Positions 1 through 64,000 of a stretch of DNA of 64,000 nucleotides are shown here, piece after piece. The stretch spans positions 15,235 through 79,234 of the forward strand of contig CAZTNI010000003.1 of the NCBI GenBank assembly GCA_964615415.1, read 5' to 3'. This DNA is from an uncultured Candidatus Saccharibacteria bacterium. GTDB lineage: Bacteria; Patescibacteriota; Minisyncoccia; Phycocordibacterales; SBAW01. How positions within the stretch are numbered: the first letter of the stretch is position 1; each line of letters starts with the position of its first letter. The notes under the pieces are model-generated. The model saw only the letters and a list, made by a program, of their open reading frames with translations. It had not been told where the DNA came from and did no database searches. The position numbers were made by a program, and so were the translations under genes.

Positions 1-2
1 TA

Positions 3-686
3 GTGCAGGCAATTTCTACGTACCTTGGCAAGTGGGCACGATCCCGTGGGTTTGTGGGCAAACTTGAAATTATTCCTAATGCGGTAGACACGCAGAAGTT
101 TGCTGGAGAAAAAATTCCACATACAGGGACGGTGCTTATAACCACGTCTCGTTTGGTGCATAAAAACGCAATAGACGATGTTATTCGTGCGCTCCCGTTA
201 TTGCCAGAGGAAGTGACATTTAAGATACTCGGTAGTGGACCGCTCGAAGCTGACCTTAAAGTCCTCACTCAAAAACTTGGATTAGAGTCGCGAGTGGTGT
301 TTGTAGGAAATGTGCCAAACTTCGAGCTCCCACACCATTTACACGCTGCTGATATTTTTATCCGCCCATCGCGCTCCGAAGGTATGGGCAACTCGTTTGT
401 AGAAGCGTTTGCTGCGGAGATCCCAGTCATTGCGACACAGGAGGGAGGTATTGCAGACTTTCTTTTTGACCCTGTACGGAATGTAGATAAAAAACCGACA
501 GGGTTTGCTGTCGATACAAACTCTCCGCAACAAATTGCAGATGCGGTTACTAAGATTATTAGTAACCCAAAGTTGGTGCGGGAGGTTGTAGAGAATGCGC
601 GTGCTTTGGTAACCCAGAAGTACGATTGGAATTTGATCGCAAAAGACATGCGTGAGCGCGTATTTTTACCTTGTTTTAAGCCCTGA
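3..686 (+). CDS. Glycosyltransferase family 4 (GT-B fold), C-terminal fragment; 5' end lies outside the window
   Basis: ORF runs in frame from the window edge to TGA at 684-686. C-terminal GT4 donor-binding motif ...RSEGMGNSFVEAFAAEIPVIAT (E-x7-E). Confidence 0.7.
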   Translation: MQAISTYLGKWARSRGFVGKLEIIPNAVDTQKFAGEKIPHTGTVLITTSRLVHKNAIDDVIRALPLLPEEVTFKILGSGPLEADLKVLTQKLGLESRVVFVGNVPNFELPHHLHAADIFIRPSRSEGMGNSFVEAFAAEIPVIATQEGGIADFLFDPVRNVDKKPTGFAVDTNSPQQIADAVTKIISNPKLVREVVENARALVTQKYDWNLIAKDMRERVFLPCFKP

Positions 687-708
687 AAATTGATACTCTA
701 AGCGCTAC

Positions 709-2679
709 ATGCGAGTACTTGTTCTCTCTACCGACTGGAACGTTTTTAATGAAGAAAGCGCGGTTGCGCGCCGTTTTCGTTTACAGGCTTCGACCATAGA
801 CCGGCTCGATGTGTTTGTACCACACGGACCTTCCCAAACGGTGCAGCTTGCAGGTAATGCAACGATGCGGGGCTTTGGACCTGGTCGTATACGTGGTGCG
901 GTGCGTATGTTTTTCTCGGCACGTAGTATTCCTCGCCCCGATGTTGTGTCAGTACAAGATCCGTTTCTTTTAGGCTTCCTCGGATGGATTATTGCGCGTG
1001 CGCGAGGTTCCCAATTGCATGTACAAGTGCACACTGATCTGTTCCATCAAAATTTTGCTGCACGTTCGCTCGGCAATCGCCTCAAAGTTCGTTTGGCAAA
1101 GTTTATGCTGCGTCGGGCAGATGGTGTACGTGTTGTATCAGAGCGCATTAAGCAATCTATGGAGCATCTCCATCTGCGTGCGCCTATCTCAGTGTTACCC
1201 GTATTTATCGATACGAAAGTTATTAAAGAAGCGCAGCCAATTGATAGACGTGTGCGCTACCCAGTATTTCAAAAAATCATTCTTGTAGTGTCGCGGTTAG
1301 AGCCAGAAAAAAATGTGTCGCTGGCTCTTAAGACATTTGCAGAAGTGCATGCAAAGGAACAACACGCTGGTCTTGTTATCCTTGGTGCTGGGTCGTTGCG
1401 CGGAGAGCTTGAGCAAGAGGTGCGTTCGCTTGGACTTGAAAAGTGGGTGGTGTTTGAAGGGGCCCAGAATCCATTTCCATTTTATAAGGCAGCAGATGCG
1501 TTACTACTCACGTCTCATTTTGAAGGGTACGGTATGGTTGTCGTTGAAGCCCTTACTGCTGGATGTCCTGTGGTGTCGCTCGATGTGGGCATTGCGGGCG
1601 AAGCTGGCGCTGTCGTTGTCGAGAAAAACAAGCTCGCAGAAGCTCTACTTCTTGTGGTACGTAAAGGCGCACGTGCACAATTGGCCTTTTCTCTCCCGTC
1701 AGAATCGGAATACCGTGACTTGTGGCGTACGCAAATAGTGCTTGGTGGAGCTTCTTCTACTTCTTTTTATACAAAACGAGATGCGGCAACCGATGTGCTT
1801 GTTGGATTTATCGGGCAAGGATTTATTGGTAAAAATTATGCCGATGACTTTGAGCGACGCGGGTTTAAAACGGTGCGCTATGCGCTCGAAGAGCCGTATC
1901 GGGCCAATAAAGACAAGATTAAAGACTGTGACATCGTATTTATTGCAGTCCCAACACCAACAACACCGGAAGGTTTTGATGACAGTATTGTGCGCAGCGC
2001 GGTGTCGTTGGTAGGAAAAGGGAAAACGGCAGTGATTAAATCAACAGTATTGCCGGGTACGACTGCAAGCATTCAGGCAGAGTACAAAGATGTTACCGTG
2101 CTGCACTCGCCAGAATTTTTAGCAGAAGTAACTGCCGCCTACGATGCTGCGCACCCGACTCGTAACATTGTCGGTATGCCGACTCCGTCAGAAGAGGCTC
2201 GTACAAAAGCGGAGCAAGTGTTGCGTGTGTTGCCCCAAGCTCCATACGAAATCGTGTGCTCCTCAAAAGAGTCTGAGCTTATTAAGTACATTAATAACAC
2301 AATGCTGACCCAGAAGGTGGTGTACGTAAACTTGATGTACGACCTTGCGAAGAAGCTTGGTACAGACTACGAAACGATTCGCGATGCGGTGGGGGCAGAT
2401 CCACGTATTGGACGCTCACACCTCGACCCAGTGCACAAAAGTGGGCACCCAGGAGCGCCTCTTGGTCGCGGCGCAGGAGGACATTGTTTTATTAAAGACT
2501 TTGAAGCGCTGCGTCGACTCTATAAACAAGAAGTAGGCGACCAGTATGGTTCGCGTCTTATGGATGCGATCGCAGAAGAAAATCTGTATCTGCTTCTGTC
2601 GAGTCAAAAAGATCGGGATTTGGTGGAAGGGGTGTACGGCAAGGACATCGAGAAAGACATTCTCGGTAAACTCTCATGA
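709..2679 (+). CDS. Fusion protein: N-terminal GT4 glycosyltransferase joined to a truncated UDP-glucose/GDP-mannose dehydrogenase-family domain (NAD-binding plus catalytic-Cys region, no C-terminal UDP-binding domain)
   Basis: 656-aa ORF. Residues 1-~330 carry GT4 motifs (EPEKNVSLALKTF..., HFEGYGMVVVEALTAGCPVV). Residues ~350-656 carry a Rossmann GFIGQGFIGKN motif, KSTVLPGTT, and the UDPGDH-type active site GAGGHCFIKD. The stop overlaps the next ATG (ATGA at 2676-2679). Confidence 0.7.
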   Translation: MRVLVLSTDWNVFNEESAVARRFRLQASTIDRLDVFVPHGPSQTVQLAGNATMRGFGPGRIRGAVRMFFSARSIPRPDVVSVQDPFLLGFLGWIIARARGSQLHVQVHTDLFHQNFAARSLGNRLKVRLAKFMLRRADGVRVVSERIKQSMEHLHLRAPISVLPVFIDTKVIKEAQPIDRRVRYPVFQKIILVVSRLEPEKNVSLALKTFAEVHAKEQHAGLVILGAGSLRGELEQEVRSLGLEKWVVFEGAQNPFPFYKAADALLLTSHFEGYGMVVVEALTAGCPVVSLDVGIAGEAGAVVVEKNKLAEALLLVVRKGARAQLAFSLPSESEYRDLWRTQIVLGGASSTSFYTKRDAATDVLVGFIGQGFIGKNYADDFERRGFKTVRYALEEPYRANKDKIKDCDIVFIAVPTPTTPEGFDDSIVRSAVSLVGKGKTAVIKSTVLPGTTASIQAEYKDVTVLHSPEFLAEVTAAYDAAHPTRNIVGMPTPSEEARTKAEQVLRVLPQAPYEIVCSSKESELIKYINNTMLTQKVVYVNLMYDLAKKLGTDYETIRDAVGADPRIGRSHLDPVHKSGHPGAPLGRGAGGHCFIKDFEALRRLYKQEVGDQYGSRLMDAIAEENLYLLLSSQKDRDLVEGVYGKDIEKDILGKLS

Positions 2680-3572
2680 AGCTCCTTATTTGCACACAGG
2701 CGGTCGACAAGCAGGACCCGGTACTCGGGTTCTTTCATCGCTGGATAGAAGAGTTTGCACAACACTGCGAAGAGGTAGTGGTCGTAGCGCAGCGCATTGG
2801 CGACTACTCGCTTCCTGCGAATGTAAAAGTCTATTCTTTGGGGAAAGAAAAAGGTTTGTCGCGACCGGCTCAAGCGGTACATTTTTTTAAACTCATCAGT
2901 AAAGAGCGAAACAATTACGACTCTGTGTTGGTGCATATGAGCCCCGAGTATGTGCTCGCGGGAGGTTTGTTGTGGCGCGTGTTCCGTAAAAGAATCGTCC
3001 TGTGGTATACCCACAAAGATGTGTCTTTGAGACTGCGAATCGCGACTGTATTAGCGGATCGCATTTTAACGGCGTCGAAAGAAAGTTTCCGCTTGCCAAG
3101 CACAAAAGTTCGGGTCATGGGACATGGTATTGATACACGGTTTTTTATTGCGGACACTTCAGTAGAACGCGAAGGTTTTCTCTTGTCGGTAGGAAGGCTT
3201 ATGAAAACAAAACGCCATGACCTTGCGCTCCAGGCTGCAAAAAAAATGGGAAAGCCGCTCCATATTGTCGGTGAAGGGCCCGAACGTGCTCATTTGGAAA
3301 AGATAGCCGACGAAATGGGAGTGGAAACGGTGTTTGTTGGAGGGGTGTCGCAAAGCAGGGTGCGAGACGAGTATCGAAAGGCAGAACTGCTACTGCATTT
3401 TAGCGAGACCGGAAGCCTCGACAAGGTAGTGCTCGAGGCGTTGGCGTGCGGGCTGCCTATCCGCACTACTGACCCGGCATTGCAGTTTCTTGAATCAAAA
3501 GATGCTTCATATGTTGCAGAACACCACTCGCTCTCGCGCTTAATTCCAGCTATTCTTAAGGAACTCGTATGA
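2676..3572 (+). CDS. Glycosyltransferase family 4
   Basis: 298 aa. E-x7-E motif FSETGSLDKVVLEALACGLP. Translationally coupled upstream and downstream by ATGA overlaps. Confidence 0.7.
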   Translation: MKLLICTQAVDKQDPVLGFFHRWIEEFAQHCEEVVVVAQRIGDYSLPANVKVYSLGKEKGLSRPAQAVHFFKLISKERNNYDSVLVHMSPEYVLAGGLLWRVFRKRIVLWYTHKDVSLRLRIATVLADRILTASKESFRLPSTKVRVMGHGIDTRFFIADTSVEREGFLLSVGRLMKTKRHDLALQAAKKMGKPLHIVGEGPERAHLEKIADEMGVETVFVGGVSQSRVRDEYRKAELLLHFSETGSLDKVVLEALACGLPIRTTDPALQFLESKDASYVAEHHSLSRLIPAILKELV

Positions 3573-4198
3573 AAGAACATACAGTACAGGTAGGGAAGGA
3601 ACATTACGGTTTCCGTCGATACTGCTATCCAGATCGATGGGCAAGTTATTATCACCAACTCGAAGAAATTGTTGCTACAAAACCGACGAGCGTACTCGAA
3701 ATAGGCGCTGGAGACGAGACAGTAAAGCGTTATATGCAAAAACTTGGGGTGGGGAAGTATGTCACGATGGACATTGCCGATGACTTGGCACCGGATATAA
3801 AAGGATCTATTACTGCTATCCCGCTAGAAGATAAATCCTTCGACACGGTGTGTGCATTTGAAGTGCTAGAGCATATTCCGTTTGAGGAAGTATCGCAAGC
3901 GCTTTCTGAGCTTGCGCGTGTTGCAAAAAAGTATGTGCTGGTCAGTGTGCCGCACTTCGGTCCCCCGGTACGCGTGCAGATTAAGATTCCTTTTTTGCCT
4001 CAACTGACACTGTTCAAAAAAATCCCATTCCCTAAGACGCATGTATTCAACGGGCAGCATTATTGGGAACTAGGAAAAAAAGGATATCCCGTGCGTCGAC
4101 TGCGTGAACTTATGCGCGACACATTTTCAATTGAGAAAGAGTTTGTGCCTGACGATAACGCCTACCACCACTTCTTTGTACTGCGTCCACTCGTATGA
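3569..4198 (+). CDS. Class I SAM-dependent methyltransferase
   Basis: 209 aa. SAM motif I VLEIGAGDETV and motif II/III region DTVCAFEVLEHIPFEE. Confidence 0.65.
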   Translation: MKEHTVQVGKEHYGFRRYCYPDRWASYYHQLEEIVATKPTSVLEIGAGDETVKRYMQKLGVGKYVTMDIADDLAPDIKGSITAIPLEDKSFDTVCAFEVLEHIPFEEVSQALSELARVAKKYVLVSVPHFGPPVRVQIKIPFLPQLTLFKKIPFPKTHVFNGQHYWELGKKGYPVRRLRELMRDTFSIEKEFVPDDNAYHHFFVLRPLV

Positions 4199-5136
4199 TA
4201 TTGAAACGCTTTCTTTCTCCGACTGCCTACCGCGAGCTGTGGTATTTCTACTATCACTGCATTGTGTATAAAAAGCCGCATGAATATCCGGCTTATTTTT
4301 ATAATCGATTCTTTATAAAAAAGAAGATACGTCGCGTCTCGCACCCTTTTGATCGTGCTCCAGACGATCTGTCGTACTCAATCCATCTCCTCTGTTCGCA
4401 TCGCGATGTAGATTTGCTGTTATGGTCCCTTGCTAGCTGGTATCGAGTAACGCCTGCTTCTGGAAAAGTATATATCCACGAAGATGGAAGTTTTACACCA
4501 GAAGATCGTGCAGTGGTGGCGCGACTCTTGCCGCATGCCCGAATAATTGATTTTGCCTGGGCGACAAGGGAAGCACACGATGTGTGGCTGAAAGATTTTC
4601 CAAAAGCGCGGGCACTTCGTGATAACTACGCGAAGCATGTGCTCATCGTCAAACTTATTGACCAATTATTTGTTAGCACTGCGCCGAAACGGCTTATTCT
4701 TGATACTGATTTGTTATGGTTTAACGAGCCAAAAGAGCTTCTTGAAGCAATCCAGCTCAATAAGGCATCTGTATTTCAGTACGGCGGCGAAATGCCCGAT
4801 CCGTTTCGTTTTGCTAATGGAGAGGTACTCGACTTGAAACTTCAAGTCCTTAACTCGGGCGTTGTGATATATGATCTGAAAAATTTTTCACTGAAAGATG
4901 TGGAAGAATATGCTGCAAAGATAGACCCAACTACGTTCCGGCACTTTGTAGAGCAGGTGGGGTACGGGTGGGTGCTTTCACGTTCTGGCGCGCCTATCAC
5001 AATGCTTTCTAAAGAACAGTACACGGTGTTTGGTGCCGTAACAAAAACGATTACCCTGAAGCACTTTACCGGACCACGTCGAGAAGATTTTTGGCGAGAA
5101 GGTGTGAGTGTGCTTGCTCCCGCATTACTCAAATGA
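4195..5136 (+). CDS. Hypothetical protein, possibly a GT-A-like glycosyltransferase (DXD-like motif LILDTDLLW)
   Basis: 313-aa ORF coupled to both neighbours. No strongly recognisable family. A DTD motif is preceded by hydrophobic beta-strand residues. Confidence 0.35.
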   Translation: MILKRFLSPTAYRELWYFYYHCIVYKKPHEYPAYFYNRFFIKKKIRRVSHPFDRAPDDLSYSIHLLCSHRDVDLLLWSLASWYRVTPASGKVYIHEDGSFTPEDRAVVARLLPHARIIDFAWATREAHDVWLKDFPKARALRDNYAKHVLIVKLIDQLFVSTAPKRLILDTDLLWFNEPKELLEAIQLNKASVFQYGGEMPDPFRFANGEVLDLKLQVLNSGVVIYDLKNFSLKDVEEYAAKIDPTTFRHFVEQVGYGWVLSRSGAPITMLSKEQYTVFGAVTKTITLKHFTGPRREDFWREGVSVLAPALLK

Positions 5137-6248
5137 ATATTGCATACGTAGCAAATATACGCATTCCGACAGAAAAAGCGCATGGGTATCAAATTATGCG
5201 CGTGTGTTCTGAACTTGCACGGCAGGGTCACCAAGTTTCGTTATATGTGCCTACACGCACAAATGCCATACCTGAGGATCCGTTTGCGTTTTATGGAGTA
5301 GAGAAAAATTTCTCGCTTATACTCGTGCCGTGTTTTGACTGGATTCGGTTTGTAAAAGTGTTTGGACCTCTTGCATTTCGTCTACAAATGATTTCTTTCG
5401 TGCGAGCGTTGCGCGCTATGCGTATCGCAAAAGACACGCTGGTGTACACTCGGGATGCAGAAGTAGTTTGGGCACTAGGAGAAGCAGGGTACTCGTGTGT
5501 CTATAATGCGCACAATTGGTCTACAGGAGGACGTGCTCAAAGGCTGCTGGCGCGGGTAAAAGGTGTGGTTTGTAATTCTGCAGGTACAGAGGAAGCAGTG
5601 CGTGCGGACATGTCGGTACCGACTGTTGTGGCTTCGAATGCGTCTGATTCAAATCCATATCTTGGCTACGATAAAACAATTTTACGAAAGGAATTAGGCT
5701 TGCCCCAAGATTCCTTTCTTGTTATGTATGCGGGGCATTTGTATGGATGGAAGGGCGCACACGTGCTTCTTGAGGCGGCAAAAGTAACTTCAGACATGAT
5801 GTTTGTATTCGTAGGCGGAACGATAGAAGATGTAGCATGGGCTCGTAAAGAATATGAAAACGTTTCAAACATACTCATTCTTGGTCATAGACCAAAAACG
5901 GAAGTACCTAAGTATCTTGCAGCGGCGGACGCGCTCGTGTTGCCTAATGTTGGTTCAACAGAAGAGTCAATAAAATTTACCTCGCCGCTTAAATTGTTTG
6001 AATATATTGCGTCAGGAGTACCGGTGGTCGCTTCTGACCTACCTTCAGTACGAAGTGTAATAGGAGAGAACGAAGTGTTCTTTTTTCCTCCTGGTAATGT
6101 GGAAGCGTTAGCGAATGTTCTTGGGTACATACAGACGCATAGCGTAGAGGCGCAGAGTGTGGCAACGCGAGCTCTGGAGGTGTCTGGGCGATATACCTGG
6201 GATGCGCATGTGCGTAACCTTATCACTTTTTTTCAATCCGTACTGTAA
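5133..6248 (+). CDS. Glycosyltransferase family 4
   Basis: ATG at 5133 overlaps the upstream TGA. N-terminus MNIAYVANIRIPTEKAHGYQI is typical of GT4. C-terminal E-x7-E region FEYIASGVPVVASDLPS. Confidence 0.7.
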   Translation: MNIAYVANIRIPTEKAHGYQIMRVCSELARQGHQVSLYVPTRTNAIPEDPFAFYGVEKNFSLILVPCFDWIRFVKVFGPLAFRLQMISFVRALRAMRIAKDTLVYTRDAEVVWALGEAGYSCVYNAHNWSTGGRAQRLLARVKGVVCNSAGTEEAVRADMSVPTVVASNASDSNPYLGYDKTILRKELGLPQDSFLVMYAGHLYGWKGAHVLLEAAKVTSDMMFVFVGGTIEDVAWARKEYENVSNILILGHRPKTEVPKYLAAADALVLPNVGSTEESIKFTSPLKLFEYIASGVPVVASDLPSVRSVIGENEVFFFPPGNVEALANVLGYIQTHSVEAQSVATRALEVSGRYTWDAHVRNLITFFQSVL

Positions 6249-6253
6249 AATCT

Positions 6254-6682
6254 ATGGGACGTATGTTTATACAAACTCTCCTGCGCTCAACGGTGATACG
6301 CTATGCAATTGCGGGCGCAACTGCCTCGATTCTTGATGTTGTCTTGCTCTACGTCTTTACTGAGTTTGCCGGAGTCTACTACCTTTTTTCAGCAGTGTTA
6401 GGTACCACCATTTCTTTTTTTGCACGATTCCTTTTGCAAAAACTGTTTGCGTTTCGAAATCGTTCGGTACGCGTGTTGCCAAGACAAATTGCATTATATG
6501 GGCTTCTATACATAGGAGCTACTCTTGCCACGTTAAGTCTGCTCTATGTATTTACTGAGGTGGTAGGGTGGTGGTACATCGCTTCGCAAGTTGCTGCTAT
6601 ACTAGCTGTTGCATCCGTAAGTTTTTTTATATACCGCTACGTTGTCTTTCCTGCCACTCATGCGCAACCTATTCAGCACTAA
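6254..6682 (+). CDS. GtrA-family small membrane protein (polyprenyl-phosphate-sugar translocation-associated)
   Basis: 142 aa with 4 predicted TM segments. GtrA signature IRYAIAGATASILDVVLLYVFTE...FFARFLLQKLFAFRN. Confidence 0.7.
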   Translation: MGRMFIQTLLRSTVIRYAIAGATASILDVVLLYVFTEFAGVYYLFSAVLGTTISFFARFLLQKLFAFRNRSVRVLPRQIALYGLLYIGATLATLSLLYVFTEVVGWWYIASQVAAILAVASVSFFIYRYVVFPATHAQPIQH

Positions 6683-8072
6683 CGTTTTTCGTATAAGTGT
6701 GGGCATCTTTTTGCTCGCGTTTCTTGCACGAGTTTTACTTTTTGCTATCGATTATCGTGCAAGTAATTATGACCTACGCGCCACTATTGTTGGTGACGAC
6801 GGGTACTATCAGATAACAGAAGGGATATTGTCGGGTAAGGGCTTTAGTGGAGACCCTACTCCTCCGTACGATCCAAACCCATTGCGTACCCCAGGGTATC
6901 CGTATTTTGCCGCTTTGTTGCTCGCAATAACGGGCTCGTACTGGGCGACGATTGTGGTGCAAATGCTTGTGGGGAGTGGTACCGCAGTACTTGCCTTCTT
7001 GCTTGGGCGACGTCTCCTTGGCTCACTTTCATGGTCTGCTGCTATAGGTGTGTTTATGGCACTTGAGCCGTACCATGTGCAGTTTTCTTTTATCTTCTAT
7101 ACAGAAACGTTATTTATTTTCTGTTTCTTGCTATTTGCTTGGCAGTTTGTGCGGTATATCGACCGCCCTTCATTGCAGAATATTTTTTTTGCAGGAGGAC
7201 TCTTGGGTATTGCAACACTTGTTAAAACCACGCCACAGTTTTTACCCCTCCTCCTTGTGCCGTTAGTGCTTTGGCATTTTCGTCGTAATCTGCGAGTAGG
7301 TATGGTACACGCAATGGTGTTTGGTGCAGTATTTCTACTCGTGCTCGCGCCATGGATGTACCGTAACTACCAAACCTTTGGTGTTGTTGGCATGACCGCA
7401 CAGCCAGCCTATAACCTTATTATCTACCTTGTGCCTTCAGTATTGGCTGTAGAGGGAGGGTATCCGATAGGAGAAAGCACCTTTGTTAAAGACAACAACA
7501 TTGATGAAAATGACATTACGCTCGCCACTGCTCAGCGATACAAAGATCAAGCGATTGATATTCTTACGCAGCATCCGGTTGGTATATTCAAAGTTACCCT
7601 TATTAGCATATTCACATTCTTTGCGCATGACGGTATGCTCACCGTCTTGCAGCATGCGGGCTATATACCCGCTACAAAACTTTCTCAACCTGCAGCAGTG
7701 TTGCTCGTAACTAATCCAGGACTGTTGGTTAAAGAAGTCGCGGCCCGATTAATGGGGCCAGAGGGTTTAATTGTTTTTTGGCGCTTGGTAAACCTTGCTA
7801 TTGGAGTGTTGTTTGTAGTGGGGGCGTGCATGGTTGTGTTTCGAAAAAAACACGCAGCGGTATGGATCTTCAGTCTAGTCCTGGTTGCGTATTTTGTTGC
7901 TACTACGCCAATAAATGGTCTCGGTGTCAATGCTCGGTTCCGTATGCCGGTTGAGCCGTTTATATTGGCTGTGGCAGCTTTGCCGGCCATTGTGGTATGG
8001 CGACGCTTAAGGCATACTGGGGGGCGCCATATACCGCATGAACAAACTCTCGATAGTCATCCCTTGCTATAA
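6660..8072 (+). CDS. Polytopic membrane glycosyltransferase with GT-C fold (GT39/PMT- or ArnT/GT83-like)
   Basis: ATG at 6660 (the track start at 6642 is TTG). At least 11 hydrophobic segments. The N-terminal loop DYRASNYDL...[18 protein letters not shown]...PGYPYF resembles the PMT_2/ArnT first periplasmic loop. It is flanked by GtrA and a Dpm1-like GT2. Confidence 0.55.
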
Positions 8073-9540
8073 CGAACGCGCGACCGTAGTAGAGCTATTG
8101 CAAAAAGTACTTGCTGTCTCTTTGCCGAATGGTTGGGAGAAAGAAGTTATTGTGGTGGATGATGCATCTCAAGACGGCACGCGAGATATCCTTGTTGCTG
8201 CGAATCTGCCTGTAAAACTTTTTTTACAGGGGGAAAATGCCGGAAAAGGCGCTGCCTTGCGTCGAGGTTTTGCAGAAGTAACAGGCACGCATGTTCTTAT
8301 TCAAGATGCGGATCTTGAATATGATCCCCAAGACATTCCTGCACTCTTGCGCGCACTGACGCCACAGACACAAGTGGTGTATGGATCGCGCAATTTGCAT
8401 GTACACAAGCGCAAAGGGTTTCTTATTCCACGCATAGGAGTGTGGTTTATAACCAAGCTCATAAATACTCTCTACTGGGTACGACTTACCGATGTGTGGA
8501 CCTGTTACAAGCTATTCCCAGCAAAAGAGGCCTACTTATTTCAAGCAGGGAAGTTCGATTCAGAGCTCCTGTTTACTGCGGCACTTTTGCGTAAAAAATA
8601 TAAAATAGCTGAAGTTCCTATCGCACATTATCCTCGCGATGCGGCGCATGGTAAAAAAATTCGCTATCGCGACGGTGTGTCAGCAATTATCAAAATAGTT
8701 CTCGATTTCCTTGCACATATGCGCTCGCCTGAGGCGTACACAGCGCAAGATGTTTCGAAGTTTCTTATTGCAAAGTATCCAAAAGATGCGCAAGGAAGAG
8801 TGCTTGCGATGCCTGCTGCCTCACTTCAATCCTTTGATGATGAACATCAGAGCGGCATTAACTGGTTGAAGTCTTTTTTAAAGCAGTTTCCGACCCTTTA
8901 CTACGCCATTTGGCATGTGTTCTGTCCGGCATTGATGGTTGTGAACGGCCCAAAACGTATTTTTACATATAGAGAACGCGGAGGGCTCCTCCTTGATGTG
9001 GGTTCTGGTCCTGAGCGTATAGGCAAAGAATTTATAAACATAGACGTAGTGCCGTTTCCGCAAGTTGATGTGGTGGCAGATGCACACAGATTGCCATTTA
9101 AAGATGGAGTGGCAGATGCAGTGGTAAGTGAGTCTGTGTTGGAACACGTTGCGGATGCCCAGGCGGTTGCAAATGAAATGGTGCGGGTGCTCAAGCCGGG
9201 CGGCATACTGTACACGAGTATTCCGTTTATCCACCCGTTCCATGCGTCGCCAGACGATTTTAATCGTCTTACGGTAAGCGGTCTTAAGCACGTGTTCCGT
9301 GACCTGGAGATTATTGAAAGCGGGGTGCGGTCAGGCCCGTGGAGTGCATTTCTTTTATTCTTTGCGTACTGGCTCGGGATCCTATTTTCATTTGGGTCTG
9401 AAAAAGTGGCACCATTCTTGGCGCATATCTTCATGCTTATACTCGGACCGCTCAAGTTTCTTGATATATTGTTTGTATACTTGCCTGGTACGGAAGCGGT
9501 TGCAGCTCATGTGTATGTCATTGGGCGGAAGCGAATGTAA
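8038..9540 (+). CDS. GT2 polyprenyl-phosphate sugar synthase (Dpm1/GtrB-like) fused to a C-terminal class I SAM methyltransferase domain
   Basis: N-terminus [14 protein letters not shown]...[12 protein letters not shown]...[10 protein letters not shown]-terminal half [12 protein letters not shown]...[25 protein letters not shown] (Methyltransf_11-like), followed by hydrophobic segments. Confidence 0.65.
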
Positions 9541-10485
9541 ATGAAAAAAGTAGTATTGCTGGAACACGATGGCGGCGAGCTCGCTAATCAGTTGTGGAAT
9601 TACATAAGCGTGTATGCGTATGCGCTTGAGCGTGGCTACACGTGCGAAAATTGGTCGTTTTTTGAATATCCTGATCATTTTGCCCGTAAACAAGAAGGGC
9701 GAATAATCAGATATCTTTTTGTGCCGTGGTTTAGAGGTTTTACGAAGCGCCGGAGTGCGGTGCGCCGCCGTGTGGCCCGCAAGTTGTACAAACTACTTGT
9801 CTCTAACCCTATGCATGTTCTTTCTCGTCGGGTTGTATATTCGACCGAAGTTGCGGGTGCTGCGTATTACTTGCCGCCAACGGGAGAGGCAAGCGCGCAT
9901 TTGTCCCGTTTGGAAAACTCAAAAGGTCCGATATATCTCGCACAAGTAAGTGGCGCGGTATATCGCAACCCAGACGGTATCATGAAGCATCGAGAAAAAA
10001 TTATAGAAGCGTTTCGTCCTGCTTCAGACATTACATCTACTGTAACGAAAACGACTGAGGCGCTTCGTGCTCGATATACGCACGTGGTGGGTGTGCATAT
10101 TCGTCAGGGAGACTACACAACATTTAAGGGAGGAAAATATTTTATTGAACAACGGCGCGTGCGCCAGATTTTGGATCAATATTTGCTTGAACGGAACCTC
10201 TCGGCGAATGAGGCCTGCTTTTTCATCGCGTCTGATGGGAAAATTGATGAATCATTATTTAATGGTCTTGCTATTCATGTAAGTAAAGCTAGTGCTGGAG
10301 AAGATCTTTTTACCCTTGCAGCGTGCGATGCAGTTATTGGCTCAGACTCTACCTTTGGTCACTTTGCTGCCTACTACGGCAATGTGCCCCATATTGTTAT
10401 GAAAAAAGAGCAAATGGATTGGGGATACTATCAGGGTAAAAATACCTATTTTGTAAATACATACCTCACTATTATGCAGTTCTAG
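9541..10485 (+). CDS. GT11-like glycosyltransferase (putative alpha-1,2-fucosyltransferase)
   Basis: N-terminus VVLLEHDGGELANQLWNY resembles the GT11 GGLGNQMFQY motif. HIRQGDY matches the GT11 HxRRGDY motif. ATG immediately follows the upstream stop. Confidence 0.45.
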   Translation: MKKVVLLEHDGGELANQLWNYISVYAYALERGYTCENWSFFEYPDHFARKQEGRIIRYLFVPWFRGFTKRRSAVRRRVARKLYKLLVSNPMHVLSRRVVYSTEVAGAAYYLPPTGEASAHLSRLENSKGPIYLAQVSGAVYRNPDGIMKHREKIIEAFRPASDITSTVTKTTEALRARYTHVVGVHIRQGDYTTFKGGKYFIEQRRVRQILDQYLLERNLSANEACFFIASDGKIDESLFNGLAIHVSKASAGEDLFTLAACDAVIGSDSTFGHFAAYYGNVPHIVMKKEQMDWGYYQGKNTYFVNTYLTIMQF

Positions 10486-12659
10486 GTTCCAAGTGAGTAC
10501 CCATACAATCTATACGTTCCTGGAGTAAGAAGAACAAGTGAGAAGTCTGTTATGTAAGGAGACAATATGTAGGAATATAGTTGAGATAGATCGACCGTAA
10601 TCACGTATCGTCCTGCCTGGCTCACTGTCTGAGGACTGAATTGGTCTATGCGGACAAGTCCTTGGGGTTGAGGCGAGGCGAATGAGTCCTCGTACGAAAT
10701 ACCTATAAATGTTTTTTCTGTCCCTGAGGGAATTTCTATATCAAGAGTTATATACAGAGGAGGTGTGTGAGCAGAAGAAAAAGCAAGAGGGATGCGAGTG
10801 GTTCCATCGCTTGTGTATGTCAAAGGTTCAGTATCAAACTTCTCTGTGGTACTGAAATCAGACACTACAACTACTGATTTTAAATATATATTATGTAGGG
10901 CGGAATTTTGTGAGAGAGCTTGTATAAAAGAAGGGTGGATATTCTTGGAGTCTATAAATGAAGAAATAGGTATGAATTGTATATGTGGTTCGAGCTTTAA
11001 AAACGGACGGTATATAGATGCAGGTGTGCCTGGAAGAGATGGGTTAATATAATTGCCCTGCAAGTCTGGAACACGAATTATTTCGTTTGAGGTGCTCGCT
11101 AGTGCTGCTAGTGCAGGCGCGAGTGTGTGCTGCAGAAGCTCGACACCTTTTTTGCTTTCGAGTACATCCGCAACATTTTGCGTGTTATAGAACGTATAGA
11201 GATGCTGTGCACCGAACACACATACTATGCCCGCACAGAGTGCTAGTGTTCGTGCCCGGCGCGTCTCAGGAGATGTGTTTGTAACGCTGGTCCATATCGC
11301 AATTGCGACAATACACATAAACCAATAAAACGGCATGATGATTTGTTGTGTGGGGAAATATGCTGCGGGGCGTATGTTTGGTCTTTGAATAGCGGTAAGC
11401 AGTGCTGTACCAAGAAGTAATGCTAAGCAAAATACTATAAAGAACCGAGTTTGGCGGTCGCCTCTGCGGAGAACGTACCACACAACAAACACAAACATCA
11501 AAAACGATATGCCCATTAGTGCGTGCCAAAGGGGAAGGAAGTGTAGGAAGCGTGGTTGATCTATAAGAAAACCAACTCCCGGAACAATAAGCTGTGCCAC
11601 GATTCCGGCGGTGAGCAGATCGTATAAATTTTTTAAAATGCTCAGTATGTTGAAGTTATTTGCTCCTGAAGAAAGAGGTGTGTAACCGGTTTGGAGGTAC
11701 GTGTACCAACCGTATATGACCATGAGTGCTAGTGTGGCAAAAACACTTGCGCCTATGGCTAGGTGGGATCGGAGATATGCAAGAAAGGTTTTTCCCTGAA
11801 ATCCAATACTGTGCAGCAGTGTAAAAAGCACATACGCTCCGGGGATCCAAATGCCTGCAATGTCTACAAACGTGGCCCCCGTAAGACATATCCAAGAGAG
11901 TCCTAAGAAAAGGACACGGTGTGACCGTAAGGTGGCAGTACTCCACGCAAGATATAAAAGAAGTGATGCAAGGAAAAGCGCCAGAATGCGCAAATACATG
12001 GAAAGCATGTAGAATCCTGCCAAAAAGTCGCTCAGCAGTACTGAAGTACCAAGTACGAGAATAAAAACAGCGCTAGTGAGGAATCCAAACTTCAGTTTAC
12101 GCAACAGAAGATGAAAGAAAAAAAGCGTGCTGGCGGCGAGTACTAGCTGAAACATGTTGTAGGGAACAGGGTTAGTTCCAAAAAGATTGTAAAACACAGC
12201 AACCTCTACCCGATACAAAGGAGCTGCGTGTCCGTTTTGGGGGAGAGCAATGAGGTAGGGAAGAGCATGTTCGGTGTTAGCTGCTACGACATGGAAGTCG
12301 TCAGAATGAAAGTACCCATAGAGCACTCCGCTCAAATTGCATATGCTTACAATAAGAAGGCAGATACAAAATATAATTACTTGCTGTACGTAGGAAGGAA
12401 GCCTGTTGTACACTGACCTACTTTTTCTGATGGTAGATAAGAGCGTTTCTCTAAAAGGAGGGAAGTGGGCGTAGAGTAAAAAAGTAAACGCAGCAATGCA
12501 AAAAAACAGCCCTGTTTCATACGAGGTTTTTGAGAAGCCTTCTACATACAAGGCGGCAAGAGGGCTCTCTCCGCTCAAAGAGTAGGAAGATATAAAGGAC
12601 GCAACCAAAAAGCATATACCTGCACTTGCTGCGAAAAAAAGTCCCAGGACGGTAGCCAT
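10482..12659 (-). CDS. Large polytopic membrane protein (~13 TM) with a ~240-aa C-terminal extracytoplasmic domain; possibly a GT-C-type transferase or polymerase
   Basis: 725-aa ORF on the minus strand, ATG at 12657-12659. Extensive hydrophobic N-terminal 480 aa and a Ser/Thr/Pro-rich soluble C-terminus. Confidence 0.5.
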   Translation of the reverse strand: MATVLGLFFAASAGICFLVASFISSYSLSGESPLAALYVEGFSKTSYETGLFFCIAAFTFLLYAHFPPFRETLLSTIRKSRSVYNRLPSYVQQVIIFCICLLIVSICNLSGVLYGYFHSDDFHVVAANTEHALPYLIALPQNGHAAPLYRVEVAVFYNLFGTNPVPYNMFQLVLAASTLFFFHLLLRKLKFGFLTSAVFILVLGTSVLLSDFLAGFYMLSMYLRILALFLASLLLYLAWSTATLRSHRVLFLGLSWICLTGATFVDIAGIWIPGAYVLFTLLHSIGFQGKTFLAYLRSHLAIGASVFATLALMVIYGWYTYLQTGYTPLSSGANNFNILSILKNLYDLLTAGIVAQLIVPGVGFLIDQPRFLHFLPLWHALMGISFLMFVFVVWYVLRRGDRQTRFFIVFCLALLLGTALLTAIQRPNIRPAAYFPTQQIIMPFYWFMCIVAIAIWTSVTNTSPETRRARTLALCAGIVCVFGAQHLYTFYNTQNVADVLESKKGVELLQHTLAPALAALASTSNEIIRVPDLQGNYINPSLPGTPASIYRPFLKLEPHIQFIPISSFIDSKNIHPSFIQALSQNSALHNIYLKSVVVVSDFSTTEKFDTEPLTYTSDGTTRIPLAFSSAHTPPLYITLDIEIPSGTEKTFIGISYEDSFASPQPQGLVRIDQFSPQTVSQAGRYVITVDLSQLYSYILSPYITDFSLVLLTPGTYRLYGYSLGT

Positions 12660-12680
12660 TAGCGGGAGTATATAGGGTCC

Positions 12681-13445
12681 ATGGGAAACGTGCTAGTATG
12701 TGGCCAAATGCCATCGCGAGTTGATTTTGTGGTGCCGGTATATAACGAAAAGGAAAATTTTTCTAATACCTACAAGCTTATACAAGAATACGTACAATCC
12801 GACTGGCATATGTATGTTGTATATGATTTTCCGCAGGATTCCACGTTAGAGTCTGCACGTCCGATCGCTGAAAAAGACCCTCGTGTGACATTGCTGCAAA
12901 ATACTACACGAGGAGCGCTTGCAGCCCTTAAAGTTGGGTTTGCGGCTGCAAAAGCTGATGCGGTGTTGCCGCTTATGGCTGACGATCCACCAGAAGTCAT
13001 ACAAAAAATAGATCTGTTGGTGCGTACTTTGTACGAACAAAACGCCAGTATTGTTGTCGCGTCTCGATACATGAAAGGAGGTGCACATATAGGGGGACCA
13101 TGGTTTAAGGCGTTTTTGTCACGAATGGCGAGTGTTACGTTGCGAATGTTGGTGCGTTTGCCTACCCATGATGCGACGTATGCAACGCGGCTTTATCGGA
13201 AATCATTCCTTGATTCTATCCAGATGGAATCTAAGGAAGGTTTTGAATACACCTTAGAACTCACAATAAAAGCGTTTTTGCGAGGAGAAAAAATTGTAGA
13301 AATACCAGTGGTGTGGCACGACCGTACTATAGGTACTTCGCAGTTTCAATTGCGTGCGTGGCTTACGTCTTACTTGCATTGGTATTTTTACGCAATTCGT
13401 CAGTATTATTTTCCCTCAAAAAATGAGAAGAGTATTGATCGATAG
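12681..13445 (+). CDS. Glycosyltransferase family 2 (Dpm1-like polyprenol-phosphate glycosyltransferase)
   Basis: VDFVVPVYNEKENF, a DxD-like region PLMADDP, and VVASRYMKGG...; 254 aa. Confidence 0.65.
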   Translation: MGNVLVCGQMPSRVDFVVPVYNEKENFSNTYKLIQEYVQSDWHMYVVYDFPQDSTLESARPIAEKDPRVTLLQNTTRGALAALKVGFAAAKADAVLPLMADDPPEVIQKIDLLVRTLYEQNASIVVASRYMKGGAHIGGPWFKAFLSRMASVTLRMLVRLPTHDATYATRLYRKSFLDSIQMESKEGFEYTLELTIKAFLRGEKIVEIPVVWHDRTIGTSQFQLRAWLTSYLHWYFYAIRQYYFPSKNEKSIDR

Positions 13446-13474
13446 AGTAATTTGGATAACTCTTTAACTTTTTT

Positions 13475-13510
13475 AAAAGCCGCTCCCTTAACAGGAAGCG
13501 GCTTTTGCTT
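13475..13510. terminator. Bidirectional intrinsic terminator between convergent genes
   Basis: aaaagccgctccc-ttaaca-ggaagcggctttt: a GC-rich imperfect stem flanked by an A-tract and a T-tract. Confidence 0.45.
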
Positions 13511-13520
13511 TTTGCAAGAT

Positions 13521-14117
13521 TTATTGCAACCGTTGTCGCAATAAGTTGCGTATTTCAAGTATGTCCAGCGGAATAGGGTCAGACGCTATGTAACCAAGCG
13601 CAGGATACGTTTCGAGACGGTCGACCTCTCCTACAAGTTCTTTGACGGTTTCGGCGAGAGGTTGTGTATCGATCGTGCAGGAGTCAGGGAAGAGTAGCCA
13701 GTCAATCTGGGGTGCGTGTAATCGCGCCGCTGCCAGAGTGCGACGAACGTGTGGTGCGTGTGTCACTATTCCTACACGGCTATATATTCCCAATCCCTGC
13801 AAGATCGCAAGACCCTCGATAATGTTTTCGCCCGTGTTGCTTGATTTGGTCTCAAGTACCATATCCTGTTCGGGGACCCCTTTTAAAAGCAGGTGATCGC
13901 GGAATGCCTCGGCTTCTGAGCCGGTAATCGTGCCGGTGAGTCTGCCTCGGCCCCCGAGCAATATCAACTTTTTTCGATACGATCTGTATAATTCTGCAGC
14001 TTTGTCAGCGATAGCAAAATCATCACGACCGAACACGAAAAAAATGTCAGGTGAGTCTTTGCTTGTTCCTATAGACAAGTAGTCCCAAAGTCTTTGAATT
14101 TCTTGCGGGTGTTCCAT
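13521..14117 (-). CDS. DUF218/YdcF-family protein (SanA/ElyC-like)
   Basis: 198 aa. Motifs ...FVFGRDDFAIADKAAELY...LILLGGRGRLTGTITGSEAE...NTGENI are typical of the DUF218 fold. Confidence 0.6.
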   Translation of the reverse strand: MEHPQEIQRLWDYLSIGTSKDSPDIFFVFGRDDFAIADKAAELYRSYRKKLILLGGRGRLTGTITGSEAEAFRDHLLLKGVPEQDMVLETKSSNTGENIIEGLAILQGLGIYSRVGIVTHAPHVRRTLAAARLHAPQIDWLLFPDSCTIDTQPLAETVKELVGEVDRLETYPALGYIASDPIPLDILEIRNLLRQRLQ

Positions 14118-14167
14118 TTAATTTCCTTTGTACAGAGCCAAACTAACAACACCCTACCACGCGAGCT

Positions 14168-15079
14168 TTACCAAGGAAAGATAGTACGGAACGGATTGCG
14201 TATATACATTTTTAAATACGGACCTTCCTTACTGTTAAGGTTTTGGAATGCCACAGACCGATGGCCAAGTTTTTTAAGGAAAGGGATACGTGCCCATATA
14301 CGGTCAGGAATGTTGCGTAGAATAGGCTTAAACCAGCGTAAAATGCGATATAGCTCCATGTACGCCATATCCTTTGTTGAGGCACGTTTGCGCATGTCTT
14401 GGCGTGCTTTAGCGTAGTATCCATAGAACTCGTCCTTGCGGGCGGTCGACATTGCTGAAGGGAGCTTGCGGTAAGCACCCAGGATGGTATTGAGGTGGTA
14501 GAGCTTTGCCTCGAAGAAGAATTTGCGCCACAATCCAGCGTCGAAAGCCCAAGGGTATTCCTCGTCAAATTTGCCCCCTGTGCGTTCCCATAATGAGCGG
14601 CGCCAAAAGGTCGACTCGTGCTGTATTGCCCACGGCACACCGAGTAGGTGTTCATACAAATCTTTTCGCACTGGGATAACGTCGGCTAACACACTGTCGC
14701 GGTCCATAATAAGACCAATCCCGGTGAGCCACTCTATTTCTTTTTTTTGTGTAAAAACTTTTGCGACTGTAAAAAGGCTGCGATGCACCAGTGGATTTTT
14801 ATCGGTAAGAGTTGCAATGATGTCTCCTGTTGATTTTGCAAGACCGTAGTTAAGGGCGTAAATAGGAGAGCTCTTAGGGCCATGAGGCAGCTGCTCGCAC
14901 ACCGCAAGACGATCTTTATATTTTTGAATTATGTCCCAGCTGCCGTCAGTTGAGTTGTCGTCCACGACAATACACTCCAAGTTTGGGTAGCCTTGGTTGA
15001 TGACTGACTCGATTGTTTCTGCAATGTAGTCCTTGCGGTTAAAGCAAGGAATGGCCACCGTAATTTTTGGGTAGTCCAT
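14168..15079 (-). CDS. Glycosyltransferase family 2
   Basis: ITVAIPCFNRKDYIAETIESVINQGYPNLECIVVDDNSTDGS. A paralog of the CDS at 18918-19835. Confidence 0.7.
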   Translation of the reverse strand: MDYPKITVAIPCFNRKDYIAETIESVINQGYPNLECIVVDDNSTDGSWDIIQKYKDRLAVCEQLPHGPKSSPIYALNYGLAKSTGDIIATLTDKNPLVHRSLFTVAKVFTQKKEIEWLTGIGLIMDRDSVLADVIPVRKDLYEHLLGVPWAIQHESTFWRRSLWERTGGKFDEEYPWAFDAGLWRKFFFEAKLYHLNTILGAYRKLPSAMSTARKDEFYGYYAKARQDMRKRASTKDMAYMELYRILRWFKPILRNIPDRIWARIPFLKKLGHRSVAFQNLNSKEGPYLKMYIRNPFRTIFPW

Positions 15080-15092
15080 GAGAGTATGTAAG

Positions 15093-16418
15093 CTACTTTT
15101 CTGGAGCGCCTACTTGAATTACTTTAACCCAATCTTGTTTCGGAATATAGCGCCACGGGTCGATAACCACCGATCCCTTAGGGAATTGCATCTTTGCAAA
15201 TTCAGGGTGCTTGGTGCCAATGAAAAAGACGCTCGGCTCCCATTCCGGAGTTTCGCCACCATCGACAAACGGGTCATAGATAGTTACGTCGTGGCCCATC
15301 TCCTCGATAATATTTTTAAGAAGAATAGAAGGGCTGCCGGTCGTTATGTTTGTTTCAGGCTTAAATGCCTTCCCAAGAATTACTTTCGGAAGGTTGCGAT
15401 GTTGGAGCATTAATGTAGCAAGCCACTCTGTCTGTTTTTCGCGCGCGGTCATCAAGGCGTCAAAAAAGTCGTACGAGAGGTCAAGTTTACGCGAGAGCCA
15501 CGACATAGCGATGTTGTCGCGTGGGTGGCAGCCGCCGCCATCGCCCATACCTGCGCCGAGGTACTTTGGGCTGATAAGGCGCGTGGTAGCGAGCTTCATT
15601 GCGTCGGTAATAGCATCTACGTCCATAGTGCCACCTAGTTTGTGACAGATTTCCATCATCACGTTTGCGTACACAATCTTCATGCCAATAAACGTGTTGT
15701 AGCCAACTTTAATCAGTTCGGCGTTCTCGAGAGTGGTGCGGTAAAACGGTGCATTGTGGAGTGTTTTATAAAACTTCTCCATCACCTTTGCGGCGTTATT
15801 ATCAACAACACCAAAGAGTACAAATTCTGGGTTAAGGAAGTCGCGCATGGTGGTGCCCATGGCAATAAAGAATGGGTTGTAGCAGAGTTTTACGTGCTTG
15901 TTGATGACAGGGAGGATCTGGTTTTTGATGGTGCCCGGAAGAACGGTAGAGATAATCACCACAATTTTATCCTCGCCGGTGCGAGCGATAGCGGCCGAGA
16001 GCTCTTTCATGCCCGACACGAGATGAGCATAGTTAAAGTCGACACGCTCCTGCGGGATACGCGTCGTGCCTTCAAACTTCTCTTCGTGTGGGGTTTGGAT
16101 AGGAACAAAAATAATTTCAGAATGTTTTACAACTTCGTCAATAGAGCCGAACTTGAGGTTGCTGTTGTGGAGGTATGGCTCGATAGGTTCCTCGCCGTCG
16201 GGGCCTGTTTCGCGATAGTTAATCGTCTTCTTCTGCATGCGCGCCGGGTTGATGTCGTAGCCCATAACATCGTGACCTTTCATGTCGATAGCAAGGGCGC
16301 AGGGAAGGCCGAGTTTTCCTATGCCGATAAAGCCTACACGCATTTTGTCAGTATTAGCAGCCGTTTGAGGGGCTTGAGAAGGAAGAACTGGAGCTTCAGG
16401 GATGTTGAGTTTTGCCAT
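15093..16418 (-). CDS. Nucleotide-sugar dehydrogenase (UDP-glucose/GDP-mannose/UDP-ManNAc dehydrogenase family)
   Basis: Rossmann motif MRVGFIGIGKLG after a 25-aa N-terminal extension (alternative start near 16343). Catalytic-Cys motif GGGCHPRDN. Full three-domain length, 441 aa. Confidence 0.8.
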   Translation of the reverse strand: MAKLNIPEAPVLPSQAPQTAANTDKMRVGFIGIGKLGLPCALAIDMKGHDVMGYDINPARMQKKTINYRETGPDGEEPIEPYLHNSNLKFGSIDEVVKHSEIIFVPIQTPHEEKFEGTTRIPQERVDFNYAHLVSGMKELSAAIARTGEDKIVVIISTVLPGTIKNQILPVINKHVKLCYNPFFIAMGTTMRDFLNPEFVLFGVVDNNAAKVMEKFYKTLHNAPFYRTTLENAELIKVGYNTFIGMKIVYANVMMEICHKLGGTMDVDAITDAMKLATTRLISPKYLGAGMGDGGGCHPRDNIAMSWLSRKLDLSYDFFDALMTAREKQTEWLATLMLQHRNLPKVILGKAFKPETNITTGSPSILLKNIIEEMGHDVTIYDPFVDGGETPEWEPSVFFIGTKHPEFAKMQFPKGSVVIDPWRYIPKQDWVKVIQVGAPEK

Positions 16419-16494
16419 ATGTAAATTTTATGATCGCTATTGTAGCAATAAGGTACTAACAAGGTAAGTTGACACGTAATTTAAGCGGTGTTCT

Positions 16495-17805
16495 TTATTT
16501 TCTGCCAATCGCTCGATATGTAATATGCTCGGCGAAGTCCTCTTTTTTAAACATGCCCCACGGGTCAATGACCGTTTTAGGTGCCTCGGTTTTATTAAGA
16601 ATCAACACTAATTCGCTAAAGAGGGTATCTTTGTTAGAAATAAATAGGATGTCGGCAGAAGTAACAAGCTCGGATAAAGAGTCGTGATAGGTTGCTTTGT
16701 TGTTAAATACACGCCGTGCTTCTTCAGTGCCCAAGGGTTCAAATATGCTCAATGCGTAACCTTTTTTTACTAATAGCTCAGCGATAGTTCGAGCCTGAGA
16801 GTCTTCCGTGAGAGTAGTTTTTGGTTTGTAGCTGATGCCGAGCATGCCAATTTTTTTTGTCTGAATTTTTTTTGCATGTTCAGTAATTACCTCGCTCATT
16901 CGTTCCGGGATAGTTTCGTTTGTAGAATGAGTCGCAAGCGCAACAGGTGTATTGACGCCGCGTTTGCGAGCCATATTTGCAAATGCAAAATTGTCTCGTG
17001 GAAAACAGGGACCGCCGTACCCTAATCCTGCTTTTAAATACGCAGAGCCTATACGTTTATCTTTCCCCAAGGCGCCGGTGATACTGTCTACATTTGCGTG
17101 GGGGATTTGCTCTGCGAGCATGCTGAGTGTGTTCGCAAAGGTAATTTTCATGGTGACGTAAGAGTTGAGTGCTATCTTTGCCAACTCAACGCTTTCGACA
17201 GACATGCGCTCGGGAATGATGGTGGGGTAGACTGATGTGTAAATGGTTGCGAGGGTGTCTCCGGATTTTTTATCGAACTCTCCTAAAAATATAAAATCTG
17301 GCTTTTCAAGATTTTCAATAACATCTCCAATTGCGATAAGGCTTGGGTTGTAACAATAGCCGAAATCAACCCCACATATTTTTCCTGAAGCGCTCTCAAG
17401 AGCTGGAATAATATACTCTCGTGAATCTCCGGGAAGTACGGTACTTACAACGCATACCAGATGATAGGTGTCTTTCTTTTGCAGTGCTTTTCCTATCTTT
17501 TTGCATGCCTCTACAACATAGTCTACTGAGAACGATCCGTCTTTCTTACTCGGTGTCGGAACAATAATAAATGTTGCATCAGTAAGTGAAACCGCTTCTG
17601 TAATATTTGTTGTCGCTAGGATTCTTTCTTTGTGTTCAGCTATATATTCCGCTAAGCGTGTTTCTTCAACAGGAGGACGGCCTACCGCAAGAGCTTTTAC
17701 TTTTTTTGCATCAATATCCGTACCAACAAGAGTATGTCCCTTGCTCGCATAAAATGCTGTATAACAGCTTCCTAGTTTGCCGAGTCCTACGACAGATAGT
17801 TTCAT
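16495..17805 (-). CDS. Nucleotide-sugar dehydrogenase (UDP-glucose 6-dehydrogenase-like)
   Basis: MKLSVVGLGKLGSCYTAFYASKGHTLVGTDID; catalytic motif GYGGPCFPRDN; 436 aa. The ATG overlaps the stop of the upstream gene (ATGA). Confidence 0.8.
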   Translation of the reverse strand: MKLSVVGLGKLGSCYTAFYASKGHTLVGTDIDAKKVKALAVGRPPVEETRLAEYIAEHKERILATTNITEAVSLTDATFIIVPTPSKKDGSFSVDYVVEACKKIGKALQKKDTYHLVCVVSTVLPGDSREYIIPALESASGKICGVDFGYCYNPSLIAIGDVIENLEKPDFIFLGEFDKKSGDTLATIYTSVYPTIIPERMSVESVELAKIALNSYVTMKITFANTLSMLAEQIPHANVDSITGALGKDKRIGSAYLKAGLGYGGPCFPRDNFAFANMARKRGVNTPVALATHSTNETIPERMSEVITEHAKKIQTKKIGMLGISYKPKTTLTEDSQARTIAELLVKKGYALSIFEPLGTEEARRVFNNKATYHDSLSELVTSADILFISNKDTLFSELVLILNKTEAPKTVIDPWGMFKKEDFAEHITYRAIGRK

Positions 17806-18857
17806 GCGTGTGCGGTAAGTTTGATAGCGGCTGCTTTTTTCTCAACAAGAGGACGAATCCAGTTATAGGTCTGCGTAAGTCCATACTGTAGAGGGAGTGA
17901 TGGAGCCCAGCTAAGTTTTTCTTTAATAAGGCGGTTGTCTGAGTTGCGGCCGCGCACACCAAGGGGGCCAGGGATGTGGTTAATAGCCACCGTGTTGCCG
18001 CCGCTAATCTGCACCGCCATATGTACAAGTTGGTTGATGGTTACCATCTCGTCGGAGCCAATGTTTACCGGTCCGGTAAAATTTGATTGCATGAGGCGCT
18101 CGACACCCTCAAGACATTCGTCGATGTAGAGGAATGAGCGGGTTTGGTTACCATCACCCCAAATTTCCAGATAGGGGAAAGATTGCGTACGAGTTCCGTT
18201 TTGCCAAACCTCCACAGTGCTGCCGAGCTGAGATTCTGCTACTTTGCGACAAATTGCGGCAGGAGCTTTTTCGCGGCCACCAGTCCATGTGCCTTCCGGT
18301 CCAAAAATGTTGTGAAAGCGTGCAATGCGAACAGCAAGGTTTTTGTTACGAGCATAGGCGAGGTAAATACGCTCGCTAAAAATCTTCTCCCATCCGTATT
18401 CAGAGTCTGGTGCAGCGGGGTAGGCAGAGTCCTCGGCACAGTTTGGGTTGTTTGGGTCCATCTGATTGCGTTCTGGGTAGATACACGCAGAGGAAGAGTA
18501 AAAAATAGTTCCGACGCCTACTTTTGCCGCCTGGTCGACTACATTTAAATTGATGGTTGCCGAATTGTGCATGATGTCGGCATCGTTCGCGCCTGTGAAG
18601 ATGAATCCTGCTCCTCCCATGTCGGCTGCAAGTTGGTAAATACGGTCAAAACGACGATCCACCGCCTTGTCTACTACGGCGCGGTCGCGCAAGTCGCCGA
18701 TAATAAACTCGTCCGCAGCAGTAGCAGAGTATTCCGGATATTTAAGATCTACACCACGTACCCAATAGCCCTCTTTTTTGAGACGTTTCACCAAATGACT
18801 CCCAATAAATCCTCCCGCTCCGCAGACAAGTGCTGTTTTTCTTTCGGTGTTCGGCAT
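17802..18857 (-). CDS. GDP-mannose 3,5-epimerase-like NAD-dependent epimerase (SDR family)
   Basis: ATG at 18857 (the track start at 18899 is TTG). GxxGxxG motif VCGAGGFIGSH. The segment RFHNIFGPEGTWTGGREKAPAAICRK closely matches the plant/bacterial GME signature FHNIYGPFGTWKGGREKAPAAFCRK. Confidence 0.6.
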   Translation of the reverse strand: MPNTERKTALVCGAGGFIGSHLVKRLKKEGYWVRGVDLKYPEYSATAADEFIIGDLRDRAVVDKAVDRRFDRIYQLAADMGGAGFIFTGANDADIMHNSATINLNVVDQAAKVGVGTIFYSSSACIYPERNQMDPNNPNCAEDSAYPAAPDSEYGWEKIFSERIYLAYARNKNLAVRIARFHNIFGPEGTWTGGREKAPAAICRKVAESQLGSTVEVWQNGTRTQSFPYLEIWGDGNQTRSFLYIDECLEGVERLMQSNFTGPVNIGSDEMVTINQLVHMAVQISGGNTVAINHIPGPLGVRGRNSDNRLIKEKLSWAPSLPLQYGLTQTYNWIRPLVEKKAAAIKLTAHA

Positions 18858-18917
18858 ACTAATTGCTCGCCATTGTATATGGTTTACCTGTTTAAACAAG
18901 AGTAGAGGGTCTTGTGG

Positions 18918-19835
18918 TTACGCTGGAAATATTGTCCTAAATGGATTTCTTTTATATCGAATTAAAGTACCTCGATCGTCTTTGAGTGTAGAAAACTTTA
19001 TAGCGTCCTGGCTAAATATCTTTAAAAATGGGAGTTTACTCCAGAGAGGATCTGGAATGTTGCGCAGTAAAGGATGTAATTTCCCTAATACTCGATATAT
19101 AAAAGCAAGCAATAGGTGGTTTTTTGGTGCAGATGCACGCATGACGCTGCGAGCAGCTTTAGCGTATTGCATAAATTCTGCTCTGCGAGCAGTGCTCATT
19201 GCGGCAGAACTCTTACGATAAGCTCCCACTATCGTATTAAGAAATACAAGTTTTCCGTTGTGTGGGAAAAAACGTCCACACCACAACCCGACATCAAACG
19301 CGTTTGGATACGCTTCATCAAATGATCCTCCGCTTCTCTCCCATAAAGAACGTCGGAAGAAAGCGGATTCCTGTTGAATATTTCCGGATTCATTTCCTAA
19401 ATATCCCCAATAATCTTTTCTGTAAGGAACGACATGGATAACCTTGCCGTCCCCGTCGATGGTAAGACCAATGCCCGCTACCCATTCCACATCTTGAAAT
19501 GTATTAAACACTTCTGCAATTGTAAAAAGACTCTTAGGCATTAATACATTTTTTGCATTAAGCCAGGTCATAATTTCACCTGTTGATTTTGAAAAGCCGT
19601 AATTGATTGCAGGAACAGGAGTTTTCCGATCTCCTGGAAGTTGTCCGCAGAAAGTAAGTCGATCTTTGTATTTTTGGATAATTTCCCAACTACCATCGGT
19701 CGAATTGTCGTCTATAACGATGTATTCAAGGTTGGGGTAACCTTGGTTAAGCACCGACTCAATAGTTTCAGCAATGTACTGCGCGCGGTTAAAACATTGC
19801 GTAACAATGGTTATTTTGGGGTATTGGTTCTCCAT
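18918..19835 (-). CDS. Glycosyltransferase family 2 (paralog of 14168-15079)
   Basis: [53 protein letters not shown]; similarity to the other GT2 extends over the whole length. Confidence 0.7.
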   Translation of the reverse strand: [305 protein letters not shown]

Positions 19836-20620
19836 AAGTAGAGGGGAATAGGTACAACGTAACTGTTTCTAAATACTTCAGCAACTTTAAAGTTAAAGTC
19901 TCGGTCGGCACCACGGCCCATAAACGACGGCCATTCTCGATCTGTGAGCTTTCTAAATTGTACCTTGTCTATCACTTCGCGTTTAAACAGAGGACTGTTG
20001 CCCGCTCCGGGGAACGGTGCAAGCGAACCGAAAAAGAATTTATTAATAACAGGTAGGCGTTTGTAGTGAAATGGAATGAGACGGTTCAGGGAAGGGGAAA
20101 TTTTTGCGACGAGCCCTTTTGTTTTTTGCGATAGTGTATAGAGTTCGTTTGGAGTGATGGTGGGTCCTGTTGGCGCGGTGTCGCCTATGGTATGTACGAG
20201 AGCGTCGTCATATTCTTGCCATGCGGTGAGGAGGTGTGTTGCATTAAGTTCCGTAAGTAATCGATACTGCGTCTCGATCCTGTTTAACAGTGACACGTCG
20301 TCTGCGTCTTGGAAGGTAATGAGTTCTCCTCGTGCAATGGCGAATCCTGCGTTCCTGGCAGAGTAGCCAGCATTTACATTCCGCTGCAGTTTGGAGTCAA
20401 AGCGCTCGGGGTCATCTGGTGCTTGTATAACTCGGATGCGCGGATCGCTCTCCTGTAATTGCTCTACAAGACGAGTAACGCTCTGGTCGGTACTGTTGTC
20501 GTCGACAACAATAATCTCCAGGTTTTTATATGTCTGTTTTTGAATAGATTCTATCGCTCGCGGCAGTGTCGCAAGTGCTTTGTGGGTTGGGATAATGACC
20601 GAGATTAGAGGTTCTTTCAT
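19811..20620 (-). CDS. Glycosyltransferase family 2
   Basis: [42 protein letters not shown]; a DxD region FQDADD. Confidence 0.7.
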   Translation of the reverse strand: [269 protein letters not shown]

Positions 20621-21777
20621 AGCTTTACTACATCATCTAAAAACGTGCTGTAAGCAGCGGTAAACGTTTCTTTGGTGTGGTGCGTACGGACCCACTGCCA
20701 CACTTCTTTTGCTTGCTGCTCCAGTTTTAGAGGATCTGTCGATGCAACCATTCGCGCCGTATTCATGATTGTTTCGATGGTGGGTGTGATGATATGTACT
20801 GGAGCATCTTCCGCAATTCCGGTCTCTGTAGTAACAAACGGAATAACGCCGGCGTGCATTGCCTGGATAACCGCGCCCGAGGTTCCCTCTGAGGCGGCTG
20901 GGTATATAAGTGTAGTGCATTGATTTGCGATAGAAAGAAACGTTGCATCTCCCACCATCATTTCACCTTCTTTTGTAAGCTGGGGGCGAGGGTAACGATG
21001 AATATTTGGTAGTGCAAGTTCCGTTGCGTACGCGCGGGCGAATTCTTCTTCAAATGCTGCCGGACCGATTATGTGAAGCGTATACTCTGGAAGTTGTGCA
21101 AATGCTTCGAGTATAAGATCTAGTCCTTTGAGTACTGCTCCTCCGCCTCCGAACCACAAAAAATGAGTTCGTGCTTTTGTAAAATCTTTTTCTGTAGGAA
21201 AGTCGAACTGTGTAGTGACGGAAATCGGGATAGGGAAAATAGGTTTTCCATACGCAGCATAGGTTGCGTGTACGGTTTTGTTGCCGAACCCAGCAAGAAA
21301 ATCTGCGTGGTGTGCGTTGTGTGTAGAAGGTTCCGTGCGACGCGAAGAAAGTGTAATTTTTCGGCGAGCATGCAAAGCGACAAGTCGACCCTGCTCTGCT
21401 TTGTTTTGAAATGTCGGGTCTGATGAAGTGATCTGTAAAATTTTTTTACATGTAGGAGGCAGTTGGGTGTGTAGTCGTTCCAAATTTTGCATCACGTCGA
21501 CACATGCTGCATATGGTTTCCGCGGAGTGAAGGTGGTATTTTTAGAGCTTATAACATCTACAGCGTAGCCCCGCTCAGTAAGTAGGCGAGCAATTTCCGT
21601 ACATTCCCAATAATTGCTATGCGGGTCGGTGAAAAATTCTCCAGGCGCTTGAGTAAAAGGACCTGTCATATAGGAAAGGAGAACATCGCCTTTCTTTTTC
21701 CCTTGATACGGGAGGTGCACAACACCAAACAATTTGTTTGATATTTTATTTTTGTATGCCCGTAGTGTATTACGCAT
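20617..21777 (-). CDS. Glycosyltransferase family 4 (GT-B fold)
   Basis: C-terminal GT1/GT4 region ...PAASEGTSGAVIQAMHAGVIPFVT. The start is moved to ATG 21777 to limit overlap with the asnB 3' end, and is uncertain. Confidence 0.55.
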   Translation of the reverse strand: MRNTLRAYKNKISNKLFGVVHLPYQGKKKGDVLLSYMTGPFTQAPGEFFTDPHSNYWECTEIARLLTERGYAVDVISSKNTTFTPRKPYAACVDVMQNLERLHTQLPPTCKKILQITSSDPTFQNKAEQGRLVALHARRKITLSSRRTEPSTHNAHHADFLAGFGNKTVHATYAAYGKPIFPIPISVTTQFDFPTEKDFTKARTHFLWFGGGGAVLKGLDLILEAFAQLPEYTLHIIGPAAFEEEFARAYATELALPNIHRYPRPQLTKEGEMMVGDATFLSIANQCTTLIYPAASEGTSGAVIQAMHAGVIPFVTTETGIAEDAPVHIITPTIETIMNTARMVASTDPLKLEQQAKEVWQWVRTHHTKETFTAAYSTFLDDVVKL

Positions 21778-23533
21778 GGGAGTGTTGTGAGAGCCAAATT
21801 TCAAGACAGAGCAATACCCATAGACGGTAATAGCCTTTTGCGTCTTGAGAGTTATACACGTCTTGTGTAAACCGTTGTAGTTCTTTTTCGCGCAGAAAAG
21901 CATACACCTGCGCTCCTTTGCCTAATTTTTTCTCTACGTAGGCACGCATCTGTGGTTCTTGGAGCCAGAGGCGTACCGGGGCGCCGAAGCCTTGTTTTTT
22001 ACGATGTACGAATTCTTTGGGCATAATCTCCTCCAAGATATCTTTAAGAATTATTTTGCCCGTAGAGTTCTTTACTTTGTATTCTTCTGGCAAATTAAAG
22101 ACATACTCTGCAAGTTTATAGTCGAGGAAGGGTGCGCGTACTTCAAGTCCGTGCATCATGCTTGTCTGGTCTGCTTTCGACAGGAGCTGTCCTGGTAAGT
22201 ATGTAGTAAGGTCGAAGTAGTTCATCTTTTGCATGCCGTTACCAGGGAAGTGTGCTGCCAGTTGGCCGATGTTGCCGTCTGTAGCGTGTGCGCGATCTAT
22301 AAACAGTTTTCGGCGCATTGAAAGAGGGAATACCGTTGCGTTGCGCAAATGTTCTTTGTATTGGTTCGAAAATAATATGTTTTTTAATCGTACAATTTTG
22401 CGCGTGTTGAAGTAGCTCCAGTACCATCCATAGCCTAAAAATAGCTCGTCTGCGCCATCGCCGGAGAGTGCTACTTTGACATGCTTTGCAGCCATCTCTG
22501 AAAGCATGTGCTGTGCGAAGTCGGAAGAGTCGGCATGTGGTTCGTCAAAGTAGGCGAGTGTCTTTTCGAGCTCGCCTATAAGGTCGCCGGTCACTTGGAG
22601 TGTGTGGTGGTCGGTGCCAATAGCATCTGAAGCTTGTTTTGCAAATGGAAGTTCGTTGATATATTCACCGTAGCCGACGGAAAAAGTTTTAAGCGGATGG
22701 GTAGAAATACGTTGTGCATACGCGGTAACAAGAGTAGAGTCGACACCGCCAGAAAGGAATGATCCGACCTCGACGTCGGCGATCATGCGCTTACGTATCG
22801 ATTCGCTAAACAGACGTTTGATCTCTTCTTTTGCCTCATCATAAGAAGGATGAATAGGAGAGTTAGGAAGATCCCAATAGCGGCGCGACGTAAGTGTGCC
22901 GTTTATCGCAACAGCGTAGTGTGCCGGCAAAATAACGTGTACGTTTTTGTAGACGCTGCGCCAGGGTGGCATGTACATAAGAGTAAGGTAGTCATTGATA
23001 GCGTTAAGGTCGAGTTCACCTTGCACTCCCATAGCTAAGAGAGCTTTAATTTCTGAAGCAATTAAAATATTTCCTGCTGCATCATGGGTCCAATAGAGCG
23101 GCTTTTTGCCAAAGCGATCGCGCGCTGCGTACATGAGTTGCTTTTCGTTATCCCATAGCGCGAACGCAAACATGCCGTCTAAGTGCTGCGCACAATCCTC
23201 CCCGTATTCTATATAGGCCTTAAGAATTACTTCTGTGTCTGATTGTGTGCGGAAGTGATGCCCTTTCTGCTCCATCTCCTTGCGGAGTTCTTTATAGTTA
23301 TAAATCTCGCCATTAAACACTACGGCAATGTCGCGCTCGGTGTCTTTCATTGGCTGCGTACCACCGGTAATGTCGATGATTGAAAGGCGAGTGTGTCCAA
23401 GGACACATGCTGCAAAACGCATGGTGCCGCTGCCATCCGGGCCACGATGAGAAAGAGCCCGGAGTCCTGCCTCAAGCGTAGGAGAAGACACGTCTGGGGC
23501 GCGCTTTCCGGTTATGGCAAATATGCCGCACAT
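21770..23533 (-). CDS. asnB: Asparagine synthetase (glutamine-hydrolysing) family amidotransferase
   Basis: Begins MCGIFAITGKR (Ntn Cys2 glutaminase). The synthetase domain has SGGVDST; 587 aa. Confidence 0.8.
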   Translation of the reverse strand: MCGIFAITGKRAPDVSSPTLEAGLRALSHRGPDGSGTMRFAACVLGHTRLSIIDITGGTQPMKDTERDIAVVFNGEIYNYKELRKEMEQKGHHFRTQSDTEVILKAYIEYGEDCAQHLDGMFAFALWDNEKQLMYAARDRFGKKPLYWTHDAAGNILIASEIKALLAMGVQGELDLNAINDYLTLMYMPPWRSVYKNVHVILPAHYAVAINGTLTSRRYWDLPNSPIHPSYDEAKEEIKRLFSESIRKRMIADVEVGSFLSGGVDSTLVTAYAQRISTHPLKTFSVGYGEYINELPFAKQASDAIGTDHHTLQVTGDLIGELEKTLAYFDEPHADSSDFAQHMLSEMAAKHVKVALSGDGADELFLGYGWYWSYFNTRKIVRLKNILFSNQYKEHLRNATVFPLSMRRKLFIDRAHATDGNIGQLAAHFPGNGMQKMNYFDLTTYLPGQLLSKADQTSMMHGLEVRAPFLDYKLAEYVFNLPEEYKVKNSTGKIILKDILEEIMPKEFVHRKKQGFGAPVRLWLQEPQMRAYVEKKLGKGAQVYAFLREKELQRFTQDVYNSQDAKGYYRLWVLLCLEIWLSQHSHA

Positions 23534-23545
23534 AATGCCTATATA

Positions 23546-24712
23546 TTATCGTTTCGAGAACGTTTCGACGAGTGCGCGAATCTCTTCTTTAGTTAGTTCC
23601 GGATTGTTTCCAAAGTAAAATCCAAGTTCGTGTATCGCGGTTGCGTTAGGGAGATCATAAGTACGAGTGTTGTGTTTTTTATGGAAAGGCTGTGCGGTCA
23701 TGTTGCCACCGACAATAGGACGTATTTCGATCCCTGCGTGATGTGCTTTGTGCATGTAATGAGTTTTTAACTCCTTTGTTTTAGCGATCAGAGGAAACGC
23801 AAAGTTAGACATCAAAGACATTTTATTCACCAAAGGGAAGAAGTCTTTGTTTTTATATATCTTCTCGAGTGCTTTATAATTTTTCTCTCTGGTTTTGATT
23901 GTCTTGGAAAGGTATTGCAATTGGTTCACACCCAAAAAACCCTGGATCTCCATAGGACGAAGGTTGTACCCCAAGTCATAAAAAGTGTATTTTGAATAAA
24001 AATCTTCAATACCGTGTTGTGTGCGCACCAGCACTTGTTCTTCGGTAGTGAGATGTCTGTCCCAGCCATGCGAGCGCACCATGCGCAATGCTCTGTTTAG
24101 TTCAGGATCGTCAGTACACACAGCTCCTCCTTCAATCGTAGACATATGATGTCCTACAAAGAAGGAAAACGTAGATGCAAAACCAAAGTTTCCCAATTTT
24201 TCGCCTTTATATTCTGAACCGAGTCCTTCGCAATTGTCTTCAATCAAAAAAATGCTGTTCTTTTTGCAGAAACTCTGAATAGCGCGCATGTCGTCTGCAA
24301 AACCAAGAAGGTTAGTAAGAAAAAGGCAGGAAAATTTTTCTTTTTTATACGCTTCTGCAAGTATTTTAGGTGAGACGTTAAGAGTTTTTTCGCTTACATC
24401 AAGTGGGATAGCCTGGAGACCAAGCTGTATGAGCGGCATAACGTTTGTAGACCAGGTGATGCCGGAAAACGCCACTTTCTGCCCCTTGGTGAGCCTCCCT
24501 GTGTTAATCAGTGCCTGTATAAGGGCTAGGTTTGCAGAGCTGCCGCTGTTGTACATGACCGTATAGGTCCTGCCTTGCCATTTTGAAAATTGTTTTTCAA
24601 ACAATGCGCAATAATCACCAATACTTAATTGCTTCGCTTTTCGGATAAAACTAATAAGCTCTCTCTTGGTGTGAGCCTCGTTAAAGAAGGTTGATTTAAT
24701 AAGTTTAATCAT
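23546..24712 (-). CDS. DegT/DnrJ/EryC1/StrS-family PLP-dependent sugar aminotransferase
   Basis: 388 aa. N-terminus ...FEKQFSKWQGRTYTVMYNSGSSANLALIQAL; a C-terminus typical of the DegT family. Confidence 0.8.
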   Translation of the reverse strand: MIKLIKSTFFNEAHTKRELISFIRKAKQLSIGDYCALFEKQFSKWQGRTYTVMYNSGSSANLALIQALINTGRLTKGQKVAFSGITWSTNVMPLIQLGLQAIPLDVSEKTLNVSPKILAEAYKKEKFSCLFLTNLLGFADDMRAIQSFCKKNSIFLIEDNCEGLGSEYKGEKLGNFGFASTFSFFVGHHMSTIEGGAVCTDDPELNRALRMVRSHGWDRHLTTEEQVLVRTQHGIEDFYSKYTFYDLGYNLRPMEIQGFLGVNQLQYLSKTIKTREKNYKALEKIYKNKDFFPLVNKMSLMSNFAFPLIAKTKELKTHYMHKAHHAGIEIRPIVGGNMTAQPFHKKHNTRTYDLPNATAIHELGFYFGNNPELTKEEIRALVETFSKR

Positions 24713-24715
24713 GTG

Positions 24716-25693
24716 TTAGGAAAATTTTGAAATGTCTGCTATCCAGGCGTTCAACAGAGTAAGCTCCTCTGGTGGCACAAACTTCTTCTCGACAAAGGCT
24801 GTATACACAGCGACCATCTGTTCTTTTGCAGACAGTCCCGGTTGTGCTGCTGCCGCTGCAGTTTGTACCATATCTTGCGCGTAAAGATAAATAGGCATCT
24901 CCGCCTCAAAATCTTTCAGATACTCATGAGGATTGCGCTCTTGTCGCACAAGAGGCGATGTAAAACCCAGTGTGTATCCTAGATTGTTGAGGATCGGCTG
25001 TGCGACAAAACTACGCATAATGTCGCTCACGCGAGGGTGTACAAACGCAGGTAAGTATAAGAGAGGAAATACCTCTTTTCTAAACGTAGTGCTTTGGCAA
25101 TTGAAGGGGCACCATGTGCCTGGTGCCAACGTAATAGGTTCTCGCTGTGAGAATGTAACCAGTTTATTTTTGGTGAGTCTAAATATGGCGTCAACGTCGG
25201 TGTCTTGGTCTGCTAAATGCTGCCACACTCCTACGCGTGTCTGTTCTGTTTTTTCGGTAGAGGCGTCCTCGGCTGTTACAAGCGGAAGGGGATACCCGCG
25301 AGGCCATATATCTGTAGCGCCAAAGTGGCGATACATATTAACGAACGGGCTGTTGCTTAGTTGCGTGTAGCTGCCATCAAACGCAGGAATAGCAAAGCGT
25401 GGGTAGGGAATATTATCGTCATCGATCTGAGTGATGCTGTCTGCTCCTTGGCGCATTGCTTCTAAAAAACCAACCATTGCACGTGCGGGAGTATTCCAAG
25501 GCAGATGTGTAATAAGAGCGTAGGGAAGCGATTCTTGCGTTGTTGGTCCGAAGTAGGTGGTCGAGGCAAGGTTCCAGTCTGCGGGTGTTTTTTTGTCGCC
25601 AATCACTATTCGATGCCACTCTGGTAGCGTTGCAAGTAGGGTAACTGCCTCGGTTGGAGGGTTGATGGTTGTGGTTATGAGAAATTTTTTCAT
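24716..25693 (-). CDS. Hypothetical protein, DUF288/STELLO-like putative glycosyltransferase
   Basis: N-terminal LITTTINPPTEA motif and a later DDDN (DXD) motif resemble STELLO/DUF288 nucleotide-sugar transferases. Tentative. Confidence 0.4.
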   Translation of the reverse strand: MKKFLITTTINPPTEAVTLLATLPEWHRIVIGDKKTPADWNLASTTYFGPTTQESLPYALITHLPWNTPARAMVGFLEAMRQGADSITQIDDDNIPYPRFAIPAFDGSYTQLSNSPFVNMYRHFGATDIWPRGYPLPLVTAEDASTEKTEQTRVGVWQHLADQDTDVDAIFRLTKNKLVTFSQREPITLAPGTWCPFNCQSTTFRKEVFPLLYLPAFVHPRVSDIMRSFVAQPILNNLGYTLGFTSPLVRQERNPHEYLKDFEAEMPIYLYAQDMVQTAAAAAQPGLSAKEQMVAVYTAFVEKKFVPPEELTLLNAWIADISKFS

Positions 25694-26640
25694 ACAGTGG
25701 ATGACTTTCCGATAAGGTAATGATTGCCGGGGTAGTGTGTGAGTGGTGCAGTCAGCCAGGTGTGCCCGGGGTTGCGGGCAGTGTATGCATTAAAATACAC
25801 GGTATTGTCTATTCCTCCAAAAACCTCTTGATAGCCAAACAAGAAATAGGTACTGCGGTGTGTGGTGCGTTCAAATATGGTGCGTAGATCGAGAGGGATT
25901 TCGCTGACTGACCACGTTGCAATCGTTATGTCTATTTTAGATTTTTGTAAAAATGTCTCGAGTGTAGAAATGTCTGATATAAGGACGACTGTTTGTTTTT
26001 CGTGTGTAGGAAGGTACGTTACTGATGGTGGAGTTGGAAGAGAGGTTAGAAAATATTCTTGCAGTGCAGAAAATTCAGGCAAATCGAATATGATGTATGT
26101 TCCAGAAAATCCTCTTTGATATGCGAGACGAGTCATGCTGCCGTATCCGCCGCCAAACTCAAAAATCGTGTCTATTTTTCGCAGGTCAATCTGATATGTG
26201 TCAATAAGTTGCGAGAGGTGGTATGCATGGTGCACAAGGTTGCCGCTACTAGTAGGAAGTTCTGGATACGGTAGTGCGCCACCGGTTCCAGTTTCAACCA
26301 GTGCTGCCTTCCATGCGTCTTTTGTAGACAGAGAAAGCAAATACTCAAGTTCAAGTGCGGGCGGAATAGTATTCATTGTCGAAATAATGTCGGGCCAGTA
26401 CAAGAAAGAACGCGGATCTTTTGTAAGGATGTTGTTGCGCATGGTGTGGAGCCTTCCTAACCATTTAGGACTTGTGTGTTCATCAAATGATGGGAGCGGA
26501 GGTAGAGCTATGATCCTACTACGGAGTGTGTCTATACGTGCCTGTTCCTCTTGCGTGGGCAAGGGCAGCGCAGGAGTGATTTCTTGTACGGTCTTCGGAC
26601 GGGCAATTATCTTCTGTTTCAGGCGAGAGAGTAAATACAT
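25690..26640 (-). CDS. Hypothetical protein, possible SAM-dependent methyltransferase
   Basis: Gly-rich motif FEFGGGYGSMTRLA followed by an acidic residue after a beta-strand (IIFDLPE). No firm family assignment. Confidence 0.35.
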   Translation of the reverse strand: MYLLSRLKQKIIARPKTVQEITPALPLPTQEEQARIDTLRSRIIALPPLPSFDEHTSPKWLGRLHTMRNNILTKDPRSFLYWPDIISTMNTIPPALELEYLLSLSTKDAWKAALVETGTGGALPYPELPTSSGNLVHHAYHLSQLIDTYQIDLRKIDTIFEFGGGYGSMTRLAYQRGFSGTYIIFDLPEFSALQEYFLTSLPTPPSVTYLPTHEKQTVVLISDISTLETFLQKSKIDITIATWSVSEIPLDLRTIFERTTHRSTYFLFGYQEVFGGIDNTVYFNAYTARNPGHTWLTAPLTHYPGNHYLIGKSSTV

Positions 26641-26643
26641 ATT

Positions 26644-27525
26644 TTAAAATTGTATCCAAGTCTTTGGCATCAAATCGGAAAGGTCCAGGTTTTTAGCGAA
26701 CCACTTTTTAGGAGCGATCGTGATACTTTTCCGTTCGTTGGGTCGAGACAGCCATGCACCCCACCACCCAAACGTGCTGTTGGAGAGTATGTGGTGTTTG
26801 CAGAGGCGCATCAGTTCTAAATCTTCGTAGTTCCGGTCTGCGCCTTGGCCAATAAACTCCGTTGGGTGTCCCGTTTGTACATTGGCTTTTGCCCATTCGA
26901 TATCATCAGAAAAAACAAAATATTGTGGCGATGATACGCGCTCGTTCATGTAGTTCATTGCGGAGTCGTAATACTCCGGAGGACAGGTGCCGTGGTATTT
27001 GCTTACGGAAGGGTTGTTTGCAAAATCGCCTCTACGGATATGGAGCGACACAGACTCAGGTGCGGCGGCAATCCTGTCGCTCGCACTTTTTGTAAAATCA
27101 CTCAGTGGAGTTTTGATTGCGAACTCGGTGTGGAGTGTTTCTGCAATGTCGGTAAAATACTTTTCTGTTTGCCAGTAGCCATCGAGATAGCATGGAGGAG
27201 TGGCAGCAGCAGCTTTTGCGTCGTATGTGTATGATCCTTCGCGCACGTACCGAGCGTCGTTTGCAAAAAGAATATTGTAGGGGATCCATGCTTTGCCTAG
27301 TCTGCGTCGACGCAATTTAAACGGCGCAAGTTGTTTCTTGGTTGCGTAGGATTCTTGTATAGAAAGATGATTGAGGCTGTAGGAGTGAAATTCGTACCCT
27401 GCAAAGTCGGTAATGTCTAACAAAAGGGGAGCGCCTGTTTTGTGTGCCACGGCACGACCCATTGCGTATTGAAACATTTGGTTCCCGAGACCTCCGATTA
27501 TTTTTACTATGATTGCGTTGGTCAT
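26644..27525 (-). CDS. GT11 alpha-1,2-fucosyltransferase
   Basis: N-terminus IVKIIGGLGNQMFQYAMGRAVA; HIRRGDF motif; 293 aa. Confidence 0.7.
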   Translation of the reverse strand: MTNAIIVKIIGGLGNQMFQYAMGRAVAHKTGAPLLLDITDFAGYEFHSYSLNHLSIQESYATKKQLAPFKLRRRRLGKAWIPYNILFANDARYVREGSYTYDAKAAAATPPCYLDGYWQTEKYFTDIAETLHTEFAIKTPLSDFTKSASDRIAAAPESVSLHIRRGDFANNPSVSKYHGTCPPEYYDSAMNYMNERVSSPQYFVFSDDIEWAKANVQTGHPTEFIGQGADRNYEDLELMRLCKHHILSNSTFGWWGAWLSRPNERKSITIAPKKWFAKNLDLSDLMPKTWIQF

Positions 27526-27531
27526 CGAGGT

Positions 27532-28800
27532 CTAGAGTGTCCGTGTCTCCCAGGTGCCATCAAGAGTTACTACGGCGCGTGCTTTATTTTTAGCAAAGTC
27601 TGCATCCTCAGTTGTAGGAATGATAGAAAACATCACCTCTTTTTGATCGAAAGCATACCCTGTAATTTCCAAATTCATTCGCAGCGTGTACAACCCGTGA
27701 GTAAGTTGGAATGCAGTGCTGGAGTTACATGCAAACGTTGTTTTGTAGGTTCCGGGAGATCGTTTGCGCAATAGTTCTGGATTATTTTCAGTATCTGCCG
27801 AAAGAAAGACGGAGGTGTTGTTATGGTCAAGACAAATAAGGCCAACGTGAGCACCCGCCACTTCTTCGTTTACGTCGTACTCTAAATCGACTGAAAATGA
27901 TTCGCCTGTGTGTATTTTTGCTGTTAGTTCTCCCTTTTCATTTCGGATCGAGACGCTCCGTAACTGCATTTTCTTTCCAGATTCTTTAGGGTAGGTAGTT
28001 ACCGGTTGAGCAGTTTCTAATGTTGAGGATAGATACTGTTCAACCACTTTTTCTGTACTATCAAACATAGCCACTTTTCCCTTTTTAAGAAACAGAGTTC
28101 GTTTGCAGAGTCCTTGAATTGCAGACATGTTGTGGCTCACGAACAAAATCGTGCGCCCTTCTGTGCGGGTTACTTCCTCCATTTTACCGAGGCACTTCTT
28201 TTGGAATTCGGCATCGCCTACAGCGAGCACTTCGTCCACAATCAAAATGTCTGGCTCCATGTGCGCGGCAACCGAAAAGGCGAGGCGTACGTACATGCCG
28301 CTCGAGTAATATTTAACCGGTGTGTCCAAAAATTGTGCGACACCAGCAAACTCAACAATCTCATCAAACTTCCGTGCAATTTCCTTCCGCGTCATGCCCA
28401 ATATTGCACCGTTAAGGAAAATATTTTCGCGACCAGTGAGTTCCGGATGGAAGCCAGTGCCCACTTCCAGAAGGGAAGAGACGCGGCCTCGCATAATAAC
28501 CTCGCCCTCGGTAGGTGGTGTAATACCGGTTAAAATTTTAAGTAGGGTAGATTTACCTGCGCCGTTGTGACCAATGATGCCGATCACCTCGCCTTTGTTA
28601 ACCGAGAAGGAGACATTTTTAACGGCCCAAAATTCTTCTTTTGTTGCAAGACCTACTGCGTGTTTTGCTTTTGCTTTAAGAAATGAGAATGGTTTTTTTA
28701 CGATGTAGGTAAGTACGTCACGCAGGGCAACGTAGCCGCCTTGTTGGTGGGTGATGTTGTATCGCTTGCCCAGGTTGTTTACTTCTACGATGGGTTGCAT
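27532..28800 (-). CDS. wzt: Polysaccharide ABC exporter ATP-binding protein (Wzt/TagH type) with a C-terminal beta-rich extension
   Basis: Walker A GHNGAGKST, signature YSSGMYVRLAF, Walker B ILIVDEVLAVGD. A ~170-aa C-terminal extension is typical of substrate-binding Wzt. Confidence 0.75.
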   Translation of the reverse strand: MQPIVEVNNLGKRYNITHQQGGYVALRDVLTYIVKKPFSFLKAKAKHAVGLATKEEFWAVKNVSFSVNKGEVIGIIGHNGAGKSTLLKILTGITPPTEGEVIMRGRVSSLLEVGTGFHPELTGRENIFLNGAILGMTRKEIARKFDEIVEFAGVAQFLDTPVKYYSSGMYVRLAFSVAAHMEPDILIVDEVLAVGDAEFQKKCLGKMEEVTRTEGRTILFVSHNMSAIQGLCKRTLFLKKGKVAMFDSTEKVVEQYLSSTLETAQPVTTYPKESGKKMQLRSVSIRNEKGELTAKIHTGESFSVDLEYDVNEEVAGAHVGLICLDHNNTSVFLSADTENNPELLRKRSPGTYKTTFACNSSTAFQLTHGLYTLRMNLEITGYAFDQKEVMFSIIPTTEDADFAKNKARAVVTLDGTWETRTL

Positions 28801-28802
28801 AA

Positions 28803-29618
28803 CTAGATGATATCGGCGAAGAAGCGCTCTGTCTTTTTGAAGATAATGGTGCCCACGATAAGGAGAATGATGACTGCAATTGCAGAGAGGCCAATAAGAG
28901 TCCAGTTAATCGGTTCGGTGCCTAAAAGAGCGCCGCGAGCAGCTTTGATGACGCCGGTCATAGGGTTGAGCGCGAGGATCCACGAGTATGCGCCGGCCAA
29001 GCTTGCAGGATAAATAACAGGCGTAATAAAAAGAAGCATCTGGATAAAGTAGGGAAGCACGTAGCGTACATCGCGATATTTAACGTTGATAGCGCCAAGA
29101 AAAAGTCCGCCACCGAGCGCTGCTGCAAACGTGATCAGAAGTAAAAGGGGAAGGATGAGTAGGCCAGAAAGGTGTGGGGTATAACCGTAGTAAAACATCA
29201 ATCCAACAAGCACCAGAGAGGCAACCAAAAAGTCGACCAAATGCGTTAGTACTGCAGAGATAGGAAGTAAGAGTCGAGGGAAGTACACTTTCGTTACAAT
29301 CGATTGATTGCCAATAAGGCTGCCGCTTGCAGAGCCAAGTGCCGAGGAGAAAAACTGCCAAAACAGAAGTCCTACGTACACGAAAATAGGGTAGGGCACG
29401 CCGTCGGACGGCATTTTTGCGAGCGTGCCAAAAAAGATAGTGAACACAACCATCGCCATAAATGGTTGAAAGACGGCCCATGCAACCCCGACAAAGGTTT
29501 GCTTGTAGCGGATCTTGAGGTCGCGCCATGTAAAAAAGTACAACAGCTCTCTGTATTTCCAGATTTCTTCCAGGTCTCGCCAGGAGAAGGTTTTTTTAGG
29601 TCGAATAACAGTCTCCAT
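28803..29618 (-). CDS. wzm: ABC-2 type polysaccharide exporter permease (Wzm/TagG)
   Basis: 271 aa with 6 TM segments. Adjacent to the Wzt gene. Confidence 0.7.
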   Translation of the reverse strand: METVIRPKKTFSWRDLEEIWKYRELLYFFTWRDLKIRYKQTFVGVAWAVFQPFMAMVVFTIFFGTLAKMPSDGVPYPIFVYVGLLFWQFFSSALGSASGSLIGNQSIVTKVYFPRLLLPISAVLTHLVDFLVASLVLVGLMFYYGYTPHLSGLLILPLLLLITFAAALGGGLFLGAINVKYRDVRYVLPYFIQMLLFITPVIYPASLAGAYSWILALNPMTGVIKAARGALLGTEPINWTLIGLSAIAVIILLIVGTIIFKKTERFFADII

Positions 29619-29620
29619 GG

Positions 29621-31022
<1,402 letters not shown>

Positions 31023-31110
31023 ATAAACCTATAACTTAAGTGCAACTAGTAGAAGTGTCAAAAAGTTACTGAGTTGAGTAGTGCGGGGGTTACAAGCTAT
31101 ACTCGGCACT

Positions 31111-32109
31111 ATGAAAAAGGCAGTCATAACGGGGATTACAGGACAAGACGGGAGTTATCTGGCAGAACTGCTTCTTAATAAAGGATACGAAGTGCACGGG
31201 GTGATCCGCCGTTCCTCTACTTTTAATACGTCGCGCATCGATCACCTCTATAAAGATCCTCATTTAACCGGAGTTAAATTATTTTTCCACTACGGTGATA
31301 TTGCAGATGGAAATACGATTCGCAAACTCTTGTATCAAGTGCAGCCGGATGAATTTTACAATCTTGCCGCACAATCCCATGTGCGCGTTTCGTTTGATGT
31401 GCCTGAATATACTGCTGAGGTGACGGGGGTCGGGGTGCTGCGCGCACTTGAGGCTATTAAAGATTATCAAGAAAATACAGGTAAGAAAGTAAAGTTCTAC
31501 CAAGCATCTTCAAGTGAAATGTTCGGTTCTACTCCTCCTCCGCAGTCGGAACTCACGCCGTTTCATCCACGGAGTCCGTATGGTGTTGCAAAAGTGTTTG
31601 CATTCCATACGGTGGTAAATTATCGCGAGGCGTATAACCTGTTTGCAGTAAACGGTATTTTGTTTAATCACGAATCAGAGCGGCGAGGCGAAACGTTTGT
31701 GACGCGCAAGATCGCTCGCGGTGTTGCGCGTATTAAAGCAGGGCTTGATCAGAAATTATATTTAGGCAATTTGGAGGCGAAGCGCGATTGGGGCTACGCT
31801 CCGGAATATGTCGAAGCGATGTGGCTCATGTTGCAGCACGACACCCCTGAAGATTTTGTTATTGGTACAGGCGAAGCCTATAGTGTAGGAGAATTTACAA
31901 AAGAGGCGTTTGGGTACGCGGGCATTTTAGATTGGGAGAATTATGTTGAGATTGATCCACGGTACTATCGGCCTACTGAGGTAGATCATCTGGTGGCAGA
32001 CCCGCGTAAGGCGCAGGAAAAGCTAGGATGGAAGCCTACAACAACCGCGCCCGGCTTAATGCGGATTATGGTGCAACACGAGCTTGATCAGCTTGGGGTA
32101 CCGCGGTAA
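31111..32109 (+). CDS. gmd: GDP-mannose 4,6-dehydratase
   Basis: [47 protein letters not shown] is the canonical Gmd N-terminus. ATG at 31111. Confidence 0.85.
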
Positions 32110-32121
32110 AAGAGATGCTTC

Positions 32122-34401
32122 TTGTGCTATAGTAGTGCCCATATGCAGTATGCAAGTTACCTTCGTTGGGCGATTATTGGCGGGTTGTGTCTCGTTCCGT
32201 TCCTTGCGTTTTTGGTTGCCGATGGTGGCGTATTGCCGAGCATGTTCTTCCCGTACATTACGGGCAAAAACTTTGCATTCCGCTTTCTTATAGAAATTTT
32301 GCTCGGGCTCTATATCATCCTTGCAATACGAGAACCAAAATATCGTCCGCGATCGTCATGGATTTTGTATGCAGTGGGCGGCTTTGTTGCCTGGATGGGT
32401 ATTGCAACGCTTACCAGCGTTGACCCAGTAAAGAGTTTCTGGAGCAATTTTGAGCGCATGGAAGGGTACATAACACTCCTGCACTACCTCATGCTCTTTG
32501 TGGTTGCTGGAGCAGTACTTACTGCAGAAAAATGGTGGGACCGCTTTTTCCAGGTCTCTATTTCTTCCGGTGTACTCATGGCGCTCTACAGTATTGCACA
32601 GGCGCTCCAATGGTTCGGCCTCTCTCCTTCGTCACAGTCGGGTACGCGTGCGGATGCAACGTTCGGTAATGCTACCTACTTGGCAGTCTTTATGCTCCTC
32701 AATGCCTTCTTGGCGTTGTTTATGGCGGCACGAGTGCTGAGTGGCGGTAAGGACGAAGTTCGTCGCTCCCGAGAAGTCCTCATCTTCTATGGCGTAGCAT
32801 TTGTACTCCAGGTTGCGGCGCTCTTCTTTACTGAAACTCGCGGTGCCGCGCTCGGTCTCGTAGGTGGTCTTATAGTTGCAGCGGGTTATATAGCACTGCG
32901 TGGACAAGGTGGGCAGTGGGCGCTGTTGCGTAAAATCTCCATCGGCACGTTGGTGGGTATTGTTGCGCTTGCAGGGATCTTCTTTGCGCTTCGCGACACT
33001 TCGCTTATTCGCAATACACCAATGCTTGGCCGTCTTGCGTCTATCTCTCTTAACGACCCAACGACGATGTCGCGCTTCTCGCACATATGGCCTATGGCAA
33101 TCAATGGCGCGATGGAACGTCCTATTACCGGTTGGGGTCAGGAAAACTTTAACTTTATCTTCAACAAGTACTACTCGCCGGAGATGTACGCGCAGGAACA
33201 GTGGTTTGACCGCGCACACAATCAGTTCCTCGACTGGCTCGTTGCAGGCGGTATTCCTGCATTCCTGCTCTACACCTCGTTGTATCTGCTTGCAGCGCTC
33301 GCGATTATTCGTTCCCGCACGCTCTCGGTAGCAGAATCAGGCGTACTCCTCGGTTTGTTGGCGGGGTATGCGTTTAACAACCTCTTCGTGTTCGACAATG
33401 TCATGAGCGGCGTCTACTTCTTCCTCCTCTTGGCGTACGCACATGGGCTTTCTCGGAAAGAACTTCCAGGTTCCGTATTCCTGACACGTCCAGGGAGTGA
33501 CCAGATGGTTGCGATTGTGGCGCCTATTGTTCTTGTATTCGTTATCGGCAGCGCGTACACGCTTAACGTGCCTGGTGTCGCGCGTGCAATAACGATGATT
33601 GATGGTCTGCAATCAGTGAATCAAGATACGGGTCAACAGAAAGATCCGAAGGAAAATCTTGAAGCATTCAAGCGTGCGCTTACGTACGGCAACTTGGGTC
33701 GCCAAGAAAATGTTGAACAGCTGTACCAGTTTGCTTCAAATGCGATAGCTCCTTCCACTGCAATTTCTCCAGAATTAAAACAAGATGTGTATGCTACTGC
33801 GCGTACAGCAGGAGATGCTCTTATGGCGCAACGTAAGGATGATGCGCGTCTTGAACTCTTCTCTGCGGTGTTCTTGGCACAGTTTGGTCAGTATGATGGC
33901 GCGGTAGCGGCACTGACGAAGGCAGCTGAACACTCGCCGAATAAACAACAAATCCTCTTCCAGCTTGGTGCGACGTATCTGCAAAAAGGAGATACGGCAA
34001 ATGCGCTTGTACAGTTTAAGAAAGCGTACGACCTAGAGCCGAACTACAACGACGCGCGTATCTTCTATGCGATGGGCTACTACTACGCAGGACAGACCGC
34101 GCAGGGCGACGCATTGTTAAACGAAAAATTCGGCACAACCTTAGTAGATGATGCGCGCTTGCTTCAGACATATCAGAACTTGAAGATGTTTGACCGTGCG
34201 GTCGGCATTTGGAATAAGCGCATCGAACAGAATCCGAACGACGCGCAGCTCCATCTTGGACTTGCAACGGTCTACTTCCAGGCAAATAACATGACTGCGA
34301 CCGTTGCAACGCTTCGCAAGGTGGCTCAGCTTGACCCGTCGCTTGCCGCACAAATGCAGCAGCTCATAACGCAAATTGAAAACGGCACATTAAAGCCGTA
34401 G
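32122..34401 (+). CDS. O-antigen ligase (Wzy_C) family polytopic membrane protein with C-terminal TPR repeats
   Basis: Wzy_C motif FTETRGAALGL...AHNQFLDWLVAGGIPAF. The C-terminal ~270 aa hold TPR-like helical repeats (YDGAVAALTKAAEHSPN..., GDTANALVQFKKAYDLEPNYNDA...). Confidence 0.65.
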   Translation: MCYSSAHMQYASYLRWAIIGGLCLVPFLAFLVADGGVLPSMFFPYITGKNFAFRFLIEILLGLYIILAIREPKYRPRSSWILYAVGGFVAWMGIATLTSVDPVKSFWSNFERMEGYITLLHYLMLFVVAGAVLTAEKWWDRFFQVSISSGVLMALYSIAQALQWFGLSPSSQSGTRADATFGNATYLAVFMLLNAFLALFMAARVLSGGKDEVRRSREVLIFYGVAFVLQVAALFFTETRGAALGLVGGLIVAAGYIALRGQGGQWALLRKISIGTLVGIVALAGIFFALRDTSLIRNTPMLGRLASISLNDPTTMSRFSHIWPMAINGAMERPITGWGQENFNFIFNKYYSPEMYAQEQWFDRAHNQFLDWLVAGGIPAFLLYTSLYLLAALAIIRSRTLSVAESGVLLGLLAGYAFNNLFVFDNVMSGVYFFLLLAYAHGLSRKELPGSVFLTRPGSDQMVAIVAPIVLVFVIGSAYTLNVPGVARAITMIDGLQSVNQDTGQQKDPKENLEAFKRALTYGNLGRQENVEQLYQFASNAIAPSTAISPELKQDVYATARTAGDALMAQRKDDARLELFSAVFLAQFGQYDGAVAALTKAAEHSPNKQQILFQLGATYLQKGDTANALVQFKKAYDLEPNYNDARIFYAMGYYYAGQTAQGDALLNEKFGTTLVDDARLLQTYQNLKMFDRAVGIWNKRIEQNPNDAQLHLGLATVYFQANNMTATVATLRKVAQLDPSLAAQMQQLITQIENGTLKP

Positions 34402-34517
34402 CGGAAGGAGAAACAAAATACTGCTAGCCAAATGGTCTGGCCCGAGAGGCTTTAGAAGCCGATACGGGAGAACCGAGGACCTTTGGGGAGCAGTTTTTGT
34501 TTCTCTTGCACTTCTGC

Positions 34518-34545
34518 TTGACGCTCAAAAGGAGGGGACTATAAT
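34518..34545 (+). promoter_or_regulatory. Near-consensus sigma70-type promoter (TTGACG, 16-nt spacer, TATAAT)
   Basis: -35 TTGACG at 34518-34523 and -10 TATAAT at 34540-34545. Predicted TSS near 34552. Confidence 0.4.
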
Positions 34546-34551
34546 TACAGA

Positions 34552-34620
34552 TGTGAGTGCTAGTAGATGCTAGCCTAACAAAACACAGTCCACGAAAACA
34601 CCCGCCTCGGCGGGTATTTT
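34552..34620 (+). ncRNA. Candidate ~70-nt small RNA (unknown family)
   Basis: Bounded by the promoter at 34518-34545 and the intrinsic terminator at 34600-34620. An internal hairpin gctag-tagat-gctagc. No ORF. Confidence 0.3.
34600..34620 (+). terminator. Intrinsic terminator hairpin (cccgcc-tc-ggcggg followed by tattttcg)
   Basis: 6-bp GC stem followed by a T-rich tract. Confidence 0.45.
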
Positions 34621-34650
34621 CGTACCCGGAAGGGGAGTATACTAGTTCGT

Positions 34651-34746
34651 ATGAAGACCCTTATCATTTTGATAGCACTTGCAGCGTTTGCTGCATTGCT
34701 CTGGATCATCTTCAATCCGACTCTTAACGAGTTCGGATTGCTCTAA
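34651..34746 (+). CDS. 31-aa hydrophobic micro-protein (single TM)
   Basis: ATG 34651, TAA 34744-34746. Peptide MKTLIILIALAAFAALLWIIFNPTLNEFGLL. GGGGAG lies 13 nt upstream. Its own terminator follows. Confidence 0.35.
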   Translation: MKTLIILIALAAFAALLWIIFNPTLNEFGLL

Positions 34747-34756
34747 AAAGTGTCGC

Positions 34757-34785
34757 GCCGCCCCACCCTAGGGGCGGCTTTTGAT
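34757..34785 (+). terminator. Intrinsic terminator
   Basis: gccgcccc-acccta-ggggcggc followed by TTTT. Confidence 0.5.
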
Positions 34786-34889
34786 GTTGCTGTGTAAGGC
34801 TAGAAATACTATTGACTTTTACACTAAAATATGATACAATTGTAAATGGAGGCTGCCTGCATGTCGTGGGCACAAAATCGGAGGTTTGC

Positions 34890-35237
34890 ATGCTTTCTAG
34901 AACTCAGAAGATTTTTCTCCTCACTGTGGGCGGACTGATCATTGCGTGGGCGATTGGCATGTTCGTCTTCAACCTCAACTCGTTGTGGTGGGCGGTCGTT
35001 CCGATGATCATGGTCATCGGCGCGTTCGTCCTCTTCCTGCTGCCGGCAGCAGGCGAAGCTGTGCGTTCGGTCGCCGGTGTGAACCGTGACCTCAAGGAGC
35101 AGTGGCCAGGAATGTCGATCGGGCACAAGCTCGCTATCGTCGGCATCGTCGTCGCTGCTTTCGTGTTCCTCTACGTTCTCGTTGTCGTCGACCCGCTTCA
35201 GCTCAATGTGCTTGAGCTGATCGGTCTCGGTAACTGA
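34890..35237 (+). CDS. Small membrane protein (3 TM), hypothetical
   Basis: ATG 34890 with GGAGG 8 nt upstream; 115 aa, strongly hydrophobic. Confidence 0.55.
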   Translation: MLSRTQKIFLLTVGGLIIAWAIGMFVFNLNSLWWAVVPMIMVIGAFVLFLLPAAGEAVRSVAGVNRDLKEQWPGMSIGHKLAIVGIVVAAFVFLYVLVVVDPLQLNVLELIGLGN

Positions 35238-35253
35238 ACCCTTCAGGGGTCCC

Positions 35254-35290
35254 GAGCCGCTCCCTCTTGGAGCGGCTCTTTCTTTTGTTA
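35254..35290 (+). terminator. Intrinsic terminator
   Basis: 10-bp stem gagccgctcc/ggagcggctc with loop ctctt, followed by tttcttttgtt. Confidence 0.6.
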
Positions 35291-35392
35291 TACTGCACGT
35301 AGTGCGCCTCGAGCGGGGAGCGCTGCACTCACATTTGGACAATGTTTTGGAGCTCGCATCCGCTTCCCGCTCGGGTCACACTTTTTTCTGCT

Positions 35393-36403
35393 ATGGAGTT
35401 ACGAGAGAACGCGCCCCTTGCGCCACTTACGACATTTAAGATTGGCGGTCAGGCGCGTTTTTTGTTGCGTATCTATGACGCGCGCGAAATACCGAAAGCA
35501 CTGACGTTCGCTCGCTCGCAAAAACTTCCCGTCATGATACTCGGTGGTGGTTCTAATATGCTCATAGACGACGCTGGCTTTGAAGGAGTGGTGCTTAAAA
35601 TCGAAATTCGAGGAGCAGAACTCACCGATGCGCTTCTTGTTGCGGGTGCAGGAGAGGAATGGGACCCGCTTGTTGCGCAAGTGGTGGAGGCAGGGTATTG
35701 GGGTATAGAAAATCTCGCGGGTATCCCAGGCACTATTGGTGGCGCTGCAGTGCAAAATATCGGCGCGTACGGTACAGCGCTTTCAGAAGTGGTGGAATGG
35801 GTGGAGGTGTTTGATATGCGTACCGATATGGTGAAGCGTTTTACAAATGTCGACTGTGCGTTCGGCTATCGCACCAGTGCGATGAAGCGCGGGTTAGATC
35901 GTTTTATTGTGTTGCGTGTAGCACTACGCCTTACAAAAGAAGCCGCGCCAAATCTTTCTTATAAAGATTTAACAGAAACATTTGCAGCGAACCCTACACC
36001 GTCCCTTCAAGAAATTCGTAGGGCAGTGCTCGCAATTCGTGCTAAAAAATTTCCTAATCTTTCTCAAGAGGGGACCGCGGGTTCATTTTTTATGAATCCT
36101 GTCGTCTCGACTGAAGACGCCGCAACACTCCAAGCAAAATATCCTACGATGCCGGTCTTTCCGCTTCCGGAAGCAGGAGGGAGAGTAAAAATTCCTCTTG
36201 CGTGGCTGCTTGATAACGTACTGCATGCGCGTGGCATGCGCCACGGCAACGCACGATTATTTGAAGCGCAGCCTCTTGTGATTGCTGTTACGTGGCCCGC
36301 ATCATCGAGCGATGTTGTTGCACTTGCGAAAGAAGTACAAGAAAAAATTTTTTCTACATGCGGAATTACGATCGAACCAGAAGTTTGTATTATCCACAGA
36401 TAG
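35393..36403 (+). CDS. murB: UDP-N-acetylenolpyruvoylglucosamine reductase
   Basis: LTTFKIGGQARFLLRIYDAREIPKALTFARSQKLPVMILGGGSNML is the MurB FAD-binding N-terminus. ATG 35393 chosen within the longer ORF. Confidence 0.85.
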   Translation: MELRENAPLAPLTTFKIGGQARFLLRIYDAREIPKALTFARSQKLPVMILGGGSNMLIDDAGFEGVVLKIEIRGAELTDALLVAGAGEEWDPLVAQVVEAGYWGIENLAGIPGTIGGAAVQNIGAYGTALSEVVEWVEVFDMRTDMVKRFTNVDCAFGYRTSAMKRGLDRFIVLRVALRLTKEAAPNLSYKDLTETFAANPTPSLQEIRRAVLAIRAKKFPNLSQEGTAGSFFMNPVVSTEDAATLQAKYPTMPVFPLPEAGGRVKIPLAWLLDNVLHARGMRHGNARLFEAQPLVIAVTWPASSSDVVALAKEVQEKIFSTCGITIEPEVCIIHR

Positions 36404-36548
36404 AAAATTATTTTCATTGTATATATAGGTGCAATACTGAATAATGAACTACAGAGCATCGAGATGTGTTTTTTGTTTGCTCCTAGGGTAAACACTAAAC
36501 AAGGTCGAACGATGTGCAACCAAATGTGCGACTCCTGTCGCAACTAAC

Positions 36549-36611
36549 ATGGCAGCAAAAAAGAAAAAGAAAGCAACAAAGAAGAAGAAGGCAACTAAGA
36601 AGCGCCGTTAA
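36549..36611 (+). CDS. 20-aa poly-lysine micro-ORF (MAAKKKKKATKKKKATKKRR), possible leader peptide upstream of secA
   Basis: ATG 36549 to TAA 36609-36611. A-rich codons (aaaaaagaaaaagaaa). Hairpins follow. No clear Shine-Dalgarno sequence. Confidence 0.2.
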   Translation: MAAKKKKKATKKKKATKKRR

Positions 36612-36655
36612 CTTCTCGCCGCGAGTTCGCTTGCGGCATCCTCTCGATAGAAAAG

Positions 36656-36690
36656 TCCCCTCCGCCTCAGTGTGTAGGGGATTTTTCTTT
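36656..36690 (+). terminator. Terminator- or attenuator-like hairpin
   Basis: tcccct...agggga stem with a 14-nt loop, followed by tttttcttt. A second hairpin gccgcgag-ttcgc-ttgcggc lies just upstream. Confidence 0.35.
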
Positions 36691-36704
36691 GCTTTCCTGA
36701 ATGA

Positions 36705-39212
36705 GTGAAAAATGATACTATGCGAGCCATGCTTTCGCTCAAAAAACTCTTCGGGGACCCTGCGCAAAAAATGCTCAAGGGCACGGATGCTGTTGTTGCG
36801 TCAATTAATGCGCTTGAGTCAGCGTATCAAGCGCTTTCTGATGAAGAGTTACGCGCCAAGACTCATGCGCTGCGTAATAAACTCGCTGCGGGGGATACGC
36901 TCGATGATGTACTTCCAGACGCGTTTGCTGCGGTGCGCGAGTCTGCGCGTCGCACGGTAAAGCTGCGCCACTTCGATGTGCAGCTTGTGGGCGGTATGGT
37001 GCTTCATAAGCGCGGTATTGCTGAGATGAAAACCGGTGAAGGTAAGACGCTGGTAGCAACACTGCCGACGTATCTCAACGCTCTTATGAACAAGGGTGTG
37101 CATGTGGTAACTGTTAACGACTATCTTGCTCGCCGCGACGCAGTGTGGATGGGTCAGGTCTATCACGCACTCGGTATGTCAGTTGGTGTCATCAATAACA
37201 ATCAGTCGTTTCGCTATGATCCGTCACACAAAGAGCTTGATGAAGAACGTGACAAGGAAGGAAGTTTTAAAGTAGTGCATGAATTTTTGCGTCCGGTGTC
37301 GCGCCGCGAAGCGTACGAAGCCGATATTACCTACGGTACTAACTCGGAATTTGGCTTCGACTATTTGCGTGACAATATTGAATACGATCCGAAGAATCTC
37401 CGTCAGCGCGGGCACGCATTCGCTATTGTCGACGAAATTGACTCTATCTTGATCGACGAAGCACGTACTCCGCTCATTATCTCTGCTCCTGCACAAGAGT
37501 CAGAAGATCTCTATCGCACGTTTGCGAAGCTTGCGACCCAGCTCCAAAAAGATACGGACTACACGGTCGACGAAAAACTCAAAGCGATTCAGCTTACTGA
37601 TGCGGGTATTACACGCGCGGAAAAACTGCTTGGTATCGACAATTTGTACACAGAAGCCGGTATTAAATATGTGCACCACCTTGAAACTGCAGTGCGTGCA
37701 AAAGCACTCTTTGAGCGCGACAAAGCGTATGTGGTACGCAATGGGGAAGTGGTTATAGTCGATGAATTTACGGGTCGTATGCAGCCGGGTCGTCGTTGGT
37801 CTGAAGGTCTGCACCAAGCAGTAGAAGCGAAGGAAGGTGTGCCGGTACAAAAAGAGTCTCGTACCTACGCGTCTATTACGTATCAAAATTACTTCCGACT
37901 TTACGACAAGCTTGCAGGTATGACGGGTACGGCTAAAACCTCAAGCGAAGAGTTTTATAAAGTATACGGACTCGAAGTCGTTGAAATTCCGACCAATAAA
38001 CCTGTGGTCCGTAAAGACCTCACCGACCTTATTTTCCAAACCGAAAAAGGCAAGTTCCAAGCACTCGCTCGTGCAGTAAAAGAACGTCATCAAAAAGGTC
38101 AGCCAGTATTGGTGGGTACTGTTTCCATTGAAAAGAACGAGCTCTTGAGTGCATTTCTTAAACGTGAGGGCGTGCCGCACGAGATTTTGAACGCAAAGAA
38201 TCACGAACGAGAAGGCGAAATTGTTGCAGAAGCAGGTAAAAAGGGAAGAGTGACTGTCGCAACAAACATGGCTGGTCGCGGTGTCGACATCAAGCTTGGC
38301 GGTGCACTTGCAACGCCTGAGCAAGCGGATGAAATCCGTGCTTTGGGAGGTTTGGCAGTTATAGGTACTGAGCGCCACGAAGCGCGTCGTATCGACAACC
38401 AGCTGCGCGGTCGCTCGGGCCGCCAGGGTGACCCCGGCGAAACACAATTTTATGTGTCTCTTGAAGACACGCTCATGCGCGTCTTTGCGTCAGACATGAT
38501 CAAGAAGATGATGGGTCGCTTCGGTATTCCTGAAGATGAGCCCATCGCAAACGGTCTTGTCTCGCGCGCGCTTGAAACCGCGCAAACGAAGATTGAAGGA
38601 TTCCACTTCGACTCTCGTAAACACGTGCTCGAGTTCGACAATGTGCTTAACTTGCAGCGTCGTGCTGTCTACGACAAGCGTTACAAGATGCTCGTTGGCA
38701 GTAAAGAAGACGTAGAGGCAGTACTTACAGAACTTGCGAGCGAAAATGCTGAAGTACTCGCTATTCTTGCTAAGAAAGAAGAAGAACTGGGTAAAGACGC
38801 GCTCCTTGCTGCTGCTCGTACGATTGTGCTCCAAGTAATAGACATGCTTTGGATCGAGCACTTGGAATCGATGGAGTACTTGCGCGGCTCGGTAAATCTT
38901 CGTGCGTACGGCCAGCGCGATCCGCTGACGGAATACAAAAAAGAGGGTACGCGCCTCTATCGTGACATGGAGTTGATGCTGAAGTCCCGCGTATTTGAAC
39001 TTATTGAAGCGCTAACGCCCGACAAAGCCCCAACATCTTCGCTCGCTGCAACTCCTAAACCTGTAATTACTATCCCAGCCGCACTGCAGCAGGGCGATGG
39101 AGTAGAAATAGGACGTAATGACCCATGCCCTTGTGGCTCAGGAAAAAAGTGGAAGAATTGCGGGCTCATCAATAGTCAGGAACACCAGCAAAACTTGGCA
39201 AAGGTGAAGTAA
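36705..39212 (+). CDS. secA: Preprotein translocase ATPase SecA
   Basis: DEAD-like motor motifs (GEGKTLVATLP, VDEIDSILIDEARTPLIIS, TNMAGRGVDI) and the C-terminal zinc finger CPCGSGKKWKNCG; 835 aa. Start could instead be ATG 36729. Confidence 0.9.
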   Translation: MKNDTMRAMLSLKKLFGDPAQKMLKGTDAVVASINALESAYQALSDEELRAKTHALRNKLAAGDTLDDVLPDAFAAVRESARRTVKLRHFDVQLVGGMVLHKRGIAEMKTGEGKTLVATLPTYLNALMNKGVHVVTVNDYLARRDAVWMGQVYHALGMSVGVINNNQSFRYDPSHKELDEERDKEGSFKVVHEFLRPVSRREAYEADITYGTNSEFGFDYLRDNIEYDPKNLRQRGHAFAIVDEIDSILIDEARTPLIISAPAQESEDLYRTFAKLATQLQKDTDYTVDEKLKAIQLTDAGITRAEKLLGIDNLYTEAGIKYVHHLETAVRAKALFERDKAYVVRNGEVVIVDEFTGRMQPGRRWSEGLHQAVEAKEGVPVQKESRTYASITYQNYFRLYDKLAGMTGTAKTSSEEFYKVYGLEVVEIPTNKPVVRKDLTDLIFQTEKGKFQALARAVKERHQKGQPVLVGTVSIEKNELLSAFLKREGVPHEILNAKNHEREGEIVAEAGKKGRVTVATNMAGRGVDIKLGGALATPEQADEIRALGGLAVIGTERHEARRIDNQLRGRSGRQGDPGETQFYVSLEDTLMRVFASDMIKKMMGRFGIPEDEPIANGLVSRALETAQTKIEGFHFDSRKHVLEFDNVLNLQRRAVYDKRYKMLVGSKEDVEAVLTELASENAEVLAILAKKEEELGKDALLAAARTIVLQVIDMLWIEHLESMEYLRGSVNLRAYGQRDPLTEYKKEGTRLYRDMELMLKSRVFELIEALTPDKAPTSSLAATPKPVITIPAALQQGDGVEIGRNDPCPCGSGKKWKNCGLINSQEHQQNLAKVK

Positions 39213-39291
39213 GCAGGGAAGAGCTTGCCTTGTGGATAACCTTTGTGGTATAGTTTTTGCGGTTCTCTTTACATAGGAAAGGAGTAGAGCC

Positions 39292-39588
39292 ATGAAGACT
39301 GCTGATGAAGTGATTCGGGAGATCAACGAGATCGACCCGAATTCTCCACTGGCGCCGTTCGCTCTCGACGTAGCTGCCGATACTGTTGGCCAGCTCGTCA
39401 AGAACAAGAAGCGGCGTCTCTCTCTGGGTGATCGTCGGCGACTTGCGGAAGCTCTTGAGAACAAGGAGATCGAGATTGACCAGGGCCTTGGCCTTGGCGA
39501 CATTGATGACTTGCTCGCCGAAAGTGTGCAGCGCCAGGAACTGATCGGTATGCTGCGTCAGTCTCGCGTTTCGACGCAAGCAGCCTAG
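39292..39588 (+). CDS. Hypothetical 98-aa acidic protein
   Basis: AGGAAAGGAG RBS 7 nt upstream of ATG 39292. A strong terminator follows. Confidence 0.5.
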   Translation: MKTADEVIREINEIDPNSPLAPFALDVAADTVGQLVKNKKRRLSLGDRRRLAEALENKEIEIDQGLGLGDIDDLLAESVQRQELIGMLRQSRVSTQAA

Positions 39589-39615
39589 CGAGGCTTCAGT
39601 GCGCTACAAACTCTA

Positions 39616-39665
39616 ACGGCACGGTTTTCTCTTACACGAGGGACCCGTGCCGTTTTTCTTTTTAT
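39616..39665 (+). terminator. Intrinsic terminator
   Basis: 10-bp stem aacggcacgg/ccgtgccgtt followed by tttttcttttt. Confidence 0.6.
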
Positions 39666-39680
39666 ATACATACACAACAC

Positions 39681-39710
39681 AAAACCCGCTCTCGAGAGCG
39701 GGTTTTGTGT
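39681..39710. terminator. Bidirectional intrinsic terminator
   Basis: Perfect palindrome aaaacccgctctcgagagcgggtttt flanked by an A-tract and a T-tract. It serves the minus-strand KGG gene and acts as a backup for the plus-strand gene. Confidence 0.5.
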
Positions 39711-39738
39711 ATGGGAATGAAAGAACCATCAAAAGAAC

Positions 39739-40005
39739 TTAAAATCGTTCATCTGTTTCGAGCGCATCTGACTCTATTGAGTCAAGTTTGCCGTTTTCAG
39801 TATTGTTTTGCTGGTTCTGTGCGCGAGCCTGGCCTCCTTTGCGACCCGCTTCGCGAGCCTCAGCAGAGTCAAACTCGTGTGCAGTACCTTTCTCGTGAGC
39901 AGCTTTGCCACCCTGAGAGGCAATTTCGCGACGCTTCTCTTCATCCATAGAAGCGAAGCCTCGTTTGCTGCTATTGTTTTCGTTGTCTTCAAAGTTTTGC
40001 CACAT
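39739..40005 (-). CDS. KGG-repeat general stress protein (YciG/Con-10 family)
   Basis: ATG at 40005. Repeats SQGGKAAHEKG and GRKGGQA. Confidence 0.65.
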   Translation of the reverse strand: MWQNFEDNENNSSKRGFASMDEEKRREIASQGGKAAHEKGTAHEFDSAEAREAGRKGGQARAQNQQNNTENGKLDSIESDALETDERF

Positions 40006-40092
40006 AGTAGTGTGTTTAGTTAATTTTAAAACGCCCGTGCACACATTCACTCTACTGAGCTGTACCTTAAATTCAGGTTAAGAAGCGGGACT

Positions 40093-40713
40093 TTACTCCA
40101 GTATTCCGTCAACTAACCCAAGGGAATACAGCTCACGAGGAGTGAGAATAGTGTTTTCTTGCATCATAGAAAGCACTTCATGAGTAGTTATGTTTCGTCC
40201 TCGATCAGAAAGTATATAGGCATACTGTTCGTCTTTAATACGATCTTCTTTCGCCATAGATTCCATCTCGCTTGCGGTATATTTGCGCCCACTGTCAAAA
40301 CTTCTGCTGGCAAGATGAAGGAGTACTGTAGTATTTTTTGTTACAAATCGTTTTTGTCCTGCAAGGAGCAGTAACATGCTCGATGTGTCCACCTCGCCTG
40401 AACCGATAGTAATTAAATTAGGCCGAAGTACGTATTGCATCGTGTCATAAAAACTCATGGCGCACCCTGTTGCGCCTCCGTTCGATGTGACGATCATATA
40501 TAACTCCTTTTCAGGAGCAATATGCATGCGCGTTTTAATTTCGTCGAATACATGCTCGTTGTTTGATGCGTTTACCTGCCCAAAATATTGAATAGTCTGT
40601 TCCGGTAAAAAGAGCGGTCGAGCGATAACCGGAGATTTAGAAGTGAAAGACTGTTCAAGAGATTTATCTTCAACAATAAATCGTGGAGTGTGGCGGTGTT
40701 TATTAGAACGCAT
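40093..40713 (-). CDS. ClpP-family (peptidase S14) serine protease, divergent
   Basis: Aligns to ClpP across GGATGCAMSFYDTMQYV (GGxxxxGxxIYDTMQ) and LGLVDGILE (GLVDSILT). Ser, His and Asp sit at the catalytic-triad positions (DTSSM, LLHLA, SDRGR), but the surrounding motifs are atypical. Confidence 0.6.
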   Translation of the reverse strand: MRSNKHRHTPRFIVEDKSLEQSFTSKSPVIARPLFLPEQTIQYFGQVNASNNEHVFDEIKTRMHIAPEKELYMIVTSNGGATGCAMSFYDTMQYVLRPNLITIGSGEVDTSSMLLLLAGQKRFVTKNTTVLLHLASRSFDSGRKYTASEMESMAKEDRIKDEQYAYILSDRGRNITTHEVLSMMQENTILTPRELYSLGLVDGILE

Positions 40714-40899
40714 AGATGCTAAGAATTACTATGAATAAGTGATAATGATTCATTGTAGGAGGTAGGGAAGAAGCTTCAAGCTGAGCAATATCTGCAAACA
40801 AGTGTCAACAGTGGTGGAGAGGGACAAACGCGCGCTACACTACAAGGTATTAACCGTAGCTACAGCACACGTGTACGATTCATACACCGTGCATAACGT

Positions 40900-41109
40900 A
40901 TGACAGAAGTAGGAAAGAAATATCGTCACTATAAAGGGCATCCGTATCTCGTTATTGCAATAGCGAAGCATAGCGAAACGGAAGAAGACATGGTGATTTA
41001 TCAAGACATAGAATTTCCAGAAAAAATCTGGGCTCGCCCAAAAGGGATGTTTGAGGAAACGGTGGAGTGGGAAGGGAAGACAGTGTTGCGTTTTGCGCCG
41101 ATAGAGTAA
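40900..41109 (+). CDS. DUF1653-family small protein
   Basis: 69 aa. YRHYKGHPYLV...EEDMVIYQDIEF...WARPKGMFEE pattern. Confidence 0.55.
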   Translation: MTEVGKKYRHYKGHPYLVIAIAKHSETEEDMVIYQDIEFPEKIWARPKGMFEETVEWEGKTVLRFAPIE

Positions 41110-41137
41110 TTAAAAATTGAGAGAGCGAGTATACTAA

Positions 41138-41608
41138 GTGTATATGGAGAAAAAACGCATTGTGGCAGTCTCGGGCGGCTTCGACCCTTTGCATATTGGG
41201 CACGTGCGTATGTTTCAAGAGGCAAAGAAGCTTGGCGACCACTTGGTAGTGATTTTAAATAATGATAATTGGCTACGAACGAAGAAGGGTTTTGCATTTA
41301 TGCCCGAACACGAACGTAAAGAAATTATTCAAGCTATCCACTGTGTCGACGAGGTGATTATTACGTCGCACACAGAAGGCGATATGGACCGTAGTGTCTG
41401 TCGGGAGCTGTCCGTGGTTCGTCCACACGTGTTTGCAAACGGTGGCGACCGCAAGCCTGACGGTGATCCTGTGCCCGAAGTGGCGCTCTGTACGCAGCTT
41501 GGTATTGAGGTGATCTATAACATCGGCCATGGCGGCAAAGTGCAGTCCTCTTCGTGGCTTATTGATGCTGCACGTAAGCATGAAAAGAAGGGTACGATGA
41601 AGTCATGA
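41138..41608 (+). CDS. Cytidylyltransferase-like nucleotidyltransferase (HIGH-motif family; HldE domain II / TagD-like)
   Basis: VAVSGGFDPLHIGHVRMFQEAKKLGDHLVVIL. Confidence 0.6.
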   Translation: MYMEKKRIVAVSGGFDPLHIGHVRMFQEAKKLGDHLVVILNNDNWLRTKKGFAFMPEHERKEIIQAIHCVDEVIITSHTEGDMDRSVCRELSVVRPHVFANGGDRKPDGDPVPEVALCTQLGIEVIYNIGHGGKVQSSSWLIDAARKHEKKGTMKS

Positions 41609-42336
41609 CCCCGCTTGATCCTCTATTGTTAATTCCTGCCGCGTTTCTCGCAGGAGTCCTCATGTTTTTAGCGCCCTGCACGTTACCGCTCGTGCCAGCG
41701 TATCTTGCGTTCATTGCGGGCGGAGGGAAAGAGCGAGGCGCCATACTTAAAAATGCGGTAGCGTACGTCTTTGGCTTCTCTATTATTTTCATACTGCTCG
41801 GCATGTTTGCTGGGTCTCTTGGGGCGCTTCTTGGTCCGTGGAAAAGTTTACTCGGTCAGATCGCGGGCGGCATCATCATGCTCTTCGGCGTAACGATGCT
41901 TGGGATATTTAAAATCCCCTTGTTAACGACAGAGCGCCATATTCGCTTGCCGAAATTTTTAGTATTAGGGCATCCCCAGAGCTCCTTTTTGATAGGCGTG
42001 CTGTTTGCGCTCGGGTGGAGTCCGTGCATTGGTCCTATTCTTGGTACTGTCCTCCTGTTTGCCTCTACGTCTGCGACTGCGCTGCAGGGGGCAATCCTGC
42101 TCGCAGTTTTTTCCTTCGGACTCGGGCTCCCGTTTTTGCTAACTGCACTTCTTGTGCGAGAAGCAGGGGACACGTTCGCAAAATTTGCTCTCATTGCTCG
42201 TGCGCTCTCAATTGTGGGCGGACTCATACTGCTGTTCCTCGGTTTTCTTATGCTCACTAATCAGATGGGACTACTGCTCGTATGGGGCGAAGCGTTTCTT
42301 GAGGGTCCATACAACCTCTTGTTGCAGTACATGTAG
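41605..42336 (+). CDS. ccdA: Cytochrome c-type biogenesis / thiol-disulfide transmembrane electron transfer protein CcdA (DsbD_2 family)
   Basis: 6 TM segments. Cys motifs FLAPCTLPLVPAYL and GWSPCIGPILG. Confidence 0.7.
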   Translation: MTPLDPLLLIPAAFLAGVLMFLAPCTLPLVPAYLAFIAGGGKERGAILKNAVAYVFGFSIIFILLGMFAGSLGALLGPWKSLLGQIAGGIIMLFGVTMLGIFKIPLLTTERHIRLPKFLVLGHPQSSFLIGVLFALGWSPCIGPILGTVLLFASTSATALQGAILLAVFSFGLGLPFLLTALLVREAGDTFAKFALIARALSIVGGLILLFLGFLMLTNQMGLLLVWGEAFLEGPYNLLLQYM

Positions 42337-42377
42337 GGCTTTGTTTTTAGGCTCTCTCCGTGGTCTAATGCATCTAT

Positions 42378-42713
42378 ATGATGAAATTGGTCGCCCATAT
42401 AGTGGTTATTGCTCTTGCCGTGCTCCTCATTCCTAATGTCATTCCAGGAATCTCGGTAGACGGCTTCGGCACAGCGCTTATAGTCTCAATCGTGTGGGGG
42501 GTTATAGGTATTACCGTTAAGCCACTCCTGAACCTTTTGGCTCTTCCTATAAATCTGCTCACTTTCGGGCTGTTCTCTTTTGTTATAAACGCGCTCTTGT
42601 TCTGGCTTGTGGGGGCGTTTGTCCCAGATTTCTCGGTTGCAGGTTTCGTACCTGCGCTCCAAGGCTCACTTATTTTGGCTGTGGTTACGTGGCTTCTCCA
42701 CGCAATCTTTTAA
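42378..42713 (+). CDS. Small membrane protein, DUF360/phage_holin_4_2-like (YvlD family)
   Basis: 111 aa with 4 TM segments. A GFLxAL-type pattern. Confidence 0.5.
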   Translation: MMKLVAHIVVIALAVLLIPNVIPGISVDGFGTALIVSIVWGVIGITVKPLLNLLALPINLLTFGLFSFVINALLFWLVGAFVPDFSVAGFVPALQGSLILAVVTWLLHAIF

Positions 42714-42736
42714 TAAACCTCTCTTAGAGTAGATAT

Positions 42737-43711
42737 ATGGCTTTTGTTGATGAACTAACACTCCACGCGCGGGCAGGAAATGGCGGTACTGGGGTAACAC
42801 GCTGGCTCCACCTTAAAGGGAAGGAATTCTCGGGTCCTGCAGGAGGAAATGGCGGCGATGGTGGCGACGTATACATTCGCGCAGTACGCGATATCGGCCT
42901 CCTTGCACGCTATCGTGGCGAGAAAAAGTTCCATGCCGAGGACGGGCAACCGGGTCAGAGCTTTACCATGCACGGCAAACGAGGCGAGGATCTCGTTATC
43001 GACCTTCCTGTAGGCTCTTTTGTGCGCAATACGCAAACAGGCGAGACGTATGAACTGCTTGAAGAGGGCGAACAGAAAATGGTCTTAAAAGGGGGTCGGG
43101 GAGGTGCAGGTAACGCTGTATTTAAATCCTCGGTTAACCGAAGTCCTGAAGAAAGTATGCCAGGTGGCGTAGGCGAGGCTGCCGACCTTGTGGTCGAGCT
43201 TCGGTTGTTTGCTGACGCGGGATTTATCGGGTTTCCGAATGCCGGGAAAACGTCTCTGTTGAATGCGCTTACCGGAGCGGTAGGAAAAGTCGCTTCCTAT
43301 GCTTTCACCACTCTCGATCCGAACCTCGGGGTGTTGTATGGATACGTGCTGGCAGATATCCCAGGTCTCATCGAAGGTGCGGCGGACGGGAAAGGACTCG
43401 GTTTTAAATTTTTGCGTCACATTGCGCGTACGAAACTTCTCATTCACTGCATCTCACTAGAATCAGAGAGTCAACTACACGATTATAAGGCTATACGTAA
43501 GGAGCTTTCTAAGTTTGAAGGAGGTATCTTAGACACCAAACCAGAGATCATTTTGCTTTCCAAATCGGACATGAAAACTCCTGAAGAGGTTGAGAAAGTA
43601 AAAGAATTATTCCAACAAGAAGGGAAGGAGGTCTACTCAGTTACCATTCTTGATGACGCATCACTTAAGGCGCTTCAGGACGTGCTTGTAAAGAAGTTAG
43701 CGGTACACTAG
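42737..43711 (+). CDS. obg: GTPase Obg/CgtA
   Basis: FVDELTLHARAGNGGTGVTRW...GGNGGDGGDVY in the Obg fold; G motifs GFPNAGKTSLLNAL and DIPGLIEGA. Confidence 0.85.
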   Translation: MAFVDELTLHARAGNGGTGVTRWLHLKGKEFSGPAGGNGGDGGDVYIRAVRDIGLLARYRGEKKFHAEDGQPGQSFTMHGKRGEDLVIDLPVGSFVRNTQTGETYELLEEGEQKMVLKGGRGGAGNAVFKSSVNRSPEESMPGGVGEAADLVVELRLFADAGFIGFPNAGKTSLLNALTGAVGKVASYAFTTLDPNLGVLYGYVLADIPGLIEGAADGKGLGFKFLRHIARTKLLIHCISLESESQLHDYKAIRKELSKFEGGILDTKPEIILLSKSDMKTPEEVEKVKELFQQEGKEVYSVTILDDASLKALQDVLVKKLAVH

Positions 43712-43724
43712 AGTTACTATTTGT

Positions 43725-45140
43725 ATGGCAACGTATCGACCGACTATAGGTCTCGAGATTCATGCAGAGCTTAAAACGCGCACCAAAATGTTTTGCGCGT
43801 GCCTGAACAATCCTGACGAGGAGACTCCGAACCTCAACATTTGCCCTGTGTGCATGGCGCACCCAGGTGCGCTCCCAGTTATTAATAAGGAAGCAGTCCA
43901 TAAAGTACTTCTTGTTGGGACAGCGCTTGGTGGAGTGTTGGCGGACGACACGGAGTTTGACCGGAAAAACTATTTTTACCCAGATATTCCGAAAGGGTAT
44001 CAGATCAGCCAATATAAGCGCCCGCTTATTTCGGGAGGGCAGCTTGCTGGGGTAGCTATTACCCGTATTCACTTGGAAGAAGACACAGCTCGCTCACAGC
44101 ATGTAGGCGACAAAAGCCTTGTTGATTACAACCGTGCGGGCGTGCCTTTGATGGAATTGGTAACGGAGCCAGTTATTCATGATCCCGAGACTGCAGGGGT
44201 GTTTGCCAAAGAATTGCAGCTGATGCTGCGCTACTTAGGGGCAGGGGAGGCAAACATGGAAAAGGGCGAGATGCGCGTTGAGGCAAACATATCCATTAGT
44301 CCGGATGACACCCTGGGAACTAAGGTAGAGGTTAAGAACCTAAACTCGTTTAAAAGTGTCGAGAAAGCCATTGCCTACGAGGTTTCTCGGCAATCCAAGC
44401 TCCTCGATAAGGGAGAAAAAGTGGTCCAAGAGACGAGAGGATGGGACGATGCAAAACAAGTGACCTTCTCCCAGCGTAAAAAGGAGTCTAGTCACGACTA
44501 CCGCTACTTCCCAGACCCAGACCTTCCTAAGCTCGCTATTTCGGAGCTCCCTGAGTTTTCAAAAGTAGCCCTTGCGGCAGAGTTGCCAGAGCTCCCTCAG
44601 GCCCGTCGCGAACGCTATATCAAGCTTGGCCTTAAGCCAGAAGATGCAGACATGTTAACCCGGTCTACACAATTCGGAACTTTTTTTGATGCGTTCTTAC
44701 AAGAGGCTGTACAAGGTACGGAACTTTTAGGAGCTAACTACCTTGTAAGTGATGTGGCGGGTAAGATTGAAAAAGGGGAAATGAATGTAGAGTGGATCAC
44801 TGTACTTGCAAACGCTGCGCGGTTTGCGAAGCTCATGACCTTGTCTCAAAAGGGAACACTCTCGTCTCGGGGAATAAAAGATACGCTTTCATTAATGAAT
44901 GCTGACGGGGGAGATCCAGAAGAGATCGCAAAAAATGCAGGTCTTATACAACAGAGCGACGCAGGAGCTATTGATGCCATTGTACAGAAAATTATTGCAG
45001 CAAACGAAGGAGTGGTTGCTGACTACAAAGCAGGGAAAGAAGCAGCGCTGCAGTTTCTTGTAGGGCAAGGAATGAAGGAATCTCGCGGCTCTGCTAACCC
45101 GGGTATATTGAGAGAACGCATTATCTCGGCACTAAAGTAA
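43725..45140 (+). CDS. gatB: Asp-tRNA(Asn)/Glu-tRNA(Gln) amidotransferase subunit B
   Basis: YRPTIGLEIHAELKTRTKMFCAC...NICPVCMAHPGALPV; 471 aa. Confidence 0.9.
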   Translation: MATYRPTIGLEIHAELKTRTKMFCACLNNPDEETPNLNICPVCMAHPGALPVINKEAVHKVLLVGTALGGVLADDTEFDRKNYFYPDIPKGYQISQYKRPLISGGQLAGVAITRIHLEEDTARSQHVGDKSLVDYNRAGVPLMELVTEPVIHDPETAGVFAKELQLMLRYLGAGEANMEKGEMRVEANISISPDDTLGTKVEVKNLNSFKSVEKAIAYEVSRQSKLLDKGEKVVQETRGWDDAKQVTFSQRKKESSHDYRYFPDPDLPKLAISELPEFSKVALAAELPELPQARRERYIKLGLKPEDADMLTRSTQFGTFFDAFLQEAVQGTELLGANYLVSDVAGKIEKGEMNVEWITVLANAARFAKLMTLSQKGTLSSRGIKDTLSLMNADGGDPEEIAKNAGLIQQSDAGAIDAIVQKIIAANEGVVADYKAGKEAALQFLVGQGMKESRGSANPGILRERIISALK

Positions 45141-45176
45141 AGGTCAATTCTCGGAGCCCTATGCTATACTAATGGC

Positions 45177-45998
45177 ATGGACGAACTAGAAATATCGGGA
45201 AAGCGGTATATATCGACACGCCGTGCTGGGCGTGAGCATCAGTATCATGCTGACTATATAGGCCAGCTTATCCGTGGCGGTAAGATACAAGCTCAAAAGG
45301 TGGGCCGTTCTTGGTATGTTGATGAAGATTCTCTTGCCGAGTATCTCGGTAAAGAGCCTACTAAGCGAGAGCGTTTGGTTGAAGAGGCTCCTGTGTTGGC
45401 CTCAGAACCTATTATTGCCCCAGATCCTGTAAAGGAGGTTGAAGAAGCCCCTGTGGAAAAACAGGCGCGCGTTACTCCTTGGAAAAAAATCCCCGAAGTA
45501 TCTGCTCCTGTGGTGTCTCAAAAAGTTGCAGTAGCAAGCGATGAAGCGGAAGCTCCTGTTTCAGTCCGCATGAGTGCGGTTACGGAAGTTGGATCGCCAG
45601 CGGAGGAGCGGGAAGAGACTGGAGAGGAAAAGGAAGTCCTCGATCAAAAAGAAATAACGAATGAAGAGTTGGGCACACCAGTCACGATACGAACGTCTTC
45701 AAAAGAAGAAAAGAAAAATGTTACGTATGTGGAAGAATCGACCCCAGTCTTTCCAGTAAAGATGCGTAAAGCAAAAAAAATTGCACCCGTCGCAGCTTCA
45801 GAAGTTGTTGCAGCAGAAGAACAAAAAGATGTAGTTGTTCCAAACGACCGTGCAGTTGCTCGTCCGCTGCAATACGGTCTCGTGGCAATGCTCGGCGTCT
45901 TTGCTTTCATTGTAGTAGGAGGTATGTCCTACCTGCTTTCATATAAAGCCACTGTCGAAGGTGACCAAATGAGCGCCTCTATCACGGTAGGCAAATAA
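45177..45998 (+). CDS. Membrane-anchored protein: N-terminal excisionase-type HTH_17-like domain, Glu/Pro/Val-rich linker, C-terminal TM helix
   Basis: YISTRRAGREHQYHADYIGQLIRGGKIQAQKVGRSWYVDEDSLAEYL matches the HTH_17 consensus (...LIRsGkLpavkvGrrWrIpeedLeefL). The C-terminal TM is LVAMLGVFAFIVVGGMSYLL. The same N-terminal domain opens the downstream giant gene. Confidence 0.6.
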   Translation: MDELEISGKRYISTRRAGREHQYHADYIGQLIRGGKIQAQKVGRSWYVDEDSLAEYLGKEPTKRERLVEEAPVLASEPIIAPDPVKEVEEAPVEKQARVTPWKKIPEVSAPVVSQKVAVASDEAEAPVSVRMSAVTEVGSPAEEREETGEEKEVLDQKEITNEELGTPVTIRTSSKEEKKNVTYVEESTPVFPVKMRKAKKIAPVAASEVVAAEEQKDVVVPNDRAVARPLQYGLVAMLGVFAFIVVGGMSYLLSYKATVEGDQMSASITVGK

Positions 45999-46070
45999 AA
46001 GAGGGAAGTCTGAAAATTGCCAAAAGTCGTCAAGCTTTTATACATTCGGGATCATATTAAAAATATGTCA

Positions 46071-46100
46071 AAACCGCTCTGAAGACGAGCGGTTTTTACG
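46071..46100 (+). terminator. Intrinsic terminator
   Basis: aaaccgctc-tgaagac-gagcggttt followed by tttacgtttctt. Confidence 0.55.
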
Positions 46101-46524
46101 TTTCTTCGAAAATATAGTAGGGAGTTACTAATACAGGCTGCGAAAATTCAGGAAAATTTCTTCCGAGATTTACTATCTGCTGGACGAGATATCGATACGG
46201 CAAGACGATATACCTTTTATTTTCAACATTTATCGTTTTGAAAATATTTTACTGTATATCCGATAAAGCCTTGTTCTTGCGTTGATACAGATTTTTATAT
46301 TTTTTGAATAAATTTTCCCTTCAATAAGTGAAATAGAAATTTTTAGCAGTAGAAAAATAAACCTCAGTGAGGCCGTAGAAACGTTTTTAAGAAAGGGGCT
46401 AGTAGCCTCATTCTATCCACATATTTCCTTCAAAAAATACTCATAAATTTGAAAGTTGGCTCTACAATATTTTGTAGGGGAATAACCCGAACTCATTGTA
46501 AAACCAAAAGTTTTTTCGGATCGT

Positions 46525-49500
46525 ATGACGTCACCTAGTAAAATAATTTCAGACTCTGGGAAGCCTATGCTTCCAGCGCGCAAGGTGGCGCAGCGTCTTT
46601 CGTGCGCACAAGACTACGTTGGCAAGCTTTGTCGCGAAGGAAAACTGAAGGGCACACAGGTTCGAAATGCTTGGTTTGTTGAAGAAGATTCTATTGCTGC
46701 TTTTGAGGCTGCTCGCGAGGCTGCCCGTGAAGCCCGCTCAAAGGATCTCGCCGAATTGCGTCGTAAAGAAAGTGCGCAGTACCGCAAGACACACCCAACT
46801 CTGGATGGAATTGCGTCTTCGTGGGTAGGTCGGGGCGCTGTAGCGGCATTAGGAGCAGTATTGCTGCTGTGCTCTGTTGCGTTTGCTGGCGAGATGAACG
46901 GAACGCTTAATCTTTTTGCAGGCAAGCAGGAACAATCAGCGGCTATTGCTCAAGTTGAGTCACCATTTTTCGGCTCACATGCGTTTTCTGTTACTGTGCC
47001 GACACTTCCTACTTCAAATCTTGCAAAAGATTTTATTTCAGGAGCACTTTCATTTTTCTTTGGTAAAAAAGATACGTCACTTGCAGAGAAAACACCTACA
47101 GAGGCTCCGGTGGTGACTGATGAACAAAATGGTCTGGCCTCGCCAAGCGAGGAGAACCGAGGACCTTTTGTGCAGCAGACACCATCGGAGACTCCTGCTC
47201 GACCTGTTGTGCAGAATACGTACCCGGTTATTGAGCGCACCGTCGAGCGCGTTACTACCGTATCTGGGGTATCCGAGGAATATCTTGCGCAGCGTTTGAG
47301 TGAACTTACAAATTCTCTTAAGTCAGAAATCTTTTCTGCAATAAATTCTGTTAGCACGTCATATTCGTCAGGTGGTCCTACCAACAATATCGCACTCACG
47401 CAGCGCATCGATCGCCTTGATGGAGTGACACTTTCGAACGTGTCGGTAAACGGCATTTCTGGCTTAACTGCAAGCGATATTCCTGTACTTGCATATCTGC
47501 CGACCGCTGGTGGAATTGTGACTGGCTCGACTACTGTCGCGGCTGACTTTACTGTTTCGGGAGCACTCAGTGTTACCGGCGCAACCTCAACTTTTGCAGG
47601 TATTACTATCGCAAGTCTCGACTGTACTGCGTATGGTAACGACGGAAAGCTCACCACCGATGCGTCAGGTAACATAGTCTGCGCAGACGACTATGGAGCT
47701 GCAGGAGGCGCAGGGTCTCCAGGGGGCGCAAACACATATGTGCAGTTTAACGACAGCGGTAACTTTGGTGGCGATGCAGGTTTTGTATATAACAAGACAC
47801 TCGACCGTCTTACTGTTGTAAACGCTTCAACGACGAACTTTACTTCAGACAATGCAACGTCAACGAATCTCTTTGCAACACTTGCACGCCTCACTACTGC
47901 GACAATTTCCTCGCTTACAGTAGGTTCTCTGAACGGTCCGCTCCAGGCAAACAACGGAGTCGTCTCTGCAACGACATCGGTTGGTGTGCTCTATGGCGGA
48001 ACAGGTCTAACCACTGCACCAAGTTATGGCCAACTCCTCTTGGGTAATGCGTCAGGCGGATACGACCTTGTTGCAACATCGTCACTGGGTATTACCAGTG
48101 CGCAGTGGGGAAATATTACCGGCACTTTGTCTGACCAGACGGACCTCCAAAATGCGTTGAATGCAAAATTCTCACTTTCTGCATGGTACGCAACGACGAC
48201 TGATGGACTTGCACAAGGTGTAACGAATAAGTATTACAACGATAGTTTGGTTCTGACATACCTCGACACACTTTCAAAGGGATATTTCTTCTCAACTTCG
48301 TCGGCACAGTATTTTGTACACGCCTCTACGACAATCCCAAAGACATATACGGCGAATACATTCACTGGTTCACAAACATTTACAGGCGGCGTTACAGTAG
48401 GTTCTCTGAACGGTCCGCTCCAGGCAAACAACGGCGTCGTCTCTGCAACGACATCGGTTGGTGTGCTCTATGGCGGTACTGGGCTCACGACTGCACCAAC
48501 GTATGGTCAAGTGCTTCTTGGAAATGCCTCGGGTGGCTACGACTTGGTTGCCACGTCGTCGCTTGGTATTACGGGCGGTGGCGACCTTTCAAACTACCTC
48601 TCGCTCGCTGCGTGGTATGCAACGACGACCGACGGTCTTGCGCAGGGTTCAACAAATCGCTACTACTCAGACACACTCGTGGGCACATATATTTCAGGCT
48701 CGTCAACAGTTCCACATATTGGTGGTTCAGCATACGGTGACCTGTTGTACTGGACTGGTACGGCATGGTCAACGATCGCTACGTCATCGCTTGGAATTAC
48801 GAGCGGTTCGCTTGCGTTTAGCTATCCATTCCCAAATGCAGCAACATCAACACTTATTGCGTTTGATGGCGGACTCACTGCGTACGCATCGTCAACGATC
48901 GGCACTGGTACACAGGCGGGCGGCCTCACTATTCGCGGTGGCGCAACAACGACTGGCAATGCATATATTGCAGGTTCGTTGAATGCAGGCGCTACCACAC
49001 TTACGTCGCTTACTCTTACAAACGTCTTAACGCCAGCAAATGGCGGCACTGGTACCTCAACACCAGGTGTGTGGGGCGATGTGCTTACCTGGAACGGCAC
49101 TAACTGGCAGGGAACTGCAACGTCGTCACTTGGGTTGCCGACACTTTCTACGCTGTCATCATACGCACTTGCCTCACAAACCTTTGGCAAGGCGTGGGAG
49201 ATCACCAACGGCTATCTTGCACCAACATCAACGCTCGGCATTATTGTCGCAGCATCTTCAACAATTGGTAACGGTACTGCAGCAGGAGGACTCACTGTTA
49301 ACGGTACCGCAACAACAACATTGCTTGCTATTACAGGTCCTGGCACTTCGACGATCGCAAGTAACATCCGCATGAGTGGAGATATTATTCCTTCGGTAGA
49401 CAATACGTATTCATTGGGTAGCGAACTGTACTCATGGAAAGAAGTATTTATCGGTCCAGGCTCGCTCTACGTTAATGGTCAGCAAGTTATCTCAACGAAC

Positions 49501-52500
49501 GGATCGAACGACGTTGTCGTTAGTACCGATCCAGGAGAAAACCTGGTGCTTCAAACCAGCGGCTCTTCAAACATCGAATTTAATCCAACGGGCGGCCAGA
49601 TTTTGTTTAAAAATACGGTTAACGTAACAGCGGGTAAGAGTATTACCACTACTGACCTGTCTGCACTTTCGATACCAAACGGTGTTGCGGCAGGAAATAT
49701 CACTGTTTCGGGTAATGCAATTACTGCAACAAACCTTAACGGTGGCATTTCTATTACTCCAACGGGCACCGGCGGTACGTATGTCACTGCGGGCAACTTT
49801 GGTATTGCAACAACATCGCCACTCGCAAAGCTCGATGTGTATGGCAACATGATCCTTTCTGGTACGGGTCGTTACATTAACTTCGACTACACCACAGGCT
49901 CGTCTGGCTACGGATTCCGCGACAATAGCGGCGTTCTTGAATTTAAAAACGCAAACGGTGCATGGGCGCCGTTTGCGTCATCAACTGGATACTTGGCACT
50001 CTCAAGTTGGTATGCAACCACGACAGATGGTCTTGATGAGGGGTCAACAAACCAGTACTACACCAATGAGCGTGTCGATGATCGTGTAGGGACTCTTTTG
50101 CAAGCAGGTTCAGGCGTCACGCTTAACTACAACGACGGTTCTGACACGCTTACCATCAGCGCAACGGGCGGCGGTGGCGGCGGAACCGACGTAAACTGGA
50201 CCTATTTCAACGGCTCAGGGTTATACCCATCGACCTCTACAAACCAGGTGTTAGTGGGCGGCACGTCGACGTCGTCGCTTCAGTCGCCACTCGCAAAACT
50301 CGGCGTCATTGGTGGTGCGTCTATCGACTACGCATCAACAACGGGTATCACCTCAAGTTATGCATCTTCAACAGCGGCATACTTTGGCAGTTTGTCAGTA
50401 GGAAATTTGACCGGCATTTTGCAGGCAATTAATGGCACAGTGTCTGCATCGTCATCAGTGTCGGTAGCGTTTGGCGGTACAGGACTTACCACAGCACCAA
50501 CGTACGGCCAACTTCTTATGGGTACTGCAGCGGGGGGATACTCGCTTGTTGCAACATCGTCACTTGGCATAACCGGCACTACGTACACATTTAATTATCC
50601 GCTTACAGAGTCTGCTGGGGTTGTGTCGCTTGCGTTTGGTACCACAACAGCAAACACCTGGAGCGCACACAACAGTTACTCAAGTCTTTTTGCAACAAAT
50701 GCATCAACAACAAATGCAACAACAACCAATTTTGCGGTAACCGGGCTTACAAACACACTGGTTAAGACAAATGCTTTGGGGCAGCTTGTTGCTGCAATTG
50801 CCGGTACGGACTACCAAACCTTTGCATACCCATTCCCATCAAACGCAACCACCACCTCTATCGCATTTAACGGCGGCCTTACCACAACCGGCGCAACGAT
50901 CGGTACATTGAACGGCCCATTGCAGGCAAACAACGGTGTCGTATCAGCAACCACATCTGTTGGCGTCCTCTATGGCGGTACAGGTCTTACTTCAATTGCA
51001 TCATCATCTATCTTGATCGGTAATGCGCAAGGCGGGTTTACTGCAGTTGCTACTTCGACACTTGGTTTTGCATCTGCTTCGTCTCTCTCAAACTACCTTT
51101 CGATCTCGGCATGGTATGCAACCACAACCGACGGGCTTGCGCAGGGCGTAACCAACCGCTACTACAGTGACACCCTTGTTGCTGCATACATTTCAGCATC
51201 ATCAACCATTCCGCATATTGGCGGCTCGGCATATGGCGATATGTTGTACTGGACGGGTACGGCATGGTCGACCCTTGCGACGTCGACACTCGGTCTTCCA
51301 ACATTTGCATCACTTGCAAGCTACCTCGCACTTGATGCGTGGTATGCAACAACAACTGATGGCTTGGATGAAGGTTCAAACAACCAGTACTTTACGCAGC
51401 AGCGTGCAACCGACAACTTCATTGCAAACCTTGCAGCAACAACGTCAGTTGCATCAATCACGACACTTCAAAATCTTTCAATTACTTCGTCACAAGTCTC
51501 TAACTTCAACACAAGTCTTAACTCATACATTCACTCTTCTACAACTATTCCAAAAACCTACACTGCAAATACGTTCACTGGGGCGCAGACATTTAGTGGT
51601 GGTCTCAGTATCTCAACCCTTAACGGTCCACTCCAGGCAAACAATGGGGTAGTATCAGCAACTACATCGGTCGGTGTGCTCTACGGAGGCACTGGCCTTA
51701 CCTCTACTCCAACCTACGGTCAGCTCCTTGTTGGCAACGGCACGGGCTACACCCTTACATCTACTTCATCACTTGGTCTTCTTTCATCAACATCGATCCA
51801 AGCTGTAGCACCGCTGTCATGGAACGCAAACACCGGCGCACTTTCTATCGCACAGGCAACAGCGTCAACTGATGGGTACCTTGCCTCAGCAGACTTCACC
51901 ACCTTCAACAATAAAGTTTCCTCATCGTCACTCATTGCCTTCAACAACACCTTCCGTGAATGGAGTCTTGTAAACGGTGTTCTCGTTCCGACCTCAACTG
52001 TAGGTGTCATTGTATCCGCATCGTCCACTATTAGTGGGGGTCTCACCGTTGTAGGCAACGCAACCTCAACTTCAGCGGCAATCACTTCAATTACCTCAAG
52101 CCTCCTCAAGACCAACTCTTTGGGGCAGCTTGTTGCTGCAGTAGCCGGAACCGACTACCTTACCTCTGCAAGTCTCGAGCCGAGCTTCACTTTTGCAACA
52201 AACTTCGGAGTACTTACTGCGGCTACATCATCAACCATCTGGGCACAGTCTGGTTTGTTTGCGTCTTCTACGTCACGTTTTGCAAACATCATTGCTGCTA
52301 ATGCAACCACCACCTCTCTATATATTGCATCGCTCACGGGCCCGCTCCAGGCAGTTAATGGCCAAGTGTCGGCAACCTCAACACTTTCAGTCGCATACGG
52401 CGGTACCGGCGCAACTACGTTGAATGACCTTATTACGCTCGGCACGCACACGACTGGCAACTTCCTTGCAACACTTGCAAATGGTGGAGGTCTTACAGTA

Positions 52501-55500
52501 AGTGGTTCAGGTTCTGAAAATGCAGGAGTAACCGTAGCACTCGACCTTACGAATCAAAACAATTGGACGGGTCTCCAGCGCTTTGTAAACGCATCATCAA
52601 GTGCGCTTTCTGGAACAATCGCCTCGTTTGGTGGCACTGCAACGTCATCATTCGGCGTTGATGGTGCATTAACGCTCGCGGGTGGGCTTAACGGTCCGCT
52701 CCAAGCAAACAACGGTGTGGTATCTGCAACGACTTCTATAGGTGTGAAGTATGGCGGTACTGGTCTTACAACAGCGCCGTCATACGGTAACGTGCTTGTG
52801 GGTGATGGCTTGGGTGGGTACACACTCACTTCAACATCATCACTCGGTCTTGGCGGTGGTGGTTCACAGTGGATCACTAATGCTGCAGACTTGTACTACA
52901 CGACTGGCAATGTCGGTATCGGCACAACATCTCCAAGTGGCAAACTCACCATCGCTGGTGGCAGCATTATTCATACAGCTTCGAGCTCTCCGGTTATCGC
53001 AAGTAGTACTAATACTGCGAGTGTGACGTACGGAAGTTATGTAGTTGGTAAGTACGCATATGTTGCAGACTTTGCGAGCGGTTTGCGCATTTTCGACATC
53101 ACCAGTCCGAAGAACCCGGTGCAAGTGGGCGCATACACAGGCATTAGTGGCGCAGTCTCAGTTGTGGTTGCAGGGAAGTATGCGTTCGTGAGCGACAACA
53201 CCGTTGGCCTTAACGTCATCGATGTTTCAAGTCCTGCGGCGCCGGTGCGTGTTGGTCAGCTTTCGACTGCAGGCCGCGCGTTTACGATGGAGCTTTCGGG
53301 TAAATACATCTACTACCCAGACATTTTGAGCGGTTTGGTAAAAGTAATTGATATTAGTAACCCAGAGTCGCCGGTCGTTGCAGGTACATTCGACACTGGC
53401 GGCGAGCCGTACGGCATTGCGCTTTCGGGCAAGTACCTCTTTGTTGGTGACCAGTTGAACGCAGTTATCGACATTCTCGATATTTCGAACCCAGTCTCAC
53501 CACTTTTGGTGCAGCAGTACTCTCCGATGGGTAGCCCAACAGGTATGTACGCCTCGGGTCGGTACCTCTATGCAGCAGATGCCACCGCAGGCCTCACCAT
53601 CTTCGATATTTCTGACCCGGCAGACATTACTGAAGTAGGGAATTATGGCGGCAACTTCTTTAGTGTCCAAGTAGCGGGCGAGTATGCATACGTAGGTAGC
53701 AGCGCAGGTGTTGTGTCAGTACTCGACATCCACGCTCCAGAGAGTCCAAAGTTTGTCGGCAGCTATTCTGCAGGTGCAAACGCTCGTAACATCTTCCTTT
53801 CTGGTAAGTATGCATACGTTGCAGCATCGGCAAACGGCTACCGCATCCTCGACATAAACGGTACACAAACGCCGTCAGCGACCATCGGCTCGCTCGAGGC
53901 AGATGTTGCAGTCGTAAATGACAACCTCCGTGTCGGAGGAAATATTTTGGCGCAAGGCGGTCTCGATGTTGGTATCTCAGGTATCTTCTCGCGCGGTGCA
54001 CTCGGCGTGTTTGTTGCATCATCAACACAAACGAACGCAGTCGCAGCAACCTTTATGGGTGGGTACGTCGGCATCGGCACCACGACTCCAGGCCGTGCAC
54101 TCGCAATAGAAGGTGCGTCACTCCTCGGCAACAGTGCAACTGCAGGGTATTTCACTGCTACAACGACAACTGCATCACAATTCCCATACGCATCGACAAC
54201 CGCTATCACTGCAACAACAGCGTCAACAACCAACCTCTATATCTCTGGCGTCCTTTCATCACTCCTTAAGACAAATGCATCAGGCCAGGTGGTTGCAGCA
54301 GTCGCCGGCACTGACTACGCAAACTTCGCATACCCATTCATCAACAGTGCAACCTCATCACTCCTTACATTCTCTGGCGGTCTCACTGTCTCAGCAGGCA
54401 ACCTGACGCTTGGTTCTCTTAATGGCCCACTCCAGGCAAACAACGGTGTCGTATCAGCAACCACATCTGTTGGGGTACTCTACGGCGGCACTGGCCTTAC
54501 CTCTACTCCAACCTACGGCCAGCTCCTCTTAGGCAACGGCACAGGCTACACACTTACCTCAACCTCATCACTCGGTCTTCTCTCAGCACTCACTCGTGAC
54601 TGGAACATGACGAATGGCTACCTTGCTCCTACAACGACCGTGGGCATCATTGTTGCTGCATCTTCGACTATTGGTTCTGGTTCACAAACTGGTGGTCTTA
54701 CCATTAACGGTGGTGCAACAACAACGGGCAACGCTTACTTTGCAGGGAATGTAGGAATTGGCACGTCGAACCCTAGTGCAAAATTAACGGTAGAAACTTC
54801 GTCGGCAAATCCCGCATTGGTGATTAATGGCACTGATGCTAACGACTGGATTAGTTGGCACTTCCAGCGACAGGGAACTGCAAAAGCAGGATTTGCGATA
54901 TCGAACCTCGGCACATATGGCGGCAATGCGTTTACCATCTCTACACATAACGGTGTAGGGTGGCAAGATTCAGCTGTGTTTGAAAGCGGTGCTCCTACCG
55001 GTACGTTGTATGCAACAGCAGCTGGCAACCTTGGTGTCGGCACCACGGCCCCAGCTTACAAACTCGATGTAGCAGGCTCTATAAATGTAGACGAATATTC
55101 GGGTTACAAGTTGGGTGGCAATACAGTGTTGTACGCTTCAACTACAAACACGTCGCTTGCGGTGGGGGCGTCAGCAGCTGCTTCATGGATGGCTGCATCG
55201 TCAACTGTGTGGAATAGTGTTGCAATCGGTTCTGGTGCTCTTGCCACAGCCCCTGTTAATGCAAATGCAATCAATAACATGGCGATTGGCACGAATGCGC
55301 TTCGCAACCTTACGACGGGCACAAACAACGTGGGTATTGGTAAGGACACGCTGTACACCAACACTTCTGGTTCAGAAAACTTCGCACTTGGTACCGGAGC
55401 TTTGTACTACAATAATGGCGACTATAACGTTGGTATTGGCGCTGGTGTGCTCCAAAACAACACGACTGCAAGTTACAACATCGGTATTGGCCGCCTCTCG

Positions 55501-58500
55501 CTCCAAAACAACACAACTGGCGCTAACAACATCGGCATTGGCGGCGCAACGCTTAACCAGGCAACATCTTCAAGCAACAACACTGCTATCGGTCACTACG
55601 CAGGGTACTCAATTTCTGGAGCAACAGGAGATGTGGGAGCAGGCAACACACTTATTGGTTATCAGGCAGGTACGGACATTACAACCGGTAGCTACAACAC
55701 GATCCTCGGGTACTTCACTGGCAGTGGCAGTTCAGTAACGACCGGCAGCAACAATATCCTTATTGGCCAGGATGTCCGCGCAGGTCTTACTCAAACAGGG
55801 TCTAACCAACTTAATATTGGTAACCTCCTCTTTGGTACCGGCCTTGGGAGTGGAACGACTGGTGCGTCGGGCAACATTGGTATCGGCACATCATCACCAT
55901 ACGCAAAACTTTCTGTAGCGGGGGACATTGTTGGTACAAACATAACCGCAACAGGCACATTGTCAGTTGCTGGCAACACCACACTTGCAAACGCAACATC
56001 ATCAGCGTTTGCTATCACTTCAATTGCGTCAGCATTGTTGAAGACAGATGCGTCAGGAAATATCATCCCAGCAGTTGCAGGCACTGACTACGTTGCTGGT
56101 TCGTCATACTTCTCATACCCATTCCCGTCAAACGCAACAACAACTGCAATTGCGTTCAACGGAGGTCTTTCAGCAAGTGCATTTACACTCGGTACACTCA
56201 ACGGCCCACTGCAGGCAAACAACGGGGTAGTGTCAGCAACAACATCTGTTGGTGTTCTCTATGGCGGCACAGGACTTACCTCAATCGCATCTTCAACCCT
56301 CATTATCGGCAACGCACAGGGCGGCTTCTCACCAATCGCAACCTCATCACTTGGTCTTGTTGCATTTGCTGACCTCACACCATACGCACTTGCGTCACAA
56401 ACCTTCGGCAAAGCATGGGAGATTACGAACGGCTACCTTGCTCCAACTTCAACGCTCGGCATCATTGTTGCGGCTTCATCAACGATCGGTGGTGGTACAC
56501 AGACTACAGGTCTTACCGTTAATGGTGGTGCGACGACGACTGGTAACTTAATAGTGCAGGGAAGTGGCACATCAACTATTGCTACTGCGCTTGCTATCGG
56601 CGGCGATGGTTCGGGCGCATATCAAGATGCTATGGACTTTGTTGTCGGTTCTCTTACAGGAGCAAACGGTATGACTATCCGCTCAGGCACCGCAGGTGTT
56701 GGAAACATCTTCTTCTCTGATGGTGTTTCTGGCTCTGCACAATATGCAGGAATGATCTCATACAGTCATTCGTTCGACCGGTTCCAAATCACTACCGGTG
56801 GTTCGGGCTACAGCGGCTCAAACGGTATGTACATTACCTCAAACGGCAACACTGCTATCGGTACCACAACCCCATACAGCAAGCTCACCACCTGGGGCAC
56901 CGGCTCACTCTTCGAAGCAGTTACAAACGCATCAACAACTATCTTCAAGATCGGCCAAGCAGGTGCAACCACAACAGCTCTCGCAATCTCGTCGATCACC
57001 TCATCACTCCTCAAGACCGACGCAAACGGTAATGTTATTCCAGCAGTCGCCGGCACTGACTACGCAAACTTCGCATACCCATTCATCAACAGTGCAACCT
57101 CATCACTCCTTACATTCTCTGGCGGTCTCACTGTCTCAGCAGGCAACCTGACGCTTGGTTCTCTTAATGGCCCACTCCAGGCAAACAACGGTGTCGTATC
57201 AGCAACCACATCTGTTGGGGTACTCTACGGCGGCACTGGCCTTACCTCTACTCCAACCTACGGCCAGCTCCTCTTAGGCAACGGCACAGGCTACACACTT
57301 ACCTCAACCTCATCACTCGGTCTTCTCTCAGCACTCACTCGTGACTGGAACATGACGAATGGCTACCTTGCTCCTACAACGACCGTGGGCATCATTGTTG
57401 CTGCATCTTCGACTATTGGTTCTGGTTCACAAACTGGTGGCCTGACCATCAACGGCGGCGCAACGACGACGGGGAATGGGTATGTTGCAGGAACTTTCGG
57501 AGTTGGCACGACAACACCGGTCGGTACTTTTGGCGTAAATGGCACTTTGAAAGTCTTCTCGTCTACTTGGGCAACAAGTAGTATTTCCGGTCCGTTTGAA
57601 ATTATGGGTCCCGACACTGGCGACAGTACACTCCTTCGTCTTGCGGGAACGCGTCCGTGGGAATTTAAAGAAAATGGATCAGGCGCAGGTAGTGGGCTCG
57701 GCTTGTACAGCTTGAATGCTGACGGATCTCAGGGTAATAAATGGTTCACCATCTTCACCTCGCGCACTAACTTGGCGGGTCAGGATGGAACACAACGTTT
57801 TACCTTTAATCACGACTCTGGTGCTATGACGGGAGGCAATGTTTCTCTCGAGTCATGGGCAGCGACATCAGTTGGGTTGAAAATCACTGCAACCACAACT
57901 CAAACAGCAGACCTTACGCAGTGGTTGAATGAAAGTAATGCTCTGGTGGCGAACGTAACTGCTGCGGGTAACTTTGGTCTCGGCACCTCTTCTCCATACG
58001 CAAAACTTTCTGTCGCAAGTAGTACTGGTACGCTCATTGCGGCGGATGCGCCGTCAGCCTTTAGCGGCACCCTTCTTGACCTTAAGGTTGCATCATCATC
58101 AGTCTTTACAGTAGGTGCAGCAGGTGCAACCACTACCAACCTTGCAGTCACGGGCATCACCTCAAGTCTCCTCAAGACAAACGCACTCGGCCAGCTTGTT
58201 GCAGCAGTAGCAAACACCGATTACTCAGCATTTGGCTACCTCTTCCCAGCAAATGCAACGACAACAGGTCTTGGCCTCTACGCTTCAACAACAATCGGTG
58301 CAGGCACTCAAACAACAGGCCTCACCATTTCTGGCGGCGCGACGACGACTGGCAACTTGTATATTGCGGGGAATGTAGGTGTTGCTTCAACTACTCCATG
58401 GGCACGTCTCTCGGTAGATACTTCAAGTTTGGCAGTAGGTGTTCCTGCATTTGCAGTAGGATCATCAACACGCACTGACTTTGTTGTTACCCAGGCAGGC

Positions 58501-61500
58501 CAAGTGGGCATAGGCACCTCCACACCAAGCGCATCTAGCCTCCTCCATATAGTTGGCGAAACGACTGGTAATAACACGGCGGTGATGGCAACGATCCAAA
58601 ACTACAACGCACAGGGGAGAGCAACCTTCTCTGCGGCGAATAATCAAGGCGACACCGCAGGTTTTCAAGTGACTGGGCCAAGCTTGTCTGGTCTTAGTTT
58701 GGACCGCAGCGCCATCGTCTTTGGAACAGGCACTCGCCAGATGGTATTGATGCCTGACGGTAATGTTGGAGCGACGGGCACGTCCTCGATTCTCTTCCGT
58801 CTCGGTGGGTACAACGCGTCTCGCGATCTTATTGCCTTTACCTACCAGGGGTACCAGGGCATTGGCACAACGTCGCCGTTTGCAAAATTGCAGGTGGCAT
58901 CAAGTTCTGCAAATGCATCAAATTTTGGACAACTTGCGCTGACTGATACAAATGCAGGGACTAACCTTAAACATTGGTTAGTGTCTTCTCTCGGAGGCTC
59001 TCTCTTTATCGGCACAACGACTGATACATATGCAACATCAACTGTTGCTGCGCTTGCTATAAATCAAAATGGCCGCGTCACGATCGGAAATGATCTCACT
59101 GTTAACGGTAGTGCAACAACAACGGGCAACGCATACTTTGCAGGCAATGTTGCTATAGCTACTTCCTCGCCGTTTGGAAATGGGTGGCTGACTATAGGCA
59201 CATCTTCTCCACGTTTCTATGTAGACAATACAACTGGCAGTATTGGTATTGGCACTACAACACCAACCTCTACGTTGCATATAGTTGGTCGTTTGAGTGT
59301 CGGTTCTCCTTCAACTAACTCTACTGCGGAGAGAAATCTTTTCATTTCAGACTCTGGCGCAGCAGTTGCACGCGGCTCAAGCACAGTCTTGATCGGTAAC
59401 AATATAAACACCAACTCATCGGATCTTTCTACTTCGGGCACGGACTGCAGCGTGGTTGTTGGTAACAGTGCATCTACTCCGGGCGGCAACAACGATTATT
59501 GTCAGGTAGTTATCGGAGCAAGTGCCAAGGTTGCAATCTCTGTCTTAAGCGCGGCAGAGCCAAAAAACACAGTTATTGGTGCATCGGCGCTCTCACGAGA
59601 TGGTGCTGACAACGTTGCAATTGGTTATACAGCATCAACACGTGGATACAACGCAGTTGCAATTGGCTCAGGCGCGCTTGCTTCAAGTACTGGCGCAATT
59701 GCAATTGGTATGGGCACGCTTGCCTCAAGTACAAATTCTTTAGGTATCGGCAGAAATGCAGATGTTAGCGGAAATTCTTCGGGCAATATTGGCGGGACAA
59801 GTCTGACGGTTACTCAAGACAATACCTTCTCATACGGCATTACTTCAACAAAGCATGGTTTCGGCACAGTAAGTCCATCAGCACAACTCCATATCGCTTC
59901 CACTACTGGGTGGGGAGACATGTTTAAAATTACGGCAGGGAACCAACTCCTTGTTGTTAGTCAGCCAGGCAATCTTGGGTTGGGAACTTCTTCTCCGTAT
60001 GCGCGTCTTTCAGTCGCAAGCAGCACCGGTACGCTCATTGCGGCGGATGCTCCAAGTGGTTTCTCTGGCAAGCTTCTTGATCTTAAGGTTGCGTCGTCAA
60101 CAATCTTTAGTGTGGGCCCAGCAGGCGCAACCACAACCGCACTCGCTATTGCAAACCTTACGGCAGCAGACTGCGATGTGAAATCGACCACCGATGGCTC
60201 GCTCTACTGCGGTACAGACGCAACTGGTTCTGGGTCTGCATTCCCATTCATCACTACTTCGTACGGTGTTTCAACTTCGACCTTGGTTGGATTTACTAAC
60301 GGCATCCTCTCACTTGCATCAACAACAATTGGTGGCGGCACACAGACAACAGGCCTCACTATTTCTGGTGGCGCAACAACAACAGGCAATGCTTACTTTG
60401 CAGGAAATATTGGTGTTGGCACAATCTCTCCTGAAGTAAGTCTCCATGTTACAGCTCTGACCTCTTCGCCGCAGACATCTGGAACCACTGCAGCTGGAAG
60501 TCTTGCGCTTGAGACGACAAACGACAATGGCTTGTACTTCGGCTCGTACGGCACAACTCCATTTGGTTCATGGATCCAGGCAAGCAACCGTGCAGACCTT
60601 TCTATCTCGTACCCAATTATCCTTAACCCGAATGGTGGCAATGTTGGTATCGGCACCACCTCGCCATACGCAAAACTTTCTGTTGTTGGTTCTGTAGTGG
60701 CAGACAGCTTTGCTGCAACATCAACGACTGCAACGTCAACCTTTGCTGGCGGTCTTTCGGTAGGTAATGGCTCACTCCAGTACGACTTCTCAAGTGGAGT
60801 AACATCAATCGACAACCTGTCGCTCGGTGCACTTAACTTCGACACCGACGCAGGCATTCTTTCTTGGATAGACATGCCAGTTACTTCAAACGCATCGCAG
60901 GGGACTGTTATGAGCTACACAGCGCAGCTTGATGGCAACCCGCTTCTTACTGTCTACGGCGAGTCTAATGGGTCGGGCGGTATACAAAATACTGCGATTG
61001 GTATTGGCACCACCTCTCCATACGCAAAACTTTCTGTCTCTGGTGCAGTTGTTGCTGCAAACTTTGTTGCAACTACGACAAGTATCTCAAGCTTTACGTA
61101 CGCATCTACGACAGCGCTTTCTGCAGACACGCTCTGTCTTGCGGGCGACTGCCGTACCTCATGGCCATCGGGCGGCGCGGGGGCATATCCGTTTACTGTT
61201 TCTGGCAACGCAACCTCAACATTAACGCAATTTAACGCCGGCCTTACCGCATATGCATCGTCAACTATTGGCGCAGGTGCACGCGCTACTGGCCTTACAA
61301 TACACGGTGGTGCAACGACAACAGGTATTGCTTACTTTGCAGCAAATGTTGGTATTGGCACCACGTCGCCGTTCCGTCCACTTTCAATCTCTTCTGCAAC
61401 TGATGCAAATATTGAAATCTACAACTCTGCAAATGCGCGTGGTATGAAAATAGGTCTACTCGATGGCTTTAACGCGGGTATCGACTCTACAGGTGGTGCA

Positions 61501-63900
61501 ACTGTTATTAACGGCAACGGTACGACATATCTCACCGTTGGTTCTGGTGGCAACACCTACTTTAACGATCTTGGCGGGACCTTTGGCAAGGTGGGCATTG
61601 CCTCAAGTACCCCGTGGGGTCTGTTGTCAGTGAACGGAAACGCTCTCACGTCCGGAGCTCCACAATTTGTTGTCGGCTCTTCAACCAAAACAGACTTCAT
61701 TGTTACCAATGCGGGCAATGTGGGCATCGGCACTACTTCTCCATACGCAAAACTTTCAGTTATTGGTGGTGGCAACAACGGCGTCTACCCATCGTTTGTT
61801 GTTGCAACAACATCAGATTGGTTGAGTAGAGGTACGGGCGGTCAGGCGCCACTCTTCTACGTAACTGCAACCACAACCGGCGACCTCGACTATGCTCGTG
61901 TGGCTATCGGTACTACAACCACGTTGGGTAGTCCGGCTGGTTTGCGCGACCAGTTTACCGTTGCGGGCCGTATTTACTCAACCTGGGGTTACATGTCCTG
62001 CGATGTGCCAGGTGTTGCCACAACCCTTACGGCCGACACGCCAAACGCCTGCGGCGACTTTGCACTCGACGAGTTGACCGACGGCGACCTTATCAACCAA
62101 GCGTCAGTCTACCCACCGCTTGCACGTCTTGCGCCGGGTACTGGTACTGGCCTTGCGGCAAACGAAGGTGCAGTGATTCGTGGCAACAACTCTATGCCAG
62201 CTACGACGAGCCCTGTGATGGAAGTAACGTCGCGCATTGTTGCAGCAAACTCAACCAGTACCCTCTACCTTATCGGCTTTGCAGACGTAAACTTTGGTAC
62301 TGGCACCATCGCTATCCCACAAAACGGTGCATTCTTTGCGGCATCATCAACTGACAGTACGTGGAAGGCTATCGTTCGCTCAAACAATGTTGAAACTCGC
62401 GTCGACACCAACATCGCTACAACATCTACTGCGGGCACGCTCCATCGCTTCCGTATCGAAGTTTCTTCTTCATCTGTTGTCTTTATGATGAATGGCAATA
62501 TTGTTGCAAACATTGCGCCAGCTGCAGCGCCGCGTCGCCCTATGGCACCGATGCTCTTGGTAGGTCGTTTTACCGGCGCAACTGCGGGCACCATTAACAC
62601 CAGTGGTAACGTAAGCAGTCTCGACTTTGGTAGTTTGCGTGTGTGGGTGGACGACCCGCCTGCAACCGCTGCTGCGCCGGACACTATCATTACTGCTGAA
62701 GATATTGCCTATAGTGCAGTTGAAGGTGCAGACATTGCGGAAGCAGAGTTGGTGCATGATGCGGGTCAATATCTCCCAGGTCTTATAGTGACGCACGCAA
62801 CAACGACTGGTGTAGATATGGTGAGCCTCTCGCAGGGTCGCTACGCATCGTCGGTGCTTGGTGTTGTTTCAACCGCACCGCACACAACACTTGGCCAGGA
62901 AACTGCTTCTACGGTGCGTGTTGGTCTTGTGGGTCGCGTGCCAGTTATTGTCTCGCTTGAAAATGGTCCTATTGCAAAGGGTGATGTAATTGCGCCGTCA
63001 TCAATCCCAGGCGTTGGTATGCGCGCAACGCGTCCTGGTTCTACGGTAGGTACTGCGTTTGAGAGCTTTGCAACGTCAACCGAGCAGAGCGAACCTATGT
63101 GCGATCCTGCACTTAGACAGCAGCTTGTAGACGTAGGTATTGCAGTCCCAACAGATGCTTGTCTCTCGACAGTGCTGGTTGCACTGAACCCGGGCACAAA
63201 CATGAGTATCGGCGACGTGTTGCAAGATGCAGGCAACCCAATAACCGACTTTGCAGGTGCGATGCTTGAGCTTGCAAATGCTGCGTACGGCAAGGGAGCA
63301 GAGTTGTTGAAGATGGTTGTAGGAGAGTTGGTAGCAAAGGTTGCGGTTATAGGAGATTTGTTTGCAGACAATATTACCGCAACAGTGATAAATGCTGACA
63401 CTGTTAATACTAAGACACTGTGTCTCGACGGACTCTGTGTCACTAAGGATCAACTCCAGAGTCTTCTCGATGGAGCTGGGGTAGAGAGCGCTCCGCAAAA
63501 TAATCCACCATCACCAGATGCTGGCACAACAACCCCTGACGCAGAGGCCCCGGTAGTAACTGTTAATGGCAACAATCCTGCAACTATCTCTGTTGGTGCG
63601 ACATACAGCGACCTTGGGGTAACGGTCACGGACAACAACGATAGTAATATTGGCTACACGTTGACGCTTAATGGAGGCGCGTCTATGACTCAAGACCAGC
63701 TCGTTATCGATACGTCGGTCGCTGGTGAACATACTATTGTATATACCGCTGCAGACACCGAGGGAAATGTAAGTACGGCAACTCGTATTGTTATCGTTGA
63801 AGCGCCTGCTGCTCCTGAAGCTCCAGAAGCACCTGTAGTAGTTGTAGAAGAAGGAAGTGGTGACGGTTCAGAATCTGCTTCTAGTACTCCACAAGAGTAA
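46525..63900 (+). CDS. Giant (5,791-aa) membrane-anchored multi-domain surface fibre / adhesin-like protein. It has an N-terminal HTH_17-like domain plus a TM anchor, tail-fibre-like Thr/Ser/Gly-rich repeats, a 7-blade LVIVD beta-propeller, two YadA-head (Hep_Hag)-like beta-roll regions, a ConA/LamG-like region and a C-terminal DUF5011/Ig-like domain
   Basis: A single stop-free 17,376-nt ORF. An alternative start at ATG 46567 puts the HTH at the extreme N-terminus. A TM helix AVAALGAVLLLCSVAFAG sits at ~aa 100-120. Repeats recur: LNGPLQANNGVVSATTSVGVLYGGTGLT (at least 9 times) and GNVGIGTTSPYAKLSV (at least 12 times). LVIVD repeats at nt ~53040-53880 (GKYAYVADFASGLRIFDITSPKNPVQVGAY, 7 times). 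Hep_Hag-like NSVAIGSGALA...NNMAIGTNAL... at ~55170-55800 and ~59380-59830. The C-terminal segment PVVTVNGNNPATISVGATYSDLGVTVTDN...TIVYTAADTEGNVSTATRIVIV is DUF5011-like. Confidence 0.85.
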   Translation: MTSPSKIISDSGKPMLPARKVAQRLSCAQDYVGKLCREGKLKGTQVRNAWFVEEDSIAAFEAAREAAREARSKDLAELRRKESAQYRKTHPTLDGIASSWVGRGAVAALGAVLLLCSVAFAGEMNGTLNLFAGKQEQSAAIAQVESPFFGSHAFSVTVPTLPTSNLAKDFISGALSFFFGKKDTSLAEKTPTEAPVVTDEQNGLASPSEENRGPFVQQTPSETPARPVVQNTYPVIERTVERVTTVSGVSEEYLAQRLSELTNSLKSEIFSAINSVSTSYSSGGPTNNIALTQRIDRLDGVTLSNVSVNGISGLTASDIPVLAYLPTAGGIVTGSTTVAADFTVSGALSVTGATSTFAGITIASLDCTAYGNDGKLTTDASGNIVCADDYGAAGGAGSPGGANTYVQFNDSGNFGGDAGFVYNKTLDRLTVVNASTTNFTSDNATSTNLFATLARLTTATISSLTVGSLNGPLQANNGVVSATTSVGVLYGGTGLTTAPSYGQLLLGNASGGYDLVATSSLGITSAQWGNITGTLSDQTDLQNALNAKFSLSAWYATTTDGLAQGVTNKYYNDSLVLTYLDTLSKGYFFSTSSAQYFVHASTTIPKTYTANTFTGSQTFTGGVTVGSLNGPLQANNGVVSATTSVGVLYGGTGLTTAPTYGQVLLGNASGGYDLVATSSLGITGGGDLSNYLSLAAWYATTTDGLAQGSTNRYYSDTLVGTYISGSSTVPHIGGSAYGDLLYWTGTAWSTIATSSLGITSGSLAFSYPFPNAATSTLIAFDGGLTAYASSTIGTGTQAGGLTIRGGATTTGNAYIAGSLNAGATTLTSLTLTNVLTPANGGTGTSTPGVWGDVLTWNGTNWQGTATSSLGLPTLSTLSSYALASQTFGKAWEITNGYLAPTSTLGIIVAASSTIGNGTAAGGLTVNGTATTTLLAITGPGTSTIASNIRMSGDIIPSVDNTYSLGSELYSWKEVFIGPGSLYVNGQQVISTNGSNDVVVSTDPGENLVLQTSGSSNIEFNPTGGQILFKNTVNVTAGKSITTTDLSALSIPNGVAAGNITVSGNAITATNLNGGISITPTGTGGTYVTAGNFGIATTSPLAKLDVYGNMILSGTGRYINFDYTTGSSGYGFRDNSGVLEFKNANGAWAPFASSTGYLALSSWYATTTDGLDEGSTNQYYTNERVDDRVGTLLQAGSGVTLNYNDGSDTLTISATGGGGGGTDVNWTYFNGSGLYPSTSTNQVLVGGTSTSSLQSPLAKLGVIGGASIDYASTTGITSSYASSTAAYFGSLSVGNLTGILQAINGTVSASSSVSVAFGGTGLTTAPTYGQLLMGTAAGGYSLVATSSLGITGTTYTFNYPLTESAGVVSLAFGTTTANTWSAHNSYSSLFATNASTTNATTTNFAVTGLTNTLVKTNALGQLVAAIAGTDYQTFAYPFPSNATTTSIAFNGGLTTTGATIGTLNGPLQANNGVVSATTSVGVLYGGTGLTSIASSSILIGNAQGGFTAVATSTLGFASASSLSNYLSISAWYATTTDGLAQGVTNRYYSDTLVAAYISASSTIPHIGGSAYGDMLYWTGTAWSTLATSTLGLPTFASLASYLALDAWYATTTDGLDEGSNNQYFTQQRATDNFIANLAATTSVASITTLQNLSITSSQVSNFNTSLNSYIHSSTTIPKTYTANTFTGAQTFSGGLSISTLNGPLQANNGVVSATTSVGVLYGGTGLTSTPTYGQLLVGNGTGYTLTSTSSLGLLSSTSIQAVAPLSWNANTGALSIAQATASTDGYLASADFTTFNNKVSSSSLIAFNNTFREWSLVNGVLVPTSTVGVIVSASSTISGGLTVVGNATSTSAAITSITSSLLKTNSLGQLVAAVAGTDYLTSASLEPSFTFATNFGVLTAATSSTIWAQSGLFASSTSRFANIIAANATTTSLYIASLTGPLQAVNGQVSATSTLSVAYGGTGATTLNDLITLGTHTTGNFLATLANGGGLTVSGSGSENAGVTVALDLTNQNNWTGLQRFVNASSSALSGTIASFGGTATSSFGVDGALTLAGGLNGPLQANNGVVSATTSIGVKYGGTGLTTAPSYGNVLVGDGLGGYTLTSTSSLGLGGGGSQWITNAADLYYTTGNVGIGTTSPSGKLTIAGGSIIHTASSSPVIASSTNTASVTYGSYVVGKYAYVADFASGLRIFDITSPKNPVQVGAYTGISGAVSVVVAGKYAFVSDNTVGLNVIDVSSPAAPVRVGQLSTAGRAFTMELSGKYIYYPDILSGLVKVIDISNPESPVVAGTFDTGGEPYGIALSGKYLFVGDQLNAVIDILDISNPVSPLLVQQYSPMGSPTGMYASGRYLYAADATAGLTIFDISDPADITEVGNYGGNFFSVQVAGEYAYVGSSAGVVSVLDIHAPESPKFVGSYSAGANARNIFLSGKYAYVAASANGYRILDINGTQTPSATIGSLEADVAVVNDNLRVGGNILAQGGLDVGISGIFSRGALGVFVASSTQTNAVAATFMGGYVGIGTTTPGRALAIEGASLLGNSATAGYFTATTTTASQFPYASTTAITATTASTTNLYISGVLSSLLKTNASGQVVAAVAGTDYANFAYPFINSATSSLLTFSGGLTVSAGNLTLGSLNGPLQANNGVVSATTSVGVLYGGTGLTSTPTYGQLLLGNGTGYTLTSTSSLGLLSALTRDWNMTNGYLAPTTTVGIIVAASSTIGSGSQTGGLTINGGATTTGNAYFAGNVGIGTSNPSAKLTVETSSANPALVINGTDANDWISWHFQRQGTAKAGFAISNLGTYGGNAFTISTHNGVGWQDSAVFESGAPTGTLYATAAGNLGVGTTAPAYKLDVAGSINVDEYSGYKLGGNTVLYASTTNTSLAVGASAAASWMAASSTVWNSVAIGSGALATAPVNANAINNMAIGTNALRNLTTGTNNVGIGKDTLYTNTSGSENFALGTGALYYNNGDYNVGIGAGVLQNNTTASYNIGIGRLSLQNNTTGANNIGIGGATLNQATSSSNNTAIGHYAGYSISGATGDVGAGNTLIGYQAGTDITTGSYNTILGYFTGSGSSVTTGSNNILIGQDVRAGLTQTGSNQLNIGNLLFGTGLGSGTTGASGNIGIGTSSPYAKLSVAGDIVGTNITATGTLSVAGNTTLANATSSAFAITSIASALLKTDASGNIIPAVAGTDYVAGSSYFSYPFPSNATTTAIAFNGGLSASAFTLGTLNGPLQANNGVVSATTSVGVLYGGTGLTSIASSTLIIGNAQGGFSPIATSSLGLVAFADLTPYALASQTFGKAWEITNGYLAPTSTLGIIVAASSTIGGGTQTTGLTVNGGATTTGNLIVQGSGTSTIATALAIGGDGSGAYQDAMDFVVGSLTGANGMTIRSGTAGVGNIFFSDGVSGSAQYAGMISYSHSFDRFQITTGGSGYSGSNGMYITSNGNTAIGTTTPYSKLTTWGTGSLFEAVTNASTTIFKIGQAGATTTALAISSITSSLLKTDANGNVIPAVAGTDYANFAYPFINSATSSLLTFSGGLTVSAGNLTLGSLNGPLQANNGVVSATTSVGVLYGGTGLTSTPTYGQLLLGNGTGYTLTSTSSLGLLSALTRDWNMTNGYLAPTTTVGIIVAASSTIGSGSQTGGLTINGGATTTGNGYVAGTFGVGTTTPVGTFGVNGTLKVFSSTWATSSISGPFEIMGPDTGDSTLLRLAGTRPWEFKENGSGAGSGLGLYSLNADGSQGNKWFTIFTSRTNLAGQDGTQRFTFNHDSGAMTGGNVSLESWAATSVGLKITATTTQTADLTQWLNESNALVANVTAAGNFGLGTSSPYAKLSVASSTGTLIAADAPSAFSGTLLDLKVASSSVFTVGAAGATTTNLAVTGITSSLLKTNALGQLVAAVANTDYSAFGYLFPANATTTGLGLYASTTIGAGTQTTGLTISGGATTTGNLYIAGNVGVASTTPWARLSVDTSSLAVGVPAFAVGSSTRTDFVVTQAGQVGIGTSTPSASSLLHIVGETTGNNTAVMATIQNYNAQGRATFSAANNQGDTAGFQVTGPSLSGLSLDRSAIVFGTGTRQMVLMPDGNVGATGTSSILFRLGGYNASRDLIAFTYQGYQGIGTTSPFAKLQVASSSANASNFGQLALTDTNAGTNLKHWLVSSLGGSLFIGTTTDTYATSTVAALAINQNGRVTIGNDLTVNGSATTTGNAYFAGNVAIATSSPFGNGWLTIGTSSPRFYVDNTTGSIGIGTTTPTSTLHIVGRLSVGSPSTNSTAERNLFISDSGAAVARGSSTVLIGNNINTNSSDLSTSGTDCSVVVGNSASTPGGNNDYCQVVIGASAKVAISVLSAAEPKNTVIGASALSRDGADNVAIGYTASTRGYNAVAIGSGALASSTGAIAIGMGTLASSTNSLGIGRNADVSGNSSGNIGGTSLTVTQDNTFSYGITSTKHGFGTVSPSAQLHIASTTGWGDMFKITAGNQLLVVSQPGNLGLGTSSPYARLSVASSTGTLIAADAPSGFSGKLLDLKVASSTIFSVGPAGATTTALAIANLTAADCDVKSTTDGSLYCGTDATGSGSAFPFITTSYGVSTSTLVGFTNGILSLASTTIGGGTQTTGLTISGGATTTGNAYFAGNIGVGTISPEVSLHVTALTSSPQTSGTTAAGSLALETTNDNGLYFGSYGTTPFGSWIQASNRADLSISYPIILNPNGGNVGIGTTSPYAKLSVVGSVVADSFAATSTTATSTFAGGLSVGNGSLQYDFSSGVTSIDNLSLGALNFDTDAGILSWIDMPVTSNASQGTVMSYTAQLDGNPLLTVYGESNGSGGIQNTAIGIGTTSPYAKLSVSGAVVAANFVATTTSISSFTYASTTALSADTLCLAGDCRTSWPSGGAGAYPFTVSGNATSTLTQFNAGLTAYASSTIGAGARATGLTIHGGATTTGIAYFAANVGIGTTSPFRPLSISSATDANIEIYNSANARGMKIGLLDGFNAGIDSTGGATVINGNGTTYLTVGSGGNTYFNDLGGTFGKVGIASSTPWGLLSVNGNALTSGAPQFVVGSSTKTDFIVTNAGNVGIGTTSPYAKLSVIGGGNNGVYPSFVVATTSDWLSRGTGGQAPLFYVTATTTGDLDYARVAIGTTTTLGSPAGLRDQFTVAGRIYSTWGYMSCDVPGVATTLTADTPNACGDFALDELTDGDLINQASVYPPLARLAPGTGTGLAANEGAVIRGNNSMPATTSPVMEVTSRIVAANSTSTLYLIGFADVNFGTGTIAIPQNGAFFAASSTDSTWKAIVRSNNVETRVDTNIATTSTAGTLHRFRIEVSSSSVVFMMNGNIVANIAPAAAPRRPMAPMLLVGRFTGATAGTINTSGNVSSLDFGSLRVWVDDPPATAAAPDTIITAEDIAYSAVEGADIAEAELVHDAGQYLPGLIVTHATTTGVDMVSLSQGRYASSVLGVVSTAPHTTLGQETASTVRVGLVGRVPVIVSLENGPIAKGDVIAPSSIPGVGMRATRPGSTVGTAFESFATSTEQSEPMCDPALRQQLVDVGIAVPTDACLSTVLVALNPGTNMSIGDVLQDAGNPITDFAGAMLELANAAYGKGAELLKMVVGELVAKVAVIGDLFADNITATVINADTVNTKTLCLDGLCVTKDQLQSLLDGAGVESAPQNNPPSPDAGTTTPDAEAPVVTVNGNNPATISVGATYSDLGVTVTDNNDSNIGYTLTLNGGASMTQDQLVIDTSVAGEHTIVYTAADTEGNVSTATRIVIVEAPAAPEAPEAPVVVVEEGSGDGSESASSTPQE
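54296..54695 (+). repeat. 400-bp perfect direct repeat, copy 1 (inside the giant gene)
   Basis: Nucleotide-identical to 57041-57440 by manual line-by-line comparison. Confidence 0.8.
57041..57440 (+). repeat. 400-bp perfect direct repeat, copy 2 (inside the giant gene)
   Basis: Identical to 54296-54695. The two copies are separated by 2,745 bp, in the same reading frame. Confidence 0.8.
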
Positions 63901-63930
63901 AAGGTGTATACTGCTCGCATACTGCATAGT

Positions 63931-64000
63931 ATGAAGCTGAACAAGACAGTGGTTGTAGGCGGAGTTGCCTTCTTGGTGGGGGCAGGGCTCGGAGTGTCTA
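63931..64000 (+). CDS. 5' fragment of a downstream gene encoding a protein with an N-terminal signal/TM segment (MKLNKTVVVGGVAFLVGAGLGV...)
   Basis: ATG at 63931, 30 nt after the giant-gene stop. The ORF continues beyond the window end. Confidence 0.3.
   Translation, partial: MKLNKTVVVGGVAFLVGAGLGVS

What the first reader, a model, noticed from the sequence alone, without database searches (positions are those of the whole stretch)
709..2679. In-frame fusion of a GT4 glycosyltransferase with a truncated UDP-sugar dehydrogenase module
Residues ~350-656 carry the UDPGDH-family NAD-binding Rossmann domain and the catalytic region with the active-site cysteine motif GAGGHCFIKD. The protein ends ~60 aa later, so it lacks the C-terminal UDP-binding domain. 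It is fused downstream of a complete GT4. Two stand-alone full-length dehydrogenases are encoded elsewhere in the island. The fusion may channel an oxidised sugar to the transferase, or act as a regulatory or pseudo-enzyme domain. It is an unusual architecture.
Basis: seen in the sequence. Interest (0 to 1): 0.55.

Follow-up and report, generated by a model that had tools for sequence, protein, structure and literature searches.

The report
Glycosyltransferase fused to minimal sugar dehydrogenase
This is a real, widely conserved gene of ultra-small (Patescibacteria) bacteria that joins a sugar-transferring enzyme to a stripped-down relative of UDP-glucose dehydrogenase, which keeps its whole catalytic machinery but lacks the domain that normally holds the UDP handle of the substrate, and that stripped-down enzyme proves to be a large protein family for which I found no description.

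Summary
ORF 709..2679 (+) encodes a 656-aa protein made of a complete GT4 glycosyltransferase, a disordered linker, and a UGDH-family NAD-binding plus central catalytic domain (motif GAGGHCFIKD). It has no C-terminal UDP-binding domain.

It is not a frameshift artefact. At least 108 distinct protein clusters (90% identity level, ~616-675 aa, 44-76% identical) carry the same fusion in Patescibacteria.

"Truncated" is misleading. The ~290-aa module belongs to a large family of two-domain UGDH-like proteins, mostly stand-alone (270-300 aa). Their catalytic Cys, Lys, Asn, Asp and Glu and the glycine-rich loop are conserved.

The fusion is the joined form of a conserved cassette: GT4-A, short dehydrogenase, GT-B. 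Other lineages keep three separate genes or fuse the dehydrogenase to GT-B instead.

Most likely it is an active dehydrogenase that makes a uronic acid for the flanking transferases. It probably acts on the nucleotide sugar, because UDP-sugar 4-epimerase-like genes are recurrent direct neighbours. How it binds substrate without the UDP domain is unknown.

A pseudo-enzyme role is unlikely. I rate it a new variant of a known kind, of moderate interest.

The parts
709..2679 (+). Whole fusion gene (656 aa plus stop): GT4 glycosyltransferase, linker, two-domain UGDH-like dehydrogenase.
   Evidence: ORF list. Pfam. A 100% identical protein and more than 100 fused homolog clusters.
709..1743 (+). GT4 (retaining GT-B) half, aa 1-345. 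It contains R196, E198 and K201, and the E-x7-E motif E272...E280 (EGYGMVVVE at nt 1522-1548).
   Evidence: Pfam Glyco_transf_4 and Glycos_transf_1. Foldseek best matches are BshA and MshA. R196, E198, K201 and E280 are invariant and E272 is at least 90% conserved. Motif translated.
1747..1785 (+). Inter-module linker, aa 347-359, predicted disordered.
   Evidence: It is the only segment with pLDDT below 50 in the full-length AlphaFold2 model. A pTM of 0.55 means the relative orientation of the two halves is not defined.
1795..2202 (+). Shortened NAD(P)-binding Rossmann domain, aa 363-498. Glycine-rich loop GFIGQGFIG at nt 1804-1830, KST motif (T446), PEFLAE motif (E469, E473). It lacks about 33 aa after strand beta2 compared with full-length family members.
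   Evidence: Pfam match covers only profile positions 71-183. Alignment to the window's full-length dehydrogenases. Invariant G366, G369, G371, G374, T446 and E469.
2263..2577 (+). Central helical catalytic and dimerisation domain, aa 519-623. It carries K526, N530, R566, an 11-aa family-specific insertion (PVHKSGHPGAPLGR), R587, and the motif GAGGHCFIKD (nt 2470-2499) with Cys593 and Asp597.
   Evidence: Pfam UDPG_MGDP_dh. Alignments. Motif translated.
2578..2676 (+). Family-specific helical tail, aa 624-656 (ENLYLLLSSQKDRDLVEGVYGKD...). It ends where the first strand of the missing UDP-binding domain would begin: V642-Y643-G644 aligns with (I/M)LG of the full-length enzymes. N625, L628, L629, K634, D635, Y643 and G644 are invariant in the fusions.
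   Evidence: Alignments. Translation. Helices predicted at 612-631, 636-643 and 647-654.
3..686 (+). Upstream GT4 gene, C-terminal part only because it is probably cut by the window edge. Orthologs (40-60% identical, about 370-435 aa) recur near the cassette in related loci.
   Evidence: Pfam. BLAST against 84 loci.
2676..3572 (+). GT-B: the downstream GT4-like glycosyltransferase (298 aa). Its ATG overlaps the fusion's TGA stop (ATGA at 2676-2679). Orthologs directly follow the dehydrogenase in fused and unfused loci, and are themselves fused to the dehydrogenase in P0123 and P0130.
   Evidence: Sequence. Pfam. Synteny. BLASTP E 4e-43 and 5e-57.
3569..4198 (+). Class I methyltransferase following GT-B. 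The same gene order occurs in the unfused locus L070.
   Evidence: Pfam.

Best explanation
The gene encodes a genuine bifunctional enzyme of a cell-surface glycan pathway in a Patescibacteria (Parcubacteria/Kaiserbacteria-like) bacterium.

Its C-terminal half is a catalytically competent member of a large two-domain branch of the UDP-glucose/GDP-mannose dehydrogenase family, for which I found no description. Using NAD(P)+ and the conserved Cys593 / Lys526 / Asp597 / Glu469 set, it would oxidise the C6 alcohol of a hexose in two steps, through thiohemiacetal and thioester intermediates, to a uronic acid.

The most likely substrate is a nucleotide sugar, a UDP-hexose or UDP-N-acetylhexosamine. 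The resulting nucleotide-uronic acid would pass to the tethered GT4 half and to the translationally coupled GT-B, which add it to a lipid-linked glycan. Fusion would ensure equal amounts and proximity of the two activities.

Shown: the fusion, its conservation, retention of all catalytic residues, absence of the UDP-binding domain, and the conserved GT4-A / dehydrogenase / GT-B cassette. Inferred: enzymatic activity, uronic-acid product, nucleotide-sugar substrate, and channelling.
For: 1. **The fusion is real.** At least 108 clusters of ~616-675 aa with the same domain set, 44-76% identical, come from many independent assemblies.
2. **Purifying selection on catalysis.** In 66 fusions the following are invariant: G366, G369, G371, G374, T446, E469, K526, N530, C593, K596 and D597. 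In 42 stand-alone homologs down to 31% identity, the equivalents of C593, K526, K596, S445, T446 and E469 are invariant, and those of N530, D597 and R587 are at least 90% conserved. These positions map to human UGDH Thr131, Glu161, Lys220, Asn224, Cys276 and Asp280, whose roles are established (PMC3265891).
3. **The module is an autonomous fold.** AlphaFold2 gives pLDDT 91.8 and pTM 0.89. Its best structural matches are UGDH N-terminal plus central domains.
4. **It exists independently.** About 65 of 80 species-representative loci encode it alone as ~280-300 aa proteins. An exhaustive search gave 141 representatives at E <= 1e-30, nearly all short.
5. **Functional linkage to transferases.** GT4 genes neighbour it in 54 of 78 loci. 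Split loci have a GT4-A ortholog directly upstream and a GT-B ortholog directly downstream. Alternative fusions join the dehydrogenase to GT-B or to a GT2.
6. **Nucleotide-sugar level.** UDP-sugar 4-epimerase-like SDR genes lie directly beside stand-alone members in 11 or more loci. Their best solved relatives are UDP-hexose and UDP-HexNAc 4-epimerases (4zrm, WbpP, WbgU) or 5u4q and UDP-glucuronate 4-epimerase. SDR fusions also exist (P0215). This mirrors the WbpO/WbpP and TviB/TviC dehydrogenase-epimerase pairs (my own knowledge).
7. **A carboxylate product.** AsnB-type amidotransferases recur nearby in 7 loci, which fits a carboxylate product.
Against: - In characterised UGDHs the C-terminal Rossmann domain binds the UDP moiety and positions the sugar (PMC3184952). 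That domain is entirely absent here. No separately encoded copy lies in the window or in the 84 loci examined. How a nucleotide sugar would be held is therefore unexplained.
- The window already encodes two full-length dehydrogenases, so this module is not needed as a generic UGDH and may have a different substrate.
- SDR neighbours in fused loci are heterogeneous: one is CDP-tyvelose-2-epimerase-like and one has no close solved relative.
- The protein scores below the NCBIfam family cut-off: TIGR03026 131.3 bits against 189.8.
- No family member has been characterised biochemically as far as I could find.
- NAD versus NADP preference is unresolved. The canonical Asp after strand beta2 aligns with Ala392.
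Confidence: 0.55

Rival explanations
1. Oxidation after transfer. The GT4 half first transfers a neutral hexose onto the lipid-linked or glycan acceptor. The tethered dehydrogenase then oxidises C6 of that bound sugar. This would explain why a UDP-binding domain is dispensable.
For: - The UDP-binding domain is missing throughout the family.
- The dehydrogenase is physically fused to transferases of three kinds: GT4-A, GT-B and GT2.
- GtrA-like membrane proteins, which belong to a polyprenyl-phosphate-sugar context, lie directly downstream in 6 stand-alone loci.
- The window already has two conventional nucleotide-sugar dehydrogenases.
Against: - About 35 of the 80 loci have no GT4 detected by BLAST with the window's three GT queries within the 6-kb flanks, so the enzyme does not need a tethered transferase.
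- Its commonest non-transferase partners are nucleotide-sugar epimerases.
- I know of no precedent for a UGDH-family enzyme acting on a polymer-bound or lipid-bound sugar (my own knowledge).
- The loop that wraps UDP-glucose in human UGDH (residues 265-280, PMC3184952) is retained and even enlarged, with conserved His576 and Arg587.
Confidence: 0.2
2. Composite active site. The nucleotide-binding Rossmann domain of the fused or neighbouring GT-B-fold transferase stands in for the lost UDP-binding domain, so dehydrogenase and transferase share one bound UDP-sugar.
For: - Both the lost domain and the GT-B C-terminal domain are Rossmann-like UDP binders (PMC3184952; Foldseek matches to UDP-bound BshA).
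- There is tight genetic coupling and repeated independent fusion.
Against: - AlphaFold2 gives no defined inter-module geometry: pTM 0.55 and a disordered linker.
- Fusions occur in both orders and with unrelated transferase folds, GT2 as well as GT4, which argues against one fixed interface.
- Many stand-alone members have no adjacent transferase.
- A tandem dehydrogenase-dehydrogenase protein exists with no transferase at all (P0110).
Confidence: 0.07
3. Different substrate class. The short dehydrogenases oxidise a small non-nucleotide alcohol, for example a sugar phosphate, a free sugar or a polyol, to the acid. The product then enters glycan synthesis by another route.
For: - Loss of the UDP domain.
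- The two-domain layout and ~290-aa size match beta-hydroxyacid/6-phosphogluconate-type dehydrogenases. Some JGI annotations call these proteins '3-hydroxyisobutyrate dehydrogenase-like', and there is a weak NAD_binding_2 hit at E 0.056.
Against: - The full UGDH-type covalent-catalysis set, including the GGxCxxKD motif, is retained.
- The listed fold matches are all UGDHs.
- The genomic context is almost entirely nucleotide-sugar enzymes and transferases.
Confidence: 0.1
4. Pseudo-enzyme or regulatory domain. The module only binds NAD(H), or acts as a scaffold or dimerisation domain for the transferase.
For: - The substrate-binding domain is missing.
- At least one related fusion (P0161) has a degenerate glycine loop and a Lys-to-Gln change in the CxxKD motif.
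Against: - The nucleophile, the base, the oxyanion residues and the hydrolysis residue are invariant across fusions that are only 44% identical, and across stand-alone homologs down to 31% identity.
- Most family members are stand-alone proteins with nothing to regulate in cis.
Confidence: 0.05
5. Assembly or sequencing artefact. Two adjacent genes were merged by a frameshift or by loss of a stop codon in this assembly.
For: In unfused relatives the two genes abut or overlap by a few bases (gaps of -27 to +20 bp in L018, L020, L035, L067, L070 and L084). A single error could therefore mimic a fusion.
Against: - At least 108 distinct clusters from NCBI, JGI, ENA and Logan assemblies carry the same continuous ORF with a conserved-length linker.
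- A 100% identical protein is on record (P0001).
- There is no long homopolymer run at the junction.
Confidence: 0.01

Closest known systems
UDP-glucose 6-dehydrogenase and the wider nucleotide-sugar dehydrogenase family (UGDH/HasB/Ugd, GDP-mannose dehydrogenase AlgD, TviB, WbpO; Pfam PF03721 + PF00984 + PF03720; NCBIfam TIGR03026)
   Same: Homologous Rossmann and central helical domains. The same catalytic positions are present: Cys in GGxCxxKD, Lys/Asn on the long helix, Glu of PEFL, Thr of KST. The genomic pairing with 4-epimerases and glycosyltransferases is also the same.
   Different: - No C-terminal UDP-binding domain.
- About 33 aa deleted after strand beta2 of the Rossmann fold.
- An 11-aa insertion and a conserved Arg immediately before the catalytic motif.
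- A conserved helical tail (N...LL...S-KD...VYG).
- It scores below the TIGR03026 cut-off.
- Total module length is about 290 aa, against 388-494 aa.
Retaining GT4 glycosyltransferases of the BshA / MshA / PimA type
   Same: GT-B fold. The best fold matches are BshA and MshA. The E-x7-E motif and the Arg/Lys diphosphate-binding pair are conserved.
   Different: Donor and acceptor are unknown. The N-terminus lacks the usual glycine-rich start and instead has a conserved S-T-D-W-N-V-F...S-A-V-A-R-R motif. It is covalently joined to a dehydrogenase.
Bifunctional nucleotide-sugar enzymes such as ArnA (formyltransferase + UDP-glucuronate decarboxylase), and gene pairs such as WbpO/WbpP and TviB/TviC
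   Same: The logic is the same: consecutive steps of a sugar-modification pathway are joined or placed side by side. Uronic-acid chemistry is linked to downstream use.
   Different: The pair of activities here is dehydrogenase plus transferase. I found no description of this combination in the searchable literature.
Two-domain beta-hydroxyacid / 6-phosphogluconate-type dehydrogenases (HIBADH-like)
   Same: Overall size and layout: a Rossmann domain plus an all-helical domain, about 290 aa. Some automatic annotations use this name.
   Different: Sequence and fold are clearly closer to UGDH. A cysteine nucleophile motif is present, which HIBADH-type enzymes lack (my own knowledge).

Membership tests
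UDP-glucose/GDP-mannose dehydrogenase family (nucleotide-sugar dehydrogenases) | N-terminal NAD-binding Rossmann domain with a GxGxxG loop | tested here: met
   PF03721, E 3.8e-16, but only profile positions 71-183 are matched. The GFIGQGFIG loop has invariant glycines. About 33 aa after beta2 are missing.
UDP-glucose/GDP-mannose dehydrogenase family (nucleotide-sugar dehydrogenases) | Central helical domain carrying the catalytic Lys and Asn | tested here: met
   PF00984, E 1.2e-16, aa 521-623. K526 and N530 are invariant.
UDP-glucose/GDP-mannose dehydrogenase family (nucleotide-sugar dehydrogenases) | Catalytic cysteine nucleophile and Asp in the GGxCxxKD motif, plus the Glu of PEFL for thioester hydrolysis | tested here: met
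   GAGGHCFIKD at aa 588-597. C593, D597 and E469 are invariant. Their roles are taken from PMC3265891.
UDP-glucose/GDP-mannose dehydrogenase family (nucleotide-sugar dehydrogenases) | C-terminal Rossmann-like UDP/GDP-binding domain (PF03720) | tested here: not met
   There is no PF03720 hit. The protein ends at the position of that domain's first strand. No separate copy lies nearby. None of 10 further family members scanned has one.
UDP-glucose/GDP-mannose dehydrogenase family (nucleotide-sugar dehydrogenases) | Score above the curated family threshold (NCBIfam TIGR03026, 189.8 bits) | tested here: not met
   131.3 bits. Stand-alone members score 103-138 bits.
UDP-glucose/GDP-mannose dehydrogenase family (nucleotide-sugar dehydrogenases) | NAD+-dependent four-electron oxidation of a nucleotide sugar to the uronic acid | not testable with these tools
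   This needs an enzyme assay.
GT4 retaining glycosyltransferases (GT-B fold) | Two Rossmann-like domains matching the GT4 N-terminal and C-terminal profiles | tested here: met
   PF13439, PF13579, PF00534 and PF13692 are all above their cut-offs. Foldseek matches BshA and MshA with TM-score about 0.60-0.65 normalised to the target.
GT4 retaining glycosyltransferases (GT-B fold) | E-x7-E motif and the Arg/Lys pair that binds the donor diphosphate | tested here: met
   E272-x7-E280. R196, K201 and E280 are invariant and E272 is at least 90% conserved. The assignment of their roles rests on my knowledge of PimA and WaaG.
   The module aligns end to end with stand-alone members at 31-60% identity. 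R587, N625 and K634 are conserved. The same truncated Pfam pattern appears in 10 of 10 further members.
Beta-hydroxyacid / 6-phosphogluconate dehydrogenase family | A significant match to NAD_binding_2 (PF03446) and its helical partner domain | tested here: not met
   PF03446 scores E 0.056, 13.9 bits against a cut-off of 21.

The most novel reading that the evidence does not exclude
The short two-domain UGDH-like proteins are a distinct enzyme class that has dispensed with nucleotide recognition. They would oxidise C6 of a sugar that is already attached to a lipid carrier or a growing glycan, acting in cis with the fused transferase. This would be the first case of uronic-acid formation after glycosyl transfer by a UGDH-family enzyme. 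If they instead still use UDP-sugars, they show that the 'UDP-binding domain' is dispensable for nucleotide-sugar recognition, which would itself revise the textbook domain assignment.
Probability: 0.2. Interest if true: 0.8.

Novelty: new variant of a known kind. Interest (0 to 1): 0.5.

Why it matters
- **Enzymology.** UDP-glucose dehydrogenases are a textbook three-domain family, and the third domain is held responsible for binding the nucleotide. Here a large, conserved, evidently selected branch works without it: 141 representatives of 50%-identity clusters at E <= 1e-30, and more than 500 loci in species-representative genomes. Finding out how it binds substrate would either reveal a new recognition mode for nucleotide sugars or a new point in glycan assembly at which uronic acids are made.
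- **Pathway definition.** The fusions to flanking transferases give a ready-made hypothesis for the pathway, namely a GT4-A / dehydrogenase / GT-B cassette.
- **Organism biology.** The family is concentrated in Patescibacteria, whose surface glycans are essentially uncharacterised and probably matter for their episymbiotic lifestyle.
- **Annotation.** These proteins are currently named inconsistently: 'glycosyltransferase', 'UDP-glucose 6-dehydrogenase', '3-hydroxyisobutyrate dehydrogenase-like'.

Tried and rejected
- **Frameshift or assembly artefact:** rejected on conservation.
- **Another Rossmann family:** rejected.
- **A UDP-binding domain encoded separately nearby:** tblastn and blastp with the C-domains of the window's two full-length enzymes found nothing beyond those enzymes and one ordinary full-length dehydrogenase in L083. 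BLAST sensitivity is limited, although the two C-domains do find each other at 24% identity.
- **Evolutionary intermediates:** I looked for a short N-domain combined with a C-domain present. None turned up among 10 longer or atypical hits.
- **'All neighbouring SDRs are UDP-glucuronate 4-epimerases':** rejected as a generalisation. SDRs in fused loci are heterogeneous. Only the directly adjacent SDRs of stand-alone genes are consistently 4-epimerase-like.
- **Myxococcaceae context:** the ORFs I chose in the high-GC locus L062 gave no Pfam hits, probably because mechanical ORF calling picked the wrong frames. I did not pursue it.
  - The first, too-diverse alignment could not seed the genome scan.
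  - The source contig of the identical protein P0001 could not be retrieved.
  - Model coordinates are not exposed, so distances from K634 or R587 to C593 could not be measured.
  - Cluster look-up gave no useful names for stand-alone members.
- **Literature:** four searches found no description of the fusion or of a two-domain UGDH-like family.
Full report
**1. Observation**

The ORF at 709..2679 (+) is present exactly as described: 656 aa with an ATG start. Pfam assigns the following:
- aa ~35-314 to the two GT4 domains (Glyco_transf_4 / Glyco_trans_4_4 and Glycos_transf_1 / Glyco_trans_1_4);
- aa 401-498 to UDPG_MGDP_dh_N;
- aa 521-623 to the UDPG_MGDP_dh central domain;
- no hit to the C-terminal UDP-binding domain.

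NCBIfam's generic nucleotide-sugar dehydrogenase model matches aa 401-623 but stays below its cut-off, at 131.3 bits against 189.8. The motif GAGGHCFIKD is at nt 2470-2499. The window also holds two three-domain dehydrogenases at 15093-16418(-) and 16495-17805(-), within a ~34-kb island full of glycosyltransferases, sugar-modifying enzymes and a Wzy_C+TPR protein. Every factual element of the finding is therefore confirmed.

**2. The fusion is real and conserved**

A search with the full protein returned one 100% identical protein. It also returned at least 108 further clusters at the 90%-identity level, ~616-675 aa long, with the same Pfam domain set and 94-100% query coverage, at 44-76% identity. 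They come from NCBI, JGI, ENA and Logan assemblies, and where named they are Patescibacteria, Parcubacteria, Kaiserbacteria or Paceibacterota. A sequencing error cannot explain this. The junction DNA has no long homopolymer run.

AlphaFold2 models both halves confidently (mean pLDDT 85.7). It leaves aa 347-359 disordered and gives a pTM of only 0.55, which means two well-folded modules on a flexible tether with no defined mutual orientation.

**3. The dehydrogenase half is a member of a large family, not a local truncation**

An exhaustive HMMER search with aa 345-656 found 141 representatives of 50%-identity clusters at E <= 1e-30. Most are proteins of 270-300 aa that match the module end to end.

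A scan of one genome per species returned at least 600 pattern matches, of which 531 were confirmed relatives. Among the 80 loci fetched, about 9 carry the GT4 fusion and about 65 encode the module alone. The hosts are many Patescibacteria lineages, plus several Myxococcaceae/Myxococcales MAGs.

Alignment with the window's own full-length enzymes shows what distinguishes the family:
- about 33 residues are missing after strand beta2 of the Rossmann fold;
- 11 residues are inserted just before the catalytic motif;
- the chain ends at V642-Y643-G644, which aligns with the (I/M)LG that opens the first strand of the C-terminal domain. This looks like a vestige of a three-domain ancestor.

Ten further atypical or longer members all show the same shortened N-domain and no C-domain. 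The isolated module is predicted as a compact fold (pLDDT 91.8, pTM 0.89). The solved structures listed as its closest matches are all UDP-glucose dehydrogenases, with TM-score 0.67-0.76 normalised to the query.

**4. Catalytic competence**

Invariant positions in 66 fusions:
- Dehydrogenase half: G366, G369, G371, G374, T446, E469, K526, N530, R587, C593, K596, D597, N625, K634 and D635.
- GT4 half: R196, E198, K201 and E280, with E272 at least 90% conserved. E272 and E280 form the E-x7-E motif.

Across 42 stand-alone homologs down to 31% identity:
- the equivalents of C593, K526, K596, S445, T446, E469 and N625 are invariant;
- those of N530, D597, R587 and K634 are at least 90% conserved.

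Using the human UGDH sequence, my own residue count agrees with the mutant names in PDB titles (A104L, A136M) and with K129 and N292 as cited in the papers. The correspondences are:

| Human UGDH | Window protein |
|---|---|
| Thr131 | T446 |
| Glu161 | E469 |
| Lys220 | K526 |
| Asn224 | N530 |
| Arg260 | R566 |
| Cys276 | C593 |
| Asp280 | D597 |

In the human enzyme Cys276 is the covalent nucleophile, Lys220 the base and oxyanion stabiliser, Asp280 activates the cysteine, and Glu161 hydrolyses the thioester (PMC3265891). Retention of this whole set under strong divergence argues for an active enzyme and against a pseudo-enzyme.

[quoted passage not shown] The latter loop is retained here and enlarged, with conserved His576 and Arg587. 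No separately encoded C-domain was found in the window or in 84 related loci.

**5. Genomic logic**

In fused loci the gene is preceded by a GT4 and followed directly by a GT4-like gene, called GT-B here. In the window, GT-B's ATG overlaps the fusion's stop codon (ATGA at 2676-2679).

In many unfused loci an ortholog-like GT4, 30-40% identical to the window's GT4 half over its full length, lies directly upstream of the stand-alone dehydrogenase on the same strand, with gaps of -27 to about 150 bp. In most of these loci a GT-B ortholog lies downstream, directly adjacent (a gap of 0-7 bp, or a 7-bp overlap in L080) in L016, L070, L074, L080 and L084. Other examples of the upstream arrangement are L018, L020, L035 and L067. 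L070 even continues with the same methyltransferase and GT4 genes as the window, and ends with a MurJ-like flippase.

The two 'reversed' fusions, P0123 and P0130, are dehydrogenase-GT-B proteins: their GT parts match the window's GT-B at E 4e-43 and 5e-57, not its GT4 half. So one conserved cassette, GT4-A / short dehydrogenase / GT-B, has been fused on either side in different lineages. This is strong evidence that the three proteins work together.

The module is also found fused to a GT2, to SDR epimerase/dehydratase domains, to a D-Ala-D-Ala ligase, to APS kinase, and to a second copy of itself.

**6. Which substrate?**

After GT4 genes (54 of 78 loci), the commonest neighbours are SDR nucleotide-sugar enzymes (30 loci). 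Then come GtrA-like membrane proteins, GT2, AsnB-type amidotransferases, Wzy_C+TPR proteins and Ddl.

SDRs directly adjacent to stand-alone dehydrogenases fall into two types:
- **About 300 aa, downstream.** Its best solved relatives are UDP-hexose and UDP-HexNAc 4-epimerases: 4zrm, WbpP and WbgU.
- **About 335 aa, upstream.** Its best relatives are 5u4q (302 bits) and the UDP-glucuronic acid 4-epimerase structures 6zl6/6zld/6zll (186 bits). Genuine dTDP-glucose dehydratases score 118 bits or less. The identity of 6ZLD and 6ZLL was confirmed in PMC11519531.

A 6-dehydrogenase next to a 4-epimerase is the arrangement of WbpO/WbpP and TviB/TviC, which act on UDP-sugars (my own knowledge). AsnB-type amidotransferases nearby fit a carboxylate product.

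This tips the balance towards oxidation at the nucleotide-sugar level, but the evidence is circumstantial. SDRs in fused loci are heterogeneous, and the means of nucleotide binding is unexplained. The alternative remains open: the tethered dehydrogenase may oxidise the sugar after the GT4 has transferred it. A composite active site shared with the transferase is less likely, because the fusions occur in both orders and with different transferase folds, AlphaFold2 finds no fixed interface, and many members stand alone.

**7. Comparison with known systems, and novelty**

The protein works like a UGDH-family dehydrogenase joined to a BshA/MshA-like retaining GT4. It fails two membership criteria of the canonical nucleotide-sugar dehydrogenase family: the C-terminal domain and the curated score threshold. 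It is best described as a member of a distinct two-domain branch.

Four full-text literature searches found no description of that branch or of the fusion. Database names are inconsistent automatic labels.

I rate it a new variant of a known kind. It is common in nature and only apparently rare. Its interest lies in the enzymological question it raises rather than in the fusion as such.

**8. Verdict**

- Observation: confirmed.
- Interpretation: partly supported. The fusion and the missing domain are right. 'Truncated', 'unusual' and 'pseudo-enzyme' need revision.
- Best explanation: an active minimal dehydrogenase that supplies a uronic acid to the flanking transferases, probably at the nucleotide-sugar level.
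- Confidence: about 0.55 for the whole statement, and higher (about 0.75) for the narrower claim 'genuine bifunctional protein with an active dehydrogenase'.
- Interest: 0.5.

Noticed in passing
window 46525-63900 (+): A giant ORF of 5,791 aa with LVIVD repeats (E 5.5e-48, around aa 2293-2332) and a C-terminal bacterial surface Ig-like domain, and otherwise no Pfam matches. It is probably a huge cell-surface protein and a possible target of the adjacent glycosylation island.
   Followed up: partly
window 32122-34401 (+); also L039 1645-3960: A Wzy_C (O-antigen ligase / O-oligosaccharyltransferase-like) domain fused to TPR repeats. The same family recurs near the short dehydrogenase in 7 unfused loci (cluster C5). 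This hints that the glycan is transferred to a protein or polymer outside the membrane.
   Followed up: partly
P0110 (606 aa, NCBI; no locus fetched): A protein made of two tandem copies of the short dehydrogenase module and nothing else. Both copies keep the RGAGGHCF(P/I)KD motif. It may mimic the family's central-domain dimer in a single chain.
   Followed up: partly
P0126 (626 aa); L071 6913-7878 and two other loci: The short dehydrogenase is fused to a D-Ala-D-Ala ligase that just passes the NCBIfam Ddl cut-off (247.9 bits against 243). A Ddl gene also lies directly downstream of it in 3 loci. This is an unexplained link to peptidoglycan precursor synthesis.
   Followed up: partly
L042, L046, L047, L049, L053, L062 (match at about 6001-6852 in most): MAGs labelled Myxococcaceae or Myxococcales encode the short dehydrogenase at 57-58% identity to the Patescibacteria module. 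This suggests horizontal transfer or mis-binning. The neighbouring ORFs I picked gave no Pfam hits.
   Followed up: partly
P0161 (605 aa), DH part aa 1-290: In this dehydrogenase-SDR fusion the dehydrogenase half looks degenerate: the glycine loop reads GLIGPDRNS, PEFL has become PDFS, and CxxKD has become CLLQD. It may be a genuine pseudo-enzyme derivative within the family.
   Followed up: no
window 4195-5136 (+) and 10482-12659 (-): Two sizeable ORFs (313 aa and 725 aa) inside the glycan island have no Pfam or NCBIfam match.
   Followed up: no
window 15093-16418 (-): One of the two 'full-length' dehydrogenases is itself atypical. TIGR03026 scores 187.8 bits, just under the 189.8 cut-off. 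Its C-domain hit covers only profile positions 2-49 (29.6 bits against a cut-off of 30). It also has a 25-aa N-terminal extension.
   Followed up: no
window 8038-9540 (+): Another in-frame two-enzyme fusion in the same island: GT2 glycosyltransferase (aa 5-125) plus a class I methyltransferase (aa ~306-397).
   Followed up: no
window 1789-1800: An in-frame GTG (Val361) lies three codons upstream of Val365 and Gly366, the start of the GFIGQGFIG loop. That is about where stand-alone homologs begin. It could in principle allow separate translation of the dehydrogenase module. I did not test for a ribosome-binding site.
   Followed up: no

Follow-up and report, generated by a model that had tools for sequence, protein, structure and literature searches.

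A probable three-component glycosylation module with a fused methyltransferase in a glycan-assembly operon conserved across Paceibacterota

Which acceptor is served by the GtrA, GT-C and GT2 proteins encoded at positions 6254–9540 of this DNA? A sequence-only reading had seen in them a protein O-glycosylation system for a giant Thr-rich surface protein encoded beside them. Hereafter, the window is the whole stretch analysed, 64,000 nucleotides long. The contiguous trio was borne out: three tightly packed ORFs run in the same direction, each with Pfam matches. The first (6254–6682, plus strand) encodes a small GtrA-family membrane protein that covers the whole GtrA_DPMS_TM profile (positions 1–117 of 117; E = 3.2e-15); it has 142 aa from the ATG at 6254 and 139 aa in the public gene call (6263–6682). 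The second (6699–8072, plus strand) encodes a polytopic GT-C fold glycosyltransferase of 457 aa from the GTG at 6699. ATG 6660 and TTG 6642 are other possible upstream starts; public gene callers take GTG 6699, and the public protein P0001 is this same 457-aa product (100% identity).

The third ORF (8038–9540, 500 aa) had been described as a Dpm1-like GT2. This holds for residues 1 to ~235 (8038–8742, plus strand), whereas the C-terminal half is a SAM-dependent methyltransferase that had been missed. The N-terminal part is a GT2 (GT-A fold) polyprenyl-phosphate glycosyltransferase domain (Glycos_transf_2, E = 7.8e-27) with an invariant D90-A-D92 motif. Its closest matches are PfDPMS (6e-15), ArnC (5.5e-14) and GtrB (1.8e-8) among PDB sequences, and ArnC (4.8e-15), GtrB (6.8e-13) and DPMS (1.7e-12) by Foldseek; the best NCBIfam match, AglJ (1.3e-22), falls far below the cut-off of that family. 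The methyltransferase domain (residues ~300 to 500; 8845–9540, plus strand) was retrieved with Methyltransf_11 (E = 3.5e-14), its SAM motif D320-x-G-S-G-P is invariant, and it contains an inserted hydrophobic helical hairpin (residues 434–478, nt 9337–9471). In the AlphaFold (AF2) model, the hairpin helices (434–451 and 457–478) lie between methyltransferase strands 423–432 and 491–498. The fusion is found at full length, with 53–81% identity, in the 120 best homologues. Such strong conservation fits a housekeeping glycoconjugate, general protein glycosylation included, as well as a polysaccharide side chain.

The fold of the second protein is clear. Its AF2 model (pLDDT 91.5, pTM 0.90) retrieved GT-C enzymes from the PDB for all of its top and significant Foldseek matches (TM 0.33–0.49), among them STT3/PglB, ArnT, PimE, ALG9, Pmt4, AftB and Emb. 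Asp34, located in the first loop 13 residues past TM1 (motif GDDGYY), is invariant in the family; in the family-wide motif, G-[D/S/G]-D34-G-Y-Y, it is the only invariant residue, with Gly next. Further invariant residues are E136, K176, R222, D311, R362 and R413. The family is restricted to Patescibacteria, and its profile matched nothing among PDB sequences at E values up to 10.

Family assignment was less successful. The protein had been called PMT/ArnT-like, and comparison with GT39, GT83 and GT53 had been proposed; the GT-C fold and a PMT_2 match (E = 7.5e-12) uphold part of that description, yet the protein could be assigned to none of the three, nor to any other CAZy family. For GT83, ArnT gave no sequence-level match and its fold match (5f15) reached just E = 5.4e-3 and TM 0.35. 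For GT53, whose members extend the GT-C core with a large carbohydrate-binding domain at the C terminus, the 457-aa protein has no C-terminal soluble domain, and the matches to Emb and AftA/AftB are weak (E = 2e-2 to 2). It thus classified neither as a lipid A nor as an arabinan transferase. GT66 (STT3/PglB/AglB), with its periplasmic domain C-terminal to the GT-C core, provided the best fold matches (E = 2e-4 to 1e-2, TMq 0.43–0.49), but only the membrane core aligns, the targets have 640–700 aa, and no STT3 Pfam match was obtained. GT39 tests failed as well. PMT_2 is matched by all 33 aligned family members and PMT (PF02366) by 8 of the 33 (E up to 1; best 8.6e-10), whereas the window protein matches PMT_2 only; PMT_4TMC is matched by none of the 33 and is also absent from the window protein. 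The 'DE' dipeptide in loop 1, described as universal among Pmt homologues (PMC8698208), is absent, its place being taken by D-G. In the fold search, Pmt4 (9i5k) ranks 20th (E = 1.5e-2, TM 0.41) and Pmt1-Pmt2 25th, below STT3, ArnT, PimE and ALG9. Moreover, PMT_2 is carried by the Listeria GT-C enzymes GtlB and GttB, which glycosylate teichoic acids (PMC8035078), so a match to this profile is no indicator of a protein acceptor.

The trio does not stand alone; it sits mid-operon, between GT4, methyltransferase and GT11-like genes, within a glycan island of ~34 kb. Upstream, all on the plus strand and named by their Pfam matches, are a GT4 truncated at the window edge (3–686), a GT4-UGDH fusion (709–2679), a GT4 (2676–3572), a methyltransferase (3569–4198) and a further GT4 (5133–6248), with a gene without assigned function (4195–5136, plus strand) before the last. 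A GT11-like (fucosyltransferase-like) gene (9541–10485, plus strand; Glyco_transf_11, E = 9.6e-6) closes the operon, starting one base past the stop codon of the GT2-methyltransferase, and from 709 to 10485 neighbouring reading frames abut or overlap. The rest of the island (13521–32109) was annotated with Pfam and NCBIfam. It encodes DUF218, three GT2, two UDP-sugar dehydrogenases, an epimerase, GT4, AsnB, DegT, a STELLO-like protein, GT11, NUDIX and the GDP-fucose genes Gmd (1e-135) and Fcl (2.7e-78), together with an ABC exporter formed by a TagH/Wzt-like Wzt with a Wzt_C domain (27532–28800; 8e-63) and Wzm (28803–29618). At the end of the island, a Wzy_C membrane protein whose C terminus forms a TPR domain (32122–34401, plus strand; Wzy_C E = 9.6e-20, plus TPR families) is the sole candidate ligase in the window.

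The module recurs at 63 loci in Patescibacteria. At 44 of them, GT2 neighbours the GT-C or is joined to it (40 of the 53 loci whose downstream sequence is long enough to tell), the GT2-methyltransferase fusion was seen at 29, and 43 have a GtrA homologue no more than 6 kb from the GT-C gene, adjacent or fused at 18. All three components fall within 6 kb in 33 of the 63. GT4_b and GT4_c homologues were found within 6–7 kb of the GT-C gene at 41 and 43 loci, respectively, and a GT11-like homologue within 7 kb at 26; where at least 6 kb was available on both sides (n = 39), GT4 genes were also present in 33 loci and a methyltransferase in 33. Natural fusions confirmed with Pfam in other genomes comprise GtrA+GT-C, GT2+GT-C, GT-C+methyltransferase, GtrA+GT4, GT4+GtrA and GT-C+GT4, and in two cases (L009 and P0073) the methyltransferase of the GT2 fusion is joined instead to the GT-C. 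That GtrA is found joined to Leloir GT4 enzymes points to a possible role as an anchor that binds the lipid carrier, in place of one as a flippase. Wzm/Wzt lies directly upstream of GtrA-GT-C-GT2 at L022 and L037.

Taken from domains, folds, synteny and fusions, the trio is probably a multi-component transmembrane ('three-component') glycosylation module, part of an operon for glycan assembly that is conserved throughout Paceibacterota (Parcubacteria, candidate phyla radiation). The three-component logic of the earlier reading, with a polyprenyl-P-sugar synthase, GtrA and a GT-C acting together, is in this respect supported. Weighing against this reading, no initiating phosphoglycosyl transferase was recognised in the window, and just two of the 63 loci have Wzm/Wzt no more than 10 kb from the GT-C. 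Its place in a glycan-assembly pathway follows from its mid-operon position among cytoplasmic GT4 enzymes and its fusion to them in other genomes. We infer the steps from homology, fold, synteny and fusions. At the cytoplasmic face, the GT2 domain would load polyprenyl phosphate with one sugar taken from a nucleotide sugar. The fused, hairpin-anchored methyltransferase would work at the same membrane face, probably methylating the lipid-linked sugar or a lipid-linked glycan from the neighbouring GT4 enzymes. The GtrA-family protein would aid in holding or flipping the lipid-linked sugar, and the GT-C, through Asp34 in its first outer loop, would pass the sugar to an acceptor on the outer face. 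That acceptor would most likely be the product, glycan or glycolipid, of the GT4, methyltransferase and GT11-like enzymes of the operon, and Ser/Thr residues of the distant giant protein are unlikely to play this role. As final carrier of the glycan, a wall polymer, a lipid or a protein all remain candidates. In characterised three-component systems, the polymers that receive the sugar are LTA, WTA, cell-wall polysaccharides and O antigens, and PMT_2 is present in some of the GT-Cs (PMC8035078; PMC11127046).

The closest known systems are those of Gram-positives: GtlA/GtcA/GtlB in Listeria, CsbB/GtcA/YfhO in Bacillus/Staphylococcus and CsdAB/CD/EF with CflA in Lactococcus (PMC8035078). They share with the trio a GT-A/GT2 C55-P-sugar synthase, a small GtrA-family protein, a polytopic GT-C with an acidic outer-loop residue and, in GtlB and GttB, the PMT_2 domain; they share with the lineage of the window a monoderm envelope. 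Unlike in those systems, the GT2 has no C-terminal TM helices of its own, the membrane hairpin being borne by the fused methyltransferase; the genes lie inside a GT4 operon and are fused to GT4 in relatives; and the GT-C family is Patescibacteria-restricted, with no sequence-level match to solved structures. The same donor-synthase/flippase/GT-C logic, and a tie to ABC-transporter-exported glycans, is found in the Shigella/Salmonella phage GtrA/GtrB/GtrC O-antigen glucosylation and GT136 pentofuranose systems (PMC11127046), and a GtrB structure is a top fold match of the GT2 domain. However, the module studied here is not phage-borne, has its genes ordered GtrA, GT-C, GT2 and not A, B, C, contains an extra methyltransferase domain and belongs to a lineage for which neither LPS nor O antigen is reported.

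Further removed is the Agl pathway of Haloferax volcanii (AglJ/G/I/E, the methyltransferase AglP and AglD/AglR/AglS; PMC3871713). Its cluster also combines GT2-type lipid-phosphate glycosyltransferases, a UDP-sugar dehydrogenase and a SAM methyltransferase, and its last sugar is added after export by a lipid-P-mannose branch of its own, which has a synthase, a flippase helper and a transferase on the outside. Nevertheless, Agl is an archaeal, dolichol-based pathway in which the oligosaccharyltransferase AglB makes the N-linkage, whereas here there is no STT3/AglB homologue, the GT-C has no C-terminal OST domain and the methyltransferase is physically fused to the synthase. Actinobacterial Ppm1/Pmt (GT39; PMC5882110, PMC8698208) resembles the trio in placing a polyprenyl-P-sugar synthase and a GT-C on opposite membrane faces, in a weak PMT/PMT_2 profile similarity and in a conserved Asp in loop 1. 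Unlike Pmt, the GT-C has 457 aa, small outer loops and neither PMT_4TMC nor 'DE', clusters with GT4 enzymes to which it is fused in relatives, and carries no pointer to a protein acceptor. To our knowledge, actinobacterial pmt is not part of any glycan operon.

The proposal that the GT-C is a PMT-like O-glycosyltransferase, transferring sugar from polyprenyl-P-sugar to Ser/Thr of secreted proteins, the giant fibre included, in parallel to Ppm1/Pmt, seems to us improbable. In its favour are the profile matches to PMT_2 and PF02366 in the family, the NCBI name 'glycosyltransferase family 39 protein' on relatives, the appearance of Pmt4 and Pmt1-Pmt2 among the fold matches, AglJ and PfDPMS among the best matches of the GT2 domain, a phylum-wide conservation that is housekeeping-like, and the Ser/Thr content and outside location of the giant protein. 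The giant protein does exist: it has 5,791 aa (46525–63900, plus strand), is membrane-anchored outside the cell, has one TM segment (~residues 100–125), is matched in Pfam by LVIVD repeats and one Bact_surface_Ig-like domain and nothing else, and is about one-quarter Ser/Thr as claimed (S+T 25.6%, G 13.3%, A 11.5%), compared with ~10–11% Ser+Thr in housekeeping proteins of the window. It is not, however, a neighbour of the trio. Its gene starts 36,985 bp downstream, with ~33 genes in between, including murB, secA, clpP, obg and gatB, and in relatives, ORFs of at least 1000 aa were absent from the 10 kb on either side of the GT-C gene at all 63 loci. Its Ser/Thr residues are evenly dispersed, without mucin-like or Pro/Thr linker tracts, as runs of at least four S/T number 24, against 18.5 ± 3.7 in shuffled sequences, and just two 20-aa windows reach 60% S+T+P. 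Together with the failed GT39 tests, the ranking of PMT folds, the teichoic acid substrates of the Listeria PMT_2 enzymes and the GT4 setting, this leaves O-glycosylation of the giant protein by the trio unsupported; the acceptor of the GT-C may nonetheless be a protein.

Surface proteins could also be reached by another route, in which GT4, GT2 and GT11 enzymes build a glycan on a lipid carrier, Wzm/Wzt exports it, a branch is added by the trio, and the Wzy_C-TPR protein transfers the whole en bloc. In that case the island would modify a surface protein without the trio itself acting on the protein. A precedent is the S-layer O-glycosylation of Geobacillus and Paenibacillus (WsaB/WsfB), which depends on Wzm/Wzt. 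Besides the ligase candidate and the exporter, this scenario is favoured by the lack of any LCP-type ligase in the window and of a WaaL-type acceptor, Parcubacteria being reported, at the level of the lineage rather than of this genome, to be without lipid A and LPS (PMC5220378). Wzy_C-TPR homologues lie ~5 kb from the GT-C at two loci (L049 and L051). Nevertheless, just three of the 63 loci have a Wzy_C-TPR gene no more than 10 kb from the GT-C, Wzy_C spans O-antigen ligases, O-oligosaccharyltransferases and polymerases, TPR domains are also found with proteins of polysaccharide export, and neither an acceptor protein nor a sequon can be recognised. The protein of the window matched no O-oligosaccharyltransferase-specific family, and its PDB sequence matches are confined to the TPR part. 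We therefore regard this route as improbable. A membrane-anchored glycolipid or lipoglycan is also improbable as the product. Here the GT4 enzymes would glycosylate a membrane lipid in the cytoplasm, and once flipped it would be extended by the GT-C with sugar from polyprenyl-P-sugar. It would resemble mycobacterial PIM/LM/LAM, where cytoplasmic GT4 enzymes (PimA/PimB) act before Ppm1-fed extracytoplasmic GT-C mannosyltransferases such as PimE. In its favour, an initiating phosphoglycosyl transferase, a Wzx flippase and a polymerase could not be recognised in the conserved core (three or four GT4 plus GT2, GT-C and GtrA), but initiating enzymes may sit elsewhere in the genome. PimE (9dm5) is among the fold matches, although weakly (TM 0.35) and without detectable sequence homology. 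GT4_c gave weak NCBIfam matches to glycolipid-forming GT4 families (GlcN-PG synthase, 1.9e-14, and diacylglycerol glucosyltransferases), but the matches of the operon GT4 enzymes to specific families are all far below the cut-offs. High phylum-wide conservation suits a structural envelope lipid; the GtrA-family protein and the fused methyltransferase set the operon apart from PIM/LM/LAM.

Returning to the three-component module of a glycan-assembly operon, its sugar-adding part outside the membrane is standard and its fused methyltransferase is unusual. More speculatively, and with a low probability in our judgement, a four-part module that is so far uncharacterised may be common to the whole phylum Paceibacterota. 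It would consist of GtrA, a GT-C specific to the CPR, and a synthase of the DPMS/ArnC type with its fused SAM methyltransferase, anchored by the hairpin; the sugar would be methylated on polyprenyl phosphate, and the GT-C would use the resulting donor on an envelope glycoconjugate that is conserved, or perhaps on surface proteins. These episymbiotic bacteria would then use a methyl-sugar donor on polyprenyl phosphate; we know of no characterised lipid-linked methyl-sugar donor.

Next to the operon, an orphan 725-aa polytopic protein (10482–12659, minus strand) is encoded divergently to a second GT2 (12681–13445, plus strand) that is ArnC/PgfS-like (NCBIfam ArnC 2e-9, PgfS 8.7e-9). The orphan has no match in Pfam or the PDB, and its family (105 representatives) aligned with the GT-C family by hhalign with a probability of just 27%. 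In Gram-positive systems, one GtrA may serve several GT2/GT-C pairs, and the genes at 10482–13445 may be a second pair of donor synthase and transferase. A GYFxxDDF motif is invariant throughout the orphan family.

Three ORFs in the same direction occupy the interval 6254-9540. The first (6254-6682, forward strand) encodes a GtrA-family protein that covers the whole Pfam profile GtrA_DPMS_TM (E 3.2e-15), and the second (6699-8072, forward strand) a GT-C protein matching PMT_2 (E 7.5e-12). Possible starts for the GT-C ORF are TTG at 6642, ATG at 6660 and GTG at 6699; the last is used by public gene callers and gives a protein of 457 aa, 100% identical to the family homologue P0001. The third ORF (8038-9540, forward strand; 500 aa) contains a Glycos_transf_2 domain (E 7.8e-27, residues 5-125) and, at residues ~306-397, matches to Methyltransf_11 (E 3.5e-14) and other SAM-methyltransferase families. 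The sequence-only reading had described contiguous GtrA, GT-C and Dpm1-like GT2 genes; all three ORFs were recovered with Pfam, but the methyltransferase half of the GT2 protein had been overlooked. Spacing in the trio consists of gaps of 5-16 nt and one 35-nt overlap, with 0 nt before the following gene, all within a single tightly packed operon.

By both sequence and fold, the N-terminal GT2 domain is closest to the three solved classes of polyprenyl-phosphate glycosyltransferases. Comparison with PDB sequences retrieved PfDPMS (6e-15), ArnC (5.5e-14) and GtrB (1.8e-8), and Foldseek retrieved ArnC (4.8e-15), GtrB (6.8e-13) and DPMS (1.7e-12). The D90-A-D92 motif of this domain is invariant. 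In the C-terminal half lies a Rossmann-type methyltransferase whose SAM motif, D-x-G-S-G-P, is intact. The structural model (pLDDT 86.4) shows two hydrophobic helices, 434-451 and 457-478, paired as a hairpin that interrupts the methyltransferase sheet between two of its strands; the membrane anchor is therefore predicted to belong to the methyltransferase and not to the GT2 domain. A GtrB-type transmembrane pair was rejected for this C-terminal hydrophobic segment, as the modelled hairpin lies inside the methyltransferase fold. More than 2,400 matches to the fusion were obtained, of which the best 120 are full-length, with 53-81% identity; the named organisms among these 120 are all Patescibacteria, and none of the 120 is a characterised protein. 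To our knowledge, no synthase-methyltransferase fusion of this type has been characterised. In most homologues the interdomain linker (~235-300) carries a zinc-ribbon-like motif, CPxC...CxxH, which is absent from the protein in the window, itself ~20 residues shorter than most.

Named relatives of the GT-C protein are likewise all Patescibacteria (Paceibacterota; Candidatus Taylor-, Sung-, Kaiser- and Campbellbacteria), some bulk-submitted MAG records among the relatives bearing other labels. The identical gene is carried by a Logan metagenome contig as well as by a 230-kb NCBI contig. In an alignment of 33 sequences, Asp34 is invariant within the motif G-x-D-G-Y-Y, 13 residues past the first transmembrane helix, as are E136, K176, R222, D311, R362 and R413. 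A profile of these 33 sequences had no match among all PDB sequences, even at E up to 10, and the family therefore has no sequence-based placement in GT39, GT83 or GT53. The AlphaFold model of the GT-C protein is confident (pLDDT 91.5, pTM 0.90), and in Foldseek searches of the PDB only GT-C enzymes rose above noise (TM 0.33-0.49, identity 11-16%). STT3/PglB gave the best matches (E 2e-4 to 1e-2, TMq 0.43-0.49), alongside ArnT, PimE, ALG9, GPI-MT-I, Pmt4, AftB, Emb and Pmt1-Pmt2. The predicted fold of the transferase is thus GT-C, with generic matches that do not separate GT39, GT83, GT53 or other families. An oligosaccharyltransferase was rejected despite the STT3/PglB top fold matches, as the C-terminal domain is absent and no STT3 profile matched.

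GT39-specific features fail in this protein. It has no match to PF02366 (8 of its 33 relatives do at E up to 1), and PMT_4TMC was matched by none of the 33 aligned family members. Its loop-1 motif is D-G, whereas a 'DE' motif has been reported for all Pmt homologues (PMC8698208). PMT_2 is uninformative about the acceptor: it is also present in GtlB and GttB, two Listeria GT-C proteins whose acceptors are teichoic acids (PMC8035078). The labels 'PMT_2' and 'GT39' in Pfam and NCBI should not be taken as evidence for protein O-mannosylation in such proteins.

We compared 63 related loci, obtained from a scan with one genome per species, by calling their ORFs and searching them with the proteins of the window. 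A DPMS-like GT2 gene lies immediately downstream of the GT-C gene or is fused to it in 44 of the 63 loci (40/53 of those with at least 3 kb downstream), and the GT2 carries the methyltransferase fusion in 29/63. GtrA homologues occur within 6 kb of the GT-C gene in 43 loci and are adjacent or fused to it in 18; all three components fall within 6 kb in 33. Homologues of the operon's other glycosyltransferases also accompany the GT-C gene: GT4_c within 6 kb in 43/63, and, within 7 kb, GT4_b in 41/63 and the GT11-like protein in 26/63. Where at least 6 kb was available on both sides (n=39), 33 loci contained GT4 genes and 33 a methyltransferase. Wzm/Wzt were present in two of the 63 (L022 and L037), in both directly 5' of GtrA-GT-C-GT2, and Wzy_C-TPR in three. 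Natural fusions detected with Pfam tie the four activities to one another and to the operon's cytoplasmic GT4 enzymes: GtrA+GT-C (protein P0080, locus L023), GT2+GT-C (L032), GT-C+methyltransferase (P0073, L009), GtrA+GT4 (L003), GT4+GtrA (L024) and GT-C+GT4 (P0094, L054).

In the window, the trio belongs to an ABC-transporter-type surface-glycan island. Its forward-strand operon (3-10485) encodes, in order, a GT4, a GT4-UGDH fusion, a GT4, a methyltransferase, an unknown protein, a GT4, the trio and a GT11-like protein. An orphan 725-aa polytopic protein (10482-12659, reverse strand) follows, divergent to a second ArnC/PgfS-like GT2 (12681-13445, forward strand). The interval 13521-32109 contains GT2 genes, UDP-sugar dehydrogenases, an epimerase, GT4, AsnB, DegT, GT11, Wzt with Wzt_C, Wzm, GDP-fucose synthase, NUDIX and Gmd, and a Wzy_C membrane protein with TPR repeats is encoded at 32122-34401 (forward strand). 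The island contains no recognisable gene for an initiating phosphoglycosyl transferase or an LCP ligase. The Wzy_C-TPR protein, of the O-antigen ligase superfamily, matched only TPR proteins among PDB sequences; its activity could be that of an O-oligosaccharyltransferase, polymerase or wall ligase.

We infer the following scheme, in all its steps, from homology, fold, synteny and fusions. On the cytoplasmic face, the GT2 domain would load a sugar onto polyprenyl phosphate, and the fused, membrane-anchored methyltransferase would modify either this lipid-linked sugar or a lipid-linked glycan that the GT4 enzymes assemble. The GtrA-family protein, whose Pfam family is named GtrA/DPMS, would aid in binding or flipping the lipid-linked sugar. 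Two observations, namely fusions of this protein with Leloir GT4 enzymes and its similarity by descent to the archaeal DPMS transmembrane domain, suggest that it may serve as an anchor that binds the carrier lipid no less than as a flippase. Outside the membrane, the GT-C protein would transfer the sugar, Asp34 probably serving as catalytic base. Multi-component transmembrane glycosylation of this kind is already known (PMC8035078; PMC11127046), and we consider it probable that the trio follows this logic, the island's own glycan or a glycolipid being the most likely acceptor.

The sequence-only reading had proposed the trio as a candidate O-glycosylation system for a giant Thr-rich protein encoded at 46525-63900 (forward strand). 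That this protein is about one-quarter Ser/Thr was borne out (25.6% over 5,791 aa, against ~10-11% in the housekeeping proteins of the window). Contrary to that reading, the two loci are not neighbours: the giant gene starts 36,985 bp past the end of the trio, with ~33 genes between, namely the rest of the glycan island and then murB, secA, clpP, cytidylyltransferase-like, dsbD-like, obg, gatB and HTH genes. The co-occurrence check that the sequence-only reading had suggested, run at neighbourhood scale, found an ORF of at least 1000 aa within +/-10 kb of the GT-C gene in 0/63 loci. Ser and Thr are evenly spread (24 S/T runs of at least four, against 18.5 +/- 3.7 in shuffles), and only two 20-aa windows reach 60% S+T+P. 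The protein is rich in T, G, S, A and N, has a recurring module of ~50 residues and matches LVIVD repeats and one Ig-like domain in Pfam; from sequence, its composition looks like that of a beta-rich fibre and not a mucin-like glycosylation tract. Direct, dedicated O-glycosylation of the fibre by a PMT-like GT-C protein is not supported by position, composition or family-specific features, and we regard it as improbable.

Two further possibilities are sub-cases of the main reading regarding the trio's immediate acceptor. In one, the Wzy_C-TPR protein transfers the island's glycan en bloc to proteins and the trio adds only a branch. Such transfer has a precedent in S-layers, and the window contains no other ligase. 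Parcubacteria have also been reported to lack lipid A (PMC5220378). Support is limited to these three points and the proposal is unlikely; if true, it would rescue the broader idea of a glycoprotein surface through a different enzyme. In the other, the trio serves a PIM/LM-like lipoglycan pathway, which fits a GT4-rich core with no initiating enzyme; we consider this rather doubtful.

The kind of system is familiar. What is new is a Patescibacteria-specific GT-C family with no solved relative detectable by sequence, a synthase-methyltransferase fusion that is strongly conserved and anchored by a hairpin, and a rich set of fusions joining the module to GT4 enzymes. A literature search found no paper linking Patescibacteria, GtrA and glycosyltransferase, and nothing specific on candidate-phyla-radiation (CPR) cell envelopes or on giant proteins; the CPR cell envelope has been considered essentially uncharacterised (PMC5220378). 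As CPR bacteria live attached to hosts, surface glycoconjugates probably mediate host contact. Recurrent in dozens of Paceibacterota genomes, the combination of a GtrA-family protein, a lineage-specific GT-C protein and a highly conserved GT2-methyltransferase fusion within a GT4 operon is a conserved, testable module, and a concrete place to begin the heterologous biochemistry of CPR envelope glycans.

Several other features of the island were observed. In the GT4-UGDH gene (709-2679, forward strand), the UDP-glucose/GDP-mannose dehydrogenase portion fused to the GT4 comprises the N-terminal and central domains but lacks the C-terminal UDP-binding domain; relatives of this gene in other loci have the GT4 part only. 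An exhaustive search retrieved 105 relatives of the 725-aa protein, for which a word-indexed search had returned only itself. In this family the motif GYFxxDDF, which follows the first transmembrane region, is invariant. Homologues lie near the trio in 8/63 loci, and hhalign aligned the family with the GT-C family at only 27% probability; the 725-aa protein had no match in Pfam or the PDB. Its divergent pairing with the ArnC/PgfS-like GT2 may indicate a second donor-synthase and GT-C pair. The Wzt ATPase (27532-28800, reverse strand) carries a Wzt_C carbohydrate-binding domain (E 5.6e-8), and several methyltransferases are encoded in the island. By analogy with O-antigen systems, this combination suggests that the glycan is exported with its chain end capped and perhaps methylated. 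No candidate glycan ligase other than the Wzy_C-TPR protein is encoded in the window, and the lineage has been reported to lack lipid A.

The giant protein begins (46525-46900) with a cytoplasmic HTH-like segment followed by a single transmembrane helix (residues ~100-125). Over its first ~47 residues, it shares 36% identity (E 3e-9) with the N-terminus of an upstream 273-aa HTH_17 protein (45177-45998, forward strand); the two genes have an N-terminal module in common. Among the housekeeping genes we noted a KGG stress-repeat protein (39739-40050, reverse strand), DUF1653 (40900-41109, forward strand) and a Phage_holin_4_2 membrane protein (42378-42713, forward strand; E 2e-29). Loci L016, L039, L057, L058 and L063 and many 'Saccharibacteria' TPA loci have the Paceibacterota-type cluster with the same synteny; several of these bulk-submitted MAG records bear the title 'uncultured Gammaproteobacteria' or 'Candidatus Saccharibacteria', so record titles are probably unreliable as taxonomic labels. 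In L001, a public contig with identical sequence, genes for a TrwB/TraG-like coupling protein and a lamin-tail-domain (LTD) protein (contig positions 1-1994, before the window begins) lie directly 5' of the glycan operon.

What the first reader, a model, noticed from the sequence alone, without database searches (positions are those of the whole stretch)
34518..34620. Candidate ~70-nt sRNA with a textbook promoter and intrinsic terminator
TTGACG-16 nt-TATAAT at 34518-34545 is one of the best sigma70-like matches in the window. About 55 nt downstream lies a GC-rich hairpin with a T-tract (34600-34620). The interval contains an internal hairpin (gctagtagatgctagc) and no ORF. Its position just upstream of a 31-aa micro-protein gene could alternatively make it a transcription-attenuating leader.
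Basis: seen in the sequence. Interest (0 to 1): 0.55.

Follow-up and report, generated by a model that had tools for sequence, protein, structure and literature searches.

The report
Conserved CPR small RNA with RNA partner
The flagged stretch looks like a real ~70-nt small RNA gene: it is conserved across Paceibacterota (candidate phyla radiation) bacteria, and its unpaired middle co-evolves with the loop of a second conserved RNA just upstream of murB, an RNA-RNA pair found in neither Rfam nor the searched literature.

Summary
TTGACG-16-TATAAT lies at 34518-34545, a hairpin at 34559-34574, and a GC hairpin with a T-tract at 34592-34623.

None of these is above chance on its own; comparison with relatives is what decides it. 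The same ~72-nt unit ("RNA1", window 34553-34623) occurs once per locus in 41 distinct Paceibacterota loci whose flanking proteins are only about 50-60% identical. A -10 box ends 6-8 nt before an almost invariant 5' GUGAGUGC. Both stems covary (95.8% paired, 12 of 17 pairs with double changes). There is no Rfam match.

RNA1 is not a leader of the 31-aa ORF. That ORF and a 115-aa ORF are a window-specific insertion.

In relatives, RNA1 sits 9-150 nt upstream of a second, even more conserved ~80-nt RNA ("RNA2", window 35302-35381). In most loci RNA2 forms the 5' end of the murB transcript.

RNA1's single-stranded CAAAACAnnGUCCN pairs with RNA2's apical loop. Three of these intermolecular base pairs show compensatory changes (window GUCCA/UGGAC, elsewhere GUCCU/AGGAC, GUCUU/AAGAC, GUUCA/UGAAC). 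Cognate partners pair better than permuted ones in all 20000 permutations.

The best reading is a new base-pairing sRNA that acts on the neighbouring RNA2/murB leader. Expression and the downstream effect are untested.

The parts
34518..34545 (+). RNA1 promoter: -35 TTGACG (34518-34523), 16-nt spacer, -10 TATAAT (34540-34545)
   Evidence: One search gives an 11/12 match. In 39 of 41 homologous loci a TAnnnT hexamer (TATACT in 23) ends 6-8 nt before the RNA 5' end, and many loci have a TTGACN or TTGCAN -35.
34553..34623 (+). RNA1, the sRNA of the finding (~68-72 nt; 5' end inferred at G34553, 3' end in or after the U-tract 34617-34620)
   Evidence: Covariance model R1 scores it at 82.3 bits, E about 1e-15, and finds a single copy in the window. 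nhmmer finds one copy per Paceibacterota locus and none in non-CPR murB loci. Structure test: 95.8% of cells paired, 12 of 17 pairs with double changes, 0 of 500 shuffles reaching the observed value.
34553..34560 (+). 5'-terminal GUGAGUGC (segment A), exact complement of RNA2 GCACUCAC
   Evidence: It is nearly invariant in 41 loci. In alignment A4 it is 97.3% paired with RNA2 segment A', but neither side varies enough to covary. Once opening costs are counted it is energetically neutral on its own (mean net +0.8 kcal/mol).
34559..34574 (+). Hairpin 1 (GCUAGU-agau-GCUAGC)
   Evidence: Four of 5 modelled pairs show compensatory changes and 94.5% of cells are paired. The 3' side of the loop, (G/A)UG(C/U), is weakly complementary to RNA2 GCAUC.
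34579..34592 (+). Single-stranded seed (segment B), CAAAACAcaGUCCA, which pairs with the RNA2 apical loop
   Evidence: RNAduplex gives -15.1 kcal/mol (7 bp + 2x2 loop + 5 bp), and the same architecture appears in all 41 loci. Cognate partners average -14.41 kcal/mol against -11.78 +/- 0.28 for permuted partners, 0 of 20000 permutations as good. Pairs 20-35, 21-34 and 22-33 of alignment A4 covary.
34592..34623 (+). Intrinsic terminator: ACGAAAAc-ACCCGC-cucg-GCGGGU-a-UUUUCGU
   Evidence: Eight of 12 modelled pairs show compensatory changes and 96.4% of cells are paired. The CGAAA/UUUCG flanks are invariant.
35289..35294 (+). -10 box (TATACT) of partner RNA2
   Evidence: a TATACT or TATAAT hexamer sits 6-9 nt upstream of the RNA2 5' GUGCGC in the related loci, read by eye from the printed sequences.
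35302..35381 (+). RNA2, the partner RNA. It has a 19-bp closing stem (35302-35322 with 35361-35379) and a ~38-nt loop. T6 follows at 35382-35387 and the murB ATG at 35393.
   Evidence: nhmmer E = 6e-23; it is present in 47 loci. Closing stem: 93.1% paired, 9 of 19 pairs with double changes, 0 of 500 shuffles. No Rfam match.
35325..35332 (+). RNA2 segment A' (GCACUCAC), complementary to the RNA1 5' end
35335..35349 (+). RNA2 segment B' (UUGGACAAUGUUUUG), the apical-loop target of the RNA1 seed
   Evidence: The window has UGGAC opposite RNA1 GUCCA, where most relatives have AGGAC opposite GUCCU.
34624..35288 (+). Window-specific insertion that separates RNA1 from RNA2; it is not part of the RNA pair. 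It carries a 31-aa ORF (34651-34746; TATACT 34638-34643, terminator 34757-34778) and a 115-aa membrane ORF (34890-35237; promoter 34812-34840, terminator 35254-35278).
   Evidence: There are no homologues in related loci and no Pfam match. RNA1 and RNA2 are 9-150 nt apart in most loci, and about 23 nt apart in L103, the related locus with the highest identity to the window.

Best explanation
RNA1 (34553-34623, + strand) is an independently transcribed, non-coding, base-pairing small RNA. It belongs to a family conserved across Paceibacterota (Parcubacteria) that is not in Rfam.

Transcription starts about 7 nt after a conserved -10 box. The RNA folds into a 5' hairpin and a terminator hairpin, which leaves two conserved segments exposed or nearly so: the 5'-terminal GUGAGUGC and the central CAAAACAnnGUYNN.

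The central seed pairs with the apical loop of RNA2 (35302-35381), a conserved ~80-nt RNA encoded just downstream on the same strand. The duplex is 7 bp, a 2x2 internal loop, then 5-6 bp. This pairing is shown by intermolecular covariation.

The 5' end can additionally pair with GCACUCAC on the 5' side of the same loop. That step is inferred from complementarity only. With both helices formed, the RNA2 closing stem and the RNA1 hairpin would complete a four-way junction with two side-by-side intermolecular helices.

In most genomes the murB start codon lies 0-20 nt after the RNA2 closing stem, with no room for another promoter. RNA2 is therefore the murB (and probably secA) 5' leader in those genomes.

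The most likely consequence, which is inferred, is post-transcriptional tuning of that leader: its stability, processing or translation. I put this at about 0.4. RNA2 is also kept intact, with its own terminator, where murB is absent, so it must have a murB-independent role that RNA1 would likewise modulate or share.
For: Gene status
- There is one copy per locus in 41 distinct Paceibacterota loci and none in about 27 non-CPR murB loci.
- The promoter sits at a fixed distance.
- Both stems covary: 95.8% paired against about 50% when the partners are slid, and 0 of 500 shuffles reach the observed value.
- Frequent G-U pairs (for example 14, 19 and 9 sequences at three pairs) would be A-C mismatches on the other strand, which fixes the + strand as the transcribed one.
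- DNA identity of 72-88% contrasts with 43-62% identity for the flanking proteins.

Action in trans
- In L102, RNA1 and its promoter are inverted relative to RNA2, yet RNA-level complementarity is kept.
- Insertions of 660-740 nt separate the two genes in the window, L078, L086 and L088.

Pairing
- All 41 pairs give the same duplex architecture.
- Cognate partners average -14.41 kcal/mol against -11.78 +/- 0.28 for permuted partners, 0 of 20000 permutations as good.
- On the anchored alignment 94.8% of cells are paired, against 34-44% when slid. Twenty cells carry double changes, against 5.7 +/- 1.9 in shuffles (0 of 500).
- Three adjacent pairs switch CG/UA, CG/UA/AU and UA/AU, with G-U intermediates.
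- The five complementary states (GUCCU/AGGAC, GUCUU/AAGAC, GUUCU/AGAAC, GUUCA/UGAAC, GUCCA/UGGAC) require at least 4 independent compensatory events.
- After opening costs, helix B is still favourable (mean -3.1 kcal/mol, window -4.5).

RNA2 as murB leader
- The murB start lies 0-20 nt after the closing stem in about 27 loci.
- Gene calls in Logan assemblies start MurB at 35393.
Against: - There are no expression data of any kind. All sequences come from metagenome assemblies.
- The U-tract is short and interrupted (UUUUCGU).
- Helix A and most of helix B are nearly invariant on both sides, so only 3-4 positions can covary. Helix A alone is energetically neutral (+0.8 kcal/mol net).
- Hybridisation energy alone does not single out RNA2. 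In the window its site (-15.1) is only fifth on the + strand, and it is the best site within +/-5 kb in only 16 of 41 loci.
- RNA1 pairs with the loop of RNA2, not with the closing stem that overlaps the murB ribosome-binding region. How binding would change murB expression is therefore unclear.
- Six loci lack murB after RNA2, and five others have a terminator plus a different leader element before murB. All of them keep RNA1 and RNA2 intact, which argues against a purely murB-directed role.
- L015 has RNA2 but no RNA1 within 4 kb.
Confidence: 0.6

Rival explanations
1. RNA1 and RNA2 are two subunits of one bimolecular structured RNA, an obligate complex and perhaps a ribonucleoprotein, with a housekeeping role. 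On this reading they are not a regulator and its target.
For: - The two co-occur in 41 of 43 loci that hold RNA2, and both are kept where murB is lost.
- The RNA2 loop is almost invariant, including the parts that pair with RNA1. This suggests constraints beyond simple pairing.
- The complementary segments A, B and possibly the RNA1 loop cover nearly the whole RNA2 loop and are compatible with a compact four-way junction.
Against: - Net pairing energies are modest.
- L015 keeps RNA2 without a nearby RNA1.
- No associated protein gene is conserved apart from envelope genes.
- Nothing resembles a known two-piece RNA; there is no tmRNA and no Rfam match.
- RNA1 has the ordinary anatomy of a regulatory sRNA.
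Confidence: 0.18
2. RNA1, or RNA2, is a multi-target regulatory sRNA, and the other RNA is its dedicated sponge or decoy. The conserved seeds are then constrained by many mRNA targets elsewhere in the genome.
For: - The seeds are invariant while the periphery covaries. This is the pattern expected when a seed serves several partners.
- RNA2 persists as a stand-alone terminated RNA in loci without murB.
Against: - No conserved complementarity of the RNA1 seed to the murB, secA or O-antigen-ligase-like translation start regions was found.
- Whole genomes were not available, so other targets could not be searched.
Confidence: 0.2
3. The element is a transcription-attenuating leader of the downstream 31-aa micro-protein gene.
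For: In the window the terminator is followed 28 nt later by the ATG at 34651. A purine-rich GGAAGGGGAG at 34628-34637 could serve as a ribosome-binding site on a read-through transcript.
Against: - The 31-aa ORF has no counterpart in any related locus, whereas RNA1 is conserved in all of them.
- In relatives RNA1 is followed by RNA2.
- The ORF has its own TATACT at 34638-34643, placed 7 nt before the ATG.
- RNA1 shows no alternative antiterminator structure, and its terminator is conserved as a plain hairpin.
Confidence: 0.03
4. There is no separate sRNA. The conservation reflects only the terminator of the upstream O-antigen-ligase-like gene plus DNA-level signals, such as an inverted repeat or regulator sites for the RNA2/murB promoter.
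For: RNA1 lies 30-60 nt after the stop codon of the upstream gene in most loci, so its hairpin must also terminate that gene. Segments B and B' form an inverted repeat at the DNA level.
Against: - G-U wobbles dominate some intermolecular pairs (for example pair 23-32: GU in 16 sequences, AU in 10) and some stem pairs. This is meaningful only in RNA of the + strand.
- In L102 the unit is flipped, which turns the DNA inverted repeat into a direct repeat while keeping RNA complementarity.
- The spacing between the two segments varies from 9 to 740 nt.
- A -10 box sits at a fixed distance from the conserved 5' end.
- The 5' hairpin covaries, although a terminator would not need it.
Confidence: 0.05

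Closest known systems
Trans-encoded base-pairing sRNAs acting on a structured 5' leader (E. coli DsrA/RprA/ArcZ on the rpoS leader); comparison from my own knowledge
   Same: A short RNA with its own promoter, a 5' hairpin, a single-stranded seed and a Rho-independent terminator. It pairs by limited, interrupted complementarity with a long hairpin in the 5' leader of another gene.
   Different: Those sRNAs pair with one strand of the inhibitory stem to free the ribosome-binding site and depend on Hfq. Here pairing is to the apical loop, the closing stem is untouched, the target RNA also exists as a stand-alone terminated RNA, the two genes are adjacent, and any dependence on a chaperone is unknown. 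There is no sequence or Rfam relationship.
Antisense kissing complexes of plasmid copy-number control (CopA-CopT of R1, RNAI-RNAII of ColE1) and the two-site OxyS-fhlA complex; comparison from my own knowledge
   Same: Recognition starts at an exposed loop. There are two discontinuous intermolecular helices while the intramolecular stems persist. The predicted geometry is a four-way junction with side-by-side helices, as described for CopA-CopT.
   Different: CopA/CopT and RNAI/RNAII are cis-encoded and fully complementary. RNA1 and RNA2 are separate tandem genes, share only about 8 + 13 complementary positions, are chromosomal, and are conserved across a class-level clade.
sRNA-sponge pairs (SroC-GcvB, 3'ETS-leuZ with RyhB/RybB, RosA with RoxS/FsrA); comparison from my own knowledge
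   Same: Two non-coding RNAs pair with each other, and the seed sequences are conserved.
   Different: Known sponges are usually by-products of mRNA or tRNA processing and are lineage-restricted. Here both partners are dedicated genes with their own promoters. They are syntenic and co-evolve in loci whose MurB is only about 43-66% identical to the window's.
3'UTR-embedded sRNAs with an internal promoter (MicL, DapZ type); comparison from my own knowledge
   Same: RNA1 sits directly after the stop codon of the Wzy_C/TPR gene and shares that gene's terminator. Its promoter lies at or next to the end of the coding region in many loci.
   Different: In the window a 100-nt hairpin separates the gene from the promoter. 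In L102 the sRNA is inverted relative to the upstream gene, so it is not tied to that mRNA.
Type I toxin-antitoxin neighbours (tisB/IstR-1, zor-orz); comparison from my own knowledge
   Same: A small RNA is encoded next to its target RNA and pairs with the target's 5' region through about 20 nt of partial complementarity.
   Different: RNA2 encodes no conserved toxic peptide. The AUG-UUU-UGG... frame is conserved at all codon positions, is followed by unrelated sequence, and the AUG is absent in L075.

Membership tests
Any Rfam 15 family (sRNA, riboswitch, ribozyme, SRP, 6S, tmRNA, RNase P...) | Score at or above the family's gathering threshold | tested here: not met
   There were 0 hits in the 64-kb window and 0 in 129 kb of related loci. 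The best sub-threshold hits over RNA1 are rsmX at 19.9/19.3 bits against a threshold of 56 and isrK at 16.5 against 50; these match essentially the terminator only. Nothing relevant was found over RNA2. No tRNA or tmRNA was found.
Independently transcribed bacterial sRNA gene | Own promoter at a fixed distance from a conserved 5' end | tested here: met
   In 39 of 41 loci a TAnnnT hexamer ends 6-8 nt before GUGAG. Many loci have a TTGACN/TTGCAN -35 or a TGn extended -10. In L102 the promoter is inverted together with the gene.
Independently transcribed bacterial sRNA gene | Intrinsic terminator (GC-rich stem followed by a U-tract) | tested here: met
   Twelve modelled pairs are 96.4% paired, 8 of them with compensatory changes. 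A UUUU(U)CGU tail is present in nearly all loci. The U-tract is short (4-5 U).
Independently transcribed bacterial sRNA gene | A detectable discrete transcript | not testable with these tools
   No RNA-seq or 5'-end data were available.
Independently transcribed bacterial sRNA gene | Non-coding | tested here: met
   Only a mechanical 56-aa GTG ORF crosses the element. Indels in hairpin 1 and in the terminator loop change the frame between relatives. Substitutions follow base-pairing rules, not codon rules.
Base-pairing (antisense) sRNA with a defined target | Complementarity to the target that is conserved and shows compensatory changes | tested here: met
   On alignment A4 94.8% of cells are paired, against 34-44% when slid. 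Pairs 20-35, 21-34 and 22-33 have double changes in 6, 9 and 4 distinct sequences. The cognate-versus-permuted test gave 0 of 20000.
Base-pairing (antisense) sRNA with a defined target | A regulatory effect on the target's expression | not testable with these tools
   This needs reporter or knock-down experiments.
Cis-acting leader or attenuator of the downstream ORF | Conserved linkage to the regulated downstream gene | tested here: not met
   The 31-aa and 115-aa ORFs are absent from all related loci. RNA1 is followed by RNA2 at 9-150 nt in most loci.
Cis-acting leader or attenuator of the downstream ORF | An alternative antiterminator pairing that competes with the terminator | tested here: not met
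   The MFE and centroid structures show two independent hairpins. RNAalifold finds only the hairpin and the terminator.
Type I antitoxin sRNA | The target RNA encodes a conserved small, usually hydrophobic, toxin | tested here: not met
   The RNA2 AUG-initiated frame gives MFWSSHPLP followed by unrelated tails, and L075 lacks the AUG.

The most novel reading that the evidence does not exclude
RNA1 and RNA2 together are a previously unknown two-piece functional RNA of Paceibacteria. On this reading they form a bimolecular four-way-junction particle whose nearly invariant loop nucleotides serve a housekeeping, protein-scaffolding or catalytic function, rather than acting as a regulator and its target. 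The adjacency to murB and secA would then be only a matter of shared transcription in a compact genome.
Probability: 0.15. Interest if true: 0.85.

Novelty: new member of a known kind. Interest (0 to 1): 0.62.

Why it matters
Candidate phyla radiation (Patescibacteria) bacteria are a large share of bacterial diversity. My three full-text searches found no description of a conserved sRNA of this kind in them.

This finding is a class-wide sRNA family with a built-in, naturally "mutated and compensated" partner. The target of an sRNA is rarely identifiable from sequence alone.

The pair sits between cell-envelope genes: an O-antigen-ligase-like/TPR gene, then murB and secA. The partner RNA forms the 5' end of the murB transcript in most genomes. 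This gives a concrete, testable hypothesis for RNA-based control of peptidoglycan synthesis in organisms that cannot yet be manipulated genetically.

It also adds two, possibly three, RNA families to a lineage where Rfam currently finds nothing in about 190 kb of sequence around this locus.

Tried and rejected
- Rfam, at gathering and at permissive E-value thresholds, on the window, on the two RNA regions and on 18 related loci found nothing.
- ARAGORN found no tRNA or tmRNA.
- RNAcofold on RNA1 + RNA2 is uninformative, because loop-to-single-strand pairing is a pseudoknot in the concatenated sequence. It returned the two monomer folds.
- Hybridisation-energy scans of the window, and of +/-5 kb in each locus, do not rank the RNA2 site uniquely first. 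Energy alone would not have found the target.
- A search for conserved RNA1 complementarity to the murB, secA and Wzy_C/TPR translation start regions found nothing conserved.
- A third contact, RNA1 hairpin loop GAUGC with RNA2 GCAUC, is statistically better than shuffled loops (-5.4 against -3.6 kcal/mol). It is weak, and the sequences are not independent, so I keep it only as a possibility.
- I looked for correlated change between the RNA1 terminator stem and the similar GGGGAGCG/CGCUUCCC stem of RNA2, by eye. There is no consistent pattern, so I dropped the idea.
- I considered and rejected the following readings:
  - A hairpin-ribozyme substrate. RNA1 ACAGUCCUG resembles the sTRSV substrate as I recall it, but GUC is paired here, the internal-loop bases are not conserved, and there is no Rfam hit.
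  - A CsrA-type binding site. The GGA in the RNA2 apical loop is not conserved.
  - A leader peptide in RNA2. All codon positions are invariant, and L075 has no AUG.
  - oriC proximity. TTATCCACA matches are at chance level in the window, and the GC skew does not switch here.
- The RNA2 core gave no hit in viral contigs.
- Three literature searches found no description of these RNAs.
Full report
**Observation**

- TTGACG (34518-23), a 16-nt spacer and TATAAT (34540-45) form an 11/12 match to the sigma-70 consensus.
- The hairpin GCUAGU-agau-GCUAGC lies at 34559-34574.
- A GC-rich hairpin at 34600-34615 is followed by AUUUUCG. It extends through A-U pairs to 34592-34623.

The 71-nt interval folds at -28.6 kcal/mol, z = -5.3.

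Taken one by one, these signals are not above chance.
- The promoter is the only match of 11/12 or better in the 64-kb window, but random sequences give 1.0 +/- 0.9 such matches.
- Promoter-like and terminator-like sites in the surrounding 5.5 kb occur at about the shuffled rate.

No Rfam family matches, at gathering or at permissive thresholds. There is no tRNA or tmRNA.

**Context and organism**

The neighbouring genes, all on the + strand, are:
- a GDP-mannose dehydratase;
- a 759-aa Wzy_C (O-antigen-ligase-like) protein with TPR repeats, ending at 34401;
- murB;
- secA.

The nearest MurB relatives in GTDB genomes are only 54-56% identical. They belong to Candidatus Paceibacterota, Adlerbacteria and the Parcubacteria group. 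The window therefore comes from a candidate-phyla-radiation (CPR) bacterium with no close relative among the species representatives searched in GTDB.

**Conservation**

Despite that distance, blastn finds window 34539-34628 at 72-88% identity in nine of these loci, always between the Wzy_C/TPR gene and murB.

A second block, immediately upstream of murB, is even better conserved. Reading the intergenic regions showed two tandem units, each with its own TATACT-type -10 box. I call them RNA1 (the finding) and RNA2.

An exact search for a 20-nt RNA2 core in metagenome contigs added 29 loci.

Searches with nhmmer and a covariance model found:
- RNA1 once per locus in every Paceibacterota locus that is not truncated, with two exceptions: L015, which has RNA2 alone, and L014, which has neither RNA;
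- no RNA1 in about 27 non-CPR murB loci;
- RNA1 only once in the window, at 34553-34627 (82.3 bits, E about 1e-15).

In total there are 41 distinct RNA1/RNA2 pairs.

**RNA1 is a gene for a structured RNA on the + strand**

- In 39 of 41 loci a TAnnnT hexamer (TATACT in 23) ends 6-8 nt before the almost invariant 5' GUGAGUGC. Many loci also have a TTGACN or TTGCAN -35.
- On the model-based alignment, 95.8% of cells in the 17 modelled pairs form standard pairs, against 35-52% when the partners are slid.
- Twelve pairs show changes on both sides, and 0 of 500 shuffles reach the observed values.
- Numerous G-U pairs fix the transcribed strand.
- Indels in the hairpin and in the terminator loop rule out a conserved reading frame.

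In L102 the whole unit, promoter included, is inverted relative to its neighbours. This is what one expects of an autonomous gene.

**It is not a leader of the 31-aa ORF**

Neither the 31-aa ORF nor the 115-aa ORF has any counterpart in the related loci, and neither has a Pfam match. Each has its own promoter and terminator.

They form a roughly 660-nt window-specific insertion between RNA1 and RNA2. The same arrangement is present in Logan assemblies of what appears to be the same organism. In L103, the related locus with the highest identity to the window, the two RNAs are about 23 nt apart. Comparable insertions of other genes occur at the same spot in L078, L086 and L088.

**The partner, RNA2**

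RNA2 (window 35302-35381; -10 TATACT at 35289-94) has a 19-bp closing stem.
- The stem is 93.1% paired; 9 of 19 pairs show double changes; 0 of 500 shuffles reach the observed value.
- It encloses a ~38-nt loop that is nearly invariant..UGCACUCACAUUnGGACAAUGUUUUGGAGCUCGCAUC.
- It has no Rfam match.

The murB start codon follows the stem by 0-20 nt in about 27 loci. RNA2 is therefore the 5' end of the murB transcript in those loci. The mechanical ORF starting at 35342 runs through RNA2, whereas external gene calls start MurB at 35393.

In six loci murB is missing. There RNA2 ends in its own terminator before secA. In five others a terminator and a different conserved element precede murB. RNA2 is unchanged in all of these.

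**RNA1 pairs with RNA2**

The single-stranded centre of RNA1 (window 34579-34592, CAAAACAcaGUCCA) is complementary to the apical part of the RNA2 loop (35335-35349, UUGGACAAUGUUUUG). The duplex is 7 bp, a 2x2 internal loop and 5-6 bp, at -11 to -18 kcal/mol, with the same architecture in all 41 pairs.

The distal pairs co-vary between genomes. The observed combinations are:
- GUCCU/AGGAC
- GUCUU/AAGAC
- GUUCU/AGAAC
- GUUCA/UGAAC
- GUCCA/UGGAC (the window)

G-U intermediates also occur. This pattern requires at least four independent compensatory events.

Three tests support the pairing.
- On an anchored, gap-free alignment, 94.8% of cells pair, against 34-44% when slid.
- Twenty cells carry double changes, against 5.7 +/- 1.9 in shuffles (0 of 500).
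- Each RNA1 pairs better with its own RNA2 than with others: mean -14.41 against -11.78 +/- 0.28 kcal/mol, 0 of 20000 permutations as good.

Pairing survives the inversion in L102 and the long insertions, and it tolerates G-U pairs. It is therefore an RNA-RNA interaction in trans, not a DNA inverted repeat.

The 5'-terminal GUGAGUGC of RNA1 is the exact complement of GCACUCAC in the same loop. Both are invariant, so covariation cannot test this pairing. Once opening costs are counted it is about neutral by itself, whereas helix B stays favourable (mean -3.1 kcal/mol, window -4.5).

If both helices form, the complex would have four helices: the RNA2 closing stem, helix A, the RNA1 hairpin and helix B. 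That is a four-way junction with two side-by-side intermolecular helices. From my own knowledge, the same geometry has been described for the CopA-CopT antisense complex.

A weak third complementarity exists between the RNA1 hairpin loop (GAUGC) and RNA2 (GCAUC).

**Mechanism**

- Shown: RNA1 is a conserved, structured gene with promoter and terminator signals, and its seed co-evolves with the RNA2 loop.
- Inferred: RNA1 is transcribed as a ~70-nt RNA and binds RNA2 in the cell.
- Most likely consequence (about 0.4): post-transcriptional tuning of the RNA2-murB(-secA) leader.

Against a purely murB-directed role:
- the pairing site is the loop, not the stem next to the start codon;
- both RNAs persist where murB is gone.

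Two alternatives therefore remain open. RNA2 may be an sRNA or sponge in its own right (about 0.2). The two RNAs may form an obligate two-piece particle (about 0.15-0.2).

I found no conserved complementarity of RNA1 to the neighbouring translation start regions. Hybridisation energy alone does not single out RNA2.

**Comparison with known systems and novelty**

In anatomy RNA1 is an ordinary trans-encoded base-pairing sRNA. Its action resembles sRNA-leader pairs such as DsrA-rpoS, two-site kissing complexes such as OxyS-fhlA and CopA-CopT, or sRNA-sponge pairs.

It belongs to no described family. Rfam gave no match, and three full-text literature searches found nothing comparable for CPR bacteria.

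I classify it as a new member of a known kind. Three features are unusual:
- the target is identifiable from natural compensatory changes;
- the target is itself a highly conserved structured RNA of unknown function;
- the lineage is one in which I found no regulatory sRNA of this kind described.

**Verdict**

The leader alternative is rejected. Interest is 0.62.

Noticed in passing
window 35289-35392: RNA2 is a second, more strongly conserved ~80-nt structured RNA with its own TATACT promoter, a covarying 19-bp closing stem and a nearly invariant ~38-nt loop. It directly abuts the murB start and is followed in the window by T6 (35382-35387). It has no Rfam match, and its function beyond pairing with RNA1 is unknown.
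   Followed up: partly
window 35342-35395: The longest murB ORF starts at ATG 35342 (MFWSSHPLP...) and runs through RNA2. The real start is most likely ATG 35393, because relatives align from there and Logan gene calls give 336 aa. The 'MFWSSHPLP' codons are invariant at all three positions, and the AUG is absent in L075, so the conservation is at the RNA level.
   Followed up: yes
window 34624-35288: A window-specific insertion between the two RNA genes carries two complete small transcription units. The first is a 31-aa hydrophobic ORF (34651-34746; TATACT at 34638-43 lies only 7 nt before the ATG, so the mRNA may be leaderless; terminator 34757-78). The second is a 115-aa membrane ORF (34890-35237; TTGACT-17-TACAAT, GGAGG, terminator 35254-78). 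There are no homologues in related loci and no Pfam match. Other loci (L078, L086, L088, L075) have different insertions at the same spot.
   Followed up: partly
window 34407-34507: A 100-nt imperfect hairpin (-51.6 kcal/mol, z = -5.6) lies between the stop codon of the Wzy_C/TPR gene and the RNA1 -35 box. It is not conserved in relatives. Eighteen-nt pieces recur at window 47151-47168 and, inverted, upstream of RNA1 in L105 (10453-10470). It may be a small mobile or repeat element, or a lineage-specific terminator.
   Followed up: partly
L086 about 2300-2420 (-), L090/L097, L091 about 12150-12250, L105, L082, L004 about 3830-4000: A third conserved ~95-nt element ('RNA3') has its own TAGAAT/TATAAT box and lies between the RNA2 terminator and murB in some lineages: GCCGGAGUCAUGU-[hairpin]-ACAGACGAGGCGGG...CGCGACCGAGG-[hairpin]-GCCGAGAGUUGUG. 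The hairpins vary with compensatory changes by eye. It has no Rfam hit and is absent from the window. It may be an alternative murB leader motif.
   Followed up: partly
window 36390-36398; also L081, L102, L104, L107 downstream of RNA2: A perfect TTATCCACA (the DnaA-box consensus) sits at the end of murB, upstream of secA. The same 9-mer, or ATATCCACA in L081, lies between the RNA2 terminator and secA in loci that lack murB. Matches in the window as a whole are at chance level and the GC skew does not switch here, so it is probably not oriC. It may be a conserved secA upstream element.
   Followed up: partly
L005 3827-3899, L008 3712-3786, L011 3828-3896: In these RNA1 variants the seed is ACAUUGU(C), fully paired with RNA2 GACAAUGU with no internal loop. 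Their terminator loop carries (G)ACAAUG, a copy of the RNA2 target core, so the seed could be masked intramolecularly by a pseudoknot.
   Followed up: no
L015 3919-4061: This is the only complete locus with RNA2 but no RNA1 within 4 kb. Its RNA2 differs at otherwise invariant positions (GCGCUCAC in place of GCACUCAC; GGAGUUUGCAGUC in place of GGAGCUCGCAUC), which could reflect relaxed constraint when the partner is missing. It is a single case.
   Followed up: no
L085 and L089, flanking RNA1-RNA2: A ~45-nt hairpin repeat (..CTCCGGAGAGATGAACG/ACGA..) occurs on both sides of the RNA pair in L085 and after RNA2 in L089. It looks like a small dispersed repeat.
   Followed up: no
window about 46000-50000: GC skew changes sign and the cumulative skew peaks near 47 kb. 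This may be a replication terminus or origin, or a switch in gene strand bias.
   Followed up: no
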